In this document: positions 1-64,000 of the stretch, one piece after another
Numbering within the stretch: position 1 is the stretch's first letter
How the letters are laid out: each line of letters opens with the position of its first letter
Source of the DNA: Anaerolineales bacterium
GTDB lineage: Bacteria > Chloroflexota > Anaerolineae > Anaerolineales > Villigracilaceae
Length of the DNA stretch: 64,000 nucleotides
Reading direction: 5' to 3'
NCBI GenBank assembly: GCA_014860805.1
Contig: JACZJB010000104.1
Coordinates: forward strand, 13,075 to 77,074
Position numbers and translations under genes: made by a program
The notes under the pieces: generated by a model
The model's input: the letters and a program-made list of their open reading frames with translations, nothing else
Database searches by the model: none
Told to the model about the DNA's origin: nothing

Positions 1-2
1 CT

Positions 3-92
3 CTGGCAACTGCCTTGATCACCAACCCGAAGGTCATCCCCGCCGAGACGCGCAGCAAGCTGGACCTGCTCGTCCGAAAATACCTTGCCTAG
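3..92 (+). CDS. 3' end of a gene entering from the left edge (...LATALITNPKVIPAETRSKLDLLVRKYLA*); product unknown
   Basis: Frame 3 is open from the window edge to TAG at 90-92. Too short to assign a product. Confidence 0.3.
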   Translation: MATALITNPKVIPAETRSKLDLLVRKYLA

Positions 93-134
93 TCTCTCCC
101 CTTTCAATTAATAAAAATGATGTACCATTGAAGC

Positions 135-2540
135 ATGCATGATCTAACACAAAGCCGCCTGCTGCGCTGGTCGGCATTCTTTTTATTGATACAATCCATC
201 ATCCTAACCCTTTCCCCGGCAGTCAGGGAGCGGACCTGGGATGTCGATTACAAAATATCCCACTGGCTGGGTTTTCTGGCATGGGTATTCTTGACCAACC
301 TGCTCCACCGAGTCACGACAAAATATATCCCCGAACGCGACCCATACATTTTACCGGCGGCCGCCCTGTTGACTGGTTGGGGGCTGCTCACCATTTGGCG
401 GCTGGATGAGTCGTTTGGCATCCGCCAAACCGTCTGGCTGGCAATCAGCACGCTCGCTGTGATCCTCGCCATCATCTTCCTAAAAGAGCTAAATTTTCTC
501 AGAAGCTACAAGTATGTTTTTCTGGGCGGCGGCATGCTGATCACTGCCCTTACGTTGATCTTCGGCACCAACCCGCTTGGTTACGGACCCCGCTTATGGC
601 TGGGTTGCTGCGGAGTTTATTTCCAGCCTTCTGAACCGCTTAAGCTGTTACTTGTCATCTACCTGGCGGCATATCTTGCCGACCGTGTAAGTTTTCAATT
701 ATTTTCTTTCCCGCTTCTCGTGCCTACGCTGGTCGTCACTGGATTGGCGCTAACCCTTCTGCTTGTGCAGCGCGACCTTGGCACAGCATCCATCTTCGTC
801 TTCATCTTCACCACATTGATCTTCCTCGCCACAGGCAAGCGGCGGGTTTTGATTAGCGCATCCACTTTTTTGGCGCTGGCGTTATTCCTCGGTTACTTCT
901 TTATCGACATCATCCGCATCCGCATTGTCGGATGGCTTAACCCCTGGAGCGACCCTTCAGGCAACTCCTATCAGATCATTCAATCGATCCTTGCGGTTGC
1001 CAACGGCGGCACCATTGGGCGCGGACTTGGGATCGGAAGTCCATCGCTTGTGCCTGTGGCGATCTCAGATTTTATTTATGCGGCAATTGCAGAAGAAACG
1101 GGGCTCATTGGGACCGTGAGCCTGCTTGCCCTTATCTGGCTGATCCTCGCTCGAGGCTTGATCATCGCCCTGCGCGCCACAGACAGATTCCGCCGTTACC
1201 TTGCCGCGGGCGTGGTCGCGTATCTGGGTATTCAAAGCCTGCTCATCATCGGCGGAAATGTAAGGCTGCTCCCCCTTACAGGTGTGACATTGCCCTTTGT
1301 TTCCTACGGCGGGTCGTCACTCCTCACCTCATTTGCCGCCTTGTTCCTGCTCCTCATCATCAGCAACGTGGAAGACAGCGAGCCGGCAATATTGCAGGAG
1401 CAAAAACCATATTCCATCCTGGCAGGCATCCTTGCGCTGGGAATGGCTGCCGTGGCGTTCAGCACAGCCTGGTGGTCGGTCATCCGCGCGCCTGACCTGT
1501 TGTTGCGAACAGATAACCCCCGCCGCGCCATAGCAGACAGATATGTTCAACGCGGCGAATTATTGGATAGAAACAACCAGCCCATCAACGTCACGGAAGG
1601 ACAAAGCGGTTCCTATCAAAGAATTTATCTATATCCCAGCCTCGCGCCAGTAACTGGCTATACGCAGCCAGTCTATGGACAAGCTGGGCTGGAAGCCTCA
1701 CTGGATAATTACCTGCGCGGATTGCAGGGAAACCCATCCAGCTTGATTCTGTGGAATGAAATGATCTACGGCACCCCCCCAGCAGGATTGGATGTGAGGC
1801 TGAGCGTTGACCTTGGTTTGCAAGCCAAAGCGGATCAATTGCTGGAAGGAAATTCTGGCGCGATCATTTTGATGAACGCAGAGACTGGCGAGATTCTGGT
1901 GATGGCATCTCACCCAACCTATGACCCCAACAACCTGGAGGCGGAAGGTGAAACTCTTTCGCAAGACGAATCGGCGCCTTTGCTCAACCGCGCCACGCAA
2001 GGTTTGTACCCAATCGGGTCGGCACTGCTTCCGTTAATTCAGGCGGAGTTTGGGGCGCAGAAACCCTCTGAAGCAGAATTGCAAAGGCTGTACGAGAAAC
2101 TCGGCTTGCTTCAAAGCCCTGCGATCAATATGCCCCTTACCGCTCCGCAAGATATGAAAGTGAGTCCGCTGCAGATGAGCATTGCCGCCGCCGCACTGAG
2201 CTACAAAGGGATCATCCCCTCCCCGCGCATCGCCACAGCCGTCAACACGCCGGAGCAGGGCTGGGTGGTGCTGCCAGCCTTAGGCCAGCCTGTGGAGGTG
2301 ATGCAGGAATCGGCGGCGAAGGAAGCGGCATCTTCCCTCATGAAGACAGGCAAGCCGTATTGGAGTCACACCGGGCAGGCAAGCGTTGACGATACTAGGG
2401 TCACGTGGCTGCTGGCGGGAACCCCGCCTGACTGGAGAGGCACGCCCCTGGTGTTGATCGTGGCGCTGGAAGACCTCGACACGGCTCTGGCGGAAAGCAT
2501 CGGGGAAAATCTTCTAAACGCGGCAGGGCTAAGCCAATAG
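135..2540 (+). CDS. SEDS glycosyltransferase (FtsW/RodA family) fused to a class-B PBP-like C-terminal domain
   Basis: The multi-TM N-terminal half has SEDS signatures (SDFIYAAIAEETG, PLTGVTLPFVSYGGSS). The C-terminal half has bPBP-like blocks (ILVMASHPTYDPN, LLNRATQGLYPIGS, VSPLQM, KTG). Confidence 0.85.
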   Translation: MHDLTQSRLLRWSAFFLLIQSIILTLSPAVRERTWDVDYKISHWLGFLAWVFLTNLLHRVTTKYIPERDPYILPAAALLTGWGLLTIWRLDESFGIRQTVWLAISTLAVILAIIFLKELNFLRSYKYVFLGGGMLITALTLIFGTNPLGYGPRLWLGCCGVYFQPSEPLKLLLVIYLAAYLADRVSFQLFSFPLLVPTLVVTGLALTLLLVQRDLGTASIFVFIFTTLIFLATGKRRVLISASTFLALALFLGYFFIDIIRIRIVGWLNPWSDPSGNSYQIIQSILAVANGGTIGRGLGIGSPSLVPVAISDFIYAAIAEETGLIGTVSLLALIWLILARGLIIALRATDRFRRYLAAGVVAYLGIQSLLIIGGNVRLLPLTGVTLPFVSYGGSSLLTSFAALFLLLIISNVEDSEPAILQEQKPYSILAGILALGMAAVAFSTAWWSVIRAPDLLLRTDNPRRAIADRYVQRGELLDRNNQPINVTEGQSGSYQRIYLYPSLAPVTGYTQPVYGQAGLEASLDNYLRGLQGNPSSLILWNEMIYGTPPAGLDVRLSVDLGLQAKADQLLEGNSGAIILMNAETGEILVMASHPTYDPNNLEAEGETLSQDESAPLLNRATQGLYPIGSALLPLIQAEFGAQKPSEAELQRLYEKLGLLQSPAINMPLTAPQDMKVSPLQMSIAAAALSYKGIIPSPRIATAVNTPEQGWVVLPALGQPVEVMQESAAKEAASSLMKTGKPYWSHTGQASVDDTRVTWLLAGTPPDWRGTPLVLIVALEDLDTALAESIGENLLNAAGLSQ

Positions 2541-2545
2541 GAATC

Positions 2546-2578
2546 AAAAAAGGTCAGGCAGTGAGCCTGACCTTTTTA
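2546..2578. terminator. bidirectional intrinsic terminator between the convergent SEDS-PBP and ferredoxin genes
   Basis: 9-bp stem AGGTCAGGC (2551-2559) pairs with GCCTGACCT (2565-2573). An A-run lies upstream and a T-run downstream. Confidence 0.7.
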
Positions 2579-2588
2579 TTATTTTATT

Positions 2589-3002
2589 TTACGAACCCTG
2601 ATCGCTGTCTTTGGCGCCGTAACCTGGACCGCTCTTGAAGAACTCGTAATTGGGCTGAACATCTGCGGTGAGATCCACAACTTCACCAGCCGCAAGCTGT
2701 TTGGTGGTTTCCAAAACGACAGGCTTGCCGTGATGGTTGGTGCCTTCATAGTGGCCGGTAAGACCAACCTTGCTGATGTATTCGCCGCCCTTGGCAGTGT
2801 AGGCAGCAGGGACTTCGTCTTCGGGGAAGATGGCGGAATACGGGCATTCCGGCACGCAGGCGCCGCAATCGATGCAGGTGTCGGGGTCAATGTACATCCA
2901 GGGCCATTCTGCCACAGGCTGGCCGGGGACGATACACTCGACGGGGCACACTTCGATACAACCACGGTCACGAATGCACAAGCTGGTAATAATATGGGTC
3001 AT
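2589..3002 (-). CDS. ferredoxin family protein (Fe-S cluster binding, 7Fe-like motif layout)
   Basis: Motifs CIRDRGCIEVCP and CIDCGACVPECP. Starts with MTHIITSLC. Confidence 0.85.
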   Translation of the reverse strand: MTHIITSLCIRDRGCIEVCPVECIVPGQPVAEWPWMYIDPDTCIDCGACVPECPYSAIFPEDEVPAAYTAKGGEYISKVGLTGHYEGTNHHGKPVVLETTKQLAAGEVVDLTADVQPNYEFFKSGPGYGAKDSDQGS

Positions 3003-3092
3003 GGGATTTTTTCTCCTTTTGGGATAATAAACAACGTATTATAACTATTATAACTTTGTTTGTACTTGTGACAAGGGCGTGGTTCTTAAAAT

Positions 3093-3124
3093 AAAATCCC
3101 CTGCAGAAAATTGCAGGGGATTTT
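3093..3124 (-). terminator. intrinsic terminator downstream of SOD
   Basis: Stem TCCCCTGCA (3097-3105) pairs with TGCAGGGGA (3112-3120). A and T runs on both sides. Confidence 0.6.
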
Positions 3125-3232
3125 ATTTGGGATGTAGTAAAAAGCAGAGCGAAGAAGAAACTCAATTGCAAAGATATGGGTCAGCAGAAAGAGGAGATTC
3201 TTCGCTCCTGTGGTCGCTCAGAATGACATATC

Positions 3233-3838
3233 CTACTTTGCGGCGAATTTATCCGCAACGGCATCCCAGTTGATCACATTCCAGAAGGCGGTGATGTAAT
3301 CGGGGCGGCGGTTCTGATAGTTCAGGTAATACGCGTGTTCCCAGACGTCGATGCCCATGATGGGAGTTAATCCATCGGAGAGCGGGCTGTCTTGATTGGC
3401 AGTGGAGACAACAGCCAGGCCGCTGCCCTTCTTGACGAGCCAGGCCCAGCCTGAGCCGAAGCGGGTTGTGGCGGCTGTCGTGAATTCCGCTTTGAAGTTG
3501 TCGAACGACTTGAAGGAAGCATCGATGGCTTTGGCGAGTTCGCCCTTGGGAGCGCCGCCAGCCTTGGGTCCCATGATCTCCCAGAAGAGGTTGTGGTTGT
3601 AGGTGCCGCCGCCGTGATTCCGAACCACATTGCGAACGCCTTCAGGGGCGGCGTTCAGGTTGGCAAGCATTTCGACGAGGGATTTGCCAGCCAGTTCGGG
3701 GGTTTTCTCTACGGCGCCGTTCAGGTTGGTGATATATGCCTGGTGGTGCTTGGTGTGGTGGATCTCCATTGTGCGCGCGTCGATGTGGGGTTCCAACGCG
3801 TCGTATGTATAAGCAAGCTTGGGAAGTTCAAATGCCAT
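3233..3838 (-). CDS. sod: Fe/Mn superoxide dismutase
   Basis: [32 protein letters not shown] ... DVWEHAYY. I chose the internal ATG at 3838, which is preceded by AAGGAGAG. The longer ORF to 4000 reads through repeat DNA. Confidence 0.93.
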
Positions 3839-4036
3839 GGTATCTCTCCTTGAGTGGTTGTATGAAATGGTGAAACTATATTCGGGCCGAAACCCGAGAC
3901 CCTTCCCCCTACGGGGACGATGCGCCCGCTCAGGGTGACATATAAAGGATATATAATTGATTTTACTCCCTAACTTGTGCGCTTGCAAGAAATTAGACAA
4001 TTATTATACAAATATCATATAAATCAAGGACAGTGC

Positions 4037-4960
4037 ATGAACGAGACCCGCGCCCGCCTCTTTTTACCGTTCGCCATTCTGATTGCCATCCTCGCGGTCT
4101 CCACCGCGAGCATTTTTATCCGCTATGCGCAAAGCGACGGAGCGCCGTCCCTTGTAATAGCAGCCTTGAGATTGACTTTCGCCTCCTTGATATTGACTCC
4201 GCTTGCACTGACGAAGCACCGCGACGAGATCAAGCGCTTCACACAGACCGAGATGCTGCTCGGCGCTGGCTCGGGCATTTTCCTGGCTGTTCATTTCGCC
4301 ACGTGGATCACTTCGCTTGAATACACCAGCGTAGCCAGTTCGGTGGTGTTCGTCGCCACAGGTCCGCTGTGGGTGGCGCTGCTTTCGCCGATGCTGTTGA
4401 AGGAGCACCTGGCGCGGATGGCGGTGATCGGGTTGGCGCTGTCCATCGTCGGCGGGGCAATTATCGGCTTGTCTGATGCGTGCACGTGGACGGGCGGCTT
4501 CACTTGCCCTGCCCTGGGTGACATCCTGCAGGGACGCGCGGCGTGGGGCAACTTCCTCGCGCTGGCTGGCGCCTGGGCTGTGACGGGGTATCTGATCATC
4601 GGCAGGAAGCTGCGAGCTGGCATGTCGCTGGTGCCGTACATCTTTTTGGTGTACGGCATGGCTTCGATTGCGCTGATCGTGATCATGTTCCTTTCGGGAA
4701 ATACGCCGTTCGGATACGCGCCGAAAACCTACGGGTGGATATTGCTGCTGGCTGTTCTGCCGCAACTGGTGGGGCACTCCACGTATAACTGGGCGTTGAA
4801 GTATCTGCCCGCCGCGCTGGTAGCTGTGACGACGCTTGGCGAGCCGATCGGGTCGGCGGTGCTGGCGTTCTTCCTGTTGAATGAAACACCTGCGGTCACC
4901 ACCATCATTGGCGGGGTGTTGATCCTGGCGGGGATCTATCTGGCTTCGAGAAGTAAATAG
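4037..4960 (+). CDS. EamA/DMT-family transporter (10 TM)
   Basis: Two EamA-like halves, hydrophobic throughout. ATG at 4037 follows AAGGA. Confidence 0.8.
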   Translation: MNETRARLFLPFAILIAILAVSTASIFIRYAQSDGAPSLVIAALRLTFASLILTPLALTKHRDEIKRFTQTEMLLGAGSGIFLAVHFATWITSLEYTSVASSVVFVATGPLWVALLSPMLLKEHLARMAVIGLALSIVGGAIIGLSDACTWTGGFTCPALGDILQGRAAWGNFLALAGAWAVTGYLIIGRKLRAGMSLVPYIFLVYGMASIALIVIMFLSGNTPFGYAPKTYGWILLLAVLPQLVGHSTYNWALKYLPAALVAVTTLGEPIGSAVLAFFLLNETPAVTTIIGGVLILAGIYLASRSK

Positions 4961-4980
4961 CCTGATAACATGCATGAGAT

Positions 4981-5170
4981 TGCTTATATACCCTGCGGGT
5001 ACGATGTCGCCTACGGCTCCCACTCGCTGCGCTCGGGGACTGTGTCGCAATGACACGCCCTTCGACTGCCACTTCGCCTTCGCTCAGTGTCCGCTCACAT
5101 CGTCCCGACACTTGCGCTGTACGCCAGTGCGGTGTGTCCTTCGACTTCGCTCCGCTCCGCTCAGGACGGA
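4981..5170. repeat. intergenic cluster of REP-like modules (CCCTGCGGGTACGATG hairpin, TCGCAATGACAC, and two CTTCGAC..CGCTC..CGCTCAG units)
   Basis: The same modules recur at 6175-6300, 6856-6927 and 3905-3922, and inside the attC-like elements. Confidence 0.7.
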
Positions 5171-5179
5171 ATTAAATTA

Positions 5180-5650
5180 ATGGTCATTATCATCATGGGC
5201 GTTTCAGGGTCTGGGAAGAGCACAGTCGGCTCGCGGCTGGCTGAGGAGTTGGGCTGGGTATTTTACGATGCTGATGACTTCCATAACGAAGCGAACCGTG
5301 AAAAGATGTCGCGAGGCATCCCATTGACAGACGAAGACCGCGCGGCATGGCTGGCAGCGCTGCGGGAATTGATCCAAAAGAACGAGCCGTGCGTGCTGGC
5401 CTGCTCGGCGTTGAAGGAATCCTACCGCGCAACCTTGAGGGTGAACGAGCGGGTGCAATTCGTTTACCTGAAAGGCAGTTACGCCGAGATCGAAGCGCGC
5501 ATGCAGAGCCGCGCAGGGCATTTTATGCCAGTACAATTATTGAAAAGCCAATTCGAGACCCTCGAAGAACCAGGGGACGCGCTGACAGTGAAAATCACCC
5601 AGCCGCTGAAAGACATCATCCAACTCATTCGGAAAGGACTAGCATTATGA
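5180..5650 (+). CDS. gntK: gluconokinase (GntK/IdnK family P-loop kinase)
   Basis: MVIIIMGVSGSGKSTVGSRLAEELGWVFYDADDFH. The longer ORF start at 5087 reads through repeat DNA. Confidence 0.8.
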   Translation: MVIIIMGVSGSGKSTVGSRLAEELGWVFYDADDFHNEANREKMSRGIPLTDEDRAAWLAALRELIQKNEPCVLACSALKESYRATLRVNERVQFVYLKGSYAEIEARMQSRAGHFMPVQLLKSQFETLEEPGDALTVKITQPLKDIIQLIRKGLAL

Positions 5651-6123
5651 AACTCCCTGCTCATTTGTATCTCGACACACACAACATCCCGTATGAGGCG
5701 CGCAGTTTTTCGCCAGAGACGGAAAAAGGGGCGGCGAACGTGGCGCACGCGCTCGGGTTTTCGGAGCGGCAGGCTGTCAAGACCTTGATCTTTCAGGTGG
5801 ATACGGGAGAACGGGTGCTGGTGATGCTGGGCGGCGACCAGAATGCGATCTCTGGGAATTTGAAGAAGGCAATCGGTTCGCGCAACATTCAAATGGCGAA
5901 GCCCGAAGCGGTGCTGGAGACGACGGGATATGTGATCGGTTCGATCCCCGCCTTTGGCTGGCAGCCAGACGGATTCCGATCCTTCCTTGAGGCAAGTTTA
6001 ATGAACGAGCCGCTGCTGGGCACGGGGGCGGGGCAATGGGGCGAGGAGATCATGATCACGCCTGAGAATTTGGTGCGGGCGAGCAAGGCGATCGTGGTGA
6101 ATTTGACGGTGAAGGCGGATTGA
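5647..6123 (+). CDS. ybaK: YbaK/EbsC-type aminoacyl-tRNA editing (deacylase) domain protein
   Basis: MKLPAHLYLDTHNIPYEARSF ... TGYVIGSIPAFG. ATGA start/stop overlap with gntK. Confidence 0.8.
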   Translation: MKLPAHLYLDTHNIPYEARSFSPETEKGAANVAHALGFSERQAVKTLIFQVDTGERVLVMLGGDQNAISGNLKKAIGSRNIQMAKPEAVLETTGYVIGSIPAFGWQPDGFRSFLEASLMNEPLLGTGAGQWGEEIMITPENLVRASKAIVVNLTVKAD

Positions 6124-6173
6124 TTTTAGATTTTAGATTGGGGGATTTTAGATTGCGGATTAGGGATTGGGGG
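6122..6173. repeat. tandem heptamer microrepeat (GATTTTA/GATTGGG variants, about 7 units)
   Basis: Read directly: gattttagattttagattgggggattttagattgcggattagggattgggg. Confidence 0.8.
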
Positions 6174-6174
6174 G

Positions 6175-6300
6175 TCCTTCGACTTCGCTTCGCTCCGCTC
6201 AGGATGAAGTTGCTTATACCCTGCGGGTACGATGCCCTGCGGGGGAGATTGCTTCACCGCCAACGAACAAAAGCGGCGGTTCGCAACGACATGGCGCAGC
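6175..6300. repeat. REP-like module cluster (TCCTTCGACTTCGCTTCGCTCCGCTCAGGAT, GCTTATACCCTGCGGGTACGATG, TTCGCAACGACAT)
   Basis: Near-identical modules at 4981-5170. The TCGCAACGACAT module recurs at 50478-50507 and, inverted, near 22858-22875. Confidence 0.7.
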
Positions 6301-6538
6301 GACATTGAAGGATCAGTGGTAGTATACTGGAGGAGTACTGGATCAGTGATACAGACAGGATACAGCTAGGATACAGCCAGGATATAGACAGAGTAGATTA
6401 GGGCTAGGTCAGAAGCGGAGCTACCCTATAAAGTCTGTATGGAAATTAGGAGCATGTCAGTCTTCCGAGAGAGCATGGGGATGGTGTCGGCGCCGCCGCG
6501 CTGCTAAGGAGGACATGCCAAAGATTGGAGAATAAACC

Positions 6539-7144
6539 ATGGCAAAAGTGCGTTCGAATGTGCTGGTGAGGGGCTTGAGCGGGAAGTTAGGCGATCAGGT
6601 GGTGTTCCGCAATTTACGGGATGGCAGCACCGTGGTATGCGTGCCGCCCGATTTCAGCAAGAGGAAATTGAGCAAGGATCAGAAGACGCACCATGCCAAA
6701 TTCAAGGAAGCGGCGGCGTATGCGCGGGATGCGGCAAAGAGCCAGCCCATTTACGCCGAATTGGCGATTGGGACGACGAAGAATGCGTACAACATCGCGC
6801 TCTCGGACTGGTTCCATGCGCCGAGAATCCAGCGTGTGGAGCTGACGGAGGGCGGTCCTTCGACTTCGCTCCGCTCCACTCAGGATTCGGCTTCGCTCCG
6901 CTCCGCTCAGGATTCGACCTCGCTCACAATCCGCGTTTACGCCACTGACAATGTGAAGGTGGCGGGCGTGAAAGTGATCCTGCGGAGTGAAGCTGGGCTG
7001 GTTTTGGAACAGGGCGAGGCTCTGCCCGCCGAGGAAGCCTGGTGGAGCTATACGCCGCAGACGGTTTTGGAGGGCAAGCTCAAGGTAGAGATCAGGGCGA
7101 GTGACCTGGCTGGGAATGTGACTACAATCAATAAGGACGTATAA
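6539..7144 (+). CDS. hypothetical protein with a C-terminal Ig-like/beta-sandwich region; carries an in-frame REP-derived insert
   Basis: Good RBS context. The C-terminus (IRVYATDNVKVAGVKVIL...KVEIRASDLAGNVTT) looks like a bacterial Ig-like fold. The middle encodes GPSTSLRSTQDSASLRSAQDSTSLT from repeat DNA. Confidence 0.6.
   Translation: MAKVRSNVLVRGLSGKLGDQVVFRNLRDGSTVVCVPPDFSKRKLSKDQKTHHAKFKEAAAYARDAAKSQPIYAELAIGTTKNAYNIALSDWFHAPRIQRVELTEGGPSTSLRSTQDSASLRSAQDSTSLTIRVYATDNVKVAGVKVILRSEAGLVLEQGEALPAEEAWWSYTPQTVLEGKLKVEIRASDLAGNVTTINKDV
6856..6927 (+). repeat. 2.5 tandem copies of the CTTCGCTCCGCTC(C/A)(G/C)CTCAGGAT repeat inside a CDS
   Basis: Same unit as the intergenic copies at 5137-5167 and 6175-6205. 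Confidence 0.85.
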
Positions 7145-7190
7145 GCCCGATGAGGGCACTCTTCTCTTCAGTCAACAAAGGAGCAGGATC

Positions 7191-7751
7191 ATGTCAGATG
7201 AACAGCAAATGAGAAAGGTTGTTTTCGCAATCAACATCACGATAGACGGCTACTGCGGCCATGAAACGGGGATAGTCGACGACGAGTTGCACGAGTACTT
7301 CACCGAACTCTTGCGTGATTCAGGGGTTGAAATTTTCGGACGCAACACGTATCACTTGATGTATCCGTACTGGCACGATGTGGCCGTGAATCAATCGGAA
7401 ACGAAAGTGACCAACGAATTCGCACGTATATTCGATTCGATGCCAAAGATCGTCTTTTCAACGACGTTGAAGAGCGTAGAGTGGAACAACACGACGCTGC
7501 TCCATTCCAATCTTCGAGAAGAGATCGTGAAGTTAAAACAACAGCCAGGGAAGAATATTTCGATCGGCGGGCTGAATATCGCGGGGCAAGTCGCGCAATG
7601 GGACCTCATCGACGAGTATCACTTTGTGGTTCATCCGATCCTTGCGGGAAAAGGTCCCCGCCTGTTCGAAACGGACAGAATCCGTACATTGAAACTTGTC
7701 AGCTCGAAAGTGTTTCGTTCGGGGGTTGTCGCATTACATTATGAGAAATAA
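7191..7751 (+). CDS. dihydrofolate-reductase-like protein (RibD C-terminal domain family)
   Basis: KVVFAINITIDGY, FGRNTY, ISIGGLNIAGQ, YHFVVHPILAGKGPRLF. Confidence 0.75.
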   Translation: MSDEQQMRKVVFAINITIDGYCGHETGIVDDELHEYFTELLRDSGVEIFGRNTYHLMYPYWHDVAVNQSETKVTNEFARIFDSMPKIVFSTTLKSVEWNNTTLLHSNLREEIVKLKQQPGKNISIGGLNIAGQVAQWDLIDEYHFVVHPILAGKGPRLFETDRIRTLKLVSSKVFRSGVVALHYEK

Positions 7752-7997
7752 TCCTTTGTGAAGACCAAGGGAACATGGCGACAGTTTGCATGTTGACCTG
7801 CGAGGGGAGTGAAGTATATAATTTATTTATCCTGTGGTGGTCTTTGGGCGTTTCCCCTACGGGGATGATATAGTTGGTGACCGTCTATAAGCAGTTAGTT
7901 GGAAATGACAGTCTAAACGCTAGTTGGGCGGCTTCGCTAAACACACTTTACAGTTAAGAAATAAAAAAGATAACGCAAATAAATCTGTGTAGTGAAC

Positions 7998-9299
7998 ATG
8001 GAAAAAATTTCAAAAGCGAATTACAAAAAATACCTAAAAGCTGCGATAAAAGCTGAAAACGAACGCACTCAAGAAGATAAACAGCTTTGGCGAAGCTATT
8101 TAGAAGATTTTGAATTAATTCAAGGTTTGGCGCCAATACAAAAAGCCGAAGCTTGGCTTAAGCATGTCATGACATACAAGTTTGTTTATGATTCTCTAGA
8201 TTGGGCTTCGCAATTCATAATCAATAAGTTTGCAGACCAAGAAGCTCTTATATATTTTATAAGCAGGGGTGTTGATTGTAATAATCATGTTAAGAAAATG
8301 GTCGCAAGGCTAAAAGAGCATAAAAAAGAATCGGAGTCTTTCTGGAATTTTTTAGAAACAAAGTCAGATAACGAGCTAAAATTTTTCGGGTTTCAAAAGA
8401 AAAAAACACGTACAAGAAAAGCAGATAGAGACGCCTCATATTATGCTGCCTTGTCAAGAAGTTCTTTCTCGCTTGCAAACGATGACGAAGCATACACAGT
8501 TGCCTCCATGATTAGAACCTTTCAGTGGTGTGACATAGGAGGATACGATATGGTTTGGAGAGAATATGCCAACAGATTAAATGAGGATGTAAACAGAGGC
8601 GGAGAAATAAACTCAGAAATAGCGAGTCACATGTTGTTTGATGTTTGTCGTTCAGATTTTGCTATTGAAGTTATGGGGGATAATCTTGTAAAACTCCTTG
8701 ATATTGTAGAAATGCCAGATTATCAACTAACCATCCCATGGCACCGTTGGAATTATGATGACATAAGTCTAAGGGCTGGTATAAAAACTAATTCGATTTT
8801 TGCTTACGCTGCCAGCATAGCCTTTGCTGAAAGAAGACTTCGACAAGATAAAACAAATCAAGAATTAGTTGAAAAAGCATTGAAATGGCTATTAGAAGTA
8901 CAGGAAGAAAATGGAGCTTGGAAAATTTCAACATTACTAGACCAACCTTCAATAATGGGAACATGCATGGTAGTTCACGCCCTCGCTATCAATAAACCTA
9001 AAGGGTGGAAATTAGCAGTATCACAAGCATGTTCTTGGTTAGTATCACAGCAAGACAACTTTGGGTTTTGGTATGAATCGCCTTTTCCATCTACCGACCC
9101 AATATATTTAACTGTTTTAGTTTTGGATACTCTTAACTTGGCGGAAGAAAATCCAACCCTAACTTTTAGAATTGAAGAAAAATATAATACTGCTGAGAAA
9201 ACAGCACAAATCAACATTAATGGAAATGTTTCCAGAAGCACTATAATTGTCGGAAATGACAATACAATCCAAAGAAAAAAGAAGGTAAAAAAGGTGTAG
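7998..9299 (+). CDS. cassette ORF: unknown N-terminal domain fused to prenyltransferase/terpene-cyclase-like alpha/alpha-toroid repeats
   Basis: Repeats ALKWLLEVQEENGAWK and ACSWLVSQQDNFGFWY resemble squalene-cyclase/prenyltransferase repeats. AT-rich codon usage. Confidence 0.6.
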   Translation: MEKISKANYKKYLKAAIKAENERTQEDKQLWRSYLEDFELIQGLAPIQKAEAWLKHVMTYKFVYDSLDWASQFIINKFADQEALIYFISRGVDCNNHVKKMVARLKEHKKESESFWNFLETKSDNELKFFGFQKKKTRTRKADRDASYYAALSRSSFSLANDDEAYTVASMIRTFQWCDIGGYDMVWREYANRLNEDVNRGGEINSEIASHMLFDVCRSDFAIEVMGDNLVKLLDIVEMPDYQLTIPWHRWNYDDISLRAGIKTNSIFAYAASIAFAERRLRQDKTNQELVEKALKWLLEVQEENGAWKISTLLDQPSIMGTCMVVHALAINKPKGWKLAVSQACSWLVSQQDNFGFWYESPFPSTDPIYLTVLVLDTLNLAEENPTLTFRIEEKYNTAEKTAQININGNVSRSTIIVGNDNTIQRKKKVKKV

Positions 9300-9336
9300 T
9301 TGTTTTTAGAGAGACAGTCTTGGCAAAATCAAAACC

Positions 9337-9571
9337 GCCCAACAAAGCGTCCCGATAGAACTGGGATGATCACCTGACCTCTTCTGTCCTTCGGACATCT
9401 TACCGCTCGCAAAGTACGCTCGGGTACGATGTCCCCTAAAGGGGAAGACTCAGCCATAGCCTTTTTCTGGCTGGACGGCTTCGCCAAGTCCACGCAACGG
9501 GGCAGGTATCCCCTTCGGGGACGATGTCCCACTCCGCTTCGCTGCGGGGATGATATCGCAAGCCGTTGGGC
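9337..9571 (+). repeat. attC-like site 1 (235 bp)
   Basis: 5' GCCCAAC-AAA-GCG and 3' CGC-AAGCC-GTTGGGC. The R'' and R' boxes are perfectly complementary. Confidence 0.55.
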
Positions 9572-9684
9572 AGTTCCTTACAGAATAAGTTCCAGAAAAG
9601 CAGAGAATAAAATCGAAATCGGTTTATAGGTTTACGCATACTTTACTTAATTAATTTATCACTGCCCACTATAAGGAAAGTAAA

Positions 9685-10197
9685 ATGAGTGCAATTTTTG
9701 AGATTTCAGGCTTAAATGTTTATATACAAATTGTAGTGACCATTATTTCAATTGCAGTGCATCTATTCGCCACACGAAACAAAAGACGTGCGGAATCTGC
9801 GCTTGAATTAATCACTCTCTATACAATAGGGCTTGCAGGTTGGTTCACTATAACCAGTGGGTTTTTCGGTCATATCATTTATGCAGATGAAGTCGCTATT
9901 TCTATTGGCTGGCCATTGCACAGCGGTTTTCAAATGGAATTGGCATTTGCGGCAATCGGAATAGGCATCGTTGGATTTGGTGGCTTTTGGAACAAGTCCT
10001 TTTGGCTCCCTTTCATCATTGCAAAAACTTCCTTTATGTTGGGCGCTGGAATTACCCACATCATCCACATGGTTCAAGATAATAACTTCTCGCCCAGCAA
10101 TACAGGTATCATTCTCTATTGGGATATCCTTTTACCTATTATTTTGATTGCCTTATATATATTCTATCGTCTCGAGCAAAGTGTTTTACAACAATAG
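9685..10197 (+). CDS. cassette ORF: small integral membrane protein (about 5 TM), unknown function
   Basis: Hydrophobic throughout. RBS AAGGAAAG lies upstream. Confidence 0.65.
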   Translation: MSAIFEISGLNVYIQIVVTIISIAVHLFATRNKRRAESALELITLYTIGLAGWFTITSGFFGHIIYADEVAISIGWPLHSGFQMELAFAAIGIGIVGFGGFWNKSFWLPFIIAKTSFMLGAGITHIIHMVQDNNFSPSNTGIILYWDILLPIILIALYIFYRLEQSVLQQ

Positions 10198-10237
10198 GTT
10201 AACTTTTATAAAAATAAAGAATTGAGTAAATGACACT

Positions 10238-10393
10238 GCCCAACAAAGCGTGCACTGGACGCTGGGGATTCTGTCGCATTTTCAAGCATTTTTCTGGCTT
10301 CGAGTTTATACTGCTCCCAAGCAGAGTCCACGCCCACCCACACGCAGGTATCCCACTCGCTCCGCTCAGAGACAGTGGCGCAAGCCGTTAGGC
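10238..10393 (+). repeat. attC-like site 2 (156 bp)
   Basis: 5' GCCCAAC-AAA-GCGTGCACTG and 3' CAGTGGCGC-AAGCC-GTTAGGC. The L boxes pair with unpaired bases. Confidence 0.6.
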
Positions 10394-10414
10394 GCTACAC
10401 TCAAAATAGTTTCT

Positions 10415-11647
10415 ATGCATATAACAATTCTTGCTCTTGGTTCGCGCGGTGACATTCAACCCTATGCCACACTTGGCAATGGGCTAAAATCTGCTGGACA
10501 TCAAGTTCGTTTTATTACCTTTGAGAGTTTTGCTTCTCTTGTTGCTGAAAACAAACTCGACTTTCACCCTATTCAAGGAAACGCACAAGCATTAGTCGCC
10601 AACGGAGGGGCAGACATGCTTGGTCTCATACGGTCTTTTGGCTCTCTTGCAGGAGGCTATGCCCGCGATTTGTCTGTACCTCAGTTGGGTGAAACAGACC
10701 TTATCATTAATCAATTGCCAATGGGTTTATACGGCTTAGACTTGGCAGAAAAATATGGTGTTCCGATGGTGCTAGCGTCTGTAATTCCAGTGGCTCGAAC
10801 CAAGACGTTTCCGCTTATGGGATTTCCTAAACTTCCTTTGCCAGGCTACAACAAAGCAACATACTATCTAGGCGAACAAATAGGATGGCAAATGTTTCGC
10901 ACTGTAATTAATCGTTGGCGTAAACAAACGCTCAATCTGCCTCCACTACCCATAGCAGGTTACTTCGGACAATTAGGAACGCGCCAGATTCCAATCGTGA
11001 ATGGGTTTAGTCAGCATGTGGTTCCGCACCCAGTCGATTGGAACGAGCATATCCACATCACAGGCTATTGGTTTCCAGAAGACGTGCATTGGCAACCGCC
11101 AAATGATTTATCAGGATTTATTGAAGCAGGCAATCCGCCTGTGTTTATTGGTTTCGGAAGTATGCCAATAAAAGACCCGCAACGAACCACTAATATCATT
11201 CTCGAAGCCCTAAAACAGACTGGGCAACGCGGAATTTTACATATGGGTTGGGGCGGTCTTGGAAATCAATCATTACCTGATAATGTTTTCGAAATTGATT
11301 ACGCCCCTTACGATTGGCTGTTTCCACGAATGGCTACGGTGATTCACCATGGCGGTTCAGGAACAACTGCTTTTGGTCTTCGTTCTGGCATACCATCCTG
11401 CGTTGTATCGTTTGTATTTGACCAGCATTATTGGGGAGAACGGATCGCTGCGTTGGGAGCGGGTCCGAAACCCATTCGATATAAGGAACTGACTGTCGAA
11501 CGTCTAGCGGAAGCTATTCGCATCGGCGTTGGCAACTTTCGAATAAAGCAAAAAGCTGCTGAACTTAGTCAAAAGATTCAAGCAGAAAATGGAATCAAAA
11601 ATGCGCTGACCATATTTGAAAAGATGTTATGTACTAATTCAGCATAA
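10415..11647 (+). CDS. cassette ORF: GT1-family UDP-glycosyltransferase (MGT/sterol-glucosyltransferase-like)
   Basis: MHITILALGSRGDIQPYATLG ... HHGGSGTTAFGLRSGIP. The ORF-track start at 10250 reads through attC-like site 2. Confidence 0.85.
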   Translation: MHITILALGSRGDIQPYATLGNGLKSAGHQVRFITFESFASLVAENKLDFHPIQGNAQALVANGGADMLGLIRSFGSLAGGYARDLSVPQLGETDLIINQLPMGLYGLDLAEKYGVPMVLASVIPVARTKTFPLMGFPKLPLPGYNKATYYLGEQIGWQMFRTVINRWRKQTLNLPPLPIAGYFGQLGTRQIPIVNGFSQHVVPHPVDWNEHIHITGYWFPEDVHWQPPNDLSGFIEAGNPPVFIGFGSMPIKDPQRTTNIILEALKQTGQRGILHMGWGGLGNQSLPDNVFEIDYAPYDWLFPRMATVIHHGGSGTTAFGLRSGIPSCVVSFVFDQHYWGERIAALGAGPKPIRYKELTVERLAEAIRIGVGNFRIKQKAAELSQKIQAENGIKNALTIFEKMLCTNSA

Positions 11648-11716
11648 ACGCGTCAAATGAAGTTGCATCTAATCTTTTATGGAAATTATATGTAGTAAGA
11701 TTTTAGGAGACCGCCA

Positions 11717-12340
11717 ATGAATAAGAAAGAAAGTGCATCCTCGACAGCCTTAACTGGTAAAAGCAAAAACTCCAATAAATCATCGAGCAATGCGATATGG
11801 GGTCAAGATTACCGAAAAGGGTTTGGATTTCTTGCGCTCATGGTTTTGGATTTTGTGATATTAACATATTATTATATGCTTTTACATGGGATTGATTTAT
11901 TCGTGCTTTTAAGGCAGCCGCCAACCGCATTGACCTTTGATTATATTGGAGGAAGTGCTAATGCCTTTTCAGTTGGTAGTGAGATTGTGTATTGGGCATT
12001 GATAGGGGTTATATGTCAAATGGCGTATTTGGCTGGACGAACGCTTATTGAAGGGAGTTTCGATTTTTGGAAATCATTTTTTGGCTGGATAGGAACCAGT
12101 TTGTATGCGGTCGGGACAGCCATCGCCGTGATCTTCTCACTTAAAATAGTTTCAATTAACATTGCCGATATAAAAATCACATTGGCAGACGCACCCATCG
12201 AGGTCATTATCGCCATTTCAATCATATTGGGATTTTATAGCGAGGAGTCTCGTCGATTGCTGGGTAGACTTCGTAGGCAAATCGTGAGCGGAATGACCGC
12301 TGAAGGTGAAGAACATGAAAAAGACAAGGCACATCAATAA
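11717..12340 (+). CDS. membrane protein, unknown function (same cassette as the glycosyltransferase)
   Basis: RBS AGGAG. About 4 TM segments. No attC-like element lies between it and the GT gene. Confidence 0.6.
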   Translation: MNKKESASSTALTGKSKNSNKSSSNAIWGQDYRKGFGFLALMVLDFVILTYYYMLLHGIDLFVLLRQPPTALTFDYIGGSANAFSVGSEIVYWALIGVICQMAYLAGRTLIEGSFDFWKSFFGWIGTSLYAVGTAIAVIFSLKIVSINIADIKITLADAPIEVIIAISIILGFYSEESRRLLGRLRRQIVSGMTAEGEEHEKDKAHQ

Positions 12341-12416
12341 CGGTTAAGTACCTTTAAAGATACAAAATCAAAATATTGTTGGCAGGTCAAAGTACAAAGT
12401 GAGCAAAAAGAAAAGC

Positions 12417-12689
12417 GGCTAACAAAGCCTCCCGATAGAACTGGGATGATATGCAACTGACCTCTTCTGTCCTTCGGACATCTACCACGCGCTCCGCTCG
12501 GGTACTATGTTCCCCTAAAGGGGAAGACTCAGCTTTAGCCTTTTTCCCTGGACTGTCCGTCCACCTGTGCCTGCGTCAAGGTGCAGGCAGGACAGGCTGG
12601 TTGGACGGCTTCGCCAAGTCCACGCAACGGGGCAGGTATACCCTAACGGGGACGATCCTCTACAAGGACTTTGCCGCAAACCATTGGGC
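12417..12689 (+). repeat. attC-like site 3 (273 bp; both core boxes carry one mismatch)
   Basis: 5' GGCTAAC-AAA-GCC and 3' GCCGCAAACC-ATTGGGC. The interior shares modules with sites 1 and 4. Confidence 0.5.
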
Positions 12690-12724
12690 AGTTCCTTGGC
12701 ATATAACTTCTTAAGGATTAACTG

Positions 12725-13225
12725 ATGAAGAAATCTGAACTTTTGAATTGGTTTCAAGAAGAGTATCAGCGTTGGGAGTTACTCCTTGCTGCAATTGGTC
12801 AAAAACGTATGACTCAGTCAGGCGTAAATGGTAAATGGGCAATGCGAGACATAATTGCTCACCTAACAGGTTGGCAATTAAATCTTACGAATCAATTCAT
12901 CGCGGCGATGAATGGAGAGTTAGAATCACCTCCCCCTTGGTCAAAAGAGCTAAAGAGTGAAGATGATATTAATGCCTGGATATATGAAACAAATCGCAAG
13001 AAAGATTTAGGACAAGTCTTGGAAGACGCGCGCCAAGTTCATGAAAAAATGCGCGACGCAATTAGTAACTTACCAGATGATATTCGGATTGAGACAATTG
13101 ATTCAAAATTTCATGTAGTTTATATAAATGACCAACGATTCGCTGTTGGTGAGTTCTTTCATCATTTCTATGATGACCATCAGTCTGACGTGCGCACTTG
13201 GTTATCAAGAACAGAGAACGAATAA
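12725..13225 (+). CDS. cassette ORF: DinB-superfamily four-helix-bundle protein (ClbS/DfsB-like)
   Basis: WAMRDIIAHLTGWQ motif, and the size and helix pattern fit. Confidence 0.6.
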   Translation: MKKSELLNWFQEEYQRWELLLAAIGQKRMTQSGVNGKWAMRDIIAHLTGWQLNLTNQFIAAMNGELESPPPWSKELKSEDDINAWIYETNRKKDLGQVLEDARQVHEKMRDAISNLPDDIRIETIDSKFHVVYINDQRFAVGEFFHHFYDDHQSDVRTWLSRTENE

Positions 13226-13301
13226 TTGTCGTGATAGGCAGAACAAAAGCCCAATGTATTTCGGCTCTTATAATAGCAAAAGAGTCTTATGGCTAAAACC
13301 T

Positions 13302-13520
13302 GCCCAACAAAGCGTCCCGATAGAGCTGGGATGATATGCACTGGACGCTGGGGACTGCCGCCTTCGGCGGCGTGCGCAAATCTCAAGCAGTTTTACACGC
13401 TTTATCATTTTTCCCTGGACTGTCCGTCCACCTGTGCCTGCGGCAAGGTGCAGGCAGGGCAGACTGGTTGGACGGTGTCCCATTCGCTGCACTCAGGGAT
13501 GGTAGCACAAACCGTTAGCC
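13302..13520 (+). repeat. attC-like site 4 (219 bp)
   Basis: 5' GCCCAAC-AAA-GCG and 3' GCACAAACC-GTTAGCC. Confidence 0.5.
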
Positions 13521-13555
13521 CACTAGATATGTTTTTCCTCCAGAAGGAACAAAAA

Positions 13556-14857
13556 ATGAGACTATACAGGATCATCTTCATTATCAGTACAATAATTTTG
13601 GCGACTCTTGCCTGTAGAGTAGGACAGCGAGCTGAAGCTCATCCATCAACAATCTCCGCTTCGCCAGCGCAATCTGAAAAACTCGAACCTACAGAATCAT
13701 ATGAACCAACCACTTTACCATCTCCAACACAGACTCCCAATCCTTTCCCAAACCCCATACTCAAGATCGTTGGCGAAGAGGAAATCGTTTTTGATTGGAC
13801 AACTGATCGTTGTGCAAACCACAATATTCCAGACCTGCCATTGCGGGCATTTCGGGGTCTGGATGGGCAGGTTCAAGCGATTATTAGCAGCGACAATAAT
13901 TATCGTATGCTTGGCCCAGACTTGAATGATCTGACAATCGATTGCAATCCGATCATGACATCCAAATATGATCCCGACCCATCTCGGTATACTGACGCCC
14001 AATGGGTTGCAGCGCCTTACACTGAAGATGGACAAACGGTCTACGCGTTGGTGCATAACGAATATCAGGGACATACCCATCCCGGGCAATGTCCGCAAAA
14101 TGATTATTTCTCGTGCTGGGACAATTCGATTACGCTCGCGATTTCTATTGATGGCGGCAAAACCTACACAGAGTCGCAAACTCCTCCCTCACATCTGGTT
14201 GCGCGATTCCCATATCCGTATGAGGCTGGTGCGGGTCCCGAAGGTTTCCGAAGTCCAAGTAATATCATTAAGGGACAGGATAATTATTACTACAGCTTTT
14301 TCAATGTCAGCGAATATGGAACCCAAAAACAATGGGTTTGTCTGATGAGGACGGATGATCTGAGCCTGCCGGCGTCATGGCGATTTTGGAATGGAACAGC
14401 ATTTGAAGGTCAAATCGCCGATCCATATACGGATGATGTCAGCAATCCAGAGGCGCATATTTGTCCACATATTGACCAGGTGGGGAATACCAGCGAATCA
14501 TTGAGTGAAAGCATCACCTATAACACATTCCTTAAACGCTATGTGCTGGTTGGCATCAGCGCCGATTGGCTGGATAACCGGGAGGTCTGGGGTTTTTACT
14601 ATTCATTCTCTGATGACCTTATACACTGGACGCACAGAAAATTACTGCTAGAAATCGAACTTCCGTGGACCGTCGAATTCCCCGGCTCGGATCTTTCGTA
14701 TCTTTACCCCAGTTTGCTTGATCCCGAAAGTGAGTCACGCAATTTCGAGACGACGGATAACACAGCCTATCTATACTACACTCGCAACAATTTTGGTCAC
14801 GGCAGCCTGGATCGCGACCTGATCCGCGTCCCGGTTGAATTCTTTCCGTCACCATAA
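13556..14857 (+). CDS. cassette ORF: secreted/lipid-anchored protein with an Asp-box (BNR-like) motif, unknown function
   Basis: Signal/lipobox-like MRLYRIIFIISTIILATLAC. SIDGGKTYT Asp-box. The ORF-track start at 13289 reads through attC-like site 4. Confidence 0.65.
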   Translation: MRLYRIIFIISTIILATLACRVGQRAEAHPSTISASPAQSEKLEPTESYEPTTLPSPTQTPNPFPNPILKIVGEEEIVFDWTTDRCANHNIPDLPLRAFRGLDGQVQAIISSDNNYRMLGPDLNDLTIDCNPIMTSKYDPDPSRYTDAQWVAAPYTEDGQTVYALVHNEYQGHTHPGQCPQNDYFSCWDNSITLAISIDGGKTYTESQTPPSHLVARFPYPYEAGAGPEGFRSPSNIIKGQDNYYYSFFNVSEYGTQKQWVCLMRTDDLSLPASWRFWNGTAFEGQIADPYTDDVSNPEAHICPHIDQVGNTSESLSESITYNTFLKRYVLVGISADWLDNREVWGFYYSFSDDLIHWTHRKLLLEIELPWTVEFPGSDLSYLYPSLLDPESESRNFETTDNTAYLYYTRNNFGHGSLDRDLIRVPVEFFPSP

Positions 14858-14918
14858 CAAGTTTGCAAAAGATTATCCTACATCCTTGAATTCAACCACT
14901 GTAATAGGTGTCAACACG

Positions 14919-15023
14919 GGCTAATAAAGCGTCCCGATAAAACTGGGATGATATCCCTTTCGGCGATGATATGCAGTGGACGCTGGGGATTCTGCGCGAT
15001 TTACAAGCATTTTCCTGGCTTCG
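14919..15023 (+). repeat. attC-like site 5, degenerate and 3'-truncated
   Basis: 5' GGCTAAT-AAA-GCGTCCCGATAAAACTGGGATGAT. It shares GCAGTGGACGCTGGGGATTCTG and CAAGCATTTTCCTGGCTTCG with site 2. No R' box is present. Confidence 0.4.
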
Positions 15024-15108
15024 TGCAAAATTGTGACTTGATATAATTTACTCTCTTTTGACGGAACCTTATTCGCCTACTCATCGTCGTTCTCTGCAAG
15101 GAGAAAAA

Positions 15109-15873
15109 ATGAAGAAAATAATTTACCTGCTTCCTTTACTACTAGGCATTCTTGCCTGTGGAGCACAGCCTCAGCCACCCCAGAATGTGTCTGATATTGT
15201 TAATGCCACTTTAACTGCGATTGCTCAAAATAACCTGCAAGTTATTACACCACAAACTATTATCGCAACAACTACTATTGAACCAACAATGCCAGGCGTT
15301 ATTTTAACAACCCCTTCCGTTCCAACTGCCTTTTCACCAATACATACATCAACCGCCTGCTCTGCGAATTGGTTTTTCGCTTTCGATAATAACCATCTCT
15401 CACTGGCTTCCTTTTGCCCCGAACCAGCCAAGTTGCTGGAAGCCGTAGGGCAGGATTTTGAAGGAGGCCGGGCATATCGTTATGCGCCTGACCCGTCGTA
15501 TCCTGCCGATCAAAGAGGGACGGTATATATAATCTATAATAATGGGGAATGGGTCACATATCCAGATAATTGGGATTCCAGTCAACCTTCCAGCGACACA
15601 AATCTGGTAGCTCCTAATGGGCGTTATCAACCCGTTGACAGCATAGGCAAAGTTTGGCGTGAAAATGCAGACGTTCGCAATCGGTTAGGCTGGGCATACG
15701 AATCTCAAAGCCAGTTCTCAGGGAGATTTCAATCTTACTTGGTGCAGCAAGGCATACCAAGTGGAGATACTCATTTTTTCTTCATAGACCATGGCCAATG
15801 GGGAATGGTGTTGTTGCTCAATTCAGTGGACATGGGTCCAAACAAATGGGAAGTAGCAGGATATTACCAATAA
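15109..15873 (+). CDS. cassette ORF: lipoprotein, unknown function
   Basis: MKKIIYLLPLLLGILACG lipobox. RBS GGAGAAAAA. Confidence 0.7.
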   Translation: MKKIIYLLPLLLGILACGAQPQPPQNVSDIVNATLTAIAQNNLQVITPQTIIATTTIEPTMPGVILTTPSVPTAFSPIHTSTACSANWFFAFDNNHLSLASFCPEPAKLLEAVGQDFEGGRAYRYAPDPSYPADQRGTVYIIYNNGEWVTYPDNWDSSQPSSDTNLVAPNGRYQPVDSIGKVWRENADVRNRLGWAYESQSQFSGRFQSYLVQQGIPSGDTHFFFIDHGQWGMVLLLNSVDMGPNKWEVAGYYQ

Positions 15874-15878
15874 AAAGT

Positions 15879-15925
15879 CAACCGACAAAGCGTGCAGCAT
15901 GCACTTGATGCTGGAAGCTGACCGA
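15879..15925 (+). repeat. remnant of an attC-like 5' end
   Basis: CAACCGACAAAGCGTGCA... compared with GCCCAACAAAGCGTGCA of site 2. Confidence 0.3.
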
Positions 15926-15945
15926 ATTACATAAGGATTAAATCT

Positions 15946-16956
15946 ATGACCAATGATTTGATTGAAATCAATGCTACACCTGCTATTCCAGGGTTAAGAT
16001 TTCGTCACTTTCGCGGACCGACCGACTACCCTTCCATGTCCACTGCCATCGCTCTCAGCGCCGATGCAGATCAGGTGGAACGCGTCGCCACGGTCGAAGA
16101 TATTGCAATGTCCTACACCCATTTGACCAACAGCGACCCATATCACGATATGATTCTTGCCGAAATTAATCATGAGGTAATTGGGTATTCGCGCGGCTGG
16201 TGGTTCGAAGAAGAAAACGGACCTCGTCTGTATGCGTTTGTCGGGTTTCTGGTTCCTGCCTGGCGACGAAAAGGAATCGGTCGGGAAATGCTGCGTTGGA
16301 TGGAAAACCGTTTACGGGCCATTGCAACAGAACATCCCGCTGAACAGGAGAAATTCTTTCAATCTTTTGCCACACAATATGAAGTGGGCTTGGCAGCTAT
16401 GCTGGAAAATGAAGGCTATCAGCCCGTTCGCTATAACTGGGAAATGGTGCGTCCGACATTAGACAATATCCCTACCTTCCCCATGCCTGAAGGCTTGGAA
16501 ATTCGCCCTGTGCTCCCGGAACATTATCGGGCAATCTGGGACGCAGCCACTGAATCTTTTCGCGATCATTGGGGATTTTCACATCCCACTGAGGAAGATT
16601 ATCAAGATTGGCTGACAGACAAGAACATTTTTCAGCCAGACCTCTGGCAGGTCGCCTGGGATATGGCGACGAATCAAGTAGCGGGACAGGTCCGCCCCTT
16701 TATTTATCATGCTCAGAATGAAAAATTTAACCGTAAGCGGGGCTTCACGGAGTCTGTCAGCGTTCGACGACCATGGCGAAGACGCGGGCTGGCGCGGGCT
16801 CTCATCGTGCGCAGCCTCGAAGCACAAAAGCAGCAAGGTATGACAGAATCTATTCTCAGTGTGGACAGTGAAAACATAAGTGGTGCGACCCGTATATATG
16901 AAGACTGTGGTTTTCGGGTAGTAAAGCGAAATACCATCTATCGAAAAGCGCTGTAA
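15946..16956 (+). CDS. double-GNAT N-acetyltransferase (MshD-like architecture)
   Basis: Two acetyltransferase halves (VPAWRRKGIGREML and RRPWRRRGLARALI). Confidence 0.75.
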   Translation: MTNDLIEINATPAIPGLRFRHFRGPTDYPSMSTAIALSADADQVERVATVEDIAMSYTHLTNSDPYHDMILAEINHEVIGYSRGWWFEEENGPRLYAFVGFLVPAWRRKGIGREMLRWMENRLRAIATEHPAEQEKFFQSFATQYEVGLAAMLENEGYQPVRYNWEMVRPTLDNIPTFPMPEGLEIRPVLPEHYRAIWDAATESFRDHWGFSHPTEEDYQDWLTDKNIFQPDLWQVAWDMATNQVAGQVRPFIYHAQNEKFNRKRGFTESVSVRRPWRRRGLARALIVRSLEAQKQQGMTESILSVDSENISGATRIYEDCGFRVVKRNTIYRKAL

Positions 16957-17012
16957 TACAGCACTAGATACAGGCATTAGGGTTAAAGTTTGCTCAGCAA
17001 AGCATACCAAGC

Positions 17013-17038
17013 AAAACGCCTCTTTCGAGGCGTTTTGT
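17013..17038. terminator. bidirectional terminator (GNAT / malQ)
   Basis: AAAACGCCTC-TTTC-GAGGCGTTTT. Confidence 0.7.
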
Positions 17039-18543
17039 TATCTTTTTGACAGCCAATTCACATCTCTCAAACCTGCCGCATAATCTTCGCGCAAATCGTT
17101 TTCACTCATGCGCCATTCCCAATTGCCGCCCAGTTTGCTGGGGAAATTCATACGCGCTTCCCCGCCCAGACTAAGCACATCCTGCATGGGAGTAATCGCA
17201 AAAACCGCAACAGACTTCCAGACAGCGCGAATCAGATCCCAGGCGAAGTCGCGACCATCCACGCCAAGATAACGATGAGCAAAGTCACGTTCGTGGTCGG
17301 GAGCGGACGCATGCCAACCCACGGCCGTATTATTATCATGCGTCCCAGTGTATGCCACACAATTGGGAATGTAATTATGCGGCAGGAAGGGGTTGTCCGG
17401 CCCTGTAAAACCAAATTGCAAAACCTTCATACCGGGCAGGTCAAAAGCCTCCAATAACTCAATAACGTCGGGAGTGATAACGCCCAAATCTTCTGCGATG
17501 ATGGGAAGATCTGCGCCGGGCGCAATCAATCCCTCTCCAAGAAATTTTTCCACAACGCGGAACAAATCCTTGCCGGGGCCGGGCACCCAACGTCCGTTTT
17601 CCGCGGTTGTGTTTTCAGCGGGTATCTCGTAATAACCCGCAAAACCACGGAAGTGGTCAAAGCGCAGAATATCCATAAACTTCAGTGATGCGCGCACCCG
17701 TGAAAGCCACCAGGCGTAATTTTCCTTTTTATGCACTTCCCAGTTGTATAACGGGTTGCCCCACAATTGCCCCGTAGTGGAAAATAAATCAGGCGGGACT
17801 CCTGCAACAACGGTCGGGTTGCCGCTTTTATCAAGAAAGAATAAGTCGGGATTCGCCCACACATCCGCAGAGTCATACGCCACAAAGATGGGAATATCGC
17901 CGATGATCTGAATCCCTTTTTCATTTGCATACTTGTGGACTCTATCCCACTGCCTGAAGAAAAGAAATTGATAAAAGGAATAGCGCATGATGCTTTCCGC
18001 CAATTCTTTTCTGGCTTTCGTCATTGCTGTTTTTTTTCTGGAACGCAGCGCTTCGGACCACCCGTTCCATGAGCCGCCGCCATTGGCTTCTTTCAACGCC
18101 ATGAAAAGGGCAAAGTCATCCAGCCAGGCCGCGTTGTCAGCACAGAAATGGTCGAAGGCTTCACGCAAGTGCTCAGGGTTGGTTTGGAAACGGGAAAATG
18201 CCTTTTGCAAAAGATCCAATTTTTTTGGAATGAGCAAGCCGAAGTCCACGCGAGAAGCGGGAAGTTCCTTCAGTTCATTCAGGTCATCCTGAGACACAAG
18301 CCCATCCGCATGCAATTCATCAGGACTTAATAAATAAGGATTTCCAGCGAAAGCGGAAAAACATTGATACGGCGAATCGCCATATCCTGTGGGACCCAAA
18401 GGTAAAATCTGCCAGAGTTTGCAGCCCGTGGACGCGAGCCAATCGACAAAACGAAAAGATTGAGATCCAAGATCGCCAATACCATACGGACCGGGCAAAC
18501 TGGAGGGGTGAAGAAGAATTCCAGAAGAACGTTTAAATGCCAT
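17038..18543 (-). CDS. malQ: 4-alpha-glucanotransferase (amylomaltase)
   Basis: SSGILLHPSSLPGPYGIGDLG, GDSPYQ, GDIPIFV, TGTHDN. Confidence 0.93.
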   Translation of the reverse strand: MAFKRSSGILLHPSSLPGPYGIGDLGSQSFRFVDWLASTGCKLWQILPLGPTGYGDSPYQCFSAFAGNPYLLSPDELHADGLVSQDDLNELKELPASRVDFGLLIPKKLDLLQKAFSRFQTNPEHLREAFDHFCADNAAWLDDFALFMALKEANGGGSWNGWSEALRSRKKTAMTKARKELAESIMRYSFYQFLFFRQWDRVHKYANEKGIQIIGDIPIFVAYDSADVWANPDLFFLDKSGNPTVVAGVPPDLFSTTGQLWGNPLYNWEVHKKENYAWWLSRVRASLKFMDILRFDHFRGFAGYYEIPAENTTAENGRWVPGPGKDLFRVVEKFLGEGLIAPGADLPIIAEDLGVITPDVIELLEAFDLPGMKVLQFGFTGPDNPFLPHNYIPNCVAYTGTHDNNTAVGWHASAPDHERDFAHRYLGVDGRDFAWDLIRAVWKSVAVFAITPMQDVLSLGGEARMNFPSKLGGNWEWRMSENDLREDYAAGLRDVNWLSKR

Positions 18544-18570
18544 GGAGTGATTCCACCTTCAAGAATAGAT

Positions 18571-19992
18571 TTATTTCACAAGCGATTGATACAACTCAAG
18601 ATATTTCCGCGCCGAATTTTCCCATGAGAAATCCTGCGCCATACCCGCAAATTGCATCTTTTGCCATTGTTCATGCTTGGAAAATACTTTAATCCCCGCC
18701 TTGATCGCAGCCATCAAAGACATGTGATGAGCTTTTTCAAAAACAAACCCAGTTTCATTTTGTTTAACCGTATCGTTCAATCCGCCTGCCGCGCGTACAA
18801 TGGGCACGCAGCCGTAGCGCATGGCGATCATTTGGGAAAGTCCGCAAGGCTCATAACGAGACGGCATCAACAGCATATCCGAGCCAGCATAAATCTGGCG
18901 AGCAAGGCCTGCGTCGTAGCGTAACTCAACTTTTATTTTATCTGGGAATAATTCATGCAGGCTGCGAGCCGCTTCTTCAAGCTTCGGGTCGCCTGTTCCA
19001 AGGATGATCGCCTGAAAGTTAACTGACTTCATGCTTTTTAAGGCGGCAAAAGCCAGGTCAACACCTTTTTGCACATCCATGCGTGAGACCATGGCAAGCA
19101 AGGGAATTCCGGGGTCCCGGGCAAAGCCGAGCTTATCCTGCAGCAACCCTTTATTCGCTGTCCGTTTTTCAAGCGTATTAATATCGAAGTTCATTCCCAA
19201 CGCCGCATCATCAGCAGGGTTGAAAGAATCCACATCGATCCCATTCAACACGCCACTGATCGTGTCGCGGCGAAGCTGCAGAAATTCATCCAGCCCGCAG
19301 CCATATTCCTGGGTGAGGATTTCGGTTCCATAGGTCGGAGAAACCGCCACGATTGCATCCGACGCCCACAGACCCAGAGGCAAAGGCATCACACGAGCCC
19401 ATTCAGGAAGATCCGTTTGGGCAAGTTTAATTCCATAATTTTCAACTATTCCGCTTACATCAGGTCCCATAAATGGCAGGTTGTGTAACGTAAGCACGCC
19501 TGCCACGTGACGGGCACCTTCCTCCCAGCGCTTTGACAATGAACCGTAGATACTTAAAGCAGTATGCCAATCATTTGCATGCACAATATCTGCAAACCAG
19601 TTGATTTGTTTTTGCAGCGCCAACGCCGCGAGAGAAAAGAATGAATATTTTTCTGCATCCAGTTTCGCGTCGAGGGAATAAACAGAGCCGTTCGAGCGGA
19701 TCGGATCGCCGTTAATGAAATAGACCGGCATCCCGTTTAGTGTGGTTTCGAACGCTTCCACTCCCACCTCAGAATCGCCGCGCGGCATTGAAAACATCCC
19801 CAGAGGCCTAAGCCCTTCTGCTTTCACTACGGGGTGATACGGCAAAACAAGCCGCACATCAAGTTTTACATCATCATTGGAAAGCGATCGCAACGCACGC
19901 GGAAGAGAACCCGCGACATCACCAAGACCGCCAACTTTCACAAAAGGGTCGGCTTCCGCCGCGAGAAAAAGAACATTTATGGTTTTAGACAT
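18571..19992 (-). CDS. glgA: glycogen synthase (GT5)
   Basis: NVLFLAAEADPFVKVGGLGDV. C-terminal PSRYEPCGL. Confidence 0.93.
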   Translation of the reverse strand: MSKTINVLFLAAEADPFVKVGGLGDVAGSLPRALRSLSNDDVKLDVRLVLPYHPVVKAEGLRPLGMFSMPRGDSEVGVEAFETTLNGMPVYFINGDPIRSNGSVYSLDAKLDAEKYSFFSLAALALQKQINWFADIVHANDWHTALSIYGSLSKRWEEGARHVAGVLTLHNLPFMGPDVSGIVENYGIKLAQTDLPEWARVMPLPLGLWASDAIVAVSPTYGTEILTQEYGCGLDEFLQLRRDTISGVLNGIDVDSFNPADDAALGMNFDINTLEKRTANKGLLQDKLGFARDPGIPLLAMVSRMDVQKGVDLAFAALKSMKSVNFQAIILGTGDPKLEEAARSLHELFPDKIKVELRYDAGLARQIYAGSDMLLMPSRYEPCGLSQMIAMRYGCVPIVRAAGGLNDTVKQNETGFVFEKAHHMSLMAAIKAGIKVFSKHEQWQKMQFAGMAQDFSWENSARKYLELYQSLVK

Positions 19993-20060
19993 GGATGCTA
20001 TTTTACTATGAGAAAAGCATTATTTTTCATTTAACTTTCCATAAACAGATGGGCATGGAC

Positions 20061-20093
20061 AAAAAAAGAGTCTCCCAGATTGGGAGACTCTTT
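20061..20093 (-). terminator. intrinsic terminator after tRNA-His
   Basis: AGAGTCTCCCA-GAT-TGGGAGACTCT followed by a T-run on the minus strand. Confidence 0.75.
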
Positions 20094-20094
20094 T

Positions 20095-20168
20095 GGGTGC
20101 CTGAAGGGTTTCGAACCCTCAACATCTACAGCCACAGTGTAGCGCTCTGCCGTTGAGCTACAGGCACC
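20095..20168 (-). tRNA. tRNA-His (anticodon GTG) with encoded G-1
   Basis: Manual cloverleaf: G(-1)+GTGCCTG acceptor, GCTC/GAGC D-stem, CTACA-CTGTGGC-TGTAG anticodon arm, GAGGG-TTCGAAA-CCCTT T-arm. Confidence 0.9.
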
Positions 20169-20199
20169 ATGCTTCAAACGGTCATCATTTTACCACAAA

Positions 20200-20664
20200 T
20201 TATTTCAACTTCAACTCGGCGACCGTCTCCCCATCATCCACTTCTCCCGTCTCAATGAACCCCAGGCTGGCGTATAGTTTTCGCGCCGTTTCATTCTCAG
20301 GTTCATAGCTAATACCCACTGTGCGGATGCGGTCATCAGCCTGAAAAATCTCAAGCATTTTCTTCATCCCAAAGCGACCATACCCCTTGCCTTGATGGTT
20401 TTCGTCTACCATCAAGCGGATAATAAACGCCTGATGCCTTGGGTGATCGAACTTATACGCATACATCAAAAAACCAACCGGCTGATCGCCATCGTATATA
20501 CCGTACGGAAACAAATCCCACCAATGACCTTCATATTCGTCGCCGAACTGCGAGTGTGCAATGGAATACAAATTGGAAGCAACAAAACCCTTCTGATCAT
20601 CCCGCACTTTTAGTCCGATCAAAGCCTCCCAATTCTCCTTTGTAACGGGACGAATCTCAGGCAT
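20200..20664 (-). CDS. GNAT family N-acetyltransferase
   Basis: Motif A: HQGKGYGRFGMKKML. Confidence 0.8.
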   Translation of the reverse strand: MPEIRPVTKENWEALIGLKVRDDQKGFVASNLYSIAHSQFGDEYEGHWWDLFPYGIYDGDQPVGFLMYAYKFDHPRHQAFIIRLMVDENHQGKGYGRFGMKKMLEIFQADDRIRTVGISYEPENETARKLYASLGFIETGEVDDGETVAELKLK

Positions 20665-21934
20665 TCAACATCTCTTTGATGGTATTCACCACCGCGCCTC
20701 GCTCGACGACAACTTGCTGGCCGCTTACGAGATTTTTTATCGCCACTTGATCATTCGCCACTTCGTCGGGACCAATTGTAAGAACGATCTTGAGCTTCAT
20801 TTTGTCCGCAAACTTGAATTGCTTTTGCAGTTTGGCGGGTTCAGGGAAAACCATGGCATCAAGCCCTTCACGGCGCAGTTGCGCAGCCATTTCAAAAGAT
20901 TTCAACCACATGGATTCATCGAACACAGTCACCAATACAGAGGCAGATGTCGGGACGAATTCAGGTACAAGGCCGTTCTCCTGCAAAATGATGCCAGCCA
21001 CCACGTCGCCCATTGCAAAGCCAACGCCAGATAAGGGTTGTCCGCCTACATCTGATAACAGGTTATCATACCGTCCGCCGCCAAGGATGGCACGCTTCAA
21101 AGAGCCGCTTGTCTCAAACGCCTCAAACACTGTGCCTGTGTAATACAAGAGCCCGCGCATGATGTTGGGATCAAACTTAACGTAATCTTTTACGCCCAAG
21201 GCTTCCAACGCCGCGAAGAGACGAGTCAACTCATCGCTTTTCTTCCATAAGTTAAAGTTACCAAGAACTTCTTTTAAGCCGTCAACTTGCACTTGGGTTA
21301 ATCCCAATTCAAGAGCATAAGATTCCCATTTGGACGGCTCCATCTTGGAACGGCGGTCTACGAGATTGGAAACATCCAGCCGCTTTTCTGGGACAATACC
21401 CAGCGCATCGAATTCAGAATCCATCAAGCGGCGATTGTTTACATAGATGGCTGCCCGCTCCGGGTTAAGTCCGACCGAACGCAGGAATGTTGCAGCGACA
21501 GCGATCAACTCGGCATCCGCCTCTGGTGAATTGACCCCGAGCATATCAATATTCCATTGGAAGAATTCGCGTGAACGTCCCTTTTGCGGCTGCTCATATC
21601 TCCAGAAGGGTCCAAACGACCACCAACGGACGGGGAAATTTAACTCGCCTTGTTTTGCGGCAATCATGCGAGCAAGGCTTGGGGTAAGCTCGGGGCGAAG
21701 GGTAACAAAATCTCCCCCGCGATCTTGAAATGTGAAAGACTGTTTCTTGACCAGTTCCTCGCCAGATTTTGCCGCATACAGGTCGATGGTCTCGATGAAA
21801 GGAGCATCCCATTCCTGGTACCCAAACGCCTGAGACGCCGCGCGCACTTTTTCATAAATGAAATTACGCAGGAACATTTGCTCCGGATAAAATTCTCTTG
21901 TGCCTTTTACAGATTGTATTTTGCTCGCCATCAT
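20657..21934 (-). CDS. hisS: histidine--tRNA ligase
   Basis: KGTREFYPEQM, FVTLRPELT, FRYEQPQKGRSREF, GGGRYD. The start is ambiguous (ATG at 21934 or 21931). Confidence 0.9.
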   Translation of the reverse strand: MMASKIQSVKGTREFYPEQMFLRNFIYEKVRAASQAFGYQEWDAPFIETIDLYAAKSGEELVKKQSFTFQDRGGDFVTLRPELTPSLARMIAAKQGELNFPVRWWSFGPFWRYEQPQKGRSREFFQWNIDMLGVNSPEADAELIAVAATFLRSVGLNPERAAIYVNNRRLMDSEFDALGIVPEKRLDVSNLVDRRSKMEPSKWESYALELGLTQVQVDGLKEVLGNFNLWKKSDELTRLFAALEALGVKDYVKFDPNIMRGLLYYTGTVFEAFETSGSLKRAILGGGRYDNLLSDVGGQPLSGVGFAMGDVVAGIILQENGLVPEFVPTSASVLVTVFDESMWLKSFEMAAQLRREGLDAMVFPEPAKLQKQFKFADKMKLKIVLTIGPDEVANDQVAIKNLVSGQQVVVERGAVVNTIKEMLNA

Positions 21935-22008
21935 GACTCCGTGCGCGAATTTTATCACGGCTTTGGAGTAGGTCATCAAAATTCAGTCGGTGAATTTTGA
22001 TTTGATTT

Positions 22009-22017
22009 TGGTATAAT
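22009..22017 (+). promoter_or_regulatory. extended -10 element (TGGTATAAT) upstream of the methyltransferase gene
   Basis: Sequence match only, 29 bp upstream of ATG 22046. Confidence 0.4.
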
Positions 22018-22045
22018 CACACTATTACTTTTCAAGGAGAGAGAC

Positions 22046-22846
22046 ATGAAAATTGATTATCAGGAACCCAGCAAAGATTTATTGATGCGAATCGACATAC
22101 ACGAGAAATACGGCTCTGCCAATATCGATGTTTGGACAAATGACCTGCTTAAACCCCAGCCAGGCATGAAAATTTTAGACGTAGGCTGCGGCGCTGGCAA
22201 GCTGAGCTTCCTCTTTAACGAATACACCAAAGGCGGCGCGCAGATCACTGGCGGCGATTTCTCTGAGGAGCTGCTCGACAAGGCTCGCGCAAAGAATAAG
22301 GAAGTTGGCGCAAACATTGATTTCCAATTTTTGGATTTCAACCAGCCTTTCAAATTTGCTGACAACACCTTTGATCTTTGTACAAGTGCATTCGCCATCT
22401 ATTACGCTTCCGATCTGGACTTTACATTTGGTGAAGCACACCGTGTGCTCAAATCTGGCGGACGGCTCTTCGTCTCAGGCCCATTGCCTGAAAACAAGCA
22501 GATGTTCTACGAGATCATCAAGGAAGCGACCGGCGCACCCATCCCGCCCATGCCCGGTTCTTCGCGCTTCAAAGGCGACATCTTCAACACCATCGACAAA
22601 ATCTTCGCCAAGACCGAATTGCACAAATTCGAGAACCATCTGACCTTCCCCGAGGTATCGCCGTTCATTGACTACGTCCGCGCCTCGCTTGGCGAAGACC
22701 GCAGACTTTGGACATCCATGTTCAATGGCAAGGATGAATACGAAGCCTTGATCGGCAAGATCGAAGCCGTGGCAAAGAAATGGTTTGACCGCGACGGCAA
22801 ACTGGTGATGACCAAAGTCGTCGGTGGAATTTTGGCAACGAAATAA
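22046..22846 (+). CDS. class I SAM-dependent methyltransferase
   Basis: ILDVGCGAGK motif I. RBS AAGGAGAG. Confidence 0.8.
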   Translation: MKIDYQEPSKDLLMRIDIHEKYGSANIDVWTNDLLKPQPGMKILDVGCGAGKLSFLFNEYTKGGAQITGGDFSEELLDKARAKNKEVGANIDFQFLDFNQPFKFADNTFDLCTSAFAIYYASDLDFTFGEAHRVLKSGGRLFVSGPLPENKQMFYEIIKEATGAPIPPMPGSSRFKGDIFNTIDKIFAKTELHKFENHLTFPEVSPFIDYVRASLGEDRRLWTSMFNGKDEYEALIGKIEAVAKKWFDRDGKLVMTKVVGGILATK

Positions 22847-22900
22847 AGAGGCTTTGTCGTTGCGAGGCAAAAACCACCCCCGCGACGGCATTATCACATC

Positions 22901-23533
22901 ATGAATTTCTTCGGCAAAAAACTCCTTTTCCTCGGCGCACATCCGGACGATATTGAAATCGGCTGTGGAGCATTCCTGCACCATATCGTCAAAAAAACGG
23001 ACGTCTTGTGCGTCACGCTTTCCGATAACCAGAAAAACCCAGACTTGCTGCATGTCAAAGGCGAGCACCTCAAGTCTATGAAGGTGCTGGGAGTGCCTGA
23101 AGAAAAGATCATGTTCGGGCCTTTCAGCACACGCGTGTTCCCCGACTCGCGGCAGGATATTCTCGAATATTTCCTCAAACTTCGCAAAGACTTCAACCCC
23201 GACCTGATCTTCACTCATTCCAAGCAAGACGTCCACCAGGACCACAATACAATGACCGATGAAGCCCTGCGCGCCTTTCGCGGTATCACTGTGCTGGGCT
23301 TTGACGTTGTACGTTCGTCCTACGGTTTCTTTCCCCACTTTCTTGTGGAAGTCACAGAAGAAGATGTGAACAAGAAGATCGAAGCATTGGCGCAATACAA
23401 AACCTATCAGGATCGCTATTATTTCAACAGCGAACTGACCCGCTCCATCATGGTGCGCCACGGAGCTCTTGCGGAACGTCCATTTGCTGAGGGGTTTGAT
23501 ATTTTGAGAATCGTGGGAGCATTCAGCGCATAA
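22901..23533 (+). CDS. PIG-L/LmbE-family deacetylase
   Basis: LLFLGAHPDDIEIGCGA ... HQDHN. Confidence 0.8.
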   Translation: MNFFGKKLLFLGAHPDDIEIGCGAFLHHIVKKTDVLCVTLSDNQKNPDLLHVKGEHLKSMKVLGVPEEKIMFGPFSTRVFPDSRQDILEYFLKLRKDFNPDLIFTHSKQDVHQDHNTMTDEALRAFRGITVLGFDVVRSSYGFFPHFLVEVTEEDVNKKIEALAQYKTYQDRYYFNSELTRSIMVRHGALAERPFAEGFDILRIVGAFSA

Positions 23534-23550
23534 AACAGAAAGAGACGGCC

Positions 23551-24060
23551 ATGGAATTCAAAATGCTGTACAAGGGACTCACTCAAAGCACGGAAATAAT
23601 TCGGGCTTTGCTGACAGGCATCAGCGCGGAAGAGGCGAAGATGAAGCCATCCAAAGGGACATGGTCCGTTCTCGAAGTGACCTGTCACCTGTACGATGAA
23701 GAACGCGAAGATTTTCGCGAGCATTTGGATTTCATCTTGCATCGCCAAAACGAAGAATGGCATCCCATCGCTCCACAGGCATGGGTGAAGTTGCGAAAGT
23801 ACAACGAACAGGATTTTGGAAGAATGAAAGCGAAGTTCTTTCATGAGCGGATAAAGTCGCTGACGTGGCTGAAAGAATTGAAAAACGCAGATTGGAATAT
23901 TATCTACAAGTCAAAGTTCGGCTCAATGCGCGCTGGTGATATGCTCGCCTCGTGGGCGGCGCATGATAATCTGCATATCCGCCAATTGGTGGAGCTGCAA
24001 AGGTGGCACATTGAACGGAGCAGCAAGCCATTTAAAATCCGTTACGCGGGTGAGTGGTAA
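23551..24060 (+). CDS. DinB-family protein
   Basis: WSVLEVTCHLYDEE ... AHDNLHIRQL. The histidine pattern fits DinB_2. Confidence 0.7.
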   Translation: MEFKMLYKGLTQSTEIIRALLTGISAEEAKMKPSKGTWSVLEVTCHLYDEEREDFREHLDFILHRQNEEWHPIAPQAWVKLRKYNEQDFGRMKAKFFHERIKSLTWLKELKNADWNIIYKSKFGSMRAGDMLASWAAHDNLHIRQLVELQRWHIERSSKPFKIRYAGEW

Positions 24061-24062
24061 AT

Positions 24063-24098
24063 AAAAAGAGCAATTGCTGACAGCAATTGCTCTTTTTA
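24063..24098. terminator. bidirectional terminator (DinB / Rieske)
   Basis: AGAGCAATTGC-TGACA-GCAATTGCTCT flanked by A and T runs. Confidence 0.75.
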
Positions 24099-24112
24099 TT
24101 TCAATGCCCGAT

Positions 24113-24472
24113 CTATTCCTTAGGCACCCCTACAAAAATAATCCCGTCACGCACCTGCACAGGATAGGCAGGGATATCCACTACCGCGGGCATTTGCACC
24201 GCCTGTCCGCTGCGGATGTCAAACTCTGCGCCGTGTCGGGGGCAAACAACATTGAAACCTTCGATCATCCCATCTCCCAGCGGACCGTCATCATGCGTGC
24301 AAACATCACCAATTGCATAGAGTTGTCCGGCGATGTTGAAGATAACAATCGGCTGATCGCCAAGGTCAACGAATAATCGCTCCCCGCTCGGCAATTCGGA
24401 TGCAGGGGCGATTTCTGCAAATTCAACTTTGGATTCATCGTAGTTTGTGTAATTGAACATAAGGATTCCCAT
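24113..24472 (-). CDS. Rieske [2Fe-2S] ferredoxin, last gene of the SUF cluster
   Basis: CTHDDGPL ... CPRHGAEF. Confidence 0.85.
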   Translation of the reverse strand: MGILMFNYTNYDESKVEFAEIAPASELPSGERLFVDLGDQPIVIFNIAGQLYAIGDVCTHDDGPLGDGMIEGFNVVCPRHGAEFDIRSGQAVQMPAVVDIPAYPVQVRDGIIFVGVPKE

Positions 24473-24492
24473 CCAAGATCACGACCCGGGCG

Positions 24493-24888
24493 TTATTCCA
24501 CCAGCGAGTCGCTAGCCTCTCCCAACCCATAGACACCTGCCTTCAAAACTTTCAAAGAAAGCAAAGCACATTTCAGGCGCACAGGACCCAGGTCAATTCC
24601 GAGCAATTCAAGGACAGAGTCCTTGTTAAGTTTCTTCACTTCTTCGAGCGGCTTGCCAATGATGGATTCCATCAATAAATCTGCGGAAGCCTGAGAGATG
24701 GCGCAGCCGTGACCGTCAAACAGGGCTTCGGTCACAACGCCGCCGCTGTCTACACGCAGGTCAATTTGGATGTGGTCGCCGCACAACGGGTTATTGTCCG
24801 CAAAGGAAATATCGTGCGGATCAAGTTTTCCGCGATAAGATGGGTTTTTATAATGCTCAATGATAACTTCGCGATAGAGATCGTCCAT
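24493..24888 (-). CDS. sufU: SufU/IscU-like Fe-S scaffold / sulfur acceptor
   Basis: YKNPSYRG, NPLCGD, GHGCAIS, LKCALL. Confidence 0.85.
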   Translation of the reverse strand: MDDLYREVIIEHYKNPSYRGKLDPHDISFADNNPLCGDHIQIDLRVDSGGVVTEALFDGHGCAISQASADLLMESIIGKPLEEVKKLNKDSVLELLGIDLGPVRLKCALLSLKVLKAGVYGLGEASDSLVE

Positions 24889-24890
24889 AA

Positions 24891-26117
24891 TTATCCAAAC
24901 ATTTCTTTAACTTTATAGATGCCGCTCACCAGAAGGTCAACTTCTTCTTTTGTATTATACAAATAGAAAGAGGCGCGGCTCGTGGCAGGGATGCCGAATT
25001 TTTCATGCAGAGGCTGCGCGCAGTGATGACCAGCCCGCACCGCAATTCCATCCTGGTCGAGAATTTGCGCCACATCATGCGGATGCACACCTTCAAGAGT
25101 GAACGCAGCTACTCCGCCTTTTTTATCAGCAGACGGACCAAACAATTTCACGCCGGGGATTTCTTCCAAACGATCCAACGCGTACTCGGTGACTTCATGC
25201 TCGTGCGCAGCGATTCTTTCCATGCCGACAGCTGAAAGGTAATCTATGGCAGCACCAAACCCGACAGCTTCGGCGATGGCAGGAGTTCCTGCTTCAAATT
25301 TATGCGGCAATGTGTTCGGACGGAAAGAGCGTAGCTTTACTTCCTTGATCATATCGCCGCCGCCTAAAAACGGGGGCATGGATTCGAGCAAGGCTGTCTT
25401 TCCGTATAATGCGCCAATGCCGGTTGGTCCGCACATTTTGTGAGCAGAGAAGGCATAGAAGTCCGCGTCAAGAGTTTGCACATCCACCTTGAGATGCGGC
25501 ACGGACTGTGCCCCATCCACAAGGACAATTGCGCCAACTTCATGTCCCATGCGTATGATCTCAGCAGCAGGGTTGATCGTGCCGAGGACGTTGGACATGT
25601 GCGTAAACGAGATCAGTTTCGGGCGGCGGTCAAGAAGCGTTTTATACGTTTCCAGATCGAGCAAGCCATCCTCCGTCACAGGGATGAATTCCAGCTCGAT
25701 CCCCCGTTCCGCCTGCAGCATATGCCAGGGAACGAGGTTGCTGTGATGCTCCATCTCCGTCAAAATGACGAGGTCGCCCGTTTTCAAGTTTGCGCGCGCC
25801 CAGGAATAAGCAATGAGATTTATCGACTCGGTCGTATTCCGCGTATAAATAACTTCACGCGAAGATGATGCATTGATGAACTTGGCGATCTTTTCGCGAG
25901 CACTTTCATACATGGAAGTGGCTTCTTCAGCAAGGGTATGCACGCCGCGATGGATGTTCGCATTTGAACGGCGATAATAATCGTTCATCGCCTCAATGAC
26001 CTGCACGGGCTTTTGCGAAGTAGCCGTGGAATCCAAATAGGTCACGCGCACGCCGGGGCGTGTTTCACGCTCAAGGATCGGAAAGTCTTTGCGGATTTTT
26101 TCTATATCGAGAGTCAT
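24891..26117 (-). CDS. sufS: cysteine desulfurase, SufS type
   Basis: MTLDIEKIRKDFPIL, SAHKMCGPTGIG, RAGHHCAQP. ATG at 26117 chosen. Confidence 0.92.
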   Translation of the reverse strand: MTLDIEKIRKDFPILERETRPGVRVTYLDSTATSQKPVQVIEAMNDYYRRSNANIHRGVHTLAEEATSMYESAREKIAKFINASSSREVIYTRNTTESINLIAYSWARANLKTGDLVILTEMEHHSNLVPWHMLQAERGIELEFIPVTEDGLLDLETYKTLLDRRPKLISFTHMSNVLGTINPAAEIIRMGHEVGAIVLVDGAQSVPHLKVDVQTLDADFYAFSAHKMCGPTGIGALYGKTALLESMPPFLGGGDMIKEVKLRSFRPNTLPHKFEAGTPAIAEAVGFGAAIDYLSAVGMERIAAHEHEVTEYALDRLEEIPGVKLFGPSADKKGGVAAFTLEGVHPHDVAQILDQDGIAVRAGHHCAQPLHEKFGIPATSRASFYLYNTKEEVDLLVSGIYKVKEMFG

Positions 26118-26184
26118 GGAGAAAATACAACTGACGACAAACCGATGCGGTTTATTTACGTATCTGCCCGCCGCCAATCACTTT

Positions 26185-26826
26185 CTAATAGTCGGGGATA
26201 AAATCTTTTTTCATGGCAGGCTTCTTACCAGCCACAGGGCGGATATGCTCAGAAGTCAGCGGATACCAAAGGATGCGGTCAGGCACCATCCAGCCGTCCG
26301 TGAGATATACATTCGAGCGGAATTGCACTGCCACCATTTTATTATCCACTTGAACGACAATGCCCTTGATCCAGCCGCGGATTCGTTCGCGGCTTTTTTC
26401 ATGGTCGCAAAACACCTCCACAGAATCACCCACTTCAAAGGCGTGCTCCAGCCCGGGAGCCTTCATGAAGGCAAATTGATTCACGCGTGTGGAACGCTTA
26501 ATGGGCTTGTGGCGATCCACCAAAGGAATCAAGGTCCGCTTCACGATGGAAGGCGCAGGTTTTGCAACGGCCTGCGTTTTTGCCGCAGCATTCAGCATGG
26601 CAGCCGCAACATTTACCTGCGGCTTCACCTTCGGCTCACTTACAGGGCTGGATTTTACGCCCGGCTTTACAACTTGTTTTTTCAATTTCTTCGCCTTTAC
26701 TTTTGGCTTGTTCGTTGTCTTCGCAGCAGACTTTGCCTTTACCGCCGCCTTGGACTTAAGTGTTACCTTTGCCTTTACATTAGCTTTGGACTTTTGCTTG
26801 GGTTTCGCTTTTGACTTGACTACCAT
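26185..26826 (-). CDS. histone-H1-like Lys/Ala-rich N-terminal tail fused to a Tudor/Agenet/SH3-like C-terminal domain
   Basis: KSKAKPKQKSKANVKAKVTLKSKAAVKAKSAAK..., then GDSVEVFCD...GWIKGIVVQVDNKMVAVQF. ATG at 26826 follows AGGA. Confidence 0.65.
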   Translation of the reverse strand: MVVKSKAKPKQKSKANVKAKVTLKSKAAVKAKSAAKTTNKPKVKAKKLKKQVVKPGVKSSPVSEPKVKPQVNVAAAMLNAAAKTQAVAKPAPSIVKRTLIPLVDRHKPIKRSTRVNQFAFMKAPGLEHAFEVGDSVEVFCDHEKSRERIRGWIKGIVVQVDNKMVAVQFRSNVYLTDGWMVPDRILWYPLTSEHIRPVAGKKPAMKKDFIPDY

Positions 26827-26930
26827 GACACACATCCTGTCTTGAAAATTGAGACGCCCTCCGCCTCATAACTTAACTGTTGGCTGCTCCCACCAAATAG
26901 CCTGACCTAAATCTGAAAATTTATACCACT

Positions 26931-26967
26931 GAAAAACCTGACATGCAGTTTCCCTGCACGTCAGGTT
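26931..26967 (-). terminator. intrinsic terminator/attenuator after sufD, inside the SUF cluster
   Basis: On the minus strand, AACCTGACGTGCAG-GGAAA-CTGCATGTCAGGTT followed by TTTTT. Confidence 0.6.
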
Positions 26968-26975
26968 CAAAACAT

Positions 26976-28322
26976 CTATCCAGATAACTTATCCTGAATG
27001 GCTTGCTGGAATCTTTCACGCACGCCTTCAAACGGGATGCGCTGCATGATCGGGTCGAAGAAACCCTCGACAACCAACTGCTCCGCCTCACGCTGCGGGA
27101 TGCCGCGTGACTTTAAGTAGAAGAGCGGCTCGGCTTCCAGTTTACCAACCGTTGCACCATGTGTACAGCGGACATCGTCTGCGAGAATTTCCAAGCCCGG
27201 GATCGAATCTGCGCGAGCCTGATCATCAAGGACGAGGTTGCGATTTGCCTGATACCCATCCGTCTTTTGTGCGCCAGGCGCCACATAGATCATGCCCTGC
27301 CAGACAGAACGGCTTTTGCCCTTCAAAGCGCCTTTGAACAACAAGTCGCTGGTGGTGTGCGGAGCAAGGTGATTCTGCTGAGTATCGTGATCAAGGTGCT
27401 GGGTTCCGTCTGTAAAATAGAATCCGGACATTCGTCCCACCGAGCCTTCGCCAGCGAGATCAAGATCCGAGAAATTCTTAGTCAATCGGGAACCGACCGC
27501 ACCGAAAATCCAGTCGAGATTGCCGCCACGCTCGACACGAGCGCGTTCGTGGGAGAAGTTCCACACGTGACGTCCCCAGGACTGCAATTCGACAAAACGC
27601 AGGTTGGCATCCTTGCCAACATAGATTTCAACCACGCCGGCGTGCATGGCATGTCCCATTTCATCAGGGGAAGCCGCCTCGTGAACATACGTTACGGAAG
27701 CGCCGTCTTCCACATAAACGATGAGATGAGAGAAATGAGCAAGGTCGGTGCCGGGTCCCCAAAGCACAGAGTGAAGCGGATATTCCACTTGCACATTCTT
27801 GGGAACATAAAGCAACACGCCATTTTGAGCCAGAGCCGAAGCCAGTGCTGCGAACTTGCCATCGTCCGGCTTCACGATCTGGCCGATCAACTTTGCGAGC
27901 AGGTCAGCGTGATTTTTTTCAGCAGTGCGGAAGTCTGTGAAGACCACGCCTTTCTTCGCAAGCTCATCATCCAATTGGATTTGGGAGCCGCCGGGCAGTA
28001 ACGTGATTTGTCCGCCGTGCTGTTCGCCAGTCAATGGCTTGAGCAAATGCTCCGGGACAACTGGCAGATCTTCAAACGCGCCTGCTTTAGGGAGTTTGAA
28101 ATCATCAGCAGGCAATAAACGTAAATCCGTGCGGCGCCAGGCTTCATCTGTGGTGACGGGGAGGGAAAACTTTTTAAAGGAGCCCCAGGCTGAGGCGCGG
28201 AAAGAAGCGAGATCGTTGCTCGACGCAGGGATGTCCGCCTGCGTGAAGGTAAAGTCCTTTGCGGCTGATCCGCGTCGAGTTCTACTTACTGATACTTTTG
28301 GTTTTTCCTGCATGTTAGCCAA
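26976..28322 (-). CDS. sufD: Fe-S cluster assembly protein SufD
   Basis: SufB/D beta-helix C-terminal blocks ([18 protein letters not shown]). Overlaps the end of sufB by 8 nt. Confidence 0.88.
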
Positions 28323-29736
28323 TCGATCCTTCCATTTGAAGTTGGATCAAGCGGTTCATTTCAACTGCGTATTCCATGGGTAATTCCTTGACAAGCGGTT
28401 CGATAAAACCGGAGACCACCATGGTGGTAGCTTCCTCTTCACTGAGACCGCGGGACATGAGATAGAAAAGTTGTTCCTCACCCACTTTGCTGACAGAAGC
28501 TTCATGACCGATGGTCACATCATCTTCATCAATTTCAATGGTGGGATAAGTATCAGAGCGGGATTTGGGGTCGAGCAAAAGCGCGTCACAAACCACGTTG
28601 GATTTGACGCCTTTCGAACCTTTATAGACCTTCACCATACCGCGATAGGAGGCGCGACCGCCGCCCTTGCTGATGGACTTGGAAACGATCTTGCTGGTGG
28701 TGTTGGGTGCGAAGTGCATCATCTTTGAACCGGCGTCTTGAGTTTGCCCGGGACCTGCAAATGCCATGGAAAGCATTTCGCCGTGTGCGCCGGGCTCCAT
28801 CAAATAGCAGGACGGGTATTTCATGGTGAGCTTGGAGCCGAGGTTGGCATCCACCCATTCGTGAGAGGCGTTCGCAAAAACCTTGGCGCGCTGTGTCACG
28901 AGATTGAACACATTGGTTGACCAGTTTTGAATGGTCGAGTAGCGGGAGCGTGCACCCTTCTTGACGACGATCTCGATCACGCCGCTATGGAAGGAATTGG
29001 TGGTGTACTGCGGAGCGGTACACCCTTCCACATAATGCACGGATGCGCCTTCATCTACAATGATAAGGGTGCGCTCGAATTGACCGACGTTGGCAGTGTT
29101 CAAACGGAAATACGCCTGAAGAGGCAGATCCACAGTGACGCCTTTGGGGATGTAAACGAAAGAACCACCAGACCAAACCGCAGAATTGAGAGCGGCAAAT
29201 TTGTTATCCTCGGGCGGGATCACAGTGCCAAAATATTCTTTGAACAAGTCGGGGTATTGTTTCAAACCATCTTCAATGGAAAGGAAGATGACGCCCTGCT
29301 TTTCAAGATGTTCCAAAATGGAATGATAGACCATCTCAGATTCGTACTGCGCGCCCACGCCTGCCAAGAACTTCTGCTCGGCTTCAGGGATGCCCAATTT
29401 GTCGAAAGTATTCTTGATGTCGCTTGGGACATCATTCCAATTCTTCTCGCTTTTTTCGGTCGGCTTGACGTAGTAATAAATTTCGTCAAAGTTGATCTCG
29501 TCAAGAGACGGGCCCCAATTTGGCATGGGACGGGCAATGTAATGCTCGTAGGCTTTGAGGCGGAACTCGAGCATCCACTGCGGCTCATTCTTCATGCGGG
29601 AAATATTTTCAACAACCTCGCGGGTTAATCCACGCTCAGATTTGAAGACATAGTTATCGTCGCGGTCGTGAAAACCATATTTATAATCGCCAATCTCTTC
29701 GAGAATAGATTCGTCAGTTTTAATTTCTTCAGTCAT
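28315..29736 (-). CDS. sufB: Fe-S cluster assembly protein SufB
   Basis: [40 protein letters not shown]. Confidence 0.93.
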
Positions 29737-29808
29737 GGGTTATCCTATCGATAAGGGATTGCTTCATCGCCTTGCTGCCAGCGATTCGCAATGACATTAA
29801 GCAACTTC

Positions 29809-30588
29809 CTAGCTTTCTTCGGCTACAGCGTCGTACTTCTCGCGCACCCAGTCGTAGCCCTGGTCTTCGAGATGCAAGGCAAGGTCGGCTCCGCCCGATT
29901 CAACAATGCGGCCGTCCAACATGATGTGGACGAAGTTCGGTTTGATGTAGTTCAAGAGGCGTTGATAATGCGTAATGACGAGCACGCCCAGTTCGGGTCC
30001 AGAAAGAGCGTTGACGCCTTCTGCGACGATGCGCAGCGCATCAATATCCAAGCCTGAATCTGTTTCATCCAAAATGGCAATCTCTGGCTTGAGGGTCGCC
30101 ATCTGCAAAATCTCGGCGCGCTTCTTTTCACCACCGGAAAAACCGTCGTTGAGGTAGCGTCCCGCAAAATTGTGATCCATCTTAAGCGTGTCCATCTTTC
30201 CTTTTAACATCTTGCGGAATTCAGGAATGGGCATGCCTTTATCTTCGGGGTTTTCGGCGCGGCGGCGGGAGTTGATGGCAGTCCGCAAAAAGTTTGCCAC
30301 AGTGACACCTGGGATGGCTACTGGATACTGGAAAGCAAGAAAAATACCGGCACGTGAACGTTCGTCTGGCTCAAGATCGAGTACGTTCTTTCCTTTAAAG
30401 ATAATTTCGCCTTCTGTGACAGTGTAGTTGGGGTGACCCATTAATGTGTACGCAAGTGTGGATTTACCCGTGCCATTCGGCCCCATGATCGCGTGGATCT
30501 CACCTTGATTGATCGTGAGCGAAAGCCCCTTTAGAATTTCCTTGTCTTCAATGCTAACGTGCAGATTCTTGATCTCAAGTTGCGACAT
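29809..30588 (-). CDS. sufC: Fe-S cluster assembly ATPase SufC
   Basis: GPNGTGKST Walker A, FSGGEKKR signature, [10 protein letters not shown] Walker B. Confidence 0.95.
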
Positions 30589-30665
30589 TCTTTTATAGCT
30601 CCTAAGAAATACCGCCTCCGCGGTATGAATTAAGCCATTGCTGGCGTTTTTACTAATTTTGAAGC

Positions 30666-30694
30666 ATTATAGCAGGGCTGGGTAGATTTGTCAA
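30666..30694 (-). promoter_or_regulatory. consensus sigma-70-type promoter of the suf operon (TTGACA-17 bp-TATAAT)
   Basis: On the minus strand, TTGACA (30694-30689), a 17-bp spacer, then TATAAT (30671-30666). This lies about 75 nt upstream of the sufC ATG. Confidence 0.7.
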
Positions 30695-30720
30695 TATTTA
30701 TGATATTTTTCTAGTATATT
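30693..30720. promoter_or_regulatory. 28-bp AT-rich element, copy 1 (AATATTTATGATATTTTTCTAGTATATT), abutting the suf -35
   Basis: 27/28 identical to 36519-36546. Confidence 0.6.
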
Positions 30721-30817
30721 CAAACGAAGAGTTTAAGACATTATTCCGTTGACAAAGCGCAAAAAACAGCGGAAAATTGAAGGGTGGCACAAGTTCACCC
30801 TGATAAGGAGGGTTATC

Positions 30818-33250
30818 ATGAAAAAGTCAACCCGCATCGCACTAACCATCATCTTTTTACTTTCACTACTTGGAATCACCCCATTCCAGCATGTTCAAGC
30901 AGCTACAGTATGGGTTGTTACCAATACGAACGATAACGGAACAGGATCGCTCAGGCAGGCAGCTATGGATGCCTCCAATGGCGATACGATTAAATTTCAT
31001 TCTTCCCTTGCAGGCAAGACCATCCATTTTGCCTCTGAACTTCAAATTGACAAATCTATCACGATTGATGGTTCGAACCTGAATCCACGCATTACGCTCA
31101 GCGGTGATACCGATAATAATGGAACTAGCGATGTCCAGATCATGACCATTACAACCAACGGCAATGTACGAATCCTGGGTTTGGATTTTACCAATGGGAA
31201 AAAAGGCATTTCTTTCACAGGTGGTATTGCAAATTTTGGCCTGCTTGAGATCAGCGCCTGCAAATTCTCAGGTAATACAGGGGATATGGGTGGAGCGCTA
31301 CTGAACAGGGGCAACTTGACCATTCAGGATTGTGAATTCATTGACAATTATGCACATGATGGCGGGGCAATCTTTAACGACATAGGATCCACTGCAACGA
31401 TCAGCGATACCCTGTTTGTTCAAAATACAGCCGACACTATGTATGGCGGTGGAGGCGCGATCGGCAATATTGGAAATCTTCTGGTTACATATAGTGAGTT
31501 CAGTGAGAACATAGCTGCAAATGGAGGGGCGGTCGTCAACGCACGCGATGGCAACACAACGATCTCACAGACCACCTTTACAGCTAACGCAGCAACAACT
31601 GAAAGTGGCGGCGCTATTTTCAATATAAACGGTACAATGACAATCTCCGCATCATTCAACGGAAATACGGCCACAAAAAATGGAGGCGCAATTTTCATCG
31701 AAAATGGAACTGTGAATGTCGAAAATAGCTACTTCTCAGAAAACACCGCAAGTTTGGACGGCGGAGGGGCGATCTTCAACAATCTCAATTCAACTGCGAC
31801 TATCTTTGACAGTGCTTTCAACAAAAACAACGCAAGCGGCACATTTGGTGGCGGAGGCGCAATCGCAAATGTTGGCAGCCTAACTGTCAGTAGAAGTGAC
31901 TTTACACACAATACATCAGTCGATGGTGGAGGTGCAATTTTGGCAGGAGGAGACACTACAATATACAATACCAACTTTTCATCAAATACAACGGGGCTTG
32001 GAGGTGGCGGAGCAATATTAAGTTGGATCAATATCACAATAGAGAACTCGTCATTCAGTTCAAACATAGCCACTGGGTACGGGGCATCTGGCGGAGCGAT
32101 TAACCATCCTTCAGATGGTAACATAACCATATCACAAAGCACATTTTCCAATAACACCGCTAATGGCGGTGGAGCAATAAGTCTGGGAAGGCAAAATTAT
32201 CCATATCCCGCAACATCACCAACACTCTCAATTTCAAACACTGTTATATCAAACAATCACGCAGACTTTGGAGGCGGGTTACTCATACTTGCAGGGACTA
32301 CAACTGTAAACAATACTACCATCTCAGAAAATTCATCCGAAGATGTTGGAGGCATTGTAAATTCCGCATTTGGAAACCTCACAATAATCAATAGTACTGT
32401 TGATAACAATTCCGTCATTAACACAAACAGTCCTGCTGGCATCCTAACCGAAGGCCCAATAAGCATAATCAATAGCACAATTGCAAACAATTTGGGGTCA
32501 GCCATCCAATCGTACGGAGAAACCAACATTATTAACAGTACCATTGCGGGAAATATTGCTTACGGTATCCGCCACTACTCTGGCGTCTTAGTCTTGAAAA
32601 ATTCTATTCTTGCAAACAACTGGTGGGACTGCACACTGGAAATAGGCGGTTCGATTGGAGAATCTCAGAACAATGTAATTGAAGAAAATTTTTGTGGGAT
32701 AGCTAATTTGGATAGTGATCCGAAACTAGGTCCATTGGCAAACAATGGAGGCGCCACACAAACCATGGCCTTGCTCCGCGGCTCTCCAGCGATTGACGCG
32801 GGTGATGATTCAGTTTGTCCCACCACCGACCAGCGCGGGATTACCCGTCCAAAAGGCAGCCATTGTGATATTGGTGCATATGAATTTGAAAACAAACCTG
32901 ACTTGATTATTACAAACGTAACCATAAATCCGGTTACTCCGGGTGTCAATCAAACTTTCGAAGTAAATATCACTGTCAAGAATCAAGGAGGCGAAACAGG
33001 CTCTAATATTGTATACAGGGATGTGTATATTGACAGGGATCCTTCCACCCTGATTAATCCCACCACGGGCTGTCCCCCTCCCGGCGATTTCTTCAGGGCT
33101 GATTACTTTACAAACCTTCCTGAGGGATGGGTTGATACAAAAACTATTACCATTACCGGGGGACTCCCTAAAGGTAGTTACCAGCTTTGGGTTTATGTAG
33201 ATTCACGCTGCCTGATTGACGAAGGTGGCGGAAGCAACAATACTCCGTAG
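30818..33250 (+). CDS. large secreted right-handed beta-helix protein (Pmp-type GGAI repeats, choice-of-anchor-Q-like region, C-terminal CARDB-like domain)
   Basis: Signal peptide [18 protein letters not shown]. More than 10 GGAI/GGAL repeats. [21 protein letters not shown]. Start ATG 30818 follows AAGGAGGG. Confidence 0.8.
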
Positions 33251-33271
33251 CGGTCAAGAATCGCTCTTTAT

Positions 33272-33307
33272 ACCTCCTTCTCCCACCCGGAGAAGGAGGT
33301 TTTTTTT
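33272..33307 (+). terminator. intrinsic terminator
   Basis: ACCTCCTTCTCC-CACCC-GGAGAAGGAGGT followed by TTTTTTT. Confidence 0.85.
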
Positions 33308-33429
33308 AAGCAATAGAATCACAATCAATTAAAGCCAGCCAAGCAAGCATATCAAGTTCATTCCACAGTGTGGTGCAATAGAAATTTGGCCCTACAATCG
33401 GAACATTCATCATGGTTATGGAGTTGCTT

Positions 33430-36400
33430 ATGAAAACATTCCTCCCTCGCTCAACATTCTTACTTTTATTTCTGGCTATACTTTTATCAGCCGCCCAACC
33501 TCATTCCCCCGCCCGCGCCCAAAGTGACAAAATCACTTTTGCCGTGATCGGAGATTACGGCCTTGCGGGACAAAACGAGGCAGACGTGGCAAATCTCGTA
33601 AAGAGTTGGAACCCTGACTTCATCGTCACAACCGGGGATAATAACTACAACGACGGAGCTGCCTGGTCCATCGACCAGAATATCGGCCAGTATTATCAAG
33701 AATTTATTTATCCATACACAGGGAAATATGGAGCGGGCTCTCCCACAAGAAGGTTTTTTCCATCGCTGGGGAATCATGATTACGGGGGCGACAACGACGC
33801 CAATGCATATTTCAAATATTTTGGCTTTTATAAACAGGAAAGCTTTTACGATTTCGTTCAGGGACCTGTCCACTTTTTTATCGTGAACAGCAATAAGGAA
33901 GAACCGGACGGGTACAAGTCAAATTCCACACAGGCAAAATGGTTAAAGAAAGTCTTGACTGCGTCCACGTCTCCGTTCAATATAGTGGTATTTCACCACC
34001 CTCCGTATTCTTCAGGCAGGCATGGCTCCAACGAATACATGCGCTGGCCATTCAAGGAATGGGGCGCAGACGCAGTGATTGCCGGGCATGATCATATTTA
34101 CGAAAGATTGCTTGTAGACGAATTGCCTTATTTCGTAAACGGGATCGGCGGCGCAGAGTTATATCGTTTTGAAACCATTCTGCCGCAAAGCCAGGTACGC
34201 TACAACCAGGATTTTGGGGCAATGCGCGTGGAAGCATCCAGCACGTATATGAAATTCCACGCAATCACGCGGACTGGATTGCTGATCGACGAATATGTCA
34301 TTGGTCAGAACTACCCTACCGTCACAAGCATTACGCCAGTCAGTCAATCCCCAACAAATGCGAACAGCCTCAACTTCCAGGTCACTTTTTCGGAGGCAGT
34401 GTCAGGCGTGGATGCTGCCGACTTTGCACTCACTACCAATCTCAGCGGGGCGGCCATTGAAACCATCAGCGGGACTGGAAATACATATCTTGTTTCAGTA
34501 AACACAGGAACCGGTGATGGAACCCTGCGCCTCGACCTAACGGACGACGACTCAGTCACGAACAGCATGAACAACCCTCTTGGCGGACCGGGCATTGGCA
34601 ACGGAAACTTTTCGAACGGTCAAGCATACACAGTGGACAAAACCGCACCCAGCGTTGCATCAATTGTTCGCGCTGGCGGAAGCCCGACAAACGCGGGCAG
34701 TGTGGATTTTTCCATCGTTTTTTCCGAGGCAGTCAACGGCGTAGACCTTTCTGATTTTGCACTCACAACCAGCGCAGGCGCCTCCTTCATTAATATGAAC
34801 GGGTCTGGCAACTCCTATGTTGTTTCCATCGCCACAGGCACAGGCGACGATACAATAAAACTAGATTTTATCGACAACGACAGCGTCACTGACCTGGCAG
34901 GTAACGCCACAACTGCAGGCTTTTCCAGCGGGGAAATTTATTCAATAGATCGCAGCGTGCCATTCGTTACATCCATTGTCCGCGCAAACCCAAACCAGGC
35001 AAACTCTTCCAATGTGGATTTCACTGTCAGTTTTTCAGAAGCAGTTAACGGCGTAGATAGAAGCGATTTCTTCCTTTCCACATTGAATGGAGCAACGATC
35101 AATACTGTTTCTGGCAGCGGCAGCGTTTATAACATTTCAGTGTCCACTCAGCCCGGTAACGACACGATCCGCCTTGACCTGATCGACAACGACAGCATTT
35201 TTGACAACGCGGGAAACATGCTTGGCAGCCCAGGGAGTGGAAACGGAAATTTCACCAACGGTGAAACTGTCACGTTCAGTCAGTATGCGCCGATAGTGAC
35301 TTCGATTACGCGAGCCAGTTACAACCCCACCAGCGCCGCAAGCGTGGATTTTATTGTCACATTTTCTGAAAGCGTGACCGGCGTGGATGCATCCGATTTT
35401 ATTTTGACAGGAATTCCCAATACATCGATATTGAATGTCAACAATTCAAACCCCTTCTATGTTGTTACAGTTAGCACAGGCGCAGCGGAAGGCGAATTAA
35501 AGCTTGACCTCGTGGATGATGACAGCATTCAAAACGCTTCAGGAGTCCAATTAGGTGGAGAAGGAATTGGAAACGCAAATTACACAAGCGGCGAAAAATA
35601 TTCTATCGACAGAACTCCCCCGCGGGTCACTTCGATCGTGCGCGCAAGCAACAACCCCACCATCAATTCCAGCGTGGATTTCATTGTCACGTTTTCAGAA
35701 CCCGTTGCAGGTGTGGACGCATCCGATTTTCGTTCCAACACAACAAACTTAAACTCAGTCGTTACAAATTTTCAAAGTGCAAATCCGTTCTTCGTGGTGA
35801 CGTTAAACGTCGGGGCAGGCTCCGGCACACTTCGTCTTGACCTGAGCGATAACGGCAGCATTACCGACCTTGCCGGGAACAAACTGATCGATGGAAATTT
35901 TACGAACGGAGAATCATTTACCGTCGCAAAAATAACTGTCAATTTTCCTGCGCCGAATATTTTGAGCCGTACCACACTGACAAACAACCCAAGACCGAAC
36001 TTTTCCTGGGGCACTGTCCGCAATGCTCAAGCGTATGAGATCTTCATTGCGCAAGATGCCAGCTTCACGCAAATTGTGTGGGTTCAAACCATCAATCAGA
36101 CAAATTTTACGCCAGTCTCTCCGCTGGCAGACGGAACATACTTCATGCAGGTGCGGGCGTACAACGCCGCTGGATCACCCGGAAAATTCAGCAAACGATA
36201 TATCATCACAATAGACACCACGCCTCCCCCTGCGCCGACACTTGTCAGCCCGCCCAATAACACAAACGCCCCGACACAACCCACATTGCAATGGAACCCG
36301 GTAAACGGCACAGTGCAGTACCAAATTGAGTTGGACAACAATTCGGATTTCTCAAGCCCCGAGTTTAGAGATACAACAAGCAAAACCTCCATTCGGACGA

Positions 36401-36501
36401 AAACTCTTGCCAAAGGCTCAACCTACTACTGGCGGGTTCGCGCAAAGGATAAAGTTGGAAATTGGAGTAGTTGGTCTGTATTTTCAGTAAACATACGATA
36501 A
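33430..36501 (+). CDS. secreted calcineurin-like metallophosphoesterase with five tandem Ig-like repeats of about 105 aa and two FN3-like domains
   Basis: FAVIGDYG, GDNNY, GNHDY, VVFHHPPYSS, GHDHIYE. The repeats share the pattern TSIVRA..NPT..SVDF.V.FSE.V.GVD.SDF. Alternative start at 33412. Confidence 0.8.
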   Translation: MKTFLPRSTFLLLFLAILLSAAQPHSPARAQSDKITFAVIGDYGLAGQNEADVANLVKSWNPDFIVTTGDNNYNDGAAWSIDQNIGQYYQEFIYPYTGKYGAGSPTRRFFPSLGNHDYGGDNDANAYFKYFGFYKQESFYDFVQGPVHFFIVNSNKEEPDGYKSNSTQAKWLKKVLTASTSPFNIVVFHHPPYSSGRHGSNEYMRWPFKEWGADAVIAGHDHIYERLLVDELPYFVNGIGGAELYRFETILPQSQVRYNQDFGAMRVEASSTYMKFHAITRTGLLIDEYVIGQNYPTVTSITPVSQSPTNANSLNFQVTFSEAVSGVDAADFALTTNLSGAAIETISGTGNTYLVSVNTGTGDGTLRLDLTDDDSVTNSMNNPLGGPGIGNGNFSNGQAYTVDKTAPSVASIVRAGGSPTNAGSVDFSIVFSEAVNGVDLSDFALTTSAGASFINMNGSGNSYVVSIATGTGDDTIKLDFIDNDSVTDLAGNATTAGFSSGEIYSIDRSVPFVTSIVRANPNQANSSNVDFTVSFSEAVNGVDRSDFFLSTLNGATINTVSGSGSVYNISVSTQPGNDTIRLDLIDNDSIFDNAGNMLGSPGSGNGNFTNGETVTFSQYAPIVTSITRASYNPTSAASVDFIVTFSESVTGVDASDFILTGIPNTSILNVNNSNPFYVVTVSTGAAEGELKLDLVDDDSIQNASGVQLGGEGIGNANYTSGEKYSIDRTPPRVTSIVRASNNPTINSSVDFIVTFSEPVAGVDASDFRSNTTNLNSVVTNFQSANPFFVVTLNVGAGSGTLRLDLSDNGSITDLAGNKLIDGNFTNGESFTVAKITVNFPAPNILSRTTLTNNPRPNFSWGTVRNAQAYEIFIAQDASFTQIVWVQTINQTNFTPVSPLADGTYFMQVRAYNAAGSPGKFSKRYIITIDTTPPPAPTLVSPPNNTNAPTQPTLQWNPVNGTVQYQIELDNNSDFSSPEFRDTTSKTSIRTKTLAKGSTYYWRVRAKDKVGNWSSWSVFSVNIR

Positions 36502-36518
36502 CTGGTCAAACCAGACAA

Positions 36519-36546
36519 AATATTTATGATATTTATCTAGTATATT
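36519..36546. promoter_or_regulatory. 28-bp AT-rich element, copy 2 (AATATTTATGATATTTATCTAGTATATT), abutting the sufR -35
   Basis: 27/28 identical to 30693-30720, in the same orientation. Confidence 0.6.
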
Positions 36547-36573
36547 GACAGGAACATACAGGGCAGTTATACT
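36545..36573 (+). promoter_or_regulatory. sigma-70-type promoter of sufR (TTGACA-17 bp-TATACT), predicting a leaderless or near-leaderless mRNA
   Basis: TTGACA at 36545-36550 and TATACT at 36568-36573. The ATG is at 36581. Confidence 0.6.
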
Positions 36574-36583
36574 GCCCTGTATG
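36555..36583. promoter_or_regulatory. perfect 13-bp inverted repeat (CATACAGGGCAGT-TAT-ACTGCCCTGTATG) spanning the -10 box and start codon of sufR
   Basis: Read directly. Candidate autoregulatory operator. Confidence 0.55.
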
Positions 36584-37219
36584 AAATCTACGCGAGACAA
36601 AATTTTACAGACTTTACTTCGAAAACCACGTTCCACCATCAACGATCTTGCCGAAGCGGTTGGAATCAACCCCATCTCTGTGCGCCATCACCTAACCAAC
36701 CTTCAAATGGAGGGATTGGTTGAAGGACAGGAAGAGCGTCATGGAGTGGGACGCCCCCGCCTTGTGTATGTGCTTACCGACGAAGGCATGGAACACTTCC
36801 CCACTCGTTACATGAAATTGACTACACGACTACTTTCCCAAATGAAAGAGACCATGCCCGGGCCGGTGGTGGCAAAATTATTCAATCAAATTGCTGAAGA
36901 TCTCGCCAGCGAATATACAGAAGACATGAAAAACCTGGGTATGGAAGAACGCCTAGACTTCGTCAAAGAAATGCTGGCTCAGGAAGGTTTCACAGTGGAA
37001 TGGGAGAAAAAGGATGGAGGTCAATACCAGATCCACGAAATCTCCTGCCCGTATTATCAAATTGGCATTGCACATCCTGAAGTCTGCACTGTGGATCAGA
37101 CGTTGATCTCAAAAATGCTTGCGTTACCGGCAAACAAAGTCCAGTGTATTTTGGACGGCGGCGCACACTGCACGTATGTTGTCCAGTCTGCGGAAGTAAA
37201 AACGGCAAAACACTCATAA
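36581..37219 (+). CDS. sufR: SufR-like transcriptional regulator (winged HTH plus C-terminal 4-Cys Fe-S sensing motif)
   Basis: RDKILQTLLRKPRSTINDLAEAVGINPISVRHHLTNL. C-terminal C-x12-C-x19-C-x7-C. Linked to the suf genes. Confidence 0.75.
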   Translation: MKSTRDKILQTLLRKPRSTINDLAEAVGINPISVRHHLTNLQMEGLVEGQEERHGVGRPRLVYVLTDEGMEHFPTRYMKLTTRLLSQMKETMPGPVVAKLFNQIAEDLASEYTEDMKNLGMEERLDFVKEMLAQEGFTVEWEKKDGGQYQIHEISCPYYQIGIAHPEVCTVDQTLISKMLALPANKVQCILDGGAHCTYVVQSAEVKTAKHS

Positions 37220-37234
37220 TTTAGCAGAGGAACC

Positions 37235-37579
37235 ATGAGCGAAGAAATTAAAGAAATCCAGTGGACCATCCACACCACCCACCCGGAATTGGTAAAGGAA
37301 GCCCGCGCCAAACTGTCAGAGGTGATCGACCCTGAAATTGGAATGAGCATCATCCAGTTGGGTCTGATCCGCGATATCGAAGTTGAAAATAACATCGCCA
37401 GCCTGAAGATGATCCTCACAACACCCTTCTGTCCCTATGGCCCGGCCATGATCGAAATGACCAAAGCCAAGGCGATCGAAGGCCTCAACATGCCCGTCAC
37501 GATCAACATGGGTATGGAAATGTGGGACTTTTCGATGATGGAAGATCCATCCGCGTTGGACTGGGGAATGTACGCGTAA
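37235..37579 (+). CDS. sufT: DUF59/MIP18-family Fe-S assembly protein (SufT-like)
   Basis: VIDPEIGMSIIQLGLI ... TTPFCP. Confidence 0.8.
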   Translation: MSEEIKEIQWTIHTTHPELVKEARAKLSEVIDPEIGMSIIQLGLIRDIEVENNIASLKMILTTPFCPYGPAMIEMTKAKAIEGLNMPVTINMGMEMWDFSMMEDPSALDWGMYA

Positions 37580-37594
37580 CGGTTTATCAATCAT

Positions 37595-37630
37595 AAAAAA
37601 GACGCCGACTTTTGGTCGGCGTCTTTTTTA
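37595..37630. terminator. bidirectional terminator
   Basis: AAAAAAGACGCCGAC-TTTTG-GTCGGCGTCTTTTTT. Confidence 0.85.
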
Positions 37631-38215
37631 TTGCCCCTTTTTCCAATGCATTACATGCGGCTGCTCGCCTTCCGCAAAGCCTGAAATAATGATCAAAGCA
37701 TTTGTTACATTCGTGCTTTGGTTGCGCCAGCGATGACTCAATTTTGAAGCGAATAACAGGCTATCCCCTGCTTCAAGATGAAAAACTTCCTTTTCAACGA
37801 AATAATCCAACTGACCGCGCAGACAAAATACGAACTCATGTCCGCTGTGCACCATGCCATGTTGACCGCAGGAAGCGCCGCTCTCCAGCGTCAGCATGAA
37901 CGGCTCCACCCTGCCGACAAACTGCTCCCCGCCTAATGCTTCAAATACCCCGCGTGTAAATGACATGCGTGTCCGTTCGTCCGACTTCAAGAATACAACC
38001 TGCTTCTTTTCGGTCTCTCTATCGAAAAAAGCTGTGATCGAAACCCCCAACGCATCAGCCAATTTGTAAAGTGTGCTTACCGAGGGCGAGGTCTTCCCGC
38101 GTTCGATCATCGAAAGAGCGTTGGCAGACAACCCGCTTTTTGCACCGAGTGCGCGCATGGAAATCCCCCTTGATTCTCGCAGTTCGCGCAAGCGAGAGGC
38201 CACATCCACCGACAT
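37628..38215 (-). CDS. XRE-family HTH regulator with a C-terminal cupin domain
   Basis: LRELRESRGISMRALGAKSGLSANALSMIERGKTSPSVSTLYKLADAL, then a cupin beta-barrel. Start at MSVDVA is likely. Confidence 0.8.
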   Translation of the reverse strand: MSVDVASRLRELRESRGISMRALGAKSGLSANALSMIERGKTSPSVSTLYKLADALGVSITAFFDRETEKKQVVFLKSDERTRMSFTRGVFEALGGEQFVGRVEPFMLTLESGASCGQHGMVHSGHEFVFCLRGQLDYFVEKEVFHLEAGDSLLFASKLSHRWRNQSTNVTNALIIISGFAEGEQPHVMHWKKGQ

Positions 38216-38297
38216 TGCTTCTCTCTGAAACGATCCCATACTACCTCCAAACTAAAACACTGTCTCAAATAAAACTTGCCGGATTATACCAATTTTT

Positions 38298-38343
38298 ATA
38301 TGACATTAAACAAAACTTAATATGACACAATTCACTATTGTGT
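38298..38343. promoter_or_regulatory. candidate operator region: direct ATATGACA repeats (38298, 38320) and the palindrome ACACAAT-N5-ATTGTGT (38325-38343)
   Basis: Read directly. Lies in the divergent region between the XRE-cupin and ArsR genes. Confidence 0.35.
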
Positions 38344-38406
38344 AAAGTATCACAAATGTATGATAGGGCTATAAATATTCGTTTATTCGCATATAAGAAG
38401 GTAAAT

Positions 38407-38754
38407 ATGGTCACACCTGTCCTAAAACAAGAAATCACTCAACTCGAAGCCAATTTCTGTGCGGCGCTTTCAGACCCAAACCGCCTTCTCATCTTGTACG
38501 CTTTGGATGAAGGTCCACGCAACGTAACCGATCTCGCAAATGAACTCGGGCTGAACCAGCCAACCACGTCGCGGCATCTCAAAATCCTGCGCGAGCGCGG
38601 GCTTGTGGATACCGTCCGCACAGGCACAACCATCACCTACCATCTTTCAGATCCAAGGCTTATTCAGGCGCTTGATCTTTTGCGCAGCGCCATGCGTGAC
38701 AGACTCGCACATCAAGCAAACTTGATCAATGAAGTTTCACAGGAGAATGTATGA
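38407..38754 (+). CDS. ArsR/SmtB-family transcriptional regulator
   Basis: FCAALSDPNRLLILYAL...NVTDLANELGLNQPTTSRHLKILRERGLV. ATGA overlap with the next gene. Confidence 0.85.
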   Translation: MVTPVLKQEITQLEANFCAALSDPNRLLILYALDEGPRNVTDLANELGLNQPTTSRHLKILRERGLVDTVRTGTTITYHLSDPRLIQALDLLRSAMRDRLAHQANLINEVSQENV

Positions 38755-40193
38755 AGAACCGCTTCCCTTCCTGGACCCTGGGGCTGATCGGCATCTTGTT
38801 GCTGATCCTCGTCCCTGTCCTGTACTACTTACCTCGCGCCCCAAAAGCCAATGACCCTGCGGCGTATCTCCCCACCAAAGTTGTGCACGTGGATCACAAA
38901 GACATCGTCCAGGGCGAATTTAAAACTGGACAGGATGTAACCCGCGCCTGTCTCGAATGTCACGAAGACGCTGCCACAGAATTGATGAAAACAACCCACT
39001 GGACCTGGGAATCGAAAGCCTTTGATGTTCCCTGGCGCGATGACAACGTGACCATTGGCAAGATCAACCAGATCAACAATTTCTGCATCGGCTCACAAGG
39101 CAACGAAAACAAGTGTATGTCCTGTCACGCTGGTTATGGCTGGGAAGAAGGCAAAGAAGCCGCTCTTGCCAGCGAAGAAAATGTGGATTGTCTCGCCTGT
39201 CACGCGGATACTGGCATGTACGGCAAAGGCACTTTCGGCAACCCCGCGGATGGCGTTGACCTGCTGGCTGCCGCACAAAGTGTGCGCGCTCCAACCCGCG
39301 AAAACTGCGGTAAATGTCACTTCGATGGCGGCGGTGGAAACGGCGTCAAACACGGCGACCTCGACGAAAGCCTGTACTTCCCGGACCAGTCCCTGGATAT
39401 TCACATGGGCGGCGAGCTCAACATGCAATGCACCGACTGTCACGTCTCCACAGACCACCAAATTTTGGGTCGCATGCTTGCAGACAATTACACCATTGAC
39501 CCAAATGAACAAGTCTCCTGCGAGCAGTGCCATGTAAACCAAAAGCATGAAGATGAACGGATCAACACCCATCTTTCCGCAGTAGCCTGCCAAACCTGCC
39601 ACATTCCCGCGATAGCGCTGGAAGACCCAACCAAAACCACTTGGGACTGGTCACAAGCGGGTCAGGATGGACGCGAAGACGATCACTTCACCTACCTCAA
39701 GATCAAAGGTGAATTCACCTACGAACAAAATTTCAAACCCACTTATCTCTGGTTCAACGGCAACAACGAATATCGCTACATCCTCGGCGACCCGCTGGGT
39801 AAAAGCGGTATCACCTACATCAACAAGCCTGCGGGCAGCATCAAAGACCTCAGCGCAAAGATATTCCCCTTCAAAATTCACGTTGCCAAGCAACCCTATG
39901 ACGTGAAAAACAATTACCTGCTTCAACCCATCACATCCGGCGAAGGCGGTTTCTGGACAACCTTTGATTGGAACAGCGCCTTCGAACTTGCCGCACCGGT
40001 CACGGGCTTGGAATACAGCGGAGAATATGGTTTCACAGAAACACATATGTACTGGCCGACTACGCACATGGTTCAATCTGCCGACAAAGCCTTGCAATGT
40101 AACTCCTGTCATTCCGCCACCGGCGAACCCAGCATTATGGACTGGGAAGCCCTCGGCTATTCCGGCGACCCAATTGAATGGGGCGGAAGGTAA
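38751..40193 (+). CDS. octahaem c-type cytochrome, tetrathionate-reductase (Otr) family-like, N-terminally membrane anchored
   Basis: Eight CxxCH motifs (CLECH, CMSCH, CLACH, CGKCH, CTDCH, CEQCH, CQTCH, CNSCH). THWTWES block. N-terminal TM helix. Confidence 0.75.
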   Translation: MKNRFPSWTLGLIGILLLILVPVLYYLPRAPKANDPAAYLPTKVVHVDHKDIVQGEFKTGQDVTRACLECHEDAATELMKTTHWTWESKAFDVPWRDDNVTIGKINQINNFCIGSQGNENKCMSCHAGYGWEEGKEAALASEENVDCLACHADTGMYGKGTFGNPADGVDLLAAAQSVRAPTRENCGKCHFDGGGGNGVKHGDLDESLYFPDQSLDIHMGGELNMQCTDCHVSTDHQILGRMLADNYTIDPNEQVSCEQCHVNQKHEDERINTHLSAVACQTCHIPAIALEDPTKTTWDWSQAGQDGREDDHFTYLKIKGEFTYEQNFKPTYLWFNGNNEYRYILGDPLGKSGITYINKPAGSIKDLSAKIFPFKIHVAKQPYDVKNNYLLQPITSGEGGFWTTFDWNSAFELAAPVTGLEYSGEYGFTETHMYWPTTHMVQSADKALQCNSCHSATGEPSIMDWEALGYSGDPIEWGGR

Positions 40194-40201
40194 TAACAAC
40201 C

Positions 40202-42913
40202 ATGAAACGACACACTCTCTTCCTTCTAGTTGGATTAACTGCTCTGGCACTTGCCATCGGATTTGGAACGGCTCTTGCTTCACCCGAAACTGCTCCCGCT
40301 CATCAGGCATCTGTCTTGCACCCGAACTTCGCCCTGCTGGACAAGAATGGCGACAACGTTCTTGAAAGTAATAACTCTGTTTCCACCATGCAAACCTGCG
40401 GACAATGCCACGATACGAAATTCATCGAATCCCACGCATTTCACGCTGACCTTGGCTTGTCCGACTTCGCCGCTTCAACAGAAACATGGGACGCCTCCAC
40501 AGGCACTTTCGGCCAATGGAATCCCCTGACCTACCGCTTCCTCTCTCAGAGCGGAGATGAACGCCTTGATCTCTCCACCGCCGAGTGGTTGATGCTTAAT
40601 GGCGAGCGCATCGTTGGCGGCGGACCTGCCACCACATCCCGCGATGGCACTTTACTGACAGACTTAAAGACAAGCAAAGAAAATCCAGAAACTTCCATCC
40701 TTGACGAAAACGGAAGCGCCGGCACATGGGATTGGGATAAATCTGGCACTATGGAAATGAACTGCTTCCTCTGCCACCTTGAATCTCCCAATACCGCCGC
40801 TCGCGCCAAAGCTATTCAATCTGGGGAGTTTGGCAACGCCAACACCGCCACCCTGCTTGGCTTGGACATCGTCAATGACGGCAACGAAGGCTGGGTCTGG
40901 AATACAGCTGCCTTTACCGAGACAGGCGAACTCAATAGTGAAATGATCGGTATTCAAGACCCTACCAACGCCAACTGCGCGGCCTGCCATGGAGAAGTTC
41001 ACCCTGAAACAAAGGAGCCGCTCACCCTCAACGCTTGCGACCTCGACTATCCGCAAACCGCCACCACCGGGCAGGTTGTCAGCGGACAACGCATCAATCA
41101 GTCGGGCGTAAACCTCTCAGGCAAGAATGACATCTCTCGCTCATGGGACATCCACGCAGAACGCCAGCTGCAATGCACAGATTGTCATTTCGCACTCAAC
41201 AACCCCGCTCACGTCAGCGAGGCACAAAGCAACAATCCCGACCATCTGATTTACGATCCCCGTTCGCTGGAGATCGGCGAATATCTTGAAAGACCTGACC
41301 ATAACTTTGCCCGTGGACAAAGCGCGCAATTCAATGTCGCGCCAGAATACAAGGGAACCATGCGCCGCTGTGAGAACTGCCATGATGCCAGCAAAGGACA
41401 TGCCGACTGGCTGCCTTACATCGAAACTCACATGGATGCTGTCGCTTGCGAAACCTGCCACATCCCGCAGATGTATGCGCCTGCCATTCAATCCTATGAT
41501 TGGACGGTCATCACTACGGAAGGAACCGCTGTGGAAACCTGCCGTGGCGTGGAAGGCAACCCAAACGCAGTGACTTCCCTCGTTACTGGCTATGAACCCG
41601 TCCTGCTCAACCGCACCAACATTGACGGTGACTCATTGCTTGCGCCGTACAACTTGATCACATCTTTCTACTGGGTGTACGATGACGCCAATGGCAACAA
41701 ACGCCCCGTACGTTTGATGGACCTTGAAGCGGCATTCCTCGAGAATGGAAAGTATGCAAAAGACATCGTCGCCGCATTTGATGCGAACAGCGACGGCAAA
41801 CTAAGTACAAAAGAATTGGTAATCGACTCTCCCGCCAAGGAAGGAGTCGTCAAGGCGAAACTCGAGGCGTTAGGGCTGAATAGTCCACGCATCGAGGGCA
41901 TGGTTCAACCGTACAGTATTAATCACAACGTCACCCGCGGTGAAAATGCCGTCAACGATTGCAAAGTCTGCCACAATGCGGACTCGCGCATCACTCAATC
42001 CATCAAACTCGCGGATAATGCGCCAGTCATGCCAGTCTTCGACGTGGATAACAACGTGCAGGGCAGCGGTGAACTTGTCACAGGCGAAGATGGAGCGTTG
42101 TACTATCAACCCGCACCGGCCAAGGATGGCATGTATGTTTTTGGCTCCAGCCGTGTAAGTTGGATCGACTGGCTCGGCGCGCTTGCCTTCGCGGGTTCGC
42201 TTTTAGGTGTGATCGGCCACGGGACGTTGAGATTCTTATCGTCGAAGAAACAGACTCACGGCGCAGTCCGAACCGAACGCATTTACATGTATGATGCCTA
42301 TCGCCGCTTCTGGCACTGGCTTCAAACAGCTTCCATTGTTATCCTGTTATTCACGGGTCTCATCATTCACAGGCCCGATATCTTCGGCGCGTTCTCCTTC
42401 CGCGGTGTAGTGACTTTGCACAATGTCATCGCCGCCATATTGGTGATCAACGCACTGCTCTCGGTCTTTTATCACGTCGCCACCGAACGCATGCAGGAGT
42501 ACATCCCCCGCCCGTATGGCTTCTTTGATGATGCGATGGTTCAAGCGAAATACTATATTTCAGGAATTTTCAAAGGAGAAGGACATCCCTTTGAGAAGCG
42601 CCCCAATAATCGCATGAACCCCATTCAGAAGATCACCTATTTTGGAATTCTGAACGTGCTGCTTCCTTTGCAGATGCTCACTGGCGCGTTGATGTGGGGC
42701 GTGCAGAAGTGGCCTGCCCTTGCCAACGCACTCGGCGGACTTCCCTTCCTTGCACCTTTCCATTCGTTGGTCGCATGGCTGTTTGGAACCTTCATCATCG
42801 TACATGTGTATATGACCACCACCGGCGCAACCCCGCTCGAAGCGACTCGCGCCATGATCACTGGCTACGAAGAAGTGGAAGTACATAATGGCAAAGATGA
42901 AGAAGGATCATAA
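40202..42913 (+). CDS. fusion of a 7-haem c-type cytochrome domain with a C-terminal FdnI/HydC/PhsC-type cytochrome b membrane domain (CbcL-like quinol oxidoreductase)
   Basis: Signal peptide. Seven CxxCH motifs (CGQCH, CFLCH, CAACH, CTDCH, CENCH, CETCH, CKVCH). C-terminal about 250 aa has TM helices with conserved His (FWHWLQ, TLHNV, FHSLVAW, IIVHVY). Confidence 0.75.
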   Translation: MKRHTLFLLVGLTALALAIGFGTALASPETAPAHQASVLHPNFALLDKNGDNVLESNNSVSTMQTCGQCHDTKFIESHAFHADLGLSDFAASTETWDASTGTFGQWNPLTYRFLSQSGDERLDLSTAEWLMLNGERIVGGGPATTSRDGTLLTDLKTSKENPETSILDENGSAGTWDWDKSGTMEMNCFLCHLESPNTAARAKAIQSGEFGNANTATLLGLDIVNDGNEGWVWNTAAFTETGELNSEMIGIQDPTNANCAACHGEVHPETKEPLTLNACDLDYPQTATTGQVVSGQRINQSGVNLSGKNDISRSWDIHAERQLQCTDCHFALNNPAHVSEAQSNNPDHLIYDPRSLEIGEYLERPDHNFARGQSAQFNVAPEYKGTMRRCENCHDASKGHADWLPYIETHMDAVACETCHIPQMYAPAIQSYDWTVITTEGTAVETCRGVEGNPNAVTSLVTGYEPVLLNRTNIDGDSLLAPYNLITSFYWVYDDANGNKRPVRLMDLEAAFLENGKYAKDIVAAFDANSDGKLSTKELVIDSPAKEGVVKAKLEALGLNSPRIEGMVQPYSINHNVTRGENAVNDCKVCHNADSRITQSIKLADNAPVMPVFDVDNNVQGSGELVTGEDGALYYQPAPAKDGMYVFGSSRVSWIDWLGALAFAGSLLGVIGHGTLRFLSSKKQTHGAVRTERIYMYDAYRRFWHWLQTASIVILLFTGLIIHRPDIFGAFSFRGVVTLHNVIAAILVINALLSVFYHVATERMQEYIPRPYGFFDDAMVQAKYYISGIFKGEGHPFEKRPNNRMNPIQKITYFGILNVLLPLQMLTGALMWGVQKWPALANALGGLPFLAPFHSLVAWLFGTFIIVHVYMTTTGATPLEATRAMITGYEEVEVHNGKDEEGS

Positions 42914-42979
42914 GTTGAACGTCAAACATATTAACCTTTGTTTTTGTAGTGCCCTTCGTGTTTAGAAAAGGAATGAACC

Positions 42980-43525
42980 ATGACCACTCAAATTAGAAAA
43001 TCGATCTTCAAGCGGCCTGAAAAAGCGTATGTGCACCCATACTTTGGCGGATTAGTGTTGGGAATCGTCCTATTCCTTGCCTTCTTTCTAACAGGCAATG
43101 GACTTGGCTCTTCAGGCGCGACCAGCCGCATTGATGCACTGATCGTGGACAGTATCTCGCCTTCCCACGTGGACAATAATCCATATCTGTTGAAGATGGC
43201 AGGCGGCGACAAAAATCCGCTGGATGATTGGATCGTGCCTGTCTTCTTTGGGGCACTGCTCGGCGGGTTTGCATCAGGCTTCATGAATGGTCGCCTCAAA
43301 TTCATGACCACAAAAGGTCCGCACATCTCAGACCGTACCCGCTGGCTGATGGCTTTCCTCGGCGGCGTCATCTTCTTGTACGGCGCGCGCATGGCGCGCG
43401 GCTGCACTTCAGGGCAGGCACTCTCCGGCGGAGCTACTCTCTCCGCGGGTTCCTGGGTGGTCATGTTCGCCATCTTTGGCGGCGCGTACGGACTGGCATA
43501 CTTCGTCCGCAAGTTATGGAATTAG
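42980..43525 (+). CDS. YeeE/YedE-family sulfur-compound transporter, half 1
   Basis: ARMARGCTSGQALSGG motif. About 4-5 TM segments. Confidence 0.75.
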   Translation: MTTQIRKSIFKRPEKAYVHPYFGGLVLGIVLFLAFFLTGNGLGSSGATSRIDALIVDSISPSHVDNNPYLLKMAGGDKNPLDDWIVPVFFGALLGGFASGFMNGRLKFMTTKGPHISDRTRWLMAFLGGVIFLYGARMARGCTSGQALSGGATLSAGSWVVMFAIFGGAYGLAYFVRKLWN

Positions 43526-43535
43526 GAGAACTAAA

Positions 43536-44837
43536 ATGAACTTTCCTCTCCCCTCTCTAATTGCAGTCAGCGCAGCCAACCCGTGGACTTATGTGCTCTT
43601 CGGTGCCATCGGCTTCGCGTTTGGTTACGTCTTGGAAATGTCGGGCTTTGGCGACTCTCGCAAGTTAGCTGCCCAGTTTTATTTTACTGAACTGACCGTG
43701 CTCAAAGTAATGTTTACCGCCATTGTCACCGCAATGGTGTTGACCTTTGGCGCAGTCGGGCTTGGCGTGTTGGATTTCAGCCAGGTATGGGTCAACCCAA
43801 CCTACCTTTGGTCTGGCTTGGTCGGCGGACTGATCATGGGCGTGGGTTTTATCGTTGGCGGTTTCTGCCCCACCACATCCCTCGCCTCTGCCTCTACAGG
43901 CAAAATTGACGGCATGCTTTTCATGCTTGGCGGATTTGTTGGCGCGTTTCTCTTCGGCGAAACCGAACCGCTTTTCACCAACTGGTACAACAACGCAGGC
44001 TATTATGGCCGCGTCACTCTTGACCAGGTCTTCGGCATCCCAGTCGGCGCGGTAGTGCTGCTCGTTGTCCTTATGGCGCTCTTTATGTTCTGGGGTGCGG
44101 AGCAACTCGAACGCATCTTTGGCAAAAAAGACCTGAGCAAAGAACCCAGGCTTCGGGTGGCAGGAGCTGTGGCTCTTTTCGCTGGAGCCGTGGCAGTGCT
44201 TGCAATCGGCAATCCGTCTCTTGAAGACCGCTACAACAAGGTCACCTTCACCCGCACTGAAACCATCCCGCAGTTAAATGCAGACCCCATTGTCAACACC
44301 TACGTGTACACAGCCGATCAAATGCTTGAAAAGCGGCTGGTATTCACCTCTCCTGCCGAAGCCTTCAAAGCAAAATACAATCAGGCCATGAATCCCGTTT
44401 ATCTGGATGTGCGTTCCGAGGCGGATTACAACCTGTATCACATTCAAAATGCGGTCAATGTTCCGTTGGGCCGTCTGACGGAAGTCATCCCTGTGCTGCT
44501 CAGCGAACCGCCCGCTAACACAGTCTTCATCTTGATGAGCAACGATGAAACCGCAGCGGTGGCTGCGTGGAAGATCTTGGTTGGATCGAGCGTGCAGAAT
44601 GTCTACATTCTGGAAGGCGGCGTGAACAACTGGATCGCTTTCTTCGGAGAAAATGAAAAAGCGCTTCGCCCCGCCCCGAATGCTGGTGACGACCAATTGG
44701 GATACATCTTCCCTGCGGCATTGGGCAGCCGCTACGAATCATGCTCCCCCGATCCCATCGAATACGAAAAGCTGGAATTCGAACAGAAGATCATTCTGCA
44801 GCTCAAACGTGACAAATCCGGCGGCGGATGCGGATAG
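43536..44837 (+). CDS. YeeE/YedE-family transporter half 2 fused to a C-terminal rhodanese-homology domain that lacks the catalytic Cys
   Basis: GFIVGGFCPTTS motif. Rhodanese-like YLDVRSEADYNLYHIQNAVNVPL...ILEGGVNNW. The active-site loop reads FILMSNDETAA. The protein ends ...SGGGCG. Confidence 0.7.
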   Translation: MNFPLPSLIAVSAANPWTYVLFGAIGFAFGYVLEMSGFGDSRKLAAQFYFTELTVLKVMFTAIVTAMVLTFGAVGLGVLDFSQVWVNPTYLWSGLVGGLIMGVGFIVGGFCPTTSLASASTGKIDGMLFMLGGFVGAFLFGETEPLFTNWYNNAGYYGRVTLDQVFGIPVGAVVLLVVLMALFMFWGAEQLERIFGKKDLSKEPRLRVAGAVALFAGAVAVLAIGNPSLEDRYNKVTFTRTETIPQLNADPIVNTYVYTADQMLEKRLVFTSPAEAFKAKYNQAMNPVYLDVRSEADYNLYHIQNAVNVPLGRLTEVIPVLLSEPPANTVFILMSNDETAAVAAWKILVGSSVQNVYILEGGVNNWIAFFGENEKALRPAPNAGDDQLGYIFPAALGSRYESCSPDPIEYEKLEFEQKIILQLKRDKSGGGCG

Positions 44838-44863
44838 CAAGCAGACAGTAGAAATCAATAAAA

Positions 44864-44905
44864 AAATAGCAAACTCCCGAAGTTAACTTCGGGAGTTTGC
44901 TATTT
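44864..44905 (+). terminator. strong palindromic terminator after the cytochrome/YeeE operon
   Basis: ATAGCAAACTCCCGAAGTTAACTTCGGGAGTTTGCTAT, followed by TTTGG. Confidence 0.75.
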
Positions 44906-44974
44906 GGATGAAATTGTTGTCAGGTATACTTAAGGCGCAGTTCAGCAAGAATACATAAGAATACGAGAGGAACC

Positions 44975-45433
44975 ATGAAATATCGTTTATTAAGCTTGAG
45001 CATTCTAGTGACAGTGCTGGCGGCTTGTGCCCCTGCCCCCACACCGACCGAGCCCGCCGTGGATGTGATCGGCACAAGAGCCATGGAACTGGCATTCCTG
45101 ATGCAAACCCAGACGGCAATGGCTTATTCCCCTACGCCGCCGCCCACCTTTACGCCCGAGCCGACCGCCACAGCGACCATTGAACCAACCCCCGTAGTCA
45201 TTGAAGAGCCAAGGATCGTAAACGGACCCGCCGCCTGTTATGTCAAACCGGATGTAACGTCAGTGCTCTCCAGCAATATCACAGATACCAAGATCGTGGA
45301 ATTGCTGGCGGTTGGAGCAACGCCGGGCTGGTACAAGATCACAAACCCATACTTCTATACGCCCTGCTGGGTGATGGAAAACAACATTTCCATTGACCCG
45401 AACATGGATCTCTCGGTTTACCCGGTGGAATAA
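44975..45433 (+). CDS. lipoprotein with a Pro/Thr-rich linker and an SH3b-like C-terminal domain
   Basis: MKYRLLSLSILVTVLAAC lipobox. GWYKITNPYFYTPCWV. Confidence 0.65.
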   Translation: MKYRLLSLSILVTVLAACAPAPTPTEPAVDVIGTRAMELAFLMQTQTAMAYSPTPPPTFTPEPTATATIEPTPVVIEEPRIVNGPAACYVKPDVTSVLSSNITDTKIVELLAVGATPGWYKITNPYFYTPCWVMENNISIDPNMDLSVYPVE

Positions 45434-45450
45434 AGGTCGTCAGAAATGCA

Positions 45451-45486
45451 AACGTCTCGCGAAGTCAACTTCGCGAGACGTTTTTG
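45451..45486. terminator. bidirectional terminator
   Basis: AACGTCTCGCGAAGT-CA-ACTTCGCGAGACGTT followed by TTT. Confidence 0.8.
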
Positions 45487-45498
45487 TTTATGCAAGGA

Positions 45499-46467
45499 TT
45501 ACTTATCGCCCAATGACTTGACGTTTCCTGCGCCGCTGATCGATTCATTCACGGCAGGGTCGCCATAATAGCTAACGTCACCTGCGCCGCTGATGCTGGC
45601 ATCAAGGCTCTTATCCACCCAGATGGTAGCACTGCCTGCTCCTGTAATGCGGACTTCAGCACTCTGGCTATGCAGGTCGCCGCCGTTGAAGCTGCCAAAA
45701 CCGCTGATGCGCACACCTACAGACTCCGCGACACCGTCGGCAGTGATGTCTCCCGCGCCGCTCAAAACCACATCGAGGCTGGTTACTTCAAGGTTGACGA
45801 GAGAAATCTCCCCGGCGCCGCTGACGATCAGTTCGAGTGAATCAGTTTTCAGGTCAGTAACGAGAAGCGAGCCTGCGCTCGGCATCACAAGTTTGCTGAC
45901 ATCCTTAAGGGTGATGACGATTTGGACCGTCTCCGATGGTTTGACTCGGTCATTCCAATTATCTTCGTTGTTGCGGATCTTCAGCACGCCGTCTTTGATT
46001 TCAGTAGACATTTGCTTGAGCAGGTTATCGTCTGCGGTGATGACAATGGAATTGGCTGTGCCTTGCTTGATAGTGACATCGGCGGGATAGTCAAGGGAGA
46101 GAGTTTCAAAATCTGCCAGTTTGCGGGTTTCGGATTTGATGGCGCCGGAACCCTTAACTGAACCGCCAAAGTCATTGCCAATGTCAAAGTTCCAACCAAC
46201 AGAGCCTGCGCCAGCCCAACCTAATTGCGGAGCAAAGAGGATGGCAAGCACAGCGCCGATGATCAGCAGCAGGGACATGAAAAGACTGCCGTAACGCCAC
46301 ATGGAGCCGAGGATCAGGCTGAGCCCCCAGCCGATAAGCAGGAAGGGCCAGAGATGTGTAAGCGCCCAAAGGTTTTCGGAAGGGATGATGCCCATGCCGT
46401 TGAGCAGCCAGATGCTGCCTGTGGCAATCAGGGCAAGCGGAAAGAAATAGGATCGTCCATGTTTCAT
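45499..46467 (-). CDS. membrane-anchored DUF2807/GIN-domain-like (LiaF-like) protein
   Basis: N-terminal TM helices. C-terminal repeated SGAGxI/V beta-solenoid pattern. Confidence 0.6.
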   Translation of the reverse strand: MKHGRSYFFPLALIATGSIWLLNGMGIIPSENLWALTHLWPFLLIGWGLSLILGSMWRYGSLFMSLLLIIGAVLAILFAPQLGWAGAGSVGWNFDIGNDFGGSVKGSGAIKSETRKLADFETLSLDYPADVTIKQGTANSIVITADDNLLKQMSTEIKDGVLKIRNNEDNWNDRVKPSETVQIVITLKDVSKLVMPSAGSLLVTDLKTDSLELIVSGAGEISLVNLEVTSLDVVLSGAGDITADGVAESVGVRISGFGSFNGGDLHSQSAEVRITGAGSATIWVDKSLDASISGAGDVSYYGDPAVNESISGAGNVKSLGDK

Positions 46468-46510
46468 ATTGTAGTTCTCCTGTGTAATGATTCATGCTGA
46501 GCAAAGGTTG

Positions 46511-47047
46511 TCACTCAGCTTCTTTGTTTCGGAAGCGGTTGAAGATGAGATAAAGGCCAAGCAGGATGAGCAGGGCAGGGAAGATGAATTGGCGCAGTCC
46601 GAAGCGCTCGCCTGCGGAAAAGATCATCTCGAAGAAACCGCCGAAGATGATGAACATGATCGCGCCGACCTTCATGACGCCCTTGCCCGAATTGCGCTGA
46701 CCTTCATCATCGCCATAGAGACCCATGATGAAGATTCCAAGCCCAACGGAGAAGAGGATGACGGTCCAGGCATAGGACCAGCTCTCCCAGTGACCGCTGA
46801 TGTTCTGGTAAAACAGAATCAGCCCGATGGTCGAGATGATCGTGGCAGGGACTGCCAATCCTGAAACGGACTTGCCCCCAGCGAACATGCCGATGAAGAA
46901 CAGCGCGCCAAAGCCCATAACGAAGAAGGGCCAGATGAAGCCCCAGAAGTTGAGGCCGCTGAAAAGCTGCGAAAGCAGGGAAAGCACGCCGATGGCGATC
47001 AGGACGACTCCGCCGATGAGAGCGCCTGTATTACGGGATGTGGACAT
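46511..47047 (-). CDS. small polytopic membrane protein (LiaI/LiaF-N-like)
   Basis: 5-6 TM segments. Co-directional with the previous gene. Confidence 0.6.
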   Translation of the reverse strand: MSTSRNTGALIGGVVLIAIGVLSLLSQLFSGLNFWGFIWPFFVMGFGALFFIGMFAGGKSVSGLAVPATIISTIGLILFYQNISGHWESWSYAWTVILFSVGLGIFIMGLYGDDEGQRNSGKGVMKVGAIMFIIFGGFFEMIFSAGERFGLRQFIFPALLILLGLYLIFNRFRNKEAE

Positions 47048-47188
47048 GAGGTTTACTCCTTGTGTGCGGTGGTTTCGATGCGCCCTACGAAAGACAGACA
47101 GGGCCGTTCAACCACCAAACGGTGATTATGAGTTCTATCAATACTATACGTCAAATGTGGGGATTGGTTGATTAATCTTCCCATCCTA

Positions 47189-47323
47189 AAGGAGGGTTTT
47201 GGAGAGGGAAAATAAACAATCCAGGCTGTTTGCCTGGATTGTTCTTCTGATCGAGAGCGCGATGTCTTTGCCTTTAATATCCAGCGGAGGTTGGAAAAGC
47301 GTGAAATTAATGAAACCCTCCTT
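47189..47323 (+). other. structured intergenic segment: an 11-nt long-range complement (AAGGAGGGTTT / AAACCCTCCTT) enclosing a 12-bp hairpin (47215-47243)
   Basis: Read directly. Function unknown (leader, sRNA or attenuator). Confidence 0.3.
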
Positions 47324-47455
47324 CAATTGAGATAAATCACATCGAGTTTAGTTGTTACAAATGGCACTTGTATTGACATTTGACGGCAGGTACGCTGTGG
47401 TTGACAGTCTGAGAGCATAAAGCGGCGGGTGCTTTTCCCGCAGATGGAGGCTAGG

Positions 47456-48550
47456 ATGCGATCTCTGCGCAAAGTGGTTGTAACAGAAGCGATCATTCAT
47501 ATCCTGGAAAAGGATGCGGGGAAAAAGATAATTTCGGAACGTACCGTTCCACTAAAGAACAATGAAAATCTTTCCGTATACTTCGAAAAGCTAATCCAAG
47601 AAGCCAGTGAAGAAGGCGCGGCGCGGGCCGCTACCTTTTCCGATGCCGATCCCAACGAGCCGTTCGAATTATGCATGAAGATGTTCAGGAATCCGAAGGC
47701 TTTTATCCCCGGCTCCAAGGTGTTCGGCGAAAAATTCTATCAAATCATGGAGTCGAACAAGAGCATCGGGGATGGGGATCTGGTGGTTTGCCGCTTCAAC
47801 GCGGATTCCGAATCAGGCAGTGACTTTCTCGCCATTATGAAGCTGCTTCCCGTTGGGGCGTACAGGAACGTACAGAAAGGGAAAGCGGGTTCGGGGCAGA
47901 TGTATGTTGACCTTGAGGTGGATCCCTTTATCTTCCCCAAGGACATCAACGTGCTGCAGAAGGTTGCTCTTATCAGCAAGCCGCCCTCCAAAGACAGGGC
48001 TCCTGATGTGCTGTTTCTGGACAAGCAAGATAAACGGGGAGATGTTGCCAAGTTCTTCAAGACCTTTTTGGATGTAGAGTTCGTGCGCGACAATGCCGAG
48101 CTGACCCTGAACCTGTACAACTGCCTGATCCACAGCCTGAACGATATGCGCGAGACCCTGACCCCCGCACTGGACAAGTATCTTGGAGATAAGATCTATC
48201 AGATATTCACCGAGCAGGGCATCGCTGCATTGACCAAAAAGGGTTTTCTGGATTTGTATGAATGGGCGGAAGGGTTGGTTGCACCGCCCACGGTCCGAAG
48301 CTGGTTTGCGAAGGACCTGAAACTCGAATTCCAGAATACGAAAAAGATATTTCTCGATCTCAAGCTGGTGGAAAGATACACCAAACAGCGCGCCTTCTAC
48401 GGGCAGGTAGGCTCCAAATTTCACGTGGAGACAGGCAGCTATAACGATCTTGTACAGAGCGTGCGCTATGTAGCGAACCAGCCCGGCGTGCCGCCGTACT
48501 TCGAGGTGCTCATCCACACCTCCACCTGGCGCGAAGATACGAAGAGATAG
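47456..48550 (+). CDS. NdpA/YejK-like (NA37 family) nucleoid-associated protein homologue
   Basis: N-terminal VVTEAIIHILEKD and central GDLVVCRFNADSESGSDFLAIMKL resemble NA37 blocks. RBS GGAGG lies 5 nt upstream. Family assignment is by eye only. Confidence 0.55.
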   Translation: MRSLRKVVVTEAIIHILEKDAGKKIISERTVPLKNNENLSVYFEKLIQEASEEGAARAATFSDADPNEPFELCMKMFRNPKAFIPGSKVFGEKFYQIMESNKSIGDGDLVVCRFNADSESGSDFLAIMKLLPVGAYRNVQKGKAGSGQMYVDLEVDPFIFPKDINVLQKVALISKPPSKDRAPDVLFLDKQDKRGDVAKFFKTFLDVEFVRDNAELTLNLYNCLIHSLNDMRETLTPALDKYLGDKIYQIFTEQGIAALTKKGFLDLYEWAEGLVAPPTVRSWFAKDLKLEFQNTKKIFLDLKLVERYTKQRAFYGQVGSKFHVETGSYNDLVQSVRYVANQPGVPPYFEVLIHTSTWREDTKR

Positions 48551-48552
48551 CC

Positions 48553-50181
48553 ATGTTCGAGGATGCCGTCCCTGCGCTGGAGGAATTTTTCGCAGTCTGC
48601 GGGTTGGAGCCAAAGAGCCTGCCTGACTACGAAGGCTTTCACAAGCTGAGCGTTCAGATATACAGATTGCCAACTGTACAGGCGGCCAAATTTGACCTGC
48701 GCCATTTCACACAGATCGCGCAGGTCTTCGCAGATTGTTTTACCTGTCAGTTTATCCTGCATCAGGACGATCTGGATCCTCCCGAAGAGAATTCCGTCAT
48801 ACTATCCATCCCCCCTGCTGTGAGTCAGGCAAACCTTGACAGATTCCACGAGCGCATTGGGGAAGTTGATACGCTTGAGTTTTCCTTTCAGCTTGATAAA
48901 AGGAAACTGCTGGCAAGGCAGGGCATCTCCGCGCCCAACACCAACTATTTTCTATATCTGTTCCCAGTCGCGCTCACCCGCTTCCTGAGCGGTGCAACCC
49001 TGGCTGGCCAGCCCTGCAGCGCCTATGACAGCTTGAAGATGTTCGAAGAGAATCTCTGGCACGGGAGACCTAATGAGGTGGATGAAAAAGCGGTCATCCT
49101 CCTGCTCGGTCATGACATCCAGCTCAATGGCGATCAATTCGCGCTGATCGGCGGAACCTACCTGACGAACTGGCAGGCAGCCGCCTCAACAGACGGCGTG
49201 CCCGCAGCCCAATCGAACTCGATCTACGAGACCTGCCGCGCAAATATCTTTTGGGATAACCGCTGGGTGACCCGCCTGACCCCGCCCAAATTAAAGATCA
49301 ACGATGGAGTTTGGAAGCAGGATGACCCGATGGTCTCTGCGCTTCAGACCCAACTCTTCAACCTGATCGTGCTCTTTACCGCCAGCCGTGTTGCAGGCAG
49401 CGGCGAGGACTGGATCGCCACCTATGCCAGTTCCCTCGGCATCGGGGATGTGACGCTGTACGCCCCTGCCCGCCTGCCGCTGGAGCCGCGCCTGTCTGCC
49501 AATGTCAATTCGTTCTATGAAATATTTAGCTGGGCATATTTTTCACAATGGACGCGCGACCATATCGCATTCGTGCAAGGCACGCTGGCAGAAGAATTGA
49601 TGCACAGCCCGCTTGAAGATGCCCGCAAGGTGCTGCTTGAGCGCGCGAAGATGCTCAAAGCCAGCCTGGACGTTCGCTGGGACAATTTTATTCGCGAGAA
49701 ATTACAAGCCTACTCGGAGGAGGAACAAGCCCTGGAAAGCGCGGTGGTGGAGATCATCGACTCGTTCGGCGAGCGGGTGACCGCCATGGGGAAATCCGTT
49801 TCGGACGCGATGCTGACCGCCGTGGCGGCGCTGCTGGGTTCTTTCGTGGCGGCGGGCTTTGGCAGCGAACGCTTCAACCCCTTCATCTTTCGCGTCGGCA
49901 TGCTGATGTATTCCGGGTACGTGCTTATCTTCCCCTTTTTGTACAACATGATCGCGCAGTGGCGTCAATACAATATGTTGAAGGGCGGCCTCCTCGGCCG
50001 CATGGAACGGCTCGAGCAGAAATTATCTGCGGAGCGAATGAATGAGATCGCAGGCAAATGGTTCGAACAGAGTGACCGTAATTTTCAGCTTTGGTTCTGG
50101 CTGACGACCGCCATCTATATCGTTGTGATCCTGCTCGGCTTCGCCGCGGCCTTTATCGTCCCAAAGCTGATCGGCGGATGA
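48553..50181 (+). CDS. 542-aa protein of unknown function with about 3 C-terminal TM helices; translationally coupled to the NA37-like gene
   Basis: The start lies 2 nt after the upstream stop. TM segments AMLTAVAALLGSFVAAGFG, VGMLMYSGYVLIFPFLY, LWFWLTTAIYIVVILLGFAAAFIV. Confidence 0.6.
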   Translation: MFEDAVPALEEFFAVCGLEPKSLPDYEGFHKLSVQIYRLPTVQAAKFDLRHFTQIAQVFADCFTCQFILHQDDLDPPEENSVILSIPPAVSQANLDRFHERIGEVDTLEFSFQLDKRKLLARQGISAPNTNYFLYLFPVALTRFLSGATLAGQPCSAYDSLKMFEENLWHGRPNEVDEKAVILLLGHDIQLNGDQFALIGGTYLTNWQAAASTDGVPAAQSNSIYETCRANIFWDNRWVTRLTPPKLKINDGVWKQDDPMVSALQTQLFNLIVLFTASRVAGSGEDWIATYASSLGIGDVTLYAPARLPLEPRLSANVNSFYEIFSWAYFSQWTRDHIAFVQGTLAEELMHSPLEDARKVLLERAKMLKASLDVRWDNFIREKLQAYSEEEQALESAVVEIIDSFGERVTAMGKSVSDAMLTAVAALLGSFVAAGFGSERFNPFIFRVGMLMYSGYVLIFPFLYNMIAQWRQYNMLKGGLLGRMERLEQKLSAERMNEIAGKWFEQSDRNFQLWFWLTTAIYIVVILLGFAAAFIVPKLIGG

Positions 50182-50303
50182 ATAGAACCGATCCACCGCG
50201 CTGAAATAAAGCCCGCACGGCAAAGGTTTTGGCTGGAACAAAAAACAGTGGAGAGGCGTTAAAAGGGGCAAAACACATCCTTTCACAGGAACAGGAAACA
50301 AAC

Positions 50304-50435
50304 ATGCATTCGAAGCGCAACCGCAGCCGCCAAATCACCCCCGCCTGGGTGGATACGCTCATCCAATTGTTGGAAATCATTGGGATGATCGGCACCATAC
50401 TGGCGGGCATCTATGCATTGGTCACCATGCTCTAA
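50304..50435 (+). CDS. possible 43-aa single-TM peptide
   Basis: AGGA RBS 7 nt upstream. MHSKRNRSRQ...IIGMIGTILAGIYALVTML. Confidence 0.35.
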   Translation: MHSKRNRSRQITPAWVDTLIQLLEIIGMIGTILAGIYALVTML

Positions 50436-50631
50436 GCGTGCTGTCTTTAAAAAGGAATTTCCTTATAAATTGGGGGGTTGCTTCGCCTTCGGCTCGCAAC
50501 GACATAAAACAATTAAGCAATACAGACACCCCGGGAAACCAAGAGATGCGCGGTCTCAAAATTAAGGTATCATAAAACGGTATTGTTTTTTGTTCTTCCT
50601 TGATGTCTTATTGTTTTGATAAGGAGAAACC

Positions 50632-51219
50632 ATGAAACCATTAGATACCGTTTCCAAAGCAAGCCGTTATGTGTCCATGCGCGTGCACGGCACCTCCGCC
50701 CATGTGACATACACCTCACCGGAACCAGGCAAGATCGTTCAGGTGGAGCGGGTATCCAAGGGCACGTTGATCCGCAGTAATTATCCTGCGCAGGTCGGCA
50801 TGTTTTTTTCCATCCCCACGCCTGTCATCGCAGATCGAAAATTCTCGCTCCTTTCCATCTTTCGGCGTTTCTTTTCAGGCCCCGTCGAGAAGATCTTTGC
50901 AGGCACCAAGCTGAGAGTGGTGCGGGTGGAAGTTTTCGTCGGTGAAACGCTGGGCGTCAACCTCGGCCTCATCCGCGTGATGGACGGGGATCGACATCTG
51001 GCAAGCTCACAGGTCTCGGCACTGCCGCTGGTGGATGCAAATTCAGACGCGTACAGCGAAGAAGCCACGGGCAGCATTGTTTTTGAGCTTAACCACGAGG
51101 TACACACCGCGCTGGGCATTGAACTGATCGGCTCATTTGTAAACTTTGAATTGGAAGAGAATCAATTGCAGTTGATCGCAGCCAAGGCCGTTTTCGTCAC
51201 AGGCGCGTCATCTGAGTAA
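50632..51219 (+). CDS. hypothetical protein (195 aa)
   Basis: RBS AAGGAGAA. No recognisable motif. Confidence 0.55.
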   Translation: MKPLDTVSKASRYVSMRVHGTSAHVTYTSPEPGKIVQVERVSKGTLIRSNYPAQVGMFFSIPTPVIADRKFSLLSIFRRFFSGPVEKIFAGTKLRVVRVEVFVGETLGVNLGLIRVMDGDRHLASSQVSALPLVDANSDAYSEEATGSIVFELNHEVHTALGIELIGSFVNFELEENQLQLIAAKAVFVTGASSE

Positions 51220-51236
51220 GAACACAACGGAGAAAA

Positions 51237-51623
51237 GTGGATATTTTTCAGCAATGGCTGCTCACAAAAATAGAAGAACAACATGGCGCGGGTGCAAACC
51301 CGCTGGAAAAGGAAATCTCCTTCGAATCCATCTTATCCATGCTCAAACCGATCTTCGAACAGGAGGGCGCTCCTCTGGATGAGGAGGATATTCGGCGCAA
51401 TCTCAACGAGTTGGCAACAATTGGTTATCTTAGCGCATCGGGCGAAAACTACTTCCTCACCCTTCGGGGAATGGTCTACGCGCAAACTGCTCCATCCCTT
51501 GCGCAGATGGTCAAGGCTGAAATTCAACAATACATCAGGCTTCACTGGTGGAAGGCGCTTGGATTAATACTCCTGCTAATAGTTGCAATGACCCTGTTGA
51601 TCGTTAATCTGGCAGCGAAGTAA
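51237..51623 (+). CDS. hypothetical protein with a C-terminal TM anchor (GTG start)
   Basis: GGAG lies 5 nt upstream of the GTG. WWKALGLILLLIVAMTLLIVNL. Confidence 0.5.
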   Translation: MDIFQQWLLTKIEEQHGAGANPLEKEISFESILSMLKPIFEQEGAPLDEEDIRRNLNELATIGYLSASGENYFLTLRGMVYAQTAPSLAQMVKAEIQQYIRLHWWKALGLILLLIVAMTLLIVNLAAK

Positions 51624-51630
51624 ATCGCAC

Positions 51631-52695
51631 ATGGATCAGGATATCCTCCGCCGCTTCCACGATAGCATCCTGCAGGAAGCCATGCGGCGTTACGGCATCC
51701 CAAAAGACAGCATCCAACCGATCGATACCTTCGAGAGTTTTATATATTCATTCGAGCGCGACGGCAAAGGGTATATCCTGCGCATCGGACACAGCTTTCG
51801 CAAAAGTGAAGCGTTGATACAAGGCGAAGTGGATTGGATCAATCATCTGGCGCGCGGAGGCGTGTCGGTGGCGCGGGCGGTTCCTTCACAGAATAACAAA
51901 CTGGTTGAAATTATCGAAGATGGACAAGGCGGGCAATTTCTGGCAACAGCTTTCGTGCGCGCCAGAGGTCAAAATCCGTGGGAAGCAGGCTGGTCTACAG
52001 AACGCTACGAAACCTACGGAGAACTGCTTGGCAAAATGCACGCGCTGGCAGTGGACTATCAACCTGCCCAGCCTGACTGGAAGCGCCCGGAGTGGAATGC
52101 CGAAAGCCTGAACTTTATTGAATCGTATCTTCCCGCCGCCGAAACTGCCGCGCATCAAAAGTATCGGTCCCTGCTGCGGCACATCCACACCCTGCCCAAA
52201 GACAGGCAAAGTTACGGGCTCGTGCACCAGGATGCTCATCAAAACAATTTCTTCATGGATGAAGATGGTTCCATTACCTTGTTTGATTTCGATGATTGTG
52301 CCTACAGTTGGTTCATCAACGACATTGCCATTGTCCTCTTTTATATCTCGATGGATGCGGAGGAATTCGGCTACCCGTCCACAGCCGCTTTTACGAAGGA
52401 ATTCATGCTTCATTTTCTACGAGGCTATCGCCGCGCTTATGCAATCGAGCCAGCGTGGTTGAAAGAGATTCCCGCCTTCCTGAAATTACGCGAATTGGAA
52501 CTGTATGCCGTCGTCCACCGCGATTTCGACATCGCAGGCATTGACCATAACTCGCTTGAAAACTTTGTCCGCACACCAGGCTTTGATGTGGACAATTCGG
52601 GTCACATGTGGATCGCCAACTTCATGCACAATCGTAAATCCCGCATCGAGCAAGACCTGCCGTTCATTGAATTCGACTTCGAATCGCTCGAGTAA
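51631..52695 (+). CDS. APH/CotS/homoserine-kinase-II-type phosphotransferase
   Basis: GLVHQDAHQNNFFMDEDGSITLFDFDD (HxDxxxxN...DFD). Confidence 0.8.
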   Translation: MDQDILRRFHDSILQEAMRRYGIPKDSIQPIDTFESFIYSFERDGKGYILRIGHSFRKSEALIQGEVDWINHLARGGVSVARAVPSQNNKLVEIIEDGQGGQFLATAFVRARGQNPWEAGWSTERYETYGELLGKMHALAVDYQPAQPDWKRPEWNAESLNFIESYLPAAETAAHQKYRSLLRHIHTLPKDRQSYGLVHQDAHQNNFFMDEDGSITLFDFDDCAYSWFINDIAIVLFYISMDAEEFGYPSTAAFTKEFMLHFLRGYRRAYAIEPAWLKEIPAFLKLRELELYAVVHRDFDIAGIDHNSLENFVRTPGFDVDNSGHMWIANFMHNRKSRIEQDLPFIEFDFESLE

Positions 52696-52755
52696 AACCG
52701 TACTTGTAATATTTTCACAACTTACAAAAATGCAATTTCGGGCTACAATAGCCTC

Positions 52756-53418
52756 ATGGAAACAAATAAAGGTTATCTACTGGTCGTGGAAGATATCCCC
52801 GATATCCTCACCTTGCTGGACACCACCCTCAAGTTCAAAGGCTATCGCGTTGTCACTGCGCGCAACGGACAGGAAGCGCTAGAACAGGTGCAAAAGGAAG
52901 CGCCTGCGCTGGTCATCACCGATATTCTGATGCCCAAGATGGACGGTTTCAGTCTCGTCCATCGCCTGCGCCTCGAACCTGAAACGCGTAGCATCCCTGT
53001 GCTTTTTCTCTCAGCCACTTACGTTGCGCCTGAAGATAAAACATTCGCGCTCACCATCGGTGCCACGCGCTTCATGGAAAAGCCCGTTGTGCTAGATGAT
53101 TTCCTTAAATTGATCGAGGAACTGATGACAAAGCCCGCCCAGGTCCTGAAACAGCCTCTCAGCGAAAAAGAGTTTTACGAAGGCTATCGCAAACGGCTTG
53201 AGATCAAACTGGCTGAAAAGAACACACAGATCATCCGCGCAAAGGGTCTTTTGAAAACCGTGGCAGAACATGAGAAGGAATCCTTCAGCATGTCCATGCT
53301 TCATGCTGTCAGTGAACGCAAAGAGATCCTGCGCCTACTGGAAGAGGTCAATACTCGTCTGGCAAATGAAGAAAAAGAAGAAAAAAACGAAGAAAAAGCC
53401 GGGGATGTCGAAGCGTAA
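52756..53418 (+). CDS. response regulator (receiver domain plus coiled-coil C-terminus, no DNA-binding domain)
   Basis: LLVVEDIPDI...DILMPKMDG...K. Confidence 0.8.
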   Translation: METNKGYLLVVEDIPDILTLLDTTLKFKGYRVVTARNGQEALEQVQKEAPALVITDILMPKMDGFSLVHRLRLEPETRSIPVLFLSATYVAPEDKTFALTIGATRFMEKPVVLDDFLKLIEELMTKPAQVLKQPLSEKEFYEGYRKRLEIKLAEKNTQIIRAKGLLKTVAEHEKESFSMSMLHAVSERKEILRLLEEVNTRLANEEKEEKNEEKAGDVEA

Positions 53419-53551
53419 ACAAGGCGCTTCTCTCCATTCTACAAACTCCCTCCAGATACATGTCTGAGGGAGTTTGTGTTTCAGCAACCCGAAGCAGGAT
53501 AGTCCGTACATATTCTATGCACAGTATTTCAATTCCAAGGAGTCAAATCTC

Positions 53552-53869
53552 ATGAACGAAAATAATCCCCAAATTAATTACGCGGCCCAATTACCCACCA
53601 GCACGCTTGCCATCATCAGCATGATCTCGGGCATTCTGGGCTTTACCTTCTTCCCGGTGATCGCCACCATCGTGGCGTTAGTCACAGGCTATGCTGCGCG
53701 CAAGGAAACGCGCGCCGTCCCGCCGCAAGCCGGGGGCGACGGCCTCGCTACCGCAGGTATTATCATGGGCTGGGTACAAGTCGGCCTGACAGTGATCAGC
53801 ATCTGCTGTGTAGTTGCCTACCTTGTATTTGGCTTTGGGCTGGCAGGCTGGTTCGCAACCCAGCAATAA
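53552..53869 (+). CDS. DUF4190-like small membrane protein
   Basis: Two TM helices. RBS AAGGAG. Confidence 0.6.
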   Translation: MNENNPQINYAAQLPTSTLAIISMISGILGFTFFPVIATIVALVTGYAARKETRAVPPQAGGDGLATAGIIMGWVQVGLTVISICCVVAYLVFGFGLAGWFATQQ

Positions 53870-53936
53870 CATTCTCGTAACTCCATTTTCGTTCACAAGT
53901 GTGCAAATGGTCTTATAATCCTCCAAGGAGGCGCAT

Positions 53937-54173
53937 ATGAACTCACTTGAAGAGATGATCATGGAGGAAATTTCAACCCTGCCCGAAATGCAATTGATCG
54001 ACGTGCTGGGATTTATCCGCTATCTGAAGTCTGAAACGTCTGAAACGCCCGGGCTGATCGAGCAATGGTTCGAAGGCGCCCAAAAGTCGATCCACGCGCG
54101 AAAGGCTGAGTTCAAGCTCACTCAAGAGGATATCGAAACACGAAGCAAGACAAAGCGTTCGACAAGGAAGTGA
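53937..54173 (+). CDS. DUF2281-like small protein (antitoxin-like)
   Basis: EEISTLPEMQLIDVLGFIRYLK. RBS AAGGAGG. Confidence 0.5.
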   Translation: MNSLEEMIMEEISTLPEMQLIDVLGFIRYLKSETSETPGLIEQWFEGAQKSIHARKAEFKLTQEDIETRSKTKRSTRK

Positions 54174-54213
54174 CCCGCTTCACTCTCCGCTGAAAATTGA
54201 CCAGCCATAACTA

Positions 54214-54265
54214 GCAAAGCCTCCCTGACAGTTTGAAAAGATTGTCAGGAGGACTTTGCTTTTTT
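54214..54265 (+). terminator. intrinsic terminator
   Basis: An imperfect long stem GCAAAGCCTCCCTGAC / GTCAGGAGGACTTTGC followed by TTTTTT. Confidence 0.65.
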
Positions 54266-54404
54266 GATGGGAAATCACGAATGAAACCGCAACATCGAAT
54301 CCCCGACGTTTTGCTACAATGCAAGGTAGGCCAAAAGAAATAGTCCAAATGGATGGATGGACGATTGAGCCTGCGTGATAGAATCTCAACGAGTTGAAAA
54401 AGCC

Positions 54405-55571
54405 ATGACCACAATTCGTACCCCCGCCAAAATCATTCCGCGTGCTTTCCCGGGCATCAAACCCGATGAAGTGCAGGAAATCATTATGAACAGCCGCATC
54501 AAGACCTACCCTGCGGAGACTGTCGTTTGCGTCGAGGGTGCGTTCGAGCAAACCTTTTATATGATCCTTGAAGGCGACTTTGAGGTGACCAAGAATATCA
54601 ACAATTCCGAACAGCGGCTGCTGAAAACACTGACTGCCGGGGATTTCTTCGGCGAAATGGCGCTCATCCACAACGCTGCCCGCGCCGCGACGGTTAAATC
54701 CATGACGAATGTAGTAGTCCTTGAGTTGGACAAGGAAGGCTTCGACCGCGTGTTGAAGCGCAGCCCCAGCGTGGCAATGGCCATGGTCGGAGAGATCAGC
54801 AAACGGCTAAGACAGAACGATGAGATTGCCATCGAAGACCTGCGCCTGCGCGCATCCGAACTGGCGAATGCCTATCAACAACTTGCTGAGCAGGAACTCG
54901 CCCGCCGCGAATTCCTTTCCAGCATCGCCCACGAATTACGCACCCCGTTGATGATCGCCAGCGGCTATTTACATGCGCTCAAAAGGGGAATGCTGAGCGG
55001 GGAACAGTTGACCACTTCGGTGGATACCATCTCCCGCAGCGTGGACCAGATCGTGACGCTCACTAACGACCTGCTCTTTTTGCAGGAGATCGAACTGGTG
55101 ATTCCCGAGTTCCAGCCCGTGGATATTGTCGAAGTGGTGCGCAACGTTGTCCGAAAGTATGAAGGGCGCGCGAAGGACAGGGGCGTGACGATCAAGTTAA
55201 GGGATGAGCGAAACATCCCCAACGTACAGGGTGATACGCAATCGCTCGAGAGAGCCATCACTGCCCTGGTGGATAACGCCATTAAATTCAGCGCGCCGAA
55301 CGGCGTGGTGGAAATCCGCTTTGCCAGTCAAAATAACAAGGTCAGTGTGTCGGTGGAAGACCACGGCATCGGCATAGACGACGCACTCCGCCCGCGCATT
55401 TTTGATAGATTTGTCCACCTGGAACGCAGCAGTGAAGAGTTATATGGCGGGCTGGGTATCGGCTTGTCCATTACGCGCCAGGTGATCCATCAGCACAAAG
55501 GCAGCCTGGACGTTGAAAGTCAGTTGGGTAAAGGCAGTAAATTCACCATTACCCTGTTGAAGTGGTTATAA
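54405..55571 (+). CDS. cytoplasmic histidine kinase with an N-terminal cyclic-nucleotide-binding domain
   Basis: FFGEMALIHNAARAATV (cNMP binding), SIAHELRTPL (H-box), DNAIKF, GGLGIGLSI. Confidence 0.85.
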   Translation: MTTIRTPAKIIPRAFPGIKPDEVQEIIMNSRIKTYPAETVVCVEGAFEQTFYMILEGDFEVTKNINNSEQRLLKTLTAGDFFGEMALIHNAARAATVKSMTNVVVLELDKEGFDRVLKRSPSVAMAMVGEISKRLRQNDEIAIEDLRLRASELANAYQQLAEQELARREFLSSIAHELRTPLMIASGYLHALKRGMLSGEQLTTSVDTISRSVDQIVTLTNDLLFLQEIELVIPEFQPVDIVEVVRNVVRKYEGRAKDRGVTIKLRDERNIPNVQGDTQSLERAITALVDNAIKFSAPNGVVEIRFASQNNKVSVSVEDHGIGIDDALRPRIFDRFVHLERSSEELYGGLGIGLSITRQVIHQHKGSLDVESQLGKGSKFTITLLKWL

Positions 55572-55634
55572 GCCGCAGCAAGAGGTGAACCAATAAAGAC
55601 TAGCACAGGGCGGGTGCGTTTCTCTGGAGAATAC

Positions 55635-56429
55635 ATGCAGTCCAGCCGAATACGAATCATCATCTTATCCATCATCTGCCTGATTGGCCTGGCAGCCTGC
55701 GGAAATTTGGGAGGCGGCACAGAGATACAGCAGATCGTCCTTCCCTACACACAACAGGCGCCTTACATTTCTGGCACAGGCGGGACATGCGACAATTCCC
55801 TTTATCCAGTTCGACTGGGAGCAAGCTGGGCATATATCAACTCAGGCGGACCAAATGGAACTTTTGTTTACAGCGACACGATCAGCGCGGTTCATGAAAA
55901 TGGGTTCACTCTCACCTCTCAATTCAACAATCTCACCCGCACACAGGAATGGTCCTGCGAGGCGAACGGACTGAAAGCCCTTGAATTGGGCGGCGGCACA
56001 ACCGCAAGCATCACCGCACAGGGAATGACCGCGGAGTTTAGCACCCACGACATCACAGGTATCAGCCTGCCAAAAGAATTGACGAGCGGATTGCAGTGGC
56101 AATACAACCTGTTAATCCACGGCACCATCCCCATGCCCACCGGAGAACAGGTGCAATCGAACGGAACATATTCGATCAACATGCAGGAGATGGGCACCGA
56201 AACCATCACCGTCCCCGCAGGCACATTCGACACGGTCAAAATCCAAGCCACTTCCGCCGTGGAGATCCTCGTGCCGTTTGGGGATATGCAAGTCCCCATG
56301 CAATACAGCGGAACCAGCATCACCTGGTACGCGCCCGGCATCGGCTATGTCAAATCAATTGAGAATTGGGACTTGGGGGGCAGCCCATATACTTCCACCA
56401 CTGAACTCCAGACCTATGTGATCCCGTAA
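55635..56429 (+). CDS. lipoprotein, unknown function
   Basis: IIILSIICLIGLAACG lipobox. Confidence 0.65.
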   Translation: MQSSRIRIIILSIICLIGLAACGNLGGGTEIQQIVLPYTQQAPYISGTGGTCDNSLYPVRLGASWAYINSGGPNGTFVYSDTISAVHENGFTLTSQFNNLTRTQEWSCEANGLKALELGGGTTASITAQGMTAEFSTHDITGISLPKELTSGLQWQYNLLIHGTIPMPTGEQVQSNGTYSINMQEMGTETITVPAGTFDTVKIQATSAVEILVPFGDMQVPMQYSGTSITWYAPGIGYVKSIENWDLGGSPYTSTTELQTYVIP

Positions 56430-56921
56430 TCAACGGAACAACACTTTCAACTGTTCCCCTTCGTAAAACGAACGCGCCGAGAACGGGGCATCTCCCTTGT
56501 GCATGGAATGGATACGCTCCAGCAGAACTGGCAAATCCTCCACTACAGGCAGATGAAGAAGCGCTTCTTTCTTAACCCATTCCACTGCTCCTTCCCTCGA
56601 AGCATTGATTTCGCCTTTTACATTTTCCCCGCAAATTACAAACAAACACACGCCCACTTCTCCTGCATCCACCAGCACGGTTCCGCACAACCACAAGTCA
56701 GCAGTGACACCCGACTCTTCTTCCAGTTCGCGAGCGGCAGCAGAAAGCACATCTTCGCCACGCTCCACATGGCCGCCGAGGCCGTTGTATTTACCTGCCC
56801 ACAAGCGTTTTGTTGGAGCACCTTTAATTAATAAATATTCATCCCCGCGCCGGGCAAAAATCGCCGTGCGAGGGATGAACATATATCTATCTTTGTTGAT
56901 GCCCTGGTCGGATACAGGCAT
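56430..56921 (-). CDS. NUDIX hydrolase
   Basis: GGHVERGEDVLSAAARELEEESG Nudix box. Confidence 0.85.
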   Translation of the reverse strand: MPVSDQGINKDRYMFIPRTAIFARRGDEYLLIKGAPTKRLWAGKYNGLGGHVERGEDVLSAAARELEEESGVTADLWLCGTVLVDAGEVGVCLFVICGENVKGEINASREGAVEWVKKEALLHLPVVEDLPVLLERIHSMHKGDAPFSARSFYEGEQLKVLFR

Positions 56922-56989
56922 GAGAAATTACCAGATCAAAAATTTCGCCACGGAGCGTTTTCAAAAAATCTCCGTGGCGAAAAACTTAA

Positions 56990-58408
56990 CTAATCTGCCA
57001 GATCGCTGACATCTTCGGCAACAGCATCCTGCTTCACATAATTTGCAAGCACGGGAGCAACCTTCGCGGATGTGATGAATTTATCTGTGTACTGTCTGGT
57101 ATCCTTCACGCCAAGCAGGTTGAATAATTTATCGAACTGCGCTTCCCATGCCTTGCTGAGTTTTTCCTTTTCAGCTTCAGGCAGAGCATAGGACTTGGCT
57201 TTGAAGGGGCCGACTGCGTTCTTGCGGGTCTTGTAATAGAACTGTTCATCGGTCATGCCAGGTTTGCGGTCCCCTGCATTGTTGACATCCAGCCAGGCAT
57301 ACATTTCCTTCTTGAAATCCGCAGGCACGTTATCGAAGAACATGGTGGTGAAATTAGTGGCGAGATGCACTTCAATGGCTTCATTTTGCACGAATTTGTT
57401 AAAGTTTTCTTCCGCAACTGTGGATGCGCCATGTTGAACCGTTCCGCCCATGCCATAATCCTTGCGGGCAACGCGGCTCAAGTCACGCAGGACGTCGAAA
57501 GCAATGGTCACTTCTGCAATGGAACCATCCGCAAGGACTGTTCCGCCGTGTGAGGTGCCGGTCAAAACGCTGATCTTGCTCAGGCCGGGTTTACCGGGGG
57601 CGAGTTTCTGCAAGTTTGTATTGTACGCATCCATATAAGCGCGCAGTTCGGGCTCTGTAGAGTTGGTGGTGCCCACTTCGCCGATCTCACCGCCAATGGA
57701 AATGGTCACGCCTGCGGGTTCGTTGGCACGAATGAAGGCAGAGAGTTCCGCAGAAAGCCTGCTATTCAAGGCTTGCTGTTCAGCAACTGTCGGGAGGTGG
57801 ATATCCACAAGAGTGGACGTATCGACATCAATGTTATAGAAGCCGGCGGCAATCGCCTCGAGGGAAAGATCACGCACGGCTTGTAATTCAGCTTCAGAGT
57901 CGGTTGCGTAGCGCTTGGCAGAGACCTGGAAGTGGTCACCTTGAATGAAAACGGGGCCGACAAACCCTTCAGCAATGGCAGCAGCGAGAATGTTGGTGGC
58001 ATATTCCGAAGGACGCTGGGCAGAATAGCTCATCTCAGAGCGTGCCAGTTCAAAGATGAAAGCACCCGCGTTGATCTTGTTCGCAGCGCGGAACATGGCA
58101 CAGGCCGCATGAAAAGACAGCGCCCGAAGGTTGAATGCGGGGGTTGTGAAGGTCATGGGGGCATCGCCTCTTCCACGAGCCATGTAGAGTTCGTGAATGG
58201 AGGCGGGATACACGCCTAATTCCAAAGCGGCGGCACGGATCAAGTAACGGGACCAGCCCGCAGATGAGTCAGAGGCGAGCGCGGAGCGTTCCACCAGTTT
58301 GCCGATATTCTTTTTGAATTTATTCGCGTCGAGTACTTTTACGTTCGCCCCATCAACAGACAGGCTGTTGTCAACTAATTCAATCAATTCCTTAATCGTG
58401 TTAGACAT
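56990..58408 (-). CDS. class II (metal-dependent) ketose/fructose-bisphosphate aldolase family protein, long form
   Basis: PAFNLRA, IQGDHFQ, IDVDTS, GGEIGEVG, GTSHGG, VQHGAST at the expected signature positions. Start at MSNTIKE. Confidence 0.7.
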   Translation of the reverse strand: MSNTIKELIELVDNSLSVDGANVKVLDANKFKKNIGKLVERSALASDSSAGWSRYLIRAAALELGVYPASIHELYMARGRGDAPMTFTTPAFNLRALSFHAACAMFRAANKINAGAFIFELARSEMSYSAQRPSEYATNILAAAIAEGFVGPVFIQGDHFQVSAKRYATDSEAELQAVRDLSLEAIAAGFYNIDVDTSTLVDIHLPTVAEQQALNSRLSAELSAFIRANEPAGVTISIGGEIGEVGTTNSTEPELRAYMDAYNTNLQKLAPGKPGLSKISVLTGTSHGGTVLADGSIAEVTIAFDVLRDLSRVARKDYGMGGTVQHGASTVAEENFNKFVQNEAIEVHLATNFTTMFFDNVPADFKKEMYAWLDVNNAGDRKPGMTDEQFYYKTRKNAVGPFKAKSYALPEAEKEKLSKAWEAQFDKLFNLLGVKDTRQYTDKFITSAKVAPVLANYVKQDAVAEDVSDLAD

Positions 58409-58522
58409 GCTATGCTCCTGAGAAAAAAATGATAACTTGATTATAACTGGAATTAAACGATATAATGGAAAAGTCGTGAGACGATTTGACAACAACCACG
58501 TATATTATGCCAGGAGGCTCAA

Positions 58523-59047
58523 ATGAGTGATTTCTTTGAAAAAGTAAGCAGTCAGGTCGATCCATTCAAGAAGCTCGGCTCGTACATTCCAGGTTTCAGC
58601 GGGTATATCGAAAGACAGAATCGCCGCGACGCAGACAAATTACTGCGCGAAACCGTGGCGCGCCGCTTTGAGGAACAATGGAGCCGCGCATCCAATATGC
58701 AGGCTGAACTGGTGAGCAACGGCATGCTCAAGTACGTGGATGATATGGAAAAAGCAGCGCTTGTGATGCGCACCTTCATCGACAAGATCAGCATGGCGTC
58801 ACGCGGGTATTCCGGGCTGTTCGATGCCGTGAAGATCAACGAAAAAGAACTCGAGGCGATCTATCAATTTGATGCAGCTTTCTTCGATCTTGGCGATCAG
58901 ATCGGCTCTGCGCTGAATAACGTGGAAGCCAGCCTGAGCGATGAAGAAGCCCTGCCCGCCGCCATCCGCAACCTGACCAGCCTTTCGCGCCTGGCAGTTG
59001 AAACTTTCGAACGCCGCTCTGAGATCGTTACAGGCAGCGGACAATAA
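58523..59047 (+). CDS. hypothetical protein (174 aa, helical)
   Basis: RBS AGGAGG. No motif recognised. Confidence 0.55.
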   Translation: MSDFFEKVSSQVDPFKKLGSYIPGFSGYIERQNRRDADKLLRETVARRFEEQWSRASNMQAELVSNGMLKYVDDMEKAALVMRTFIDKISMASRGYSGLFDAVKINEKELEAIYQFDAAFFDLGDQIGSALNNVEASLSDEEALPAAIRNLTSLSRLAVETFERRSEIVTGSGQ

Positions 59048-59061
59048 TTTGTATTGGAATT

Positions 59062-59090
59062 TGCAGGGACGGGGATCACCCGTCCCTGCA
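59062..59090 (+). other. 11-bp-stem hairpin between the hypothetical gene and the XDH operon
   Basis: TGCAGGGACGG-GGATCAC-CCGTCCCTGCA. No T-run follows. Confidence 0.4.
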
Positions 59091-59095
59091 GCATA

Positions 59096-60514
59096 ATGAA
59101 TCCTATGTGGCAAGACTATATCAACGCAACCTCCACTGATGAGGTCATCAAAATTCTGGCGGATAAGAAAGAGCGCGCCCGCATCGTTGCCGGCGGCACA
59201 GACCTTATCCTCGAACTAGAACGCGGTGCTCGCAAAGGCATTGAAGTGCTCATCGATGTATCGCGCATCCCCACCCTTCAACAGATCACCATAGACGAAG
59301 ACGACGTCATTCATCTTGGGCCGCTCGTCACACACAACGACTGCGCCGCATCCAAAGTCATTCGCGACAAGGCTTATCCGCTGGCGCGCGCGGCCTGGGA
59401 AGTCGGCGCTCCGCAGATCCGCAACCGCGGGACCGTGGCAGGCAATCTCATCACTGCTTCACCCGCCAACGACACCATCACTCCACTGATGGCGCTCGAT
59501 GCAAGCGTCACCCTTCTTTCCACTCACGGTGAACGCACCGTCCCACTAAAAGAGTTCTATACAGGCGTCCGCAAAAATGTGATGCAGCCAGATGAAATGC
59601 TGGTGGATATTTCCTTCCAGGCACTGACAAAAAAGCAGCGCGGGACTTTCATCAAACTGGCTTTGCGTCGCGCGCAAGCCATCTCTCTTGTGAATGCAGC
59701 GATCATCCTCGACCTCAAGGAGGATACCGTCAAATCAGCATCCATTACACTGGGAGCAGTAACTCCCATCATTACCCACGCTGTGGAGGCGGAAGAATTC
59801 CTTGCAAAGAAAAAACTGACTGATAAAAATATTGCCAAAGCCGCCGAGCTTGCTGTAACCGCAGCCCATCCCATTGACGACGTACGCGGATCTGCCGCCT
59901 ACCGCAGAGAAATGGTACGGGTCATCACATCTCGCGGGCTGACCGCCATCCGTGATAAAACCGAAAAAGAAGGCATGCCAAAGAAACCGATTCTTTTGCA
60001 GGGGAAAAAGAACGCAGATCACGAGGCAATGACGACAAGCGAATTCCCACGCTCCGCAATTGAAACAACGATCAATGGAAAAAAATACTCCTTCACCAGC
60101 GGGCACGATAAGACATTATTACGCCTGCTTCGCGAAGAAGGCATGTTAACCGGCACAAAGGAAGGCTGCGCTGAAGGTGAATGCGGCGCATGTACCATAT
60201 TCCTGGATGGGCAGGCTGTAATGTCCTGCCTCGTCCCTGCCCCCCGCGCACATGGAGCAGAGATTGTCACCGTGGAGGGTCTTGCAAACGGCAAAGGCCT
60301 CCATCCCGTGCAGGCAGCCTTTATTGAACACGGTGCTGTCCAATGCGGATATTGCACGCCCGGCTTCCTCATGTCCGGCGCAAAATTGATGGAAGAAAAG
60401 AACAACCCGACCAGGAATGAGATCGAACAGGCGATCACTGGAAACCTGTGTCGATGCACCGGTTATTACAAGATCATCAAAGCGCTTGAAGACGCGAGCA
60501 AAACAAAAGCTTAA
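59096..60514 (+). CDS. xanthine-dehydrogenase-family FAD-binding subunit fused to the [2Fe-2S] small subunit (CoxM-CoxS-like fusion)
   Basis: AGGTDL, GTVAGNL (FAD domain). C-terminal GCAEGECGACTI and QCGYCTPG...NLCRCTGY. Confidence 0.85.
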   Translation: MNPMWQDYINATSTDEVIKILADKKERARIVAGGTDLILELERGARKGIEVLIDVSRIPTLQQITIDEDDVIHLGPLVTHNDCAASKVIRDKAYPLARAAWEVGAPQIRNRGTVAGNLITASPANDTITPLMALDASVTLLSTHGERTVPLKEFYTGVRKNVMQPDEMLVDISFQALTKKQRGTFIKLALRRAQAISLVNAAIILDLKEDTVKSASITLGAVTPIITHAVEAEEFLAKKKLTDKNIAKAAELAVTAAHPIDDVRGSAAYRREMVRVITSRGLTAIRDKTEKEGMPKKPILLQGKKNADHEAMTTSEFPRSAIETTINGKKYSFTSGHDKTLLRLLREEGMLTGTKEGCAEGECGACTIFLDGQAVMSCLVPAPRAHGAEIVTVEGLANGKGLHPVQAAFIEHGAVQCGYCTPGFLMSGAKLMEEKNNPTRNEIEQAITGNLCRCTGYYKIIKALEDASKTKA

Positions 60515-60523
60515 GAGGTAGAT

Positions 60524-60946
60524 ATGGGCAAATATAGAAGTTCAGCGGTACGCAGGGAAAAGCCAAAAGATCAAGGTCCGCACGTTATCTGGCGCGGACT
60601 GGGATGCCTGATGATGATTATTATTCCGCTTATCTCTTTTGCATCTTCCTATGAACTTGTCAATTATGGTCTGTCAAATGAATGGAGTATTCCATATCAA
60701 CTGCTTGGCACGCCAAAGCTGCCGGAATTCATTTACAAGTCAGACGCTCTCTGGACAGTCTTCAAGCCCATTACCGAGATCCAGCACTTCTACGCCTATC
60801 TAGCCATCGGCATATTGATCATGATCCTGCTCAGCGGATTTATCTCCGTGGTGTACGCCATCATATATCGCATCCTTGGCCCCGCCCGTTGGGGACCTTT
60901 GGATATGCCGCCTCCAAAATTCAAATCCAAAAAATATACACGCTAG
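60524..60946 (+). CDS. two-TM membrane protein encoded between the XDH subunit genes
   Basis: LGCLMMIIIPLISFA and YLAIGILIMILLSGFISVVYAII. Confidence 0.55.
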   Translation: MGKYRSSAVRREKPKDQGPHVIWRGLGCLMMIIIPLISFASSYELVNYGLSNEWSIPYQLLGTPKLPEFIYKSDALWTVFKPITEIQHFYAYLAIGILIMILLSGFISVVYAIIYRILGPARWGPLDMPPPKFKSKKYTR

Positions 60947-60952
60947 GAAACC

Positions 60953-63145
60953 ATGTCTAAAAATTCCGTTGGAAAATCTCACCCGCGTGTGGATGCACGC
61001 GGCAAAGTCACCGGCGAAACCCTTTACTCCGGTGACCTGACAAGGAAGGACATGCTGCACATGAAAATCCTCATGGCAGAACGTCCGCATGCCCGCGTCC
61101 TTGCTATTCGCACCGAAAAAGCCCTGGCAGCGCCGGGCGTTGCGGCCGTCTACACGGCGAAAGATGTACCGGTCAATGAATACGGCTTGCAAATTCCCGA
61201 CCAGCCTGTATTGTGCGGACCGGGCGCCAAAAAGCCATACACCGACATCGTCCGCTTTGTAGGAGACCAGATCGCTGTTGTGGTAGCCAACACCGAGGCG
61301 GAGGCAGCCGCCGCAATCAAGCTCATTGAAGTGGATTATGAAGACCTTCCGCCTCTTACTGACCCGAAAGCTGCCATGCGTCCCGATGCGCCCATCCTAC
61401 ACCCAGACAGGGGCGACACAAACATTTGCGTCCATTACAAGATCCGTAAAGGAGATGTGGACAACGCCTTCGCCAAAGCCGATGTGATCGTGGAAGGTGA
61501 ATATCACACTCCTGTTCAGGAACATGCCTACTTGCAGCCTGAAGCAGGTCTCGCGTATATTGACGAAAACGGGCTCGTCACCGTGGAAGCAGCCGGGCAG
61601 TGGACTCACGCAGACCGCGAAGCCATTGCACATGCCCTGGATCTACCAAATGAAATGGTCCGCGTGATCTACCCCGCCATTGGCGGCGCATTCGGCGGAC
61701 GGGAAGATATGTCCGTGCAGATCGTGCTGGCGCTAGCTGCATGGAAGTTACAAAGGCCGATTAAGATTGTCTGGTCGCGCCGCGAATCCATGATCGGACA
61801 CGGCAAACGCCACGAAGCTTATCTCACAGCCAAGTGGGGCGCTACCAGAGATGGAAAACTCGTCGCAGCAGAATCAACTTTGGTCGGGGATGGAGGCGCA
61901 TACATGTACACCTCCAACAAGGTGCTCGGCAACGCAGCCATTACGTCCACTGGTCCATATTTCATTCCAAATGTTAAAGTAGATGTATACGGGGTGTACA
62001 CCAACAATGTCCCCGGTGCGGCGTTCCGCGGGTTTGGCGCGCCGCAAGCTCTGTTCATGGCCGAATCACAAGTAAATAAACTTGCTGAAAAACTCGGCAT
62101 GGATCCCGTGGAATTCAGGCTGATCAATGCTTTGCGCGACGGCGACACCATGAGCGTGGGCACGCCCGCCCCCAACCCGGTCAGCGCTGTGGAATGTATC
62201 GAAGCCGCGCGCGATAAATTTGGCTGGAAGAAAAAGAAAAGTAAGACTCAACAGAAAAAGAAATTACCTGCTGTGGTTCGCGGGCGGGGGTTTGCAGCTG
62301 GCTTCAAAAATGTCGGCTTTTCCTTTGGCTATCAGGAAAACTGCTGGGCCAAGGTTGAAATTCATGGCAACGGAAAGATGGAACGCGTAGTTCTGCATCA
62401 CGCTGGCGCAGAAGTTGGACAGGGCACACACACAGTGATGATCCAGATGGCCGCACATGTATTGGGAATTCCTGAAAGCCTGGTGGAAATACGCACTTCC
62501 GACTCGGCGACTCAAGGCAACCCGGGTTCCGCTTCCGCTTCGCGCCTGACCTTTATGGCTGGCAACTCCATCAAGGGAGCCGCAGAAGCCGCCCTGAAAA
62601 AATGGAACGAAGAGGAACGTCCTGCAATTGCAGAGTTCAAATACCTCGCCCCGCGCACAACTCCGTTCGACAAGGAAACGGGATATTCCATGCCCAACTT
62701 CCAATATGCGTACGTGGCTCAAGCCGCCGAGGTGGAAGTCGATACGGAGACCGGTCACCTGCGTGTGATTCGAATCACATCTGCGGATGATGTCGGTAAA
62801 GCCATCAATCCTGAATTGGTGGTCGGCCAAATTGAAGGCGCGGTGGTACAGGCGCATGGTTATGCTGTAATGGAAGAATTCAAAACAAAAAGCGGCAAGG
62901 TTCTCACAGACCAGCTCAGCACCTATCTCATCCCTACGATATGGGATATTCCTGAAAAAGTAGATTCGGTAGTTGTGGAAGTTCCAGACCCGAACGGCCC
63001 ATGGGGCGCGCGAGGGATGGGCGAGCTGCCTTTCCTGCCTGTAGCTCCAGCCATTGCTGCCGCCATTCATGATGCAACCGGTGTATGGATGAGTGAATTC
63101 CCCTTTACGCCAGAGCGCATATTAAAGGCTCTTGGAAAAATATAA
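60953..63145 (+). CDS. xanthine dehydrogenase/aldehyde oxidase-family molybdopterin-binding large subunit
   Basis: VDARGKVTGETLYSGD, GGAFGGRED, GAAFRGFGAPQ, GQGTHT, GMGELP. Confidence 0.9.
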   Translation: MSKNSVGKSHPRVDARGKVTGETLYSGDLTRKDMLHMKILMAERPHARVLAIRTEKALAAPGVAAVYTAKDVPVNEYGLQIPDQPVLCGPGAKKPYTDIVRFVGDQIAVVVANTEAEAAAAIKLIEVDYEDLPPLTDPKAAMRPDAPILHPDRGDTNICVHYKIRKGDVDNAFAKADVIVEGEYHTPVQEHAYLQPEAGLAYIDENGLVTVEAAGQWTHADREAIAHALDLPNEMVRVIYPAIGGAFGGREDMSVQIVLALAAWKLQRPIKIVWSRRESMIGHGKRHEAYLTAKWGATRDGKLVAAESTLVGDGGAYMYTSNKVLGNAAITSTGPYFIPNVKVDVYGVYTNNVPGAAFRGFGAPQALFMAESQVNKLAEKLGMDPVEFRLINALRDGDTMSVGTPAPNPVSAVECIEAARDKFGWKKKKSKTQQKKKLPAVVRGRGFAAGFKNVGFSFGYQENCWAKVEIHGNGKMERVVLHHAGAEVGQGTHTVMIQMAAHVLGIPESLVEIRTSDSATQGNPGSASASRLTFMAGNSIKGAAEAALKKWNEEERPAIAEFKYLAPRTTPFDKETGYSMPNFQYAYVAQAAEVEVDTETGHLRVIRITSADDVGKAINPELVVGQIEGAVVQAHGYAVMEEFKTKSGKVLTDQLSTYLIPTIWDIPEKVDSVVVEVPDPNGPWGARGMGELPFLPVAPAIAAAIHDATGVWMSEFPFTPERILKALGKI

Positions 63146-63150
63146 TAAAG

Positions 63151-63180
63151 ACACAGGGGCGCAATACCGCGCCCCTGTGT
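63151..63180. other. 12-bp-stem hairpin after the XDH large subunit gene
   Basis: ACACAGGGGCGC-AATACC-GCGCCCCTGTGT. On the plus strand an A-run follows, not a T-run, so terminator function is uncertain. Confidence 0.4.
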
Positions 63181-63186
63181 AAAAAA

Positions 63187-64000
63187 ATGTCCTTTCCCTT
63201 TCTTGATGAAACCAGAGAATTAAATGAAAGCACCCGCAGAGAGACGGCGGGATCATTCATTGCGCTCCCGCAAGGAGTTACGCATTACGAACTTGGCGGA
63301 CCCGAAGACGGGAAGCCCATTGTGCTGGTGCATGGATTCTCTGTCCCATTTTTTATCTTTGACCCGCTCTTTGATTTCCTGACAAATGCAGGTTTTCGAG
63401 TCCTGAGATACGATCTACTGGGGCGCGGTTACTCTGACAAACCCCGCCTGCACTATGATATCCACTTGTTCGTAAAGCAGCTCAAAGATTTGCTGGATGC
63501 GCTTGGGATGACCAACATCGCCCTGCTTGGGCTTTCCATGGGCGGACCCATCACTGCCGCCTTTATCGAACAGCACCCGCGCTTTGTGCGCAAACATATT
63601 TTGATCGACCCATCAGGCGCAAAAGGCGTTGAGCTGAGCCAACTTCTAAAAATGACGAAACTGCCCGTTCTTGGCGAGCTGCTCATTGGCTTGTTTGGAA
63701 GCAAAAATATGATCAAGGGCATCGCTTCTGATTTTTTTGATCCGAAATTGGTGGAGACGTTTCAAGAAAAATATAAGACGCAAATGGAATTCAAAGGTTT
63801 TAAGCAAGCTATCCTCTCCACCATGCGGAACGGCATGTTGGATTCGTTCCTTGAAACCTATAAAAAGGTCGGCGCGCTCAAGAAACCAACCCTGATCTTT
63901 TGGGGCAAAAATGACAAAACCACTCCTTACAAAGATCATACATTGATCCTGCAGGCCCTGCCCCACGCCGAATTCCACGCCATTGAAAATTGCGGTCACA
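63187..64000 (+). CDS. alpha/beta-fold hydrolase (5' partial; runs off the right edge)
   Basis: Hand translation: MSFPFLDETREL...VLVHGFS...GLSMGG (nucleophile elbow)...ENCGH. Absent from the ORF track because no stop lies within the window. Confidence 0.8.
   Translation, partial: MSFPFLDETRELNESTRRETAGSFIALPQGVTHYELGGPEDGKPIVLVHGFSVPFFIFDPLFDFLTNAGFRVLRYDLLGRGYSDKPRLHYDIHLFVKQLKDLLDALGMTNIALLGLSMGGPITAAFIEQHPRFVRKHILIDPSGAKGVELSQLLKMTKLPVLGELLIGLFGSKNMIKGIASDFFDPKLVETFQEKYKTQMEFKGFKQAILSTMRNGMLDSFLETYKKVGALKKPTLIFWGKNDKTTPYKDHTLILQALPHAEFHAIENCGH

Follow-up and report, generated by a model that had tools for sequence, protein, structure and literature searches.

Introduction

Clusters of attC sites that lack an integron integrase are known as CALINs, and for about half of them the replicon or genome also encodes IntI (Cury et al, 2016; PMC4889954). 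Sedentary chromosomal integrons, such as that of Vibrio cholerae with its VCRs of ~125 nt, combine an intI adjoining housekeeping genes with AT-rich arrays of small ORFs, and their attC sites are species- or clade-specific, highly homogeneous and equipped with a long, branched, variable terminal structure. Some mobile elements, namely the IS1111-attC insertion sequences and the group IIC-attC introns, target attC sites specifically. Small dispersed hairpin repeats are represented by REP/BIME elements in enterobacteria and by the SDRs of cyanobacteria, which are very small mobile repeats. We know of no description of integron attC sites occupied by such small hairpin repeats.

Here, we analyzed a 64-kb stretch of an Anaerolineae (Chloroflexota) chromosome (hereafter, the window) and identified the block at 7.9–15.9 kb as a CALIN whose sites have been lengthened by hairpin modules (probability about 0.88). 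Elements of this kind are known and ordinary, and the novelty of this one is modest. It is classed as a CALIN because no tyrosine recombinase is encoded in the window; as intI could lie elsewhere in the genome, "integrase-less" applies to the 64-kb window (of a ~78-kb contig) only. The preliminary description had already read this DNA as an integrase-less cassette array of the integron type, a proposal that is now backed by homology to an attC family, co-oriented arrays, linkage to IntI, a covariance model and the recurrence of one cassette.

Results

Layout of the array

The array comprises seven ORFs in six cassettes, with a complete attC ending four of the cassettes and an attC without its 3' half ending each of the last two (Table 1). 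As in other CALINs, two or more attC sites share one orientation (here four complete sites and two truncated ones), no intI lies within 4–10 kb, and the cassettes carry compact, promoterless-looking, functionally unrelated ORFs. Antibiotic-resistance cassettes were not identified in the array by Pfam search, nor was a known defence function detected among its genes, and no attC was found between the two ORFs of cassette 3. The array differs from the usual CALIN in that its attC sites, at 156–273 nt, partly exceed IntegronFinder's usual size range by way of nested hairpin repeats, two of them are truncated, and the host belongs to the Anaerolineae and not to the Proteobacteria.

Table 1. Features of the cassette array and its flanks (window coordinates).
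Feature	Position	Strand	Description
Promoter	7793–7822	+	Candidate Pc-like; near-consensus sigma-70-like TTGACC-18-TATAAT directed into the array; proposed from its consensus match (11/12 hexamer positions, best in 7.0–17.2 kb)
Left boundary	7883–7930	+	Ends in GTTGGGC (7923–7929); possible attI-like remnant
Cassette 1 ORF	7998–9299	+	433 aa, C-terminal alpha-alpha toroid (SQHop_cyclase_C-like; Pfam); GC 0.36
attC E1	9337–9571	+	235 nt; canonical attC, M1 (9350–9370) and several more hairpin modules
Cassette 2 ORF	9685–10197	+	DUF6790 membrane protein (Pfam, E = 1.4e-34)
attC E2	10238–10393	+	156 nt; canonical attC with a single ~28-nt insertion (CCCACTCGCTCCGCTCAGAGACAGTGG) in the 3' arm
Cassette 3, two ORFs	10415–12340	+	GT1 glycosyltransferase (10415–11647) and 207-aa membrane protein (11717–12340) (Pfam)
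attC E3	12417–12689	+	273 nt; M1 (12430–12450), 51-nt nested hairpin, other modules; R box mismatched
Cassette 4 ORF	12725–13225	+	ClbS/DfsB (DUF1706/DinB-like) protein (Pfam)
attC E4	13302–13520	+	219 nt; M1 (13315–13335), 18-nt GC hairpin, 51-nt hairpin; L' arm diverged
Cassette 5 ORF	13556–14857	+	433-aa secreted protein; no match in Pfam search
E5 (truncated attC)	14919–15023	+	5' half: R'', M1 (14932–14952), second small hairpin, L'', start of the variable terminal structure
Cassette 6 ORF	15109–15873	+	Lipoprotein; no match in Pfam search
E6 (truncated attC)	15879–15915	+	~35-nt stub from the attC 5' end (CCGACAAAGCGTGCA...)
Double-GNAT gene	15946–16956	+	Conserved Anaerolineae chromosomal gene flanking the array; GC 0.50
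Intrinsic terminator	17010–17039	+	Between the GNAT and MalQ genes; 13-bp stem, then a T run

The preliminary description had outlined an AT-rich block at ~7.9–17.0 kb with eight cassette-like ORFs. Its ORF annotations agree with Pfam, and GC is indeed lower across 8–16 kb (0.36–0.48 in bins and ORFs, as against 0.51–0.58 leftward and about 0.45–0.55 rightward). The eighth ORF, the double GNAT, turned out to be a flanking gene. It was rejected as a cassette considering its GC content, its 6120 homologues at E ≤ 1e-40, which form a smooth identity gradient, and the fact that no attC was found near the gene in relatives with 81–87% identity. Three decayed copies had also been proposed. The two at 14919 and 15879 are truncated attC sites, but the one at 16992 was rejected, as what had been noticed there is the intrinsic terminator at 17010–17039.

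The attC sites derive from a 130-nt Anaerolineae family

Collecting related sites from 120 metagenome loci and Anaerolineales MAGs (individual loci or contigs are numbered with an L below) yielded 77 unique attC sites, a very homogeneous family with a median length of 130 nt. Read along the top strand, these consist of R'' (RYYYAAC), AAA, L'' (GCGT-GC-ACCTG-A-CGCTGGGG), a variable terminal structure of ~75 nt, L' (CCCCAGCG-CAGGT-A-ACGC), AAACC and R' (GTTRRRY). The RNAalifold consensus shows an R box and a 4+5+8-bp L box separated by an AAA/AAACC spacer that stays unpaired, with bulges on the R''/L'' arm and compensatory changes at 9 pairs. No covariation with R' is seen at position 4 of R'' (CG 25, UA 21, CA 17, UG 14), as a crossover at G|TT would predict. 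Wherever a locus had multiple hits these were co-oriented (30/30), at a median spacing of 999 bp. TIGR02249 integron integrases adjoin the family in seven related contigs (L020, L043, L072, L115, L134, L136 and L138), scoring 402–465 bits (cut-off 265). The full-length ones are 47–51% identical to IntI1, and relatives are annotated as integron integrases from Anaerolineae. The intI gene is divergent from the cassettes in 6/7 of these loci and on the same strand as attC in L072. The clade-specific, homogeneous sites, their branched terminal structure, the AT-rich small-ORF arrays and the position of intI next to housekeeping genes all resemble sedentary chromosomal integrons. Differences from the latter are that the unpaired spacer is 3 vs 5 nt rather than 5–6 per arm, that hairpins are inserted preferentially at the loop of the first extrahelical base, and that the window array has no integrase.

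The window sites derive from this family, the attC type of the sedentary chromosomal integrons of Anaerolineae. Four complete elements had been placed between the ORFs by the preliminary description, and their coordinates, stop-codon distances (38–77 nt) and start-codon distances (22–113 nt) are as claimed. R'' reads GCCCAAC at three of the sites (9337, 10238 and 13302) and GGCTAAC at the fourth (12417), always with AAAGCG or AAAGCC directly 3'; R' ends as GTTGGGC at 9571, GTTAGGC at 10393, ATTGGGC at 12689 and GTTAGCC at 13520, preceded by CGCAAGCC, CGCAAACC or CACAAACC. The complementarity reported for R'' and R' amounts to 7/7 in E1, 6/7 in E2, 4/7 and one wobble in E3 and 5/7 in E4, and what had been taken for GCG/CGC stubs is L-box sequence, namely the outer part of the 17-bp L box. 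In spliced alignments, the window elements are 82–91% identical to the family over canonical columns, interrupted by discrete insertions, and retain 15–19 of 22 consensus pairs. E1 matches the canonical attC at 106/123 positions (18/22 pairs kept), E2 at 118/129, E3 at 102/123 (15/22 pairs kept, 2–3 R-box mismatches) and E4 at 109/130. E5 matches at 72/81 positions and is unaligned beyond, as its 3' half, including R', is absent. The L''/L' of E2 resemble a mismatched hybrid of two subtypes. A covariance model specific to this family, rather than a generic attC model, matched E2 as a full site (70 bits, E = 2.6e-16) and fragments of E1, E4 (core, 21.8 bits) and E5 (20.3 bits); E3 gave no match to this model. 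In addition, a 15-mer of the right end occurs 9 times at ≤3 mismatches (2.3 expected; 0/100 shuffles reached 9), and a 21-nt internal module 4 times (0 expected). Every copy lies on the + strand, and in the 64 kb none falls outside 9.3–16 kb.

Cassette mobility and present state

Cassette boundaries fall at R', and one cassette recurs in other settings. The ClbS/DinB cassette was found in at least four other contexts, with 87–93% identity in L137–L142 and different neighbours, and comparison of the window with L141 and L142 places the start of homology exactly at the R' core, CC(A/G)TTGGGC. In L138, ~0.6 kb separates the hairpin-bearing attC of this cassette from intI. A relative, L008, whose GNAT gene is 90% identical, carries a different set of cassettes, and there an attC R' immediately precedes the GNAT gene. 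By analogy with other integrons, the IntI tyrosine recombinase would recognize the folded single (bottom) strand and cleave R' at G|TT, which would release cassettes as circles and allow their reintegration at attI.

As the preliminary description had stated, there is no tyrosine recombinase in the window: tblastn with IntI1 and XerD as queries found none in the 64 kb (best E-value > 3). The predicted folding of the sites is also impaired. A canonical site has a pfold of 0.38 for the bottom strand and 0.69 for the top strand, as against 0.004 and 0.025 for E1, about 0.01–0.015 for E2, 3e-9 for E3 and 5e-8 for E4, so that recombinogenic folding is predicted to be 10 to 10^8 times less likely in the window sites than in canonical sites. 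In the MFE folds of E2–E4 the R box stays open, and their z-scores are weak. Considering the missing integrase, the two truncated sites and this predicted folding defect, the array is probably a partly decayed cassette store that, at best, an integrase encoded at another locus could mobilize in trans.

A different reading makes the block an active part of a split integron, with intI beyond the window, reshuffling in trans and fully functional hairpin-bearing attC sites. This would fit the L138 attC, which has a hairpin at the same position close to a bona fide intI, the flanking of one ClbS cassette by hairpin-bearing attC sites in different contexts, the frequent co-occurrence of CALINs with IntI noted above, and the R boxes and most L-box pairs retained by E1 and E2. 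We nevertheless consider it unlikely, as neither the 8 kb left of the block nor the 47 kb right of it contains an intI, E5 and E6 are entirely without R', and E3 and E4 combine pfold values of 10^-8 to 10^-9 with, in E3, a mismatched R box.

Hairpin modules lengthen the sites

The attC sites had been called unusually long. Their length of 156–273 nt was confirmed by measurement, but they are not intrinsically long: 20–50-nt self-folding hairpin modules, some of them nested, have been inserted into a 130-nt site. Most insertions lie in the terminal structure or, on either arm, in the internal loop that holds the first extrahelical base. Module M1 (TCCCGATAGAACTGGGATGATA), for instance, is at the same attC position in L005–L009 and outside attC in L001–L004, and none of the 120 metagenome loci contains it. 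In array L006, attC sites with and without M1 share identical flanks, an insertion polymorphism, and in L141 and L138 the M1 position is occupied by different hairpins. Non-integron intergenic DNA of this genome likewise holds modules of this general form (CCCC-loop-GGGG-AYGATRT), at 3900–3935, 4990–5175, 6175–6250 and 7850–7870. Most likely, the modules are host-specific small dispersed repeats that colonize attC sites, possibly by transposition, gene conversion or slippage. They share with REP/BIME elements and SDRs the short self-folding units, the mosaic or tandem arrangement, the intergenic location, the nesting in repeats and the orientation with transcription, and differ from them in their sequence family. 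The specific insertion of foreign sequence into attC recalls the IS1111-attC elements and group IIC-attC introns; unlike these, the window insertions are non-coding hairpins that carry neither a transposase nor a reverse transcriptase, and are nested, host-specific and present in ordinary intergenic DNA as well.

The dispersal of the internal modules beyond the array, together with whole-element MFE folds that are not strongly palindromic, could suggest that the elements themselves are generic REP/BIME- or MITE-like intergenic repeats with no tie to integrons, whose RYYYAAC/GTTRRRY ends are coincidental. This reading, to which we give very little credence, is contradicted by the data: the bounded elements are missing from the other 55 kb, co-oriented and each placed after a stop codon, their backbone is that of a family in arrays adjoining integron integrases, and R' coincides exactly with the cassette boundary. 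Equally improbable are structured 3'-UTR RNA elements (terminators, stabilizers or ncRNA) acting on the upstream genes, which would suit the sense-strand position shortly past stop codons, the GC-rich hairpins and the compensatory changes (on their own compatible with an RNA or a single-stranded DNA fold), as there is no Rfam match, no T-tract follows the hairpins except at the true terminator at 17010, and the IntI linkage and G|TT cassette boundaries are left unexplained.

Left edge of the array

A lone GTTGGGC at 7923 had been taken to mark the left edge of the array. The motif is there, but can be read in two ways. On the one hand, the segment that it ends may be an attI remnant, as ~36/50 nt agree with the attI region of L043, an IntI-bearing locus, marginally the best local match in the window (score 25 vs 23 for the next). 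On the other hand, positions 7919–7940 also match a segment from the interior of an attC (86% identity).

An integrase-less array of compact ORFs

The stretch from about 7.9 to 16 kb forms an AT-richer block, as the preliminary description had it, with GC contents of 0.36–0.48 per ORF; the flanking genes have 0.55–0.59 to the left and roughly 0.45–0.55 to the right. Pfam assignments agreed with the ORF identities proposed earlier: an alpha-alpha toroid-like protein, a DUF6790 membrane protein, a GT1 glycosyltransferase followed by an unassigned membrane protein, a DUF1706/DinB (ClbS-like) protein, two unassigned secreted/lipoproteins and a double GNAT. To the left lie genes for an FtsW-PBP fusion, ferredoxin, SOD, EamA, gluconokinase, YbaK and RibD_C. 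The four bounded elements (E1–E4) are present in inter-ORF gaps at the coordinates first described, with left ends of the form YYAACAAAGC(G/C) and right ends of the form C(G/A)CAA(G/A)CC(G/A)TTRG(G/C)C. The right-end 15-mer, allowing up to three mismatches, occurs 9 times against 2.3 expected (0 of 100 shuffles reached 9), and a 21-nt internal module occurs four times against an expectation of 0. Every copy is on the + strand, and none lies in the other 55 kb of the window.

No tyrosine recombinase was found in the 64-kb window using tblastn with IntI1 and XerD, and neither tblastn nor the ORF survey revealed an intI there, so within the window this is not a complete integron. The array has four complete and two truncated attC sites (E5 and E6), 0.9–3.1 kb apart, all on the + strand and without an intI nearby. 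[quoted passage not shown] An Rfam gathering scan of the window matched tRNA-His alone and none of the attC elements. This tRNA-His (GTG) gene lies 3 kb right of the array, and no integrase or att-like repeat was seen beside it.

Features of the window and of comparison loci (Anaerolineae MAGs and metagenome contigs, L-numbers)
Feature	Position	Strand	Remark
E1	9337-9571	+	bounded attC-like element
E2	10238-10393	+	bounded attC-like element
E3	12417-12689	+	bounded attC-like element
E4	13302-13520	+	bounded attC-like element
E5	14919-15023	+	5' half of a site
E6	15879-15915	+	stub of about 35 nt
ClbS-like ORF	12725-13225		cassette
Hairpin of the ClbS cassette attC	13315-13335		window copy
Intergenic hairpin units	3900-3935, 4990-5175, 6175-6250, 7850-7870	+	outside the array
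Tandem CCTTCGACTTCGCTCCGCTC...CTCAGGA repeat	6857-6925		inside ORF 6539-7144
CCTTCGACTTCGCTCCGCTC...CTCAGGA repeat	5138-5165		5' end of listed gluconokinase-like ORF 5087-5650
RibD_C ORF	7191-7751		GC 0.48, directly left of array
Promoter-like site	7793-7822		near-consensus, directed into array
attI-like region	7883-7930		ends in GTTGGGC
Double GNAT ORF	15946-16956		GC 0.50
tRNA-His (GTG)	20095-20167	-	
Integrase gene	within L134:1-1934		at/near contig end
Integrase gene	within L135:1-1274		at/near contig end
Integrase gene	within L136:1-4323		at/near contig end
ClbS-DUF1003 pair	L138:624-3655		two cassettes from intI
ClbS-DUF1003 pair	L137:6045-9248		integrase-less, as in L139
Hairpin TCCCCGAAGATCGCGGGGATAA	within L141:8580-8990		in two sites
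Hairpin TCCCGGAAAATGTTGGGATAA	within L138:2228-2386		site about 0.6 kb from intI
Interrupted ClbS attC	L142:4066-4522		insert of about 200 nt

A 130-nt attC family adjoining integron integrases

Scanning species-representative genomes with M1 (TCCCGATARARCTGGGATGAT), a small hairpin module found inside E1, E3, E4 and E5, yielded nine Anaerolineae/Anaerolineales MAG loci. In five of these (L005–L009), M1 lies within elements that share the window's ends, and in one (L006) such elements form an array with small AT-rich ORFs in which two elements are just 130 nt long. Using the left end of this short form, at least 120 loci were retrieved from metagenomes. From the metagenome and MAG loci together we extracted 77 distinct sites of 124–140 nt (median 130), hereafter the canonical sites; in all 30 loci with at least two strict matches the sites point the same way, and their median spacing is 999 bp.

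The RNAalifold consensus of the 77 sites shows an R box formed by R'' and R', an unpaired spacer (AAA versus AAACC), a three-part L box (4+5+8 bp) whose breaks, a GC/A internal loop and a bulged A, fall on the R''/L'' arm, and a terminal region of about 75 nt that is unpaired or variable. Four of the five modelled R-box pairs are invariant, and compensatory double changes were observed at nine pairs of the fold (for example CACCTGACGCTGGGG/CCCCAGCGCAGGT, CACTGGACGCTGGGG/CCCCAGCGCCAGT, CACCTGACGTGTGGG/CCCACACGCAGGT and CAGTGGATTTGCGGG/CCCGCAAACCACT). On the bottom strand the bulges are G/C and T, 5–6 bp apart, matching the published layout of extrahelical bases in attC (PMC5027507). There is no covariation between R'' position 4 and its R' partner (CG 25, UA 21, CA 17, UG 14), as would follow from exchange of the six final R' bases at each G|TT crossover. 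The 130-nt family is thus textbook attC.

The family also adjoins integrases. tblastn on the fetched loci identified full-length IntI1 homologues (47–51% identity over about 320 aa) in L020, L043, L072 and L115 and IntI1-homologous fragments in L021 and L074. The four full-length proteins cover the whole of TIGR02249, 'integron integrase', at 449–465 bits (cut-off 265); with L134, L136 and L138, seven loci encode integrases scoring 402–465 bits. In L043, L020 and L115 the geometry is classical, with intI on one strand and the cassettes and attC sites on the other; L072 is not divergent, its intI and single attC match sharing a strand about 4 kb apart. Proteins closely related to the L043 IntI carry the annotation 'integron integrase [Anaerolineae bacterium]'. 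Three of them, from longer contigs (L134–L136), are encoded at the ends of their contigs and are flanked on one side by housekeeping genes; on the other side of intI, attC sites of 71–120 bits were found in L134 and L136, and no match in L135. As this placement fits assemblies that break in repetitive attC arrays, the arrays in these MAGs are probably under-assembled as a rule. The family thus belongs to Anaerolineae integrons of the sedentary chromosomal type. Both CALINs in general and integrons of Chloroflexi have been described before (PMC4889954).

The window sites as members of the family

The window elements have the R''/R' ends of attC sites, with R boxes that pair at 7/7 positions in E1 (GCCCAAC/GTTGGGC), 6/7 in E2, 5/7 in E4 and 4/7 plus one wobble in E3 (GGCTAAC/ATTGGGC). 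E1–E4 share the central spacer that the consensus fold leaves unpaired, AAA versus AAGCC or AAACC, which is shorter on one arm than the 5–6 nt usual for attC (PMC5027507). They keep 11–15 of the 17 L-box pairs, while their canonical relatives have the full L box with its extrahelical bases; in E1, E3, E4 and E5 the first L-box bulge is filled by the M1 hairpin (22 nt). Traced through spliced alignments, the window sites preserve 15–19 of the 22 consensus pairs, whereas canonical sites have a median of 22.

A family-specific covariance model, built from the 77 canonical sites, matched E2 at 70 bits (E = 2.6e-16). Elsewhere in the window it matched only fragments of E4 (21.8 bits), E5 (20.3 bits) and E1 (14 bits). 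It is an unfair test of E1, E3 and E4, as it fails to span their insertions. When whole elements were folded as single-stranded DNA, a check proposed in the preliminary description, E1 closed its R box in the minimum free energy structure, but the others did not, and z-scores ranged from -2.8 to +0.6. Such weak folds indicate that the elements are not simple palindromes, and we therefore analyzed them for insertions.

Nested hairpin repeats account for the length of the sites

At 156–273 nt, the window sites exceed both the 57–141 bp typical of attC and the 124–140 nt of their parent family. Spliced alignment showed E1–E5 to be 82–91% identical to the nearest canonical site over canonical columns, broken by discrete blocks. 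M1 sits directly after AAAGCG in E1, E3, E4 and E5; the 3' arms of E1, E2 and E3 each have at least one hairpin separating CAGGTA from CGC; E4 contains an 18-nt GC hairpin; and the terminal structures of E3 and E4 hold a 51-nt hairpin that equals a shorter L006 hairpin with another nested inside. The unusual length reported for these sites is therefore real, but it is due to discrete insertions of nested small hairpin repeats, and these insertions also explain why the covariance model finds only fragments of E1, E4 and E5. Insertions concentrate in the internal loop that bears the first extrahelical base, where both arms are affected. We know of no previous description of nested hairpin repeats as a cause of long attC sites.

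A clean filled and empty pair was found in L006, where a single array has sites with and without M1 between identical flanks. M1 occupies the same attC position in L005–L009 and occurs in non-attC mosaic repeats in L001–L004; it was absent from all 120 metagenome loci retrieved. CCCC-loop-GGGG-AYGATRT and CCTTCGACTTCGCTCCGCTCAGG units are also present in intergenic DNA of the window. Because units of the same form occur in ordinary intergenic DNA, we read the modules as small dispersed hairpin repeats of the host that colonize attC sites. The intergenic units outside the array are GC-rich and mosaic or tandem (for example CCCCCTACGGGGACGATGC, ATACCCTGCGGGTACGATG and GTCCTTCGACTTCGCTCCGCTCAGGA), and look like a genome-specific REP/BIME-like repeat family of which the same unit types are nested in attC. 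An older array at 3.9–7.9 kb, where the same modules lie on the + strand, was considered and rejected, as there is no R''/R' or covariance-model signal there and the GC content is 0.55–0.59. Two ORFs in that region include CCTTCGACTTCGCTCCGCTC...CTCAGGA repeats, the tandem copy translating as STSLRSTQDSASLRSAQDSTSL. Either the reading frames can accommodate such repeats or these ORFs have been called too long.

The ClbS cassette recurs in other arrays

Homologues of the ClbS-like ORF that are 87–93% identical were found in L137–L142 with differing neighbours. In L138 the order is intI (402 bits, TIGR02249), a 179-aa cassette, ClbS and DUF1003. In L137 and L139, which have no intI, it is a response-regulator/guanylate-cyclase gene, a 171- or 150-aa ORF, ClbS and DUF1003, so that the ClbS-DUF1003 pair occurs both near an integrase and in integrase-less arrays. 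L141 has a 127-aa ORF, ClbS, PEMT and GNAT genes, and L142 is a long array with 10 covariance-model matches of up to 107 bits. L137 is from MAG STL-CHL2; as L006 and L137 are both integrase-less, this MAG has at least two such arrays in view.

The comparison at core junctions suggested in the preliminary description could be made for this cassette in the window, L141 and L142, and the shared sequence starts at the R' core. Similarity begins exactly at the R' that closes the site before it, CC(A/G)TTGGGC, and continues at about 90% across the 5' leader, ORF and 3' UTR; in L141 it also spans the cassette's own R'' and AAAGCG, then collapses within the attC. ClbS is thereby the one of the six cassettes for which a discrete ORF with its own attC was found in different arrays with boundaries at core sites. 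Together with the lack of covariation at R'' position 4, this boundary is indirect evidence that an integron integrase recombines the sites at G|TT.

The position occupied by M1 in the window holds a different hairpin in L141 (TCCCCGAAGATCGCGGGGATAA) and another in L138 (TCCCGGAAAATGTTGGGATAA), and in each host the variant in the ClbS cassette matches the other attC sites of that array. Compared in this way, the decoration differs from genome to genome, is uniform within each, and also occurs in arrays linked to an integrase. Host-specific hairpins at a single attC position point to repeated site-specific colonization or to concerted attC evolution within each genome. In L142 the ClbS attC is interrupted right at R'' (GCCCACCGATAAACC...) by unrelated sequence carrying two tiny minus-strand ORFs, possibly another type of attC insertion.

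Mobilizability and standing of the array

The reading of an integron-type cassette array without an integrase is supported by homology of its sites to attC, the linkage of that family to IntI, and a cassette boundary at R'. The original observation and interpretation were essentially right, and the element is of a known kind, a CALIN that descends from Anaerolineae integrons of the sedentary chromosomal type.

As a measure of folding we used the ensemble probability, with DNA parameters, of the R box and the first 3 L-box bp. Canonical sites had medians of 0.38 (bottom strand) and 0.69 (top strand), and their 10th percentile was 0.015. E1 reached 0.004 (bottom) and 0.025 (top) and E2 0.015 (bottom) and 0.009 (top); E3 (3e-9) and E4 (5e-8) were far lower. 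Taken together with the two sites lacking R' and the absence of an integrase from the 64 kb, these low predicted values are most economically explained by partial decay of the CALIN, in which E1 and E2 might still serve as substrates in trans.

A bolder reading, that the decorated attC is a working variant of Anaerolineae integrons and not debris, is unlikely (about one chance in five). Host-specific hairpin repeats of 20–50 nt would insert by preference where folded attC DNA leaves single-stranded loops, chiefly at the loop of the first extrahelical base and on both arms; the bulge would thereby become a three- or four-way junction still tolerated by IntI. The decoration pattern would then reflect either a very small mobile element that targets folded attC sites or concerted attC remodelling in each host. 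If IntI does recombine such decorated sites, its structural tolerance would include branched sites that have a hairpin in place of an extrahelical base. Hairpin-lengthened attC could matter for this tolerance as well as for attC detection.

To our knowledge, the integrons of Anaerolineae, an abundant lineage of environmental and wastewater settings, have been annotated but little studied. The present analysis adds a documented integrase-less cassette array together with a well-defined 130-nt attC family for this lineage. Nested small host repeats are one way in which standard detectors, with a limit of about 200 nt and one covariance model, can miss or fragment real attC sites, so that surveys may undercount the cassettes of such lineages. 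The seven cassette ORFs (toroid-repeat, DUF6790, GT1 glycosyltransferase and its membrane protein, ClbS-like, secreted protein and lipoprotein) are all uncharacterized, and PADLOC gave no credible match to known defence systems among them (best E-value about 0.004).

Edges of the array

The double GNAT had been counted as a cassette, which its distribution contradicts: 6120 homologues at E <= 1e-40 form a smooth identity gradient across Anaerolineae. Its GC content of 0.50 also speaks against cassette status. Near homologues 81–87% identical (L130–L133), no attC was found, gene order differs from the window, and no clean empty site was recovered. The RibD_C adjoining GNAT in L130 was discarded as a sign of synteny, being a paralogue 26% identical to the window RibD_C. 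In L008, a GNAT 90% identical to that of the window has a complete attC R' directly upstream, and the cassettes preceding it are wholly different, so cassette content at the GNAT locus varies between relatives. Two of the three decayed copies listed earlier proved to be remnants of sites (E5 and E6), but the one at 16992 is the GNAT/MalQ terminator.

At the left edge, the region ending in GTTGGGC is about 36/50 identical to the attI region of L043. It is the window's top local match to attI, by a marginal Smith-Waterman score of 25 versus 23 for the next; blastn-short with three attI regions gave no match in the window, and tblastn found no IntI fragments there that would mark a delta-intI remnant. 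The RibD_C gene beside it might be an old cassette that lacks its attC, and no attC signal supports this. RibD_C-like proteins 31–37% identical to it are encoded inside the attC arrays of four metagenome loci (L013, L028, L079 and L107).

Follow-up and report, generated by a model that had tools for sequence, protein, structure and literature searches.

The SUF system is the essential route of Fe-S cluster assembly in the bacteria considered here, and to our knowledge nothing is known of its regulation in the Chloroflexota, most of which are uncultured. A general precedent for control of divergent genes is offered by back-to-back sigma-70 promoters of the tetR/tetA type, in which one dyad-symmetric site controls both directions. 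Among the described suf systems, cyanobacterial SufR represses both sufBCDS and its own gene from the divergent intergenic region that separates them, the region in question being that of Synechocystis sll0088 (sufR/sufBCDS; Wang 2004, Shen 2007, both after PMC7058544 and PMC4755962). In Mycobacterium tuberculosis the operator of SufR (Rv1460) has the form ACACT-N5-TGTGA, according to PMC8371249. A relevant precedent of a different kind, concerned with how genes enter a locus, is insertion with long target duplication, as outlined by Furuta, Abe & Kobayashi 2010 (PMC2853133).

The locus described here lies in a window of 64,000 nt, which is the whole stretch of DNA analyzed (GCA_014860805.1, JACZJB010000104.1, positions 13,075-77,074, forward strand). 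Within it a 28-bp element, AATATTTATGATATTT[T/A]TCTAGTATATT (the 28-mer), occurs as a direct repeat on the plus strand at 30693..30720 and 36519..36546, just where an earlier sequence-only reading of this DNA had placed it, the copies being identical at 27/28 positions and differing at position 17, where the sufC-side copy has T (T17) and the sufR-side copy has A (A17). To its left, a sufC-sufB-sufD-orf216-sufS operon on the minus strand (24891..30588; TIGR01978, two SUFBD_core domains and Aminotran_5, with sufC identified by TIGR01978 at 366 bits) is preceded by a promoter at 30666..30694 (minus strand; TTGACA-17-TGcTATAAT) that matches 12/12 hexamer positions, carries a TG-extended -10 and has hexamers conserved in relatives. 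On the other side, a promoter at 36545..36573 (plus strand; TTGACA-17-TATACT, 11/12) precedes the gene for a SufR-like regulator (36581..37219, plus strand), followed by that for a SufT-like Fe-S assembly protein recognized by its domain match (37235..37579, plus strand). The SufR-like protein combines a wHTH with four C-terminal cysteines (C156, C169, C189 and C196) and aligns along its full length to TIGR02702 at 88 bits, the cut-off being 178.8. Each copy overlaps the -35 box of its own promoter by 2 nt, the left one that of sufC and the right one that of sufR; this upholds the earlier statement that the left copy abuts a perfect TTGACA-17-TATAAT promoter directed into sufC and the right copy a TTGACA-17-TATACT promoter directed into sufR. 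Both sufR hexamers are invariant in 79/79 loci and the distance from the -10 to the ATG is exactly 7 nt in 63/79; with its ATG only 7 nt past the -10, the sufR mRNA is probably leaderless.

In this genome sufR and sufC are 5.8 kb apart and hence not adjacent. The intervening segment holds just two genes, both encoding proteins with signal-peptide-like N-termini. The first (30818..33250, plus strand) encodes a predicted secreted β-helix protein with PMP repeats, choice-of-anchor Q and CARDB regions, and is flanked by a promoter-like site (30749-30777, 10/12) and a strong terminator (33272-33300). The second (33412..36501, plus strand) encodes a predicted secreted protein in which a metallophosphoesterase domain is combined with Ig-like repeats. 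No other cargo is as common in the genus, homologues (47-75% identity) lying between the copies in many relatives, and the stretch from its stop codon to sufR showed no terminator-like site. The previous description of this cargo as two AT-richer genes for secreted proteins thus stands as regards their number and predicted N-termini, but the AT excess is only modest (GC of 0.41-0.52 inside the segment versus 0.47-0.55 in the suf genes). Integrase and transposase families were detected neither in the two cargo proteins (Pfam and NCBIfam) nor in a selection of 15 ORFs from the cargo of relatives, and an Rfam search of 24000-40000 returned no family at its gathering score. Among sequencing runs, none of RNA was listed for 29000-37600.

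At up to three mismatches the 28-mer has 2 matches in the window against 0.00 expected (100 shuffles), and these are exactly the 2 copies found in the whole assembly (4,232,736 bases, 274 contigs), so that the search for further copies proposed with the sequence-only reading yields none at this threshold. A PWM search retrieves only 3 sites of at least 35 bits in the genome, the next best scoring 20 bits, which rules out a common genome-wide repeat, the case that had been named as speaking against a role at suf. The core of the 28-mer is dyad-symmetric (AATAT-n4-GATA-nn-TATC-n4-ATATT) and 25/28 of its positions are A or T. Ungapped extension of the repeat pair to 36 nt gives 89% identity, with 5/8 of the added positions matching. 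The flanks of the repeats are saturated, and 28 bp is the length that selection preserved and not necessarily the length that was duplicated. In each promoter the 28-mer lies upstream of the -35 box and spans about -34 to -61. Such a location suits UP elements or activators more than classical repressors and counts against reading the element as a repressor operator.

Comparison with related loci reveals the undivided form of this region. In 16/80 related sufR loci sufC lies only 143-169 nt off, and one 28-mer is placed exactly between TGTCAA and TTGACA. In 8 other families of the order sufR is likewise adjacent to sufC, with hexamers 24-27 nt apart in 7 loci, in which the core between the hexamers is A/T-rich and of variable sequence, with GATA present in 6/7. 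The recurrence of divergent adjacency in the 16 loci and in these 8 families marks it as the ancestral state. The empty site that had been predicted for relatives is therefore found, with its single 28-mer between TGTCAA and TTGACA, and the compact divergent sufR/suf region that had been reconstructed on paper by joining the two copies is seen as such. The 3 outgroup genomes in which no SufR was detected allow only a weak comparison: two have no motif before sufC, and the third (G038) shows an A/T-rich stretch of partial similarity. Any link between motif and SufR is moreover confounded in this set, because without sufR there is no divergent promoter.

Across the genus, which comprises Ca. Villigracilis-like Anaerolineales from sludge and groundwater, the prevailing state is that of two copies enclosing a variable cargo, mainly of secreted-protein genes. 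At least one copy of the 28-mer is present in 91/95 genus genomes (two copies in 51, three in 5 and one in 35), and a reversed-pattern control gave 0 matches in all genomes. Copies on the same contig are separated by 60 bp to 21.5 kb, and in three genomes the two copies are 50-289 kb apart on opposite strands. The duplication that the sequence-only reading had considered is accordingly real, but it is old and genus-wide (two or more copies in 56/95 genomes) rather than an event of this genome. Unrelated cargos lie between the same paralogous copies, among them the metallophosphoesterase, a UbiA-like membrane protein, and GSDH, GH44, SLH and FG-GAP proteins. Additions to the common cargo gene are seen both to its left and to its right, beside either copy. 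Genomes with short spacers were considered as possible pre-insertion states and set aside: the 199-bp spacer of G078 is more likely a deletion scar, its best, albeit weak, match being to the C-terminus of the common cargo protein (21 aa, E 0.04, in a three-spacer database). Three tandem forms of 60-61 bp have spacers that by eye resemble a decayed TTGACA-17-TATACT unit, the three sequences being related to one another.

In 79/80 related loci the distance from the start of a 28-mer to the sufR ATG downstream of it is 61-65 nt, one locus (L035) having the element inverted, and on this side the similarity between species begins exactly at the 28-mer. In the sufC-side copies of 29 split genomes 24/28 positions are invariant, with G10, C19 and G22 nearly so, and information content falls to about zero from 3 nt past the end. 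The DNA adjoining the repeats is thus randomized between species, while both copies are nearly invariant. Position 17 is T in all sufC-side copies (29/29 and 8/8) and in all single copies (16/16), and A in the sufR-side copies of 62/63 non-single loci. This fixed difference between the paralogues points to one origin of the duplication, and the pattern of conservation indicates that both copies are kept by selection. The two explanations put forward earlier, a shared cis-element or a duplication created by insertion, are not mutually exclusive and both hold, given the conserved single copy in compact relatives and the randomized flanks. What the conservation data already contradict is the notion of a neutral scar, in which the copies would be a target duplication left by the 5.8-kb insertion and the 28-mer would have no function. 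Direct repeats around an insert free of mobility genes, aligning with one copy in empty-site relatives, do agree with such an origin as it is outlined in PMC2853133. However, dozens of species have different cargos between the same paralogous copies, amid randomized non-coding DNA; other families of the order conserve a single copy; and conservation extends to a third copy, at a locus unrelated to this one. Hence we regard a functionless scar as extremely improbable.

In a phylogenetic tree of the locus, genomes with one copy fall within groups of split genomes: well-supported branches force no fewer than 3 changes of copy state, the overall minimum is 9, and the AU test rejects a tree with all singles on one side (p 0.0002), figures that refer to a tree built from about 1 kb of the locus itself, with 32/79 branches unresolved and groups named after the tree was seen. 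All 16 singles carry T17, whereas random crossover within the repeat would be expected to leave A17 about equally often; a model of collapse thus requires that T17 be selected for at the sufC promoter, unless some of the singles were never split. The best reading of these sequences is that a single duplication of the 28-mer accompanied the splitting of the divergent control region at an early stage of the genus, and that several lineages later returned to one copy. The 28-mer might instead be a recombination site, either an att-like core for a site-specific recombinase or a hotspot, through which cassettes would enter and leave and which would be conserved for that role. The varied cargo with new genes beside either copy, the recurrent precise one-copy collapses, the inverted copy of L035 and the three genomes with copies 50-289 kb apart on opposite strands would all be compatible with this. 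Nevertheless, the selected cargo ORFs examined encode no integrase or transposase, the inner junctions are not conserved, a single 28-mer is conserved in cargo-free genomes and in other families without cassettes, and homologous recombination between 28-bp repeats suffices for the collapses, which together make a dedicated recombination site very unlikely.

The third site recovered by the PWM search is a diverged copy (35 bits) situated 38 nt before a gene for an M50/CBS protease without an evident Fe-S link, behind a terminator, and it is present in 30/95 genus genomes. As this start codon has its own ribosome-binding site, there is no room for a full promoter downstream of the third copy. 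This bears on a possible role of the 28-mer as an UP element. UP elements are A/T-rich tracts at about -40 to -60 that stimulate transcription via the alpha-CTD (the comparison being with the general UP-element consensus), and the 28-mer could be a bidirectional version touched by the alpha subunits of RNA polymerase and duplicated for each of the strong promoters. Its position at -34 to -61 of both promoters, its 25/28 A/T content, the near-consensus nature of both promoters and the A/T-rich but variable 24-27-nt cores between the hexamers in the outgroup families are all in line with this possibility. Yet plain A/T-richness does not need the near-invariant G10, C19 and G22, the element has dyad symmetry, an inverted copy is tolerated in L035, and the third copy has no space for a promoter. 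The conserved G/C positions, the symmetry and the setting of the third site speak for recognition of the sequence by a specific protein, and we consider the UP-element explanation quite unlikely.

The question then is which protein might recognize the 28-mer. The sequence-only reading had likened the arrangement to that of cyanobacterial sufR-sufBCDS, and the divergent orientation is indeed seen in compact relatives, but the published cyanobacterial box is absent: CAAC-N6-GTTG does not occur in the control regions, its two matches in the window (17808 and 34809) lying elsewhere at chance level. ACACT-N5-TGTGA has no match in either control region, and the 28-mer resembles neither of these published SufR boxes; these differences, like the score of the SufR-like protein below the TIGR02702 cut-off, count against SufR. 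SufR is a plausible binder of the candidate operator; the genome also encodes two Fur-family and two Rrf2-family proteins and, beside sufT, a conserved regulator of the XRE-cupin type, each of which could be the binder. A palindrome with 9-bp arms spans the sufR -10 (36558..36580, plus strand), with partial covariation among 62 distinct relatives, and may be a second candidate operator or a hairpin. By eye, the 28-mer matches 11/19 positions of the Fur-box consensus. It is conceivable, if rather doubtful, that the 28-mer is the operator of a Fur/PerR-, DtxR- or Rrf2-type sensor or of the XRE-cupin protein, with SufR acting at the sufR -10 palindrome. Besides the presence of Fur- and Rrf2-family genes and the partial covariation of that palindrome, the protease gene behind the third site and a fourth match, weak at 19.5 bits, which lies a short way downstream from a TATAAT box and ahead of two DtxR-like genes and feoB, could be cited in its favor. 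On the other hand, the fourth site is found in only 4/95 genus genomes (at up to three mismatches) with a score near chance, and we retain it only as a lead; no PWM match of at least 12 bits lies upstream of the XRE-cupin gene; and the palindrome is weak or absent in many relatives and has no evident equivalent at the sufC promoter.

In light of the above, we consider it reasonably probable that the 28-mer is an operator-type element, duplicated when the region was split and retained in both copies, with SufR as its most likely regulator. It would, we infer, be bound by a dimeric or tetrameric regulator and form the core of the suf control region. The ancestral compact form would have had one element between back-to-back -35 boxes, with 2-nt overlaps on either side and one bound protein serving both promoters. 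Early in the genus the region would have been split and the element duplicated, the duplicated unit possibly being the whole sufR promoter of about 62 bp, with cargo perhaps landing later; alternatively, a gene may have been inserted and a long target duplication formed with it. We propose that each promoter retained its own copy because each needs it, as the surroundings decayed. The gap would be a tolerated landing place in which secreted-protein genes were gained, lost and swapped, and in several lineages recombination between the direct repeats would have removed the cargo and restored one copy. The adjacent Fe-S-cluster repressor SufR would act on the suf operon and on its own gene, as in cyanobacteria.

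A more speculative version of the history, which we offer tentatively as an unlikely scenario, puts the duplication first: a tandem copy of the leaderless sufR promoter unit of about 62 bp would have made a neutral landing pad of a previously untouchable 24-bp gap between two promoters of essential genes. Those promoters, facing outward and each under its own control, would insulate the pad, which the genus would since have used as a hypervariable surface-protein island. Cargo would be gained, exchanged via the conserved suf flanks and precisely excised via the 28-bp repeats, amounting to a reversible presence/absence switch, and some of it may be under the same Fe-S-responsive regulator. Whichever event came first, if the 28-mer is an operator retained at each promoter, the comparison defines this candidate operator base by base over its 28 bp, and the retention of one copy per promoter is in effect an experiment of deletion and duplication that nature has run in dozens of species, from which a candidate regulon of three sites emerges. 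It would also show that a compact bidirectional control region can be separated without loss of regulation, the gap becoming a hotspot for the turnover of surface-protein genes.

Classical operators of the tetR/tetA type overlap core promoter elements, whereas the element described here lies between the -35 boxes and has been separated into two copies. With the cyanobacterial sufR/sufBCDS region, as it is described in PMC7058544 and PMC4755962, the locus shares a divergent arrangement of the suf operon and the gene for a wHTH regulator that has C-terminal cysteines, and a palindromic shared intergenic element proposed to serve both directions, including control of the regulator's own gene, the SufR-like protein here being a candidate binder. 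It differs in that CAAC-N6-GTTG is replaced by an A/T-rich dyad of 28 bp that lies upstream of the -35 boxes of both promoters, and in having the gene order sufCBD-x-S in place of sufBCDS, a regulator scoring under the SufR_cyano cut-off and a region split with one copy per promoter. In M. tuberculosis, too, the suf promoter has an inverted repeat that a SufR-family repressor (Rv1460) footprints, but according to PMC8371249 the operon there begins with sufR, which is thus not divergent from it, and both the sequence and the geometry of the site are different. Like the insertions with long target duplication outlined in PMC2853133, the insert is shorter than 20 kb (5.8 kb), has no mobility genes in its two cargo proteins and is bounded by direct repeats that align with the single copy of empty-site relatives. 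That class, as described there, involves repeats of more than 30 bp, restriction-modification cargo and recent intraspecific polymorphisms, in contrast to the 28 bp recognizable here, the surface-protein cargo, an event older than the radiation of the genus and a repeat that is a selected regulatory element. As principles, the operator and insertion with target duplication are both already known; in this locus nature has cleanly dissected a promoter region, and no new kind of system is involved.

The direct repeat proposed by the sequence-only reading is borne out as two same-strand copies of the 28-mer AATATTTATGATATTT[T/A]TCTAGTATATT (30693-30720 and 36519-36546), which are identical at 27 of 28 positions and are the sole matches in the window at up to 3 mismatches, against 0.00 expected. 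The genome-wide search it suggested, run at the same threshold over the whole 4.23-Mb assembly, returned no others beyond this suf pair. The copies are flanked on one side by sufC-sufB-sufD-orf216-sufS on the minus strand and on the other by two plus-strand genes, one SufR-like (36581-37219) and one SufT-like. A consensus scan recovered both promoters claimed for this region, namely TTGACA-17-TATAAT directed toward sufC (12/12, with a TG extended -10) and TTGACA-17-TATACT directed toward sufR (11/12), and each 28-mer overlaps the -35 hexamer of its promoter by two bases. The conserved block shows dyad symmetry (AATAT-n4-GATA-nn-TATC-n4-ATATT). The SufR-like protein aligns over its full length with TIGR02702 at 88 bits (cut-off 178.8) and carries four cysteines in its C-terminal part. 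The 216-residue ORF between sufD and sufS (26185-26835), whose sole family trace is a sub-threshold Agenet match, is 75-86% identical among relatives in its C-terminal half. The sufC 5' leader contains a hairpin, GCCA-N4-TGGC followed by a T/A run (30634-30645, minus-strand RNA), that is kept across the genus with a variable, often GNRA-like loop and compensatory stem changes in at least one relative; it has no Rfam match.

The predicted compact empty site exists in relatives. Among 80 related sufR loci, each taken with up to 1.5 kb of upstream sequence, 16 have sufC 143-169 nt away and one 28-mer in the form TGTCAA-[24 nt]-TTGACA, where the dyad symmetry reaches into both -35 hexamers (TGTCAATAT...ATATTGACA). 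Elsewhere in this set two copies lie 60-61 bp (3 loci), 227-294 bp (3 loci) or about 1.2 kb (2 loci) apart, a metallophosphoesterase homologue lies upstream of sufR at 34 loci and a homologue of the window's first inserted gene at one, and 21 have other content or nothing recognisable within 1.5 kb. sufR and sufC are also divergent neighbours in the loci taken from eight further families of the order; in seven of these loci the two hexamers stand 24-27 nt apart and enclose an A/T-rich core, which contains GATA in six (it is absent in L132), and the eighth keeps the sufC-proximal half alone. Given this adjacency in eight other families, the compact one-copy arrangement is, on comparative grounds, the ancestral state.

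A slightly degenerate pattern, searched at up to 3 mismatches in 95 genomes of the genus, matched in 91, with one copy in 35, two in 51 and three in 5, and a reversed-pattern control gave 0 everywhere; the four genomes without a match have completeness of 53-86%. In this search, copies on the same contig and in the same orientation are 227 bp to 21.5 kb apart, and in three genomes they lie on opposite strands, 50-289 kb apart. Position 17 distinguishes the copies: it is T in 29/29 sufC-side copies of genomes with an insert, in 8/8 at two-copy loci and in 16/16 single copies, and A in 62 of the 63 sufR-side copies at non-single loci. The sole exception, G051 (L051/L070), has T in both copies, possibly through gene conversion between the repeats. 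Since dozens of species with different inserts share this signature, repeated duplication is far less likely than a single ancient one. Between species, the sequence immediately within the insert cannot be aligned. On the sufC side 24 of 28 positions are invariant in the 29 copies, and past the element there is a C in most, with information content of about zero from the third base outward; on the sufR side similarity sets in precisely with the element's first base and runs on through TTGACA-17-TATACT, which is invariant in 79/79 loci. Both copies are, by this pattern of conservation, under selection. Together with the dyad symmetry, these limits indicate that 28 bp is the length preserved by selection and not necessarily the length first duplicated. 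In G003 the sufR-side copy (L035, 11968-11995) is inverted relative to sufR beside a normal flanking promoter; evidently the element either functions either way round or has flipped between its own inverted ends.

The window's copies enclose only two genes, one for a PMP-repeat/choice-of-anchor Q/CARDB protein and one for a metallophosphoesterase with Ig-like repeats (33412-36501). The earlier description of two AT-richer genes for giant secreted proteins holds for their number and their signal-peptide-like N-termini, but their AT excess over the surroundings is only modest. Within the metallophosphoesterase gene, five ~330-bp tandem repeats (34321-35730; 60-77% identity) make up the Ig-like array. 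This gene is the commonest occupant of the gap and diverges much faster than the flanks, with 74-75% identity in cases where SufR has 97%, and 47-66% in others; additional genes turn up on both sides of it. A UbiA-like membrane protein is the alternative cargo in two separately placed lineages of the genus (L131, L108), and further cargos encode GSDH, GH44, DUF1565, MBG/YDG, SLH and FG-GAP proteins, mostly, not always, oriented as sufR. No integrase or transposase families were seen in the scanned cargo ORFs.

In a maximum-likelihood tree built on roughly 1 kb of sufR-sufT sequence (79 genus loci and three outgroups; 32 of 79 branches unresolved), single-copy genomes are nested inside clades of split genomes, the basal genus lineages are split or tandem, and at least 3 state changes are forced by well-supported branches, with 9 the minimum on the tree. 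The best tree holding all single-copy rows together was rejected by an AU test on groups chosen after tree inspection (p 0.0002; log-likelihood difference 322). The simplest history is an early split and, after it, several precise collapses in which the 28-bp direct repeats recombined; we consider it likely that one ancient duplication and subsequent collapses account for the distribution. No single copies with A17 were seen, though they would often be expected from random crossovers; either the sufC promoter needs T17, in line with the invariance of that base on this side, or part of the singles never went through a split. Imprecise deletions appear to occur too, as the 199-bp spacer of G078 has its best match, a weak one, at the C-terminal end of the common cargo protein. 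In the three 60-61-bp tandem forms, the spacer has about the length of the sufR core promoter and by eye looks like a decayed version of it (e.g. TTAACA-17-TTCACT); on this evidence, the unit first duplicated may have been the entire ~62-bp sufR promoter, and cargo would have arrived later.

A weight matrix from 36 distinct copies, scanned against the whole genome, scored the suf sites at 50 and 49 bits, a third site at 35 bits and the next best at 20 bits. The third site is a diverged copy on the minus strand of contig C12 (12477-12504; L048, L049). It follows the terminator of an aminotransferase gene and a CCTGATAG direct repeat, and the start codon of an M50/CBS protease gene comes 38 nt after it; the site is found in 30 of the 95 genus genomes (up to 3 mismatches over 33 nt). 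Judging by its placement, the element must here overlap the promoter or the start of the transcript and would not sit upstream of a -35, and the 28-mer is, from its sequence context, more than an insertion scar. A fourth match (19.5 bits; contig C87, 853-880), directly after a TATAAT box and before two DtxR-like genes and feoB, is weak, occurs in only 4 of the 95 genomes and is no more than a lead.

At sufR itself, the distance from the TATACT -10 to the ATG is exactly 7 nt in 63 of 79 related loci and 6 or 8-11 nt in the others, and no ribosome-binding site was found at the start in the window (36568-36583) or in loci L052-L131; the sufR mRNA is probably leaderless. A palindrome with 9-bp arms, ACAGGGCAG TTATA CTGCCCTGT, is centred on this -10 (36558-36580), and its outer arm positions co-vary in relatives, e.g. 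...TGGGCAG/CTGCCCA...; across 62 distinct sequences pairing holds in 56% of cells versus 52% for shuffles and 33-43% for slid controls. Given that a consensus scan found no terminator after the last cargo gene and before sufR, the palindrome may form a hairpin in cargo read-through transcripts, or it may be a second operator. A SufR paralogue of about 30% identity (contig C48, about 3836-4170) is also divergently paired, with a neighbour that we take from its N-terminal sequence to be IscX-like; the promoter of the latter, TTGAC-17-TGCTATAAT, closely resembles that of sufC, and here too an A/T-rich core lies between the genes.

The two earlier readings, a shared cis-element and a duplication created on insertion, thus prove true together: a conserved cis-element was duplicated when the control region was split. 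That the 28-mer is a cis-element we regard as very probable. In the compact state its dyad centre stands some 47 bp upstream of both predicted starts, so that a single bound dimer or tetramer could act on both promoters. The sufC promoter, being almost perfect consensus, would be likelier to need restraint than activation, which would favour a repressor, and the placement of the third site over a promoter or start would also fit one. By analogy with cyanobacteria, the adjacent SufR-like protein is a candidate binder, an assignment we make tentatively; Fur-family and Rrf2-family regulators, also encoded in the genome, are alternative candidates. Cyanobacterial SufR acts, from the divergent intergenic region, as a repressor of both sufBCDS and sufR (PMC7058544, PMC4755962), and the mycobacterial SufR box is given as ACACT-N5-TGTGA (PMC8371249). 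However, both this box and CAAC-N6-GTTG, which belong to those systems, are absent from the two suf control regions here. The locus follows known principles: divergent promoters that share an operator, and flanking repeats made by insertion or duplication. It is a well-documented new example of these, and it offers, for the SUF system of an unstudied lineage, a precise candidate operator that can be tested.

Follow-up and report, generated by a model that had tools for sequence, protein, structure and literature searches.

The module described here is found within a 64-kb stretch of DNA (64,000 nucleotides, referred to as the window) from an Anaerolineales bacterium. It is composed of five co-directional, tightly packed open reading frames, g1–g5 (Table 1), all of which are present at the positions given in an earlier, sequence-only reading of the same DNA, including the ATGA overlap of g1 and g2 (38751–38754). 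The fusion gene g3 (903 aa) spans positions 40202–42913 in total, and g5 spans 43536–44837.

Table 1. Positions of the genes, gene parts and candidate regulatory elements of the module (window coordinates).
Feature	Position	Strand	Family or signature
g1, ArsR/SmtB-family repressor, 115 aa, single invariant Cys18	38407..38754	+	NF033788
g2, Otr-family octaheme cytochrome c, membrane-anchored, presumed catalytic subunit	38751..40193	+	TIGR04315
g3, N-terminal part: signal peptide and extracytoplasmic heptaheme domain	40202..42157	+	7 CXXCH
g3, C-terminal part: TM anchor and 4-TM diheme cytochrome b, quinone-pool interface	42158..42913	+	PF01292
g4, PmpA-like half (YeeE C-terminal half), predicted N-in/C-in	42980..43525	+	PF04143
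g5, membrane part: PmpB-like half (YeeE H1–H7), predicted N-out/C-out	43536..44207	+	PF04143
g5, C-terminal part: rhodanese-homology domain and 60-aa tail	44208..44837	+	PF00581
Divergent XRE-HTH + cupin regulator gene	37628..38239	-	PF01381 + PF07883
CRP/FNR-like palindrome TGTGTAAAGTATCACA	38339..38354	.	TGTGA-N6-TCACA, 1 mismatch
Candidate ArsR operator TATTCGTTTATTCGCATA	38376..38393	.	TATTCG-N6-CGAATA, 1 mismatch
Bidirectional intrinsic-terminator-like hairpin, closes operon	44864..44905	.	stem + T-runs

The remaining junctions are also short: 8 nt separate the g2 stop codon from the g3 ATG (40202), the 66-nt gap between g3 and g4 contains a GGA-rich ribosome-binding site, and the 10-nt gap between g4 and g5 contains AGGAGA. 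In the hairpin 3' of g5, 8 of the 19 stem base pairs are GC, the loop is 4 nt long and T-runs flank it in either direction; no comparable terminator was found within the five-gene cluster. Because the junctions are short and there is only one terminator, the five genes are best explained as one operon, although an internal promoter is possible because the g3–g4 gap exceeds 150 nt in 9/72 loci.

Conservation of the gene linkage, which had been set beforehand as a test, was analyzed in 80 genome loci from Chloroflexota in which the fusion protein (g3) is 48–73% identical. The Otr gene adjoins the fusion gene in 78 of these loci, while g4 is kept in 77 and g5 in 71, i.e., the four downstream genes are found in 71–78/80 loci and each missing downstream gene is accounted for by a contig end. 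Where the contig permits, the order Otr, fusion, YeeE-half, YeeE-half-rhodanese is invariant, with no counter-examples. An ArsR gene is located upstream of Otr in 53/69 loci and is absent in about one quarter, which weighs against the interpretation preferred below. As judged from this comparison, the same genes are kept in the same order across Anaerolineae and their linkage is not due to chance; the invariance of the order down to ~48% identity argues for a functional unit. The same module is present in Otr-centered metagenome loci, some of which harbor the heme and b subunits as separate genes; in L104, L122 and L159 the cytochrome b part has a gene of its own (213 aa). Literature searches did not turn up any account of the module, in agreement with the earlier statement that no characterized system with this combination was known.

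The g2 product scores 543 bits (cut-off 375) against TIGR04315 ("tetrathionate reductase family octaheme c-type cytochrome") and 439 bits against PDB 1SP3, i.e., Otr from Shewanella oneidensis (SO_4144), to which it is 49% identical. All eight CXXCH motifs of the Shewanella enzyme are kept, and K104 and C112, the equivalents of Otr Lys56 (heme-2 ligand) and Cys64, are invariant in 78/78 orthologues; based on these alignments, g2 is a genuine Otr-family octaheme enzyme with a Lys-ligated active-site heme signature. The earlier description of an Otr-like, membrane-anchored eight-heme protein holds for both the family and the anchor, where the latter is a predicted N-terminal transmembrane (TM) segment (residues 9–27). 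Shewanella Otr is, in contrast, soluble, and Shewanella-type loci do not harbor the heptaheme/b fusion, PmpAB or ArsR, but instead a small monoheme cytochrome c ending in ...TCG and a ~570-aa OMP-like protein.

Nitrite and hydroxylamine are in-vitro substrates for reduction by Shewanella Otr, according to the accounts of Atkinson 2007 in PMC11237559 and PMC7509429. Based on these activities, the module could be a nitrite or hydroxylamine reductase, where the sulfur-type genes are merely co-located or used for heme or cofactor maturation. This explanation is highly improbable considering the invariance of the Otr–fusion–PmpA–PmpB/Rhd order noted above and the rhodanese domain found on a variant regulator, an ArsR–rhodanese fusion located upstream in L160. 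Sulfur carriers or transferases are located beside other otr genes as well: a divergent soxY–soxZ pair adjoins otr in sulfur-oxidizing lucinid symbionts (PMC11237559), a triple-rhodanese lipoprotein is encoded upstream of Otr in L096, and in L161 and L162 the module is followed by genes for membrane-anchored, outward rhodaneses. Together with L160, these neighborhoods offer independent support for a sulfur role.

The seven CXXCH motifs of g3 are kept in 80/81 orthologues. The heme domain aligns with Otr in hhalign (98.3% probability, E 1.2e-14), where g3 hemes 1–6 are paired with Otr hemes 2–7, and its best Foldseek match is 1SP3 (E 5e-8). No family-wide conserved Lys was found before heme 1 in the orthologues, and the domain is, on the evidence of these alignments, a catalytically stripped Otr-fold paralogue without the Lys-heme loop. 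Methanosarcina MmcA also has seven hemes and an Otr-related fold, but carries no fused cytochrome b; the partial match of the g3 heme domain to TIGR04314 (MmcA) at 45 bits, compared to a cut-off of 250, rules out membership in that family.

The C-terminal part of g3 scores 82 bits against PF01292 (cut-off 30), and its best NCBIfam match is the PhsC model NF011582 at 135 bits, which is under the cut-off of 204. Residues H705, H740, H854 and H868 are invariant. An AF2 model of this part (pLDDT 79) displays five TM helices, and Foldseek matched the b domain to FdnI (1KQF_C, TM-score 0.65) and HyaC (6G94_A, 0.60). PhsC, FdnI and HyaC belong to the same PF01292 family and share the four His residues, but they serve a molybdo- or NiFe enzyme via an FeS subunit, whereas in g3 the b part is fused to a heme-c domain. 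These data show that g3 is an Otr-fold heptaheme wire joined to an FdnI/PhsC-type diheme cytochrome b. The earlier designation "CbcL-like" is consequently retained only in the sense of a multiheme c domain joined to an FdnI/HydC-type diheme b; homology to CbcL is not established because g3 has seven hemes rather than nine and its heme domain is an Otr paralogue. Geobacter sulfurreducens CbcL has the same architecture, i.e., a periplasmic multiheme c followed by a PF01292 diheme b, which was interpreted as a quinone-pool interface (PMC6295460). CbcL differs from g3, whose heme domain is an Otr/MmcA-fold paralogue, in having nine CXXCH motifs and six TM helices (seven and five predicted, respectively, in g3), and in its role in extracellular electron transfer without an Otr or YeeE partner. 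A 2018 survey of CbcL/MtoC/MtrH homologues lists none in Chloroflexi (PMC6295460).

The g4 and g5 products match PF04143 at profile positions 166–309 and 11–185, i.e., the C- and N-terminal halves, respectively, such that the YeeE halves are ordered PmpA (C-half) then PmpB (N-half). Residues g4 Cys142 (invariant in 76/76) and g5 Cys111 (conserved) are the equivalents of StYeeE Cys293 and Cys91, respectively. The g5 membrane part aligns to StYeeE (6LEO) residues 6–202 and has six TM helices in total, i.e., the YeeE H1–H7 half and one to two extra TM helices. The K+R distribution in g4 agrees with the predicted topology, and mean K+R numbers of the g5 loops alternate (0.3 / 2.3 / 0.03 / 1.1 / 1.4 / 4.3, 70 orthologues). 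The g4 and g5 products are the halves of a PmpAB/YeeE-type channel, antiparallel to each other in the predicted topology. The proposal of a two-gene YeeE/YedE transporter is supported with respect to family, but not with respect to a thiosulfate-type function, because both halves score 23–28 bits against the TsuA/YedE equivalog models (cut-offs 350–645) and are of PmpAB type. PmpAB in BigR/PigS operons and SoxT1A/SoxT1B with SoxR are likewise composed of two half-size YeeE genes in pmpA–pmpB order, with one conserved Cys each and an ArsR-family repressor nearby (PMC11582611, PMC7315123). In these known systems the PmpB half carries neither the rhodanese-like domain nor the Cys tail of g5, the partners are persulfide dioxygenase or Sox/sHdr instead of multiheme cytochromes, and the repressor differs from g1, which has one Cys at another position. 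The YeeE-like SoxT transfers periplasmic Sox sulfur to the cytoplasm and signals to an ArsR-type repressor (PMC11582611), while the species transported by PmpAB is not established in the literature (PMC11582611, PMC7315123).

The rhodanese-homology domain in the second YeeE half, noted earlier, was confirmed (PF00581, 45.8 bits, cut-off 22.2), with the correction that it has no catalytic Cys: the active-site position is M/V/I/A/L/T, and Cys in 0/70 orthologues. The domain is predicted to reside outside the membrane because the N terminus of StYeeE is outside (PMC7449682), and because of the 6LEO alignment and the alternating loop charges. Its tail ends in ...KSGGGCG-COOH (GGCG codons at 44823–44834), where Cys432 is kept in 69/70 orthologues. 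The C-terminus is G[GSAT]GCG or GGCGG in 68/69 genome and 19/19 metagenome orthologues, with the GGCGG form in only 2/69 of the former. As far as can be judged from these alignments, the domain is catalytically dead and the GGCG Cys tail in which it ends is conserved. Modelling of g5 with AF2 gave a poor result (pLDDT 47.6), which counts against the interpretation preferred below.

A glycine-flanked Cys at the very end of an extracytoplasmic polypeptide, conserved throughout the family, is reminiscent of SoxY, for which covalent sulfur carriage between enzymes by the GGCGG arm is established (PMC6067878). The likeness is, however, confined to a motif of 4–5 residues, mostly GGCG rather than GGCGG: g5 does not have the SoxY fold, a Pfam search found no SoxY or other match in the tail, the arm extends from a dead rhodanese domain that is joined to half of a transporter, and genes for SoxZ, SoxXA and SoxB are absent here. 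The combination of an outward rhodanese-like carrier and a quinol-linked reductase also resembles Wolinella succinogenes Sud, an extracytoplasmic rhodanese-fold protein that hands bound sulfur to the quinol-linked molybdoenzyme PsrABC, whose anchor is of the NrfD type. Unlike the g5 arm, Sud is a soluble, periplasmic polysulfide carrier with a canonical rhodanese active-site Cys.

These properties bear on the model of the sequence-only reading, in which thiosulfate, formed by Otr from free tetrathionate or another oxyanion, is imported by the split YeeE; the rhodanese is taken here as a cytoplasmic YeeD-like accessory. That model does not offer any role for the invariant C-terminal Cys arm, the rhodanese domain is predicted to be outside and is without a catalytic Cys, and g4 and g5 are far under the TsuA/YedE cut-offs; import of a free thiosulfate product is not supported on these grounds. 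Even considering that g2 is an Otr-family member and that thiosulfate import by YeeE/TsuA depends on a sulfur-transferase partner in the cytoplasm (PMC7449682, PMC11073785), the model as a whole is decidedly unlikely. A dead rhodanese with a GGCG arm that is predicted to face outward favors protein-bound sulfur over a free anion.

The proposed assignment of g1 as an ArsR/SmtB regulator was borne out by its score of 85 bits against NF033788 (cut-off 55). Cys18 is kept in 60/60 orthologues, among which no second conserved Cys was found, and Tyr31 occupies the aligned position of the sensing Cys of BigR/SqrR. The dithiol pair of these known persulfide sensors is absent, which also counts against the preferred interpretation. 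Two palindromes (≤1 mismatch) are enriched in the orthologous upstream regions compared to a background of 2000 random 160-nt segments from the same loci. TATTCG-N6-CGAATA, found in 32/51 regions (background 11/2000) at a fixed position (median −32 from the g1 ATG) in several Anaerolineae orders, is a candidate ArsR operator. TGTGA-N6-TCACA is found in 35/51 regions (background 22/2000) at a median position of −102 from the g1 start, and more GTGACA-type half-sites are located at 38298–38336. The XRE-HTH + cupin gene lies divergently next to the module, both in the window and in 13 relatives; in Caldilinea-type loci (L020, L031, L043) a homologue replaces ArsR, co-directional and upstream of Otr, i.e., it is possibly a second regulator.

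BigR/PigS operons are characterized by an ArsR-type repressor combined with a split YeeE/YedE (PMC7315123, PMC11582611), and BigR is among the nearest solved structures to g1. The module might then be a system for reactive-sulfur stress or detoxification, an anaerobic counterpart of the BigR-controlled yeeE–yedE–pdo2, with export via PmpAB and disposal by the heme proteins without energy conservation. We consider this quite improbable; in addition to the missing dithiol, the persulfide dioxygenase of BigR/PigS operons is absent, and fifteen c hemes together with a diheme quinone-interacting b would be a large, respiratory-chain-like investment.

The interpretation that we prefer, to which we give a little less than an even chance, is that the module is an outward-facing, quinone-linked oxidoreductase of sulfur intermediates, joined to a sulfur-transfer channel. 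We infer that it operates as a menaquinol-linked reductase and that it acts on, or together with, sulfur held on the channel-tethered Cys arm. Menaquinol would be oxidized at the g3 cytochrome b, and electrons would pass via the two b hemes and the seven c hemes to Otr on the outside of the membrane. All three parts on this side would be membrane-tethered, in keeping with a cell wall that does not enclose a periplasm. Oxidized or zero-valent sulfur (tetrathionate, polysulfide/S0 or thiosulfate) would be bound covalently by the terminal Cys of g5, and the adduct would be presented to Otr and reduced at its active site, in a manner likened to that of SoxY in Sox or of Sud alongside polysulfide reductase. 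With the arm anchored at the entrance of the PmpAB channel, part of the sulfur may be passed inward via the channel cysteines, g4 Cys142 on the outside and g5 Cys111 on the inside. In the cytoplasm, this sulfur would be assimilated and may also modify ArsR Cys18, resulting in release from TATTCG-N6-CGAATA, while a CRP/FNR-type factor may contribute redox or anaerobic control.

The reductive direction is favored because Otr assays are all reductions, the b part is closest to PhsC, and a CRP/FNR-like site is present. In Fdn-N, on the other hand, the FdnI-type b conserves energy with inward electron flow, where quinone is reduced at the cytoplasmic side, and an oxidative role would therefore be favored. 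In such a reverse process, Otr and the Cys arm would oxidize reduced sulfur outside (sulfide, polysulfide, sulfite or carrier-bound sulfane) or, in a SoxXA-like variant, thiosulfate would be oxidatively coupled to the arm; electrons would reduce menaquinone at the cytoplasmic side of b in a redox loop that generates a proton-motive force, and the remaining sulfane would enter through the channel. The thiosulfate/tetrathionate couple, at ~ +198 mV, is unable to reduce menaquinone, and to our knowledge Otr has neither the Tyr cross-link of HAO nor the Cys-ligated heme of SoxXA/TsdA; both points count against this direction. Furthermore, other sulfur-oxidation genes were not found within the 64-kb window, and only reductions have been assayed for the Otr family, as far as described in PMC11237559 (citing Mowat 2004 and Atkinson 2007). 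The reverse process, including its variant, is unlikely, although it is in line with the FdnI/HyaC-like fold of the b domain, the combination of a carrier arm and a YeeE-like importer, which follows the logic of Sox/SoxT sulfur oxidation (PMC11582611), and the soxYZ genes that adjoin otr in sulfur-oxidizing symbionts (PMC11237559).

The Anaerolineae operon ties an octaheme cytochrome to the membrane quinone pool and to a two-piece sulfur channel, and the module gives a testable idea of the substrate of the long-enigmatic Otr family.

The module is composed of five genes, g1-g5, all on the + strand between positions 38407 and 44837, and the lengths and junctions of the five open reading frames agree with those described in an earlier, sequence-only reading of this DNA. 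A hairpin follows g5, and a promoter/terminator scan found no comparable terminator within the g1-g5 cluster. No Rfam family of structured RNA was found in or near the operon.

Coordinates of the module and of associated features (positions in the window unless a metagenome locus is named)
Feature	Position	Strand	Remarks
g1, ArsR	38407-38754	+	115 aa; ATGA overlap with g2
g2, Otr-family octahaem cytochrome	38751-40193	+	480 aa
g3, heptahaem-cytochrome b fusion	40202-42913	+	903 aa; ATG 8 nt past g2 stop
g4, PmpA-like YeeE half	42980-43525	+	181 aa; 66-nt spacer ahead, GGA-rich ribosome-binding site
g5, PmpB-like YeeE half with rhodanese-homology domain	43536-44837	+	433 aa; 10 nt past g4, AGGAGA ahead
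Hairpin	44864-44905		19-bp stem, T-runs on both sides; 26 nt past g5 stop
XRE-HTH/cupin gene	37628-38239	divergent from g1	167-nt AT-rich spacer to g1
TATTCG-N6-CGAATA, window copy	38376-38393		conserved upstream motif
TGTGA-N6-TCACA, window copy	38339-38354		conserved upstream motif
Monohaem cytochrome c before Otr	L083 5637-5966, L084 5611-5964, L085 5622-5966, L086 5686-6015, L088 5279-5614	n/a	metagenome loci

By score, haem count and Lys/Cys signature, the g2 product is an octahaem cytochrome of the Otr family, for which reductase activity with tetrathionate, nitrite or hydroxylamine would be predicted. It scores 543 bits with TIGR04315 (cut-off 375), its whole soluble part aligns with the structure of Shewanella Otr, 1SP3 (439 bits, E 1.8e-130), and it harbours eight CXXCH motifs, a number found also in 75/77 orthologues. 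Residues K104 and C112, which are invariant in 78/78 orthologues, align to Lys56 and Cys64 of 1SP3. We presume, after Mowat et al. (2004), that Lys56 is the unusual ligand of the active-site haem 2 and that Cys64 is the active-site cysteine. A single, long hydrophobic segment at the N-terminus (residues 9-27) looks like an uncleaved membrane anchor, and the membrane-anchored, eight-haem, Otr-like cytochrome proposed earlier is borne out by this segment together with the TIGR04315 score and the haem count.

The g3 product is composed of a signal peptide, seven CXXCH motifs, a transmembrane (TM) anchor and a PF01292 cytochrome b domain (82 bits, cut-off 30). The b part is nearest to PhsC (NF011582, 135 bits), below the equivalog cut-off of 204, and its Pfam score, four His residues and four-TM fold are those of the FdnI/HydC/PhsC-type dihaem cytochromes b. 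An AF2 model based on a diverse alignment (pLDDT 79, pTM 0.77) displays five TM helices (653-683, 699-723, 733-760, 807-833 and 846-873), and its best Foldseek matches are 1SP3 (E 5e-8), FdnI (1KQF_C, TM-score 0.65) and the cytochrome b of hydrogenase-1 (6G94_A, 0.60). The description of a 903-aa protein that joins seven haems to an FdnI/HydC-type cytochrome b is upheld by the seven CXXCH motifs, PF01292 and the match to 1KQF_C. A BLASTP comparison of g2 and g3 gives E 1e-10 across 272 residues, and a profile-profile comparison of g3 with Otr gives a probability of 98.3%, with haems 1-6 of g3 placed on haems 2-7 of Otr. Among 32 diverse family members the seven CXXCH motifs and H705, H740, H854 and H868 of the b domain are invariant, and no conserved Lys precedes haem 1. 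From these alignments and the model, the g3 protein can be read as an Otr-fold paralogue minus haem 1 and the Lys-haem catalytic loop, the role of which would be that of a chain of haems joined to an interface with the quinone pool. In a library-wide search, g3 retrieved 396 clusters at 50% identity with E <1e-30, many of which cover both domains; others stop after the anchor helix.

The earlier assignment of g3 to the CbcL type stands with respect to the architecture, i.e., an N-terminal multihaem cytochrome c followed by a C-terminal HydC/FdnI-type dihaem cytochrome b, but not beyond it; Geobacter CbcL (GSU0274) has nine haems and six TM helices (PMC6295460), whereas g3 has seven CXXCH motifs, five TM helices and an Otr-like haem domain. 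A survey from 2018 found zero CbcL homologues in Chloroflexi (PMC6295460). As a separate observation, g3 residues 520-540 (window 41759-41821), DANSDGKLSTKEL, give weak EF-hand matches (PF00036, E 8e-4); D527 and E538 in this stretch hardly vary among members of the g3 family, and the extracytoplasmic haem domain possibly holds a Ca2+ site.

The two remaining genes each encode one half of a YeeE-type channel. The Sulf_transp family (PF04143) matches g4 with 73 bits over profile positions 166-309, i.e., the C-terminal half, and g5 with 60 bits over positions 11-185, i.e., the N-terminal half, which is followed by the rhodanese domain. C111 of g5 and C142 of g4 are conserved and are the equivalents of Cys91 and Cys293 in StYeeE, the solved Spirochaeta thermophila protein (6LEO alignment; PMC11582611). 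This arrangement resembles the split YeeE of the PmpAB type, with a PmpA-like protein first, a PmpB-like protein second and one conserved Cys in each (PMC11582611), and differs from it in that g5 harbours two extra TM helices and a 209-aa domain that is predicted to be on the outer side. With the TsuA/YedE equivalog models, which describe single chains of ~330-350 aa, g4 and g5 score 23-28 bits, compared to cut-offs of 350-645. A split YeeE/YedE permease, as proposed from the sequence, is thus retained on the basis of the PF04143 halves and the conserved cysteines, but its designation as thiosulfate-type is not.

The topology of g5 was derived from the StYeeE alignment and charge statistics, while an AF2 model (30 close homologues, pLDDT 47.6) was used for the helix count only. 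The profile of the membrane part aligns to StYeeE residues 6-202, and there are six TM helices, i.e., the equivalents of H1, H3, H4, H6 and H7 and one more, which would therefore place the C-terminal domain on the same side as the N terminus. In StYeeE the N terminus is found outside, and helix H7 reverses the topology (PMC7449682). The mean number of K+R residues in the loops of g5 alternates over 70 orthologues (0.3 in the N-tail, then 2.3, 0.03, 1.1, 1.4 and 4.3), and the net charge of the C-terminal domain is -13. A mirrored pattern is seen in g4 (N-tail 4.8, long loop 2.9, next loop 5.2, C-tail 2.0), as expected because g4 is the antiparallel partner of g5. These data strongly suggest that the rhodanese-like domain of g5 resides outside the cell membrane. 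Given the topologies of g2, of the heptahaem part of g3 and of the rhodanese-like part of g5, all three are predicted to be membrane-tethered and to reside on the outer face.

The rhodanese fold of g5 is recognized by PF00581 (45.8 bits, cut-off 22.2), and the profile also matches rhodanese structures. The active-site loop reads ...VFILMSNDE, where the catalytic position is Met334 in the window; it is occupied by M, V, I, A, L or T, and by Cys in 0/70 orthologues. The rhodanese-homology domain noted earlier is thus present as a fold that lacks the catalytic Cys, and, to judge from the residues at this position, the domain is catalytically dead. The protein ends with ...KRDKSGGGCG-COOH. This end is G[GSAT]GCG or GGCGG (the latter in 2) in 68/69 genome orthologues down to 39% identity, and the C-terminal motif is found in 19/19 complete metagenome orthologues; Cys432 is the only family-wide conserved cysteine of the rhodanese domain. 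Cys403, which is replaced by Ala in 53/70 orthologues, was rejected as a general partner of Cys432.

SoxY is characterized by a Cys that is flanked by glycines at its very C-terminal end, and the cysteine of this GGCGG motif carries the sulfur substrate (PMC6067878). By analogy, the GGCG end of the g5 tail may have a sulfur-binding role. Identification of the tail (about 64 residues) as a SoxY domain was rejected, as residues 225-433 match rhodanese only in a Pfam search with E up to 10; because the tail is without a Pfam match, the relation of g5 to SoxY is an analogy at the level of a motif, not homology. A ThiS/MoaD-type thiocarboxylate at the terminus was also rejected, since the protein ends with GCG, not GG, and the domain is predicted to be outside. 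In the literature searched, neither a dead rhodanese as the scaffold of a SoxY-like arm nor a YeeE half combined with an outward-facing domain was found.

A profile of the fusion protein was used to scan one genome per GTDB species and yielded at least 591 confirmed g3 relatives. The best 80 of these are 48-73% identical to g3 and are mostly labelled as Anaerolineae or as one of its orders or families (Anaerolineales, Caldilineales, Promineifilaceae, Ardenticatenaceae and Aggregatilineaceae); the other labels among the 80 are Chloroflexota, Chloroflexia or "bacterium" only, and one is Vicinamibacterales. An Otr gene is found directly 5' of the fusion gene in 78/80 loci, g4 directly 3' of it in 77/80 and then g5 in 71/80, and among the 80 there is no locus that has room for an Otr, g4 or g5 neighbour yet lacks it, i.e., each gap is a contig end. 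Of the 69 loci with enough upstream DNA, 53 have an ArsR gene upstream, and in three Caldilinea-type loci it is replaced by an XRE-cupin gene. The junctions have median lengths of 22, 35, 61 and 15 nt. Between g3 and g4, 22/72 loci have a gap of 30 nt or less and 9/72 one of more than 150 nt, and an internal promoter ahead of g4 is possible. Assemblies labelled Anaerolineales or Chloroflexota are rich in homologues of g2, g3 and g5; for each of the three, the 120 best clusters share at least 73-81% identity with the query, and several of them lie on the same contigs. Among the g5 homologues, one bears the name Candidatus Villigracilis affinis. An Anaerolineales assembly of 4.99 Mb harbours the same six genes in the same order with different flanks, and clusters at 90% identity are found by the hundreds in wastewater, groundwater and sediment assemblies. 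A complete module (58% identity) is also present in a MAG labelled Vicinamibacterales (Acidobacteriota; locus L027, CAYZYG010000123.1), a label that could be due to mis-binning or transfer.

The sequence-only reading had named three observations that would speak against it, i.e., loss of the linkage in relatives, an octahaem protein from another family and YeeE genes in a transcription unit of their own. None of these applies: the neighbours of the fusion gene are kept across the 80 loci, the octahaem protein scores above the Otr cut-off, and for the YeeE genes the possible promoter before g4 is the sole caveat. The same invariant gene set, together with a dead, outward-facing, Cys-tailed domain, bears on what the module does. 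Import of free thiosulfate coupled to tetrathionate reduction, which that reading gave as an example of the function, is less consistent with these features and appears distinctly unlikely. A role in detoxification of reactive sulfur fits them less well too and is, in our view, improbable, and for a nitrogen-oxide reductase, with which they are also less consistent, we see very little chance.

The SufR-like and DUF59 genes upstream of the module were considered as part of it and rejected, being conserved in close relatives only. In relatives the pair is found a short way upstream of the module (loci L002, L003, L005 and others); in L002 other genes are inserted between the pair and the module, and the linkage is treated as local synteny, outside the module. 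In the window (24113-30588, -; 30749-36501, +; 36545-37579, +) a SUF operon, composed of sufC, B, D, S and U and a Rieske-type ferredoxin, is found apart from its likely regulator, which is SufR-like (below cut-off) and accompanied by a DUF59/SufT-like gene. Two large surface proteins, one choice-of-anchor Q and one metallophosphoesterase with Ig-like repeats, separate the operon from the SufR-like gene. No further sulfur-metabolism genes were found elsewhere in the 64-kb window. Other features of the window are an 801-aa open reading frame (135-2540, +) that combines FtsW/RodA (SEDS), PBP dimerisation and transpeptidase parts in one polypeptide, and an NA37 nucleoid-associated-protein homologue followed after 2 nt by a 542-aa protein with C-terminal TM segments and no family match (47429-50181, +). 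The region 8000-16000, with a G+C content of 39-46% compared to ~50-55% elsewhere, holds genes for a glycosyltransferase, DUF6790, DinB-like and GNAT proteins and several open reading frames without a family match, and may be an acquired island.

In an Otr-centred scan of metagenome contigs, which were ranked by similarity to Shewanella Otr and searched with HMMs from the orthologue sets, the loci split two ways, and the module marks a branch of the Otr family. The 29 Shewanella-like Otr loci have zero module partner genes, in place of which the closest of them carry a small monohaem cytochrome c with the end ...TCG and an OMP-like protein of ~570 aa, and the 50 module-type loci have the full module wherever the contig is long enough. 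In three of the module-type loci (L104, L122 and L159), one gene encodes the heptahaem protein, with one terminal TM helix, and another a cytochrome b of 213 aa, and PmpA and PmpB-rhodanese still come next; the fusion is therefore one of the states in which an older gene set occurs. The split-gene proteins of L104 (HUU29031-HUU29034) are identical to those of a MAG deposited as "archaeon", the one named record that exact-sequence cluster look-ups gave for the split-gene variants; the label could be due to mis-binning, to horizontal transfer or to a lineage that is yet to be classified.

The surroundings of Otr in other loci are of interest in their own right. An Otr-cytochrome b561 cluster was reported for an Ignavibacteria MAG (PMC7509429), and the Otr/b pairing as such is therefore already known. 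In L096, the genes ahead of a Shewanella-like Otr encode a lipoprotein with three rhodanese domains, all catalytically competent, a Tat-type 4Fe-4S dicluster protein and a PF01292 cytochrome b, i.e., an FeS-plus-b route to the quinone pool takes the place of the heptahaem fusion. The regulator upstream of Otr in L160 (6334-7257) is an ArsR-rhodanese fusion with an intact CRGPFC loop. In L161 (9001-9453) and L162 (13559-14026) a rhodanese with an intact CRSGNRS loop is found downstream of the PmpB-rhodanese gene; its strongly basic N-terminus and one TM helix predict an N-in, membrane-anchored, outward-facing protein. In lucinid-clam symbionts a divergent soxY and a soxZ gene adjoin otr (PMC11237559). 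The lucinid soxYZ genes and these four loci are independent hints of a link between Otr and sulfur carriers or transferases. Further observations are that the gene order in L096 (3274-9344) is triple-rhodanese lipoprotein, small protein, two membrane proteins, 4Fe-4S, cytochrome b and Otr, and that in L083-L086 and L088 Shewanella-type Otr is preceded by a monohaem cytochrome c of 109-117 aa with the conserved end ...DSxxP(Q/A)TCG-COOH, which is a second C-terminal Cys adjoining an Otr. L096 has a haem-less relative of this small cytochrome c, ending with ...VPSC, and in L083-L086 an OMP-like protein of ~570 aa, ending in Phe, is also found before Otr.

The g1 product is an ArsR/SmtB regulator (NF033788, 85 bits, cut-off 55; PF01022, 70 bits, winged HTH) that is closest in sequence to the NmtR, BigR, NolR and SqrR structures and has a single Cys, Cys18, that is invariant in 60/60 orthologues. 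Dithiol sensing of the BigR/SqrR type (C42/C108 in BigR, C41/C107 in SqrR) was rejected because the sensing positions are Tyr or absent, i.e., the first Cys aligns to Tyr31 and the C-terminal helix is without Cys; the BigR model gives 49 bits (cut-off 155). Metal sensing via the C-terminal helix in the style of NmtR/SmtB was unsupported on inspection (one His, no ligand cluster). The second-best match is the "TsoR" model (NF045707, 61 bits, cut-off 115), a name on which searches of the full-text literature yielded nothing relevant. Our guess is that the signal is thiol modification at the dimer interface.

Two palindromic motifs are conserved upstream of the g1 orthologues and kept across orders. 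With at most one mismatch, TATTCG-N6-CGAATA is found in 32/51 upstream regions and in 11/2000 background segments, at a fixed position (median -32), and the CRP/FNR-like TGTGA-N6-TCACA in 35/51 and 22/2000, respectively (median -102); the latter is retained at loci without an XRE-cupin neighbour. The first is a plausible candidate for the ArsR operator, because operators of this family are short imperfect palindromes close to the promoter, and the second would imply that the module is under a global factor. Given both motifs, the earlier term "ArsR-controlled" is reasonable, with a predicted operator that is conserved, but does not tell the whole story.

The protein families, their catalytic signatures, the architecture, the synteny and the conservation of the motifs are observed. 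We tentatively propose a menaquinol-linked reductive carrier mechanism, to which, as a whole, we assign somewhat less than an even chance; what the arm does, which substrate is used, the direction of electron flow, the signalling to the repressor and menaquinone as the quinone are what we infer. The b domain of g3 would oxidize menaquinol, and electrons would reach Otr via the two b haems and then the seven c haems. The main rival explanation is that the same machine runs oxidatively, in which case an FdnI-type cytochrome b, the quinone site of which is close to the cytoplasm, would give a redox loop that conserves energy; in reverse, such a loop would consume proton-motive force, as proposed for PhsABC. 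We consider oxidative operation unlikely. In the reductive mechanism, the species reduced by Otr would be oxidized or zero-valent sulfur that Cys432 of the tethered arm has captured in a covalent adduct; tetrathionate and polysulfide both undergo spontaneous reaction with thiols. The arm would be located at the entrance of the PmpAB channel, in which an outer (g4 Cys142) and an inner (g5 Cys111) cysteine are conserved, and would also hand sulfur inward; the cytoplasmic sulfur would be assimilated and report to the repressor. Such a logic of inward sulfur and a repressor was shown genetically for SoxT1A and SoxT1B with SoxR (PMC11582611). With more doubt, we suggest that the substrate of the large Otr branch would be sulfur bound covalently to a glycine-flanked, C-terminal Cys arm on the outer face, borne by a dead rhodanese that is fused to a YeeE half, and not a free oxyanion.

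No description of the gene set, of a fusion with an outward, rhodanese-like domain and Cys arm, or of the operator motifs was found in the open full-text literature (subscription journals being outside this search), in agreement with the sequence-only reading, which was aware of no characterized system with this combination; in the papers found, otr features only among the marker genes listed for bins, those of Anaerolineae included. The components of the module are all of known kinds, of which their combination and the tethered arm represent variants that appear to be new. In g5, a dead rhodanese domain appears to be reused to scaffold a SoxY-like arm, and a YeeE half is fused with a domain predicted to face outward.

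The Otr structure was reportedly solved in 2004 and, to our knowledge, the physiological substrate and partners of the enzyme have never been settled; Otr is used as a marker of "tetrathionate reduction" in many metagenome studies. The module provides a defined, conserved set of Otr partners, i.e., an interface with the quinone pool, a carrier in the form of a tethered Cys arm, a channel, a regulator and a recognizable putative operator, via which the question of the Otr substrate is now open to concrete experiments. If the substrate is indeed sulfur bound to such an arm, the module would represent an unrecognized, carrier-based pathway of extracytoplasmic sulfur redox chemistry that follows a Sox-like logic with multihaem cytochromes, is wired straight to the quinone pool and is mechanically coupled to sulfur hand-off across the membrane and to an ArsR-type sensor. 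Anaerolineae are among the most abundant uncultured heterotrophs of wastewater, groundwater and sediment systems; the module is very common, and its function therefore bears on the role of these bacteria in the cycling of sulfur intermediates.
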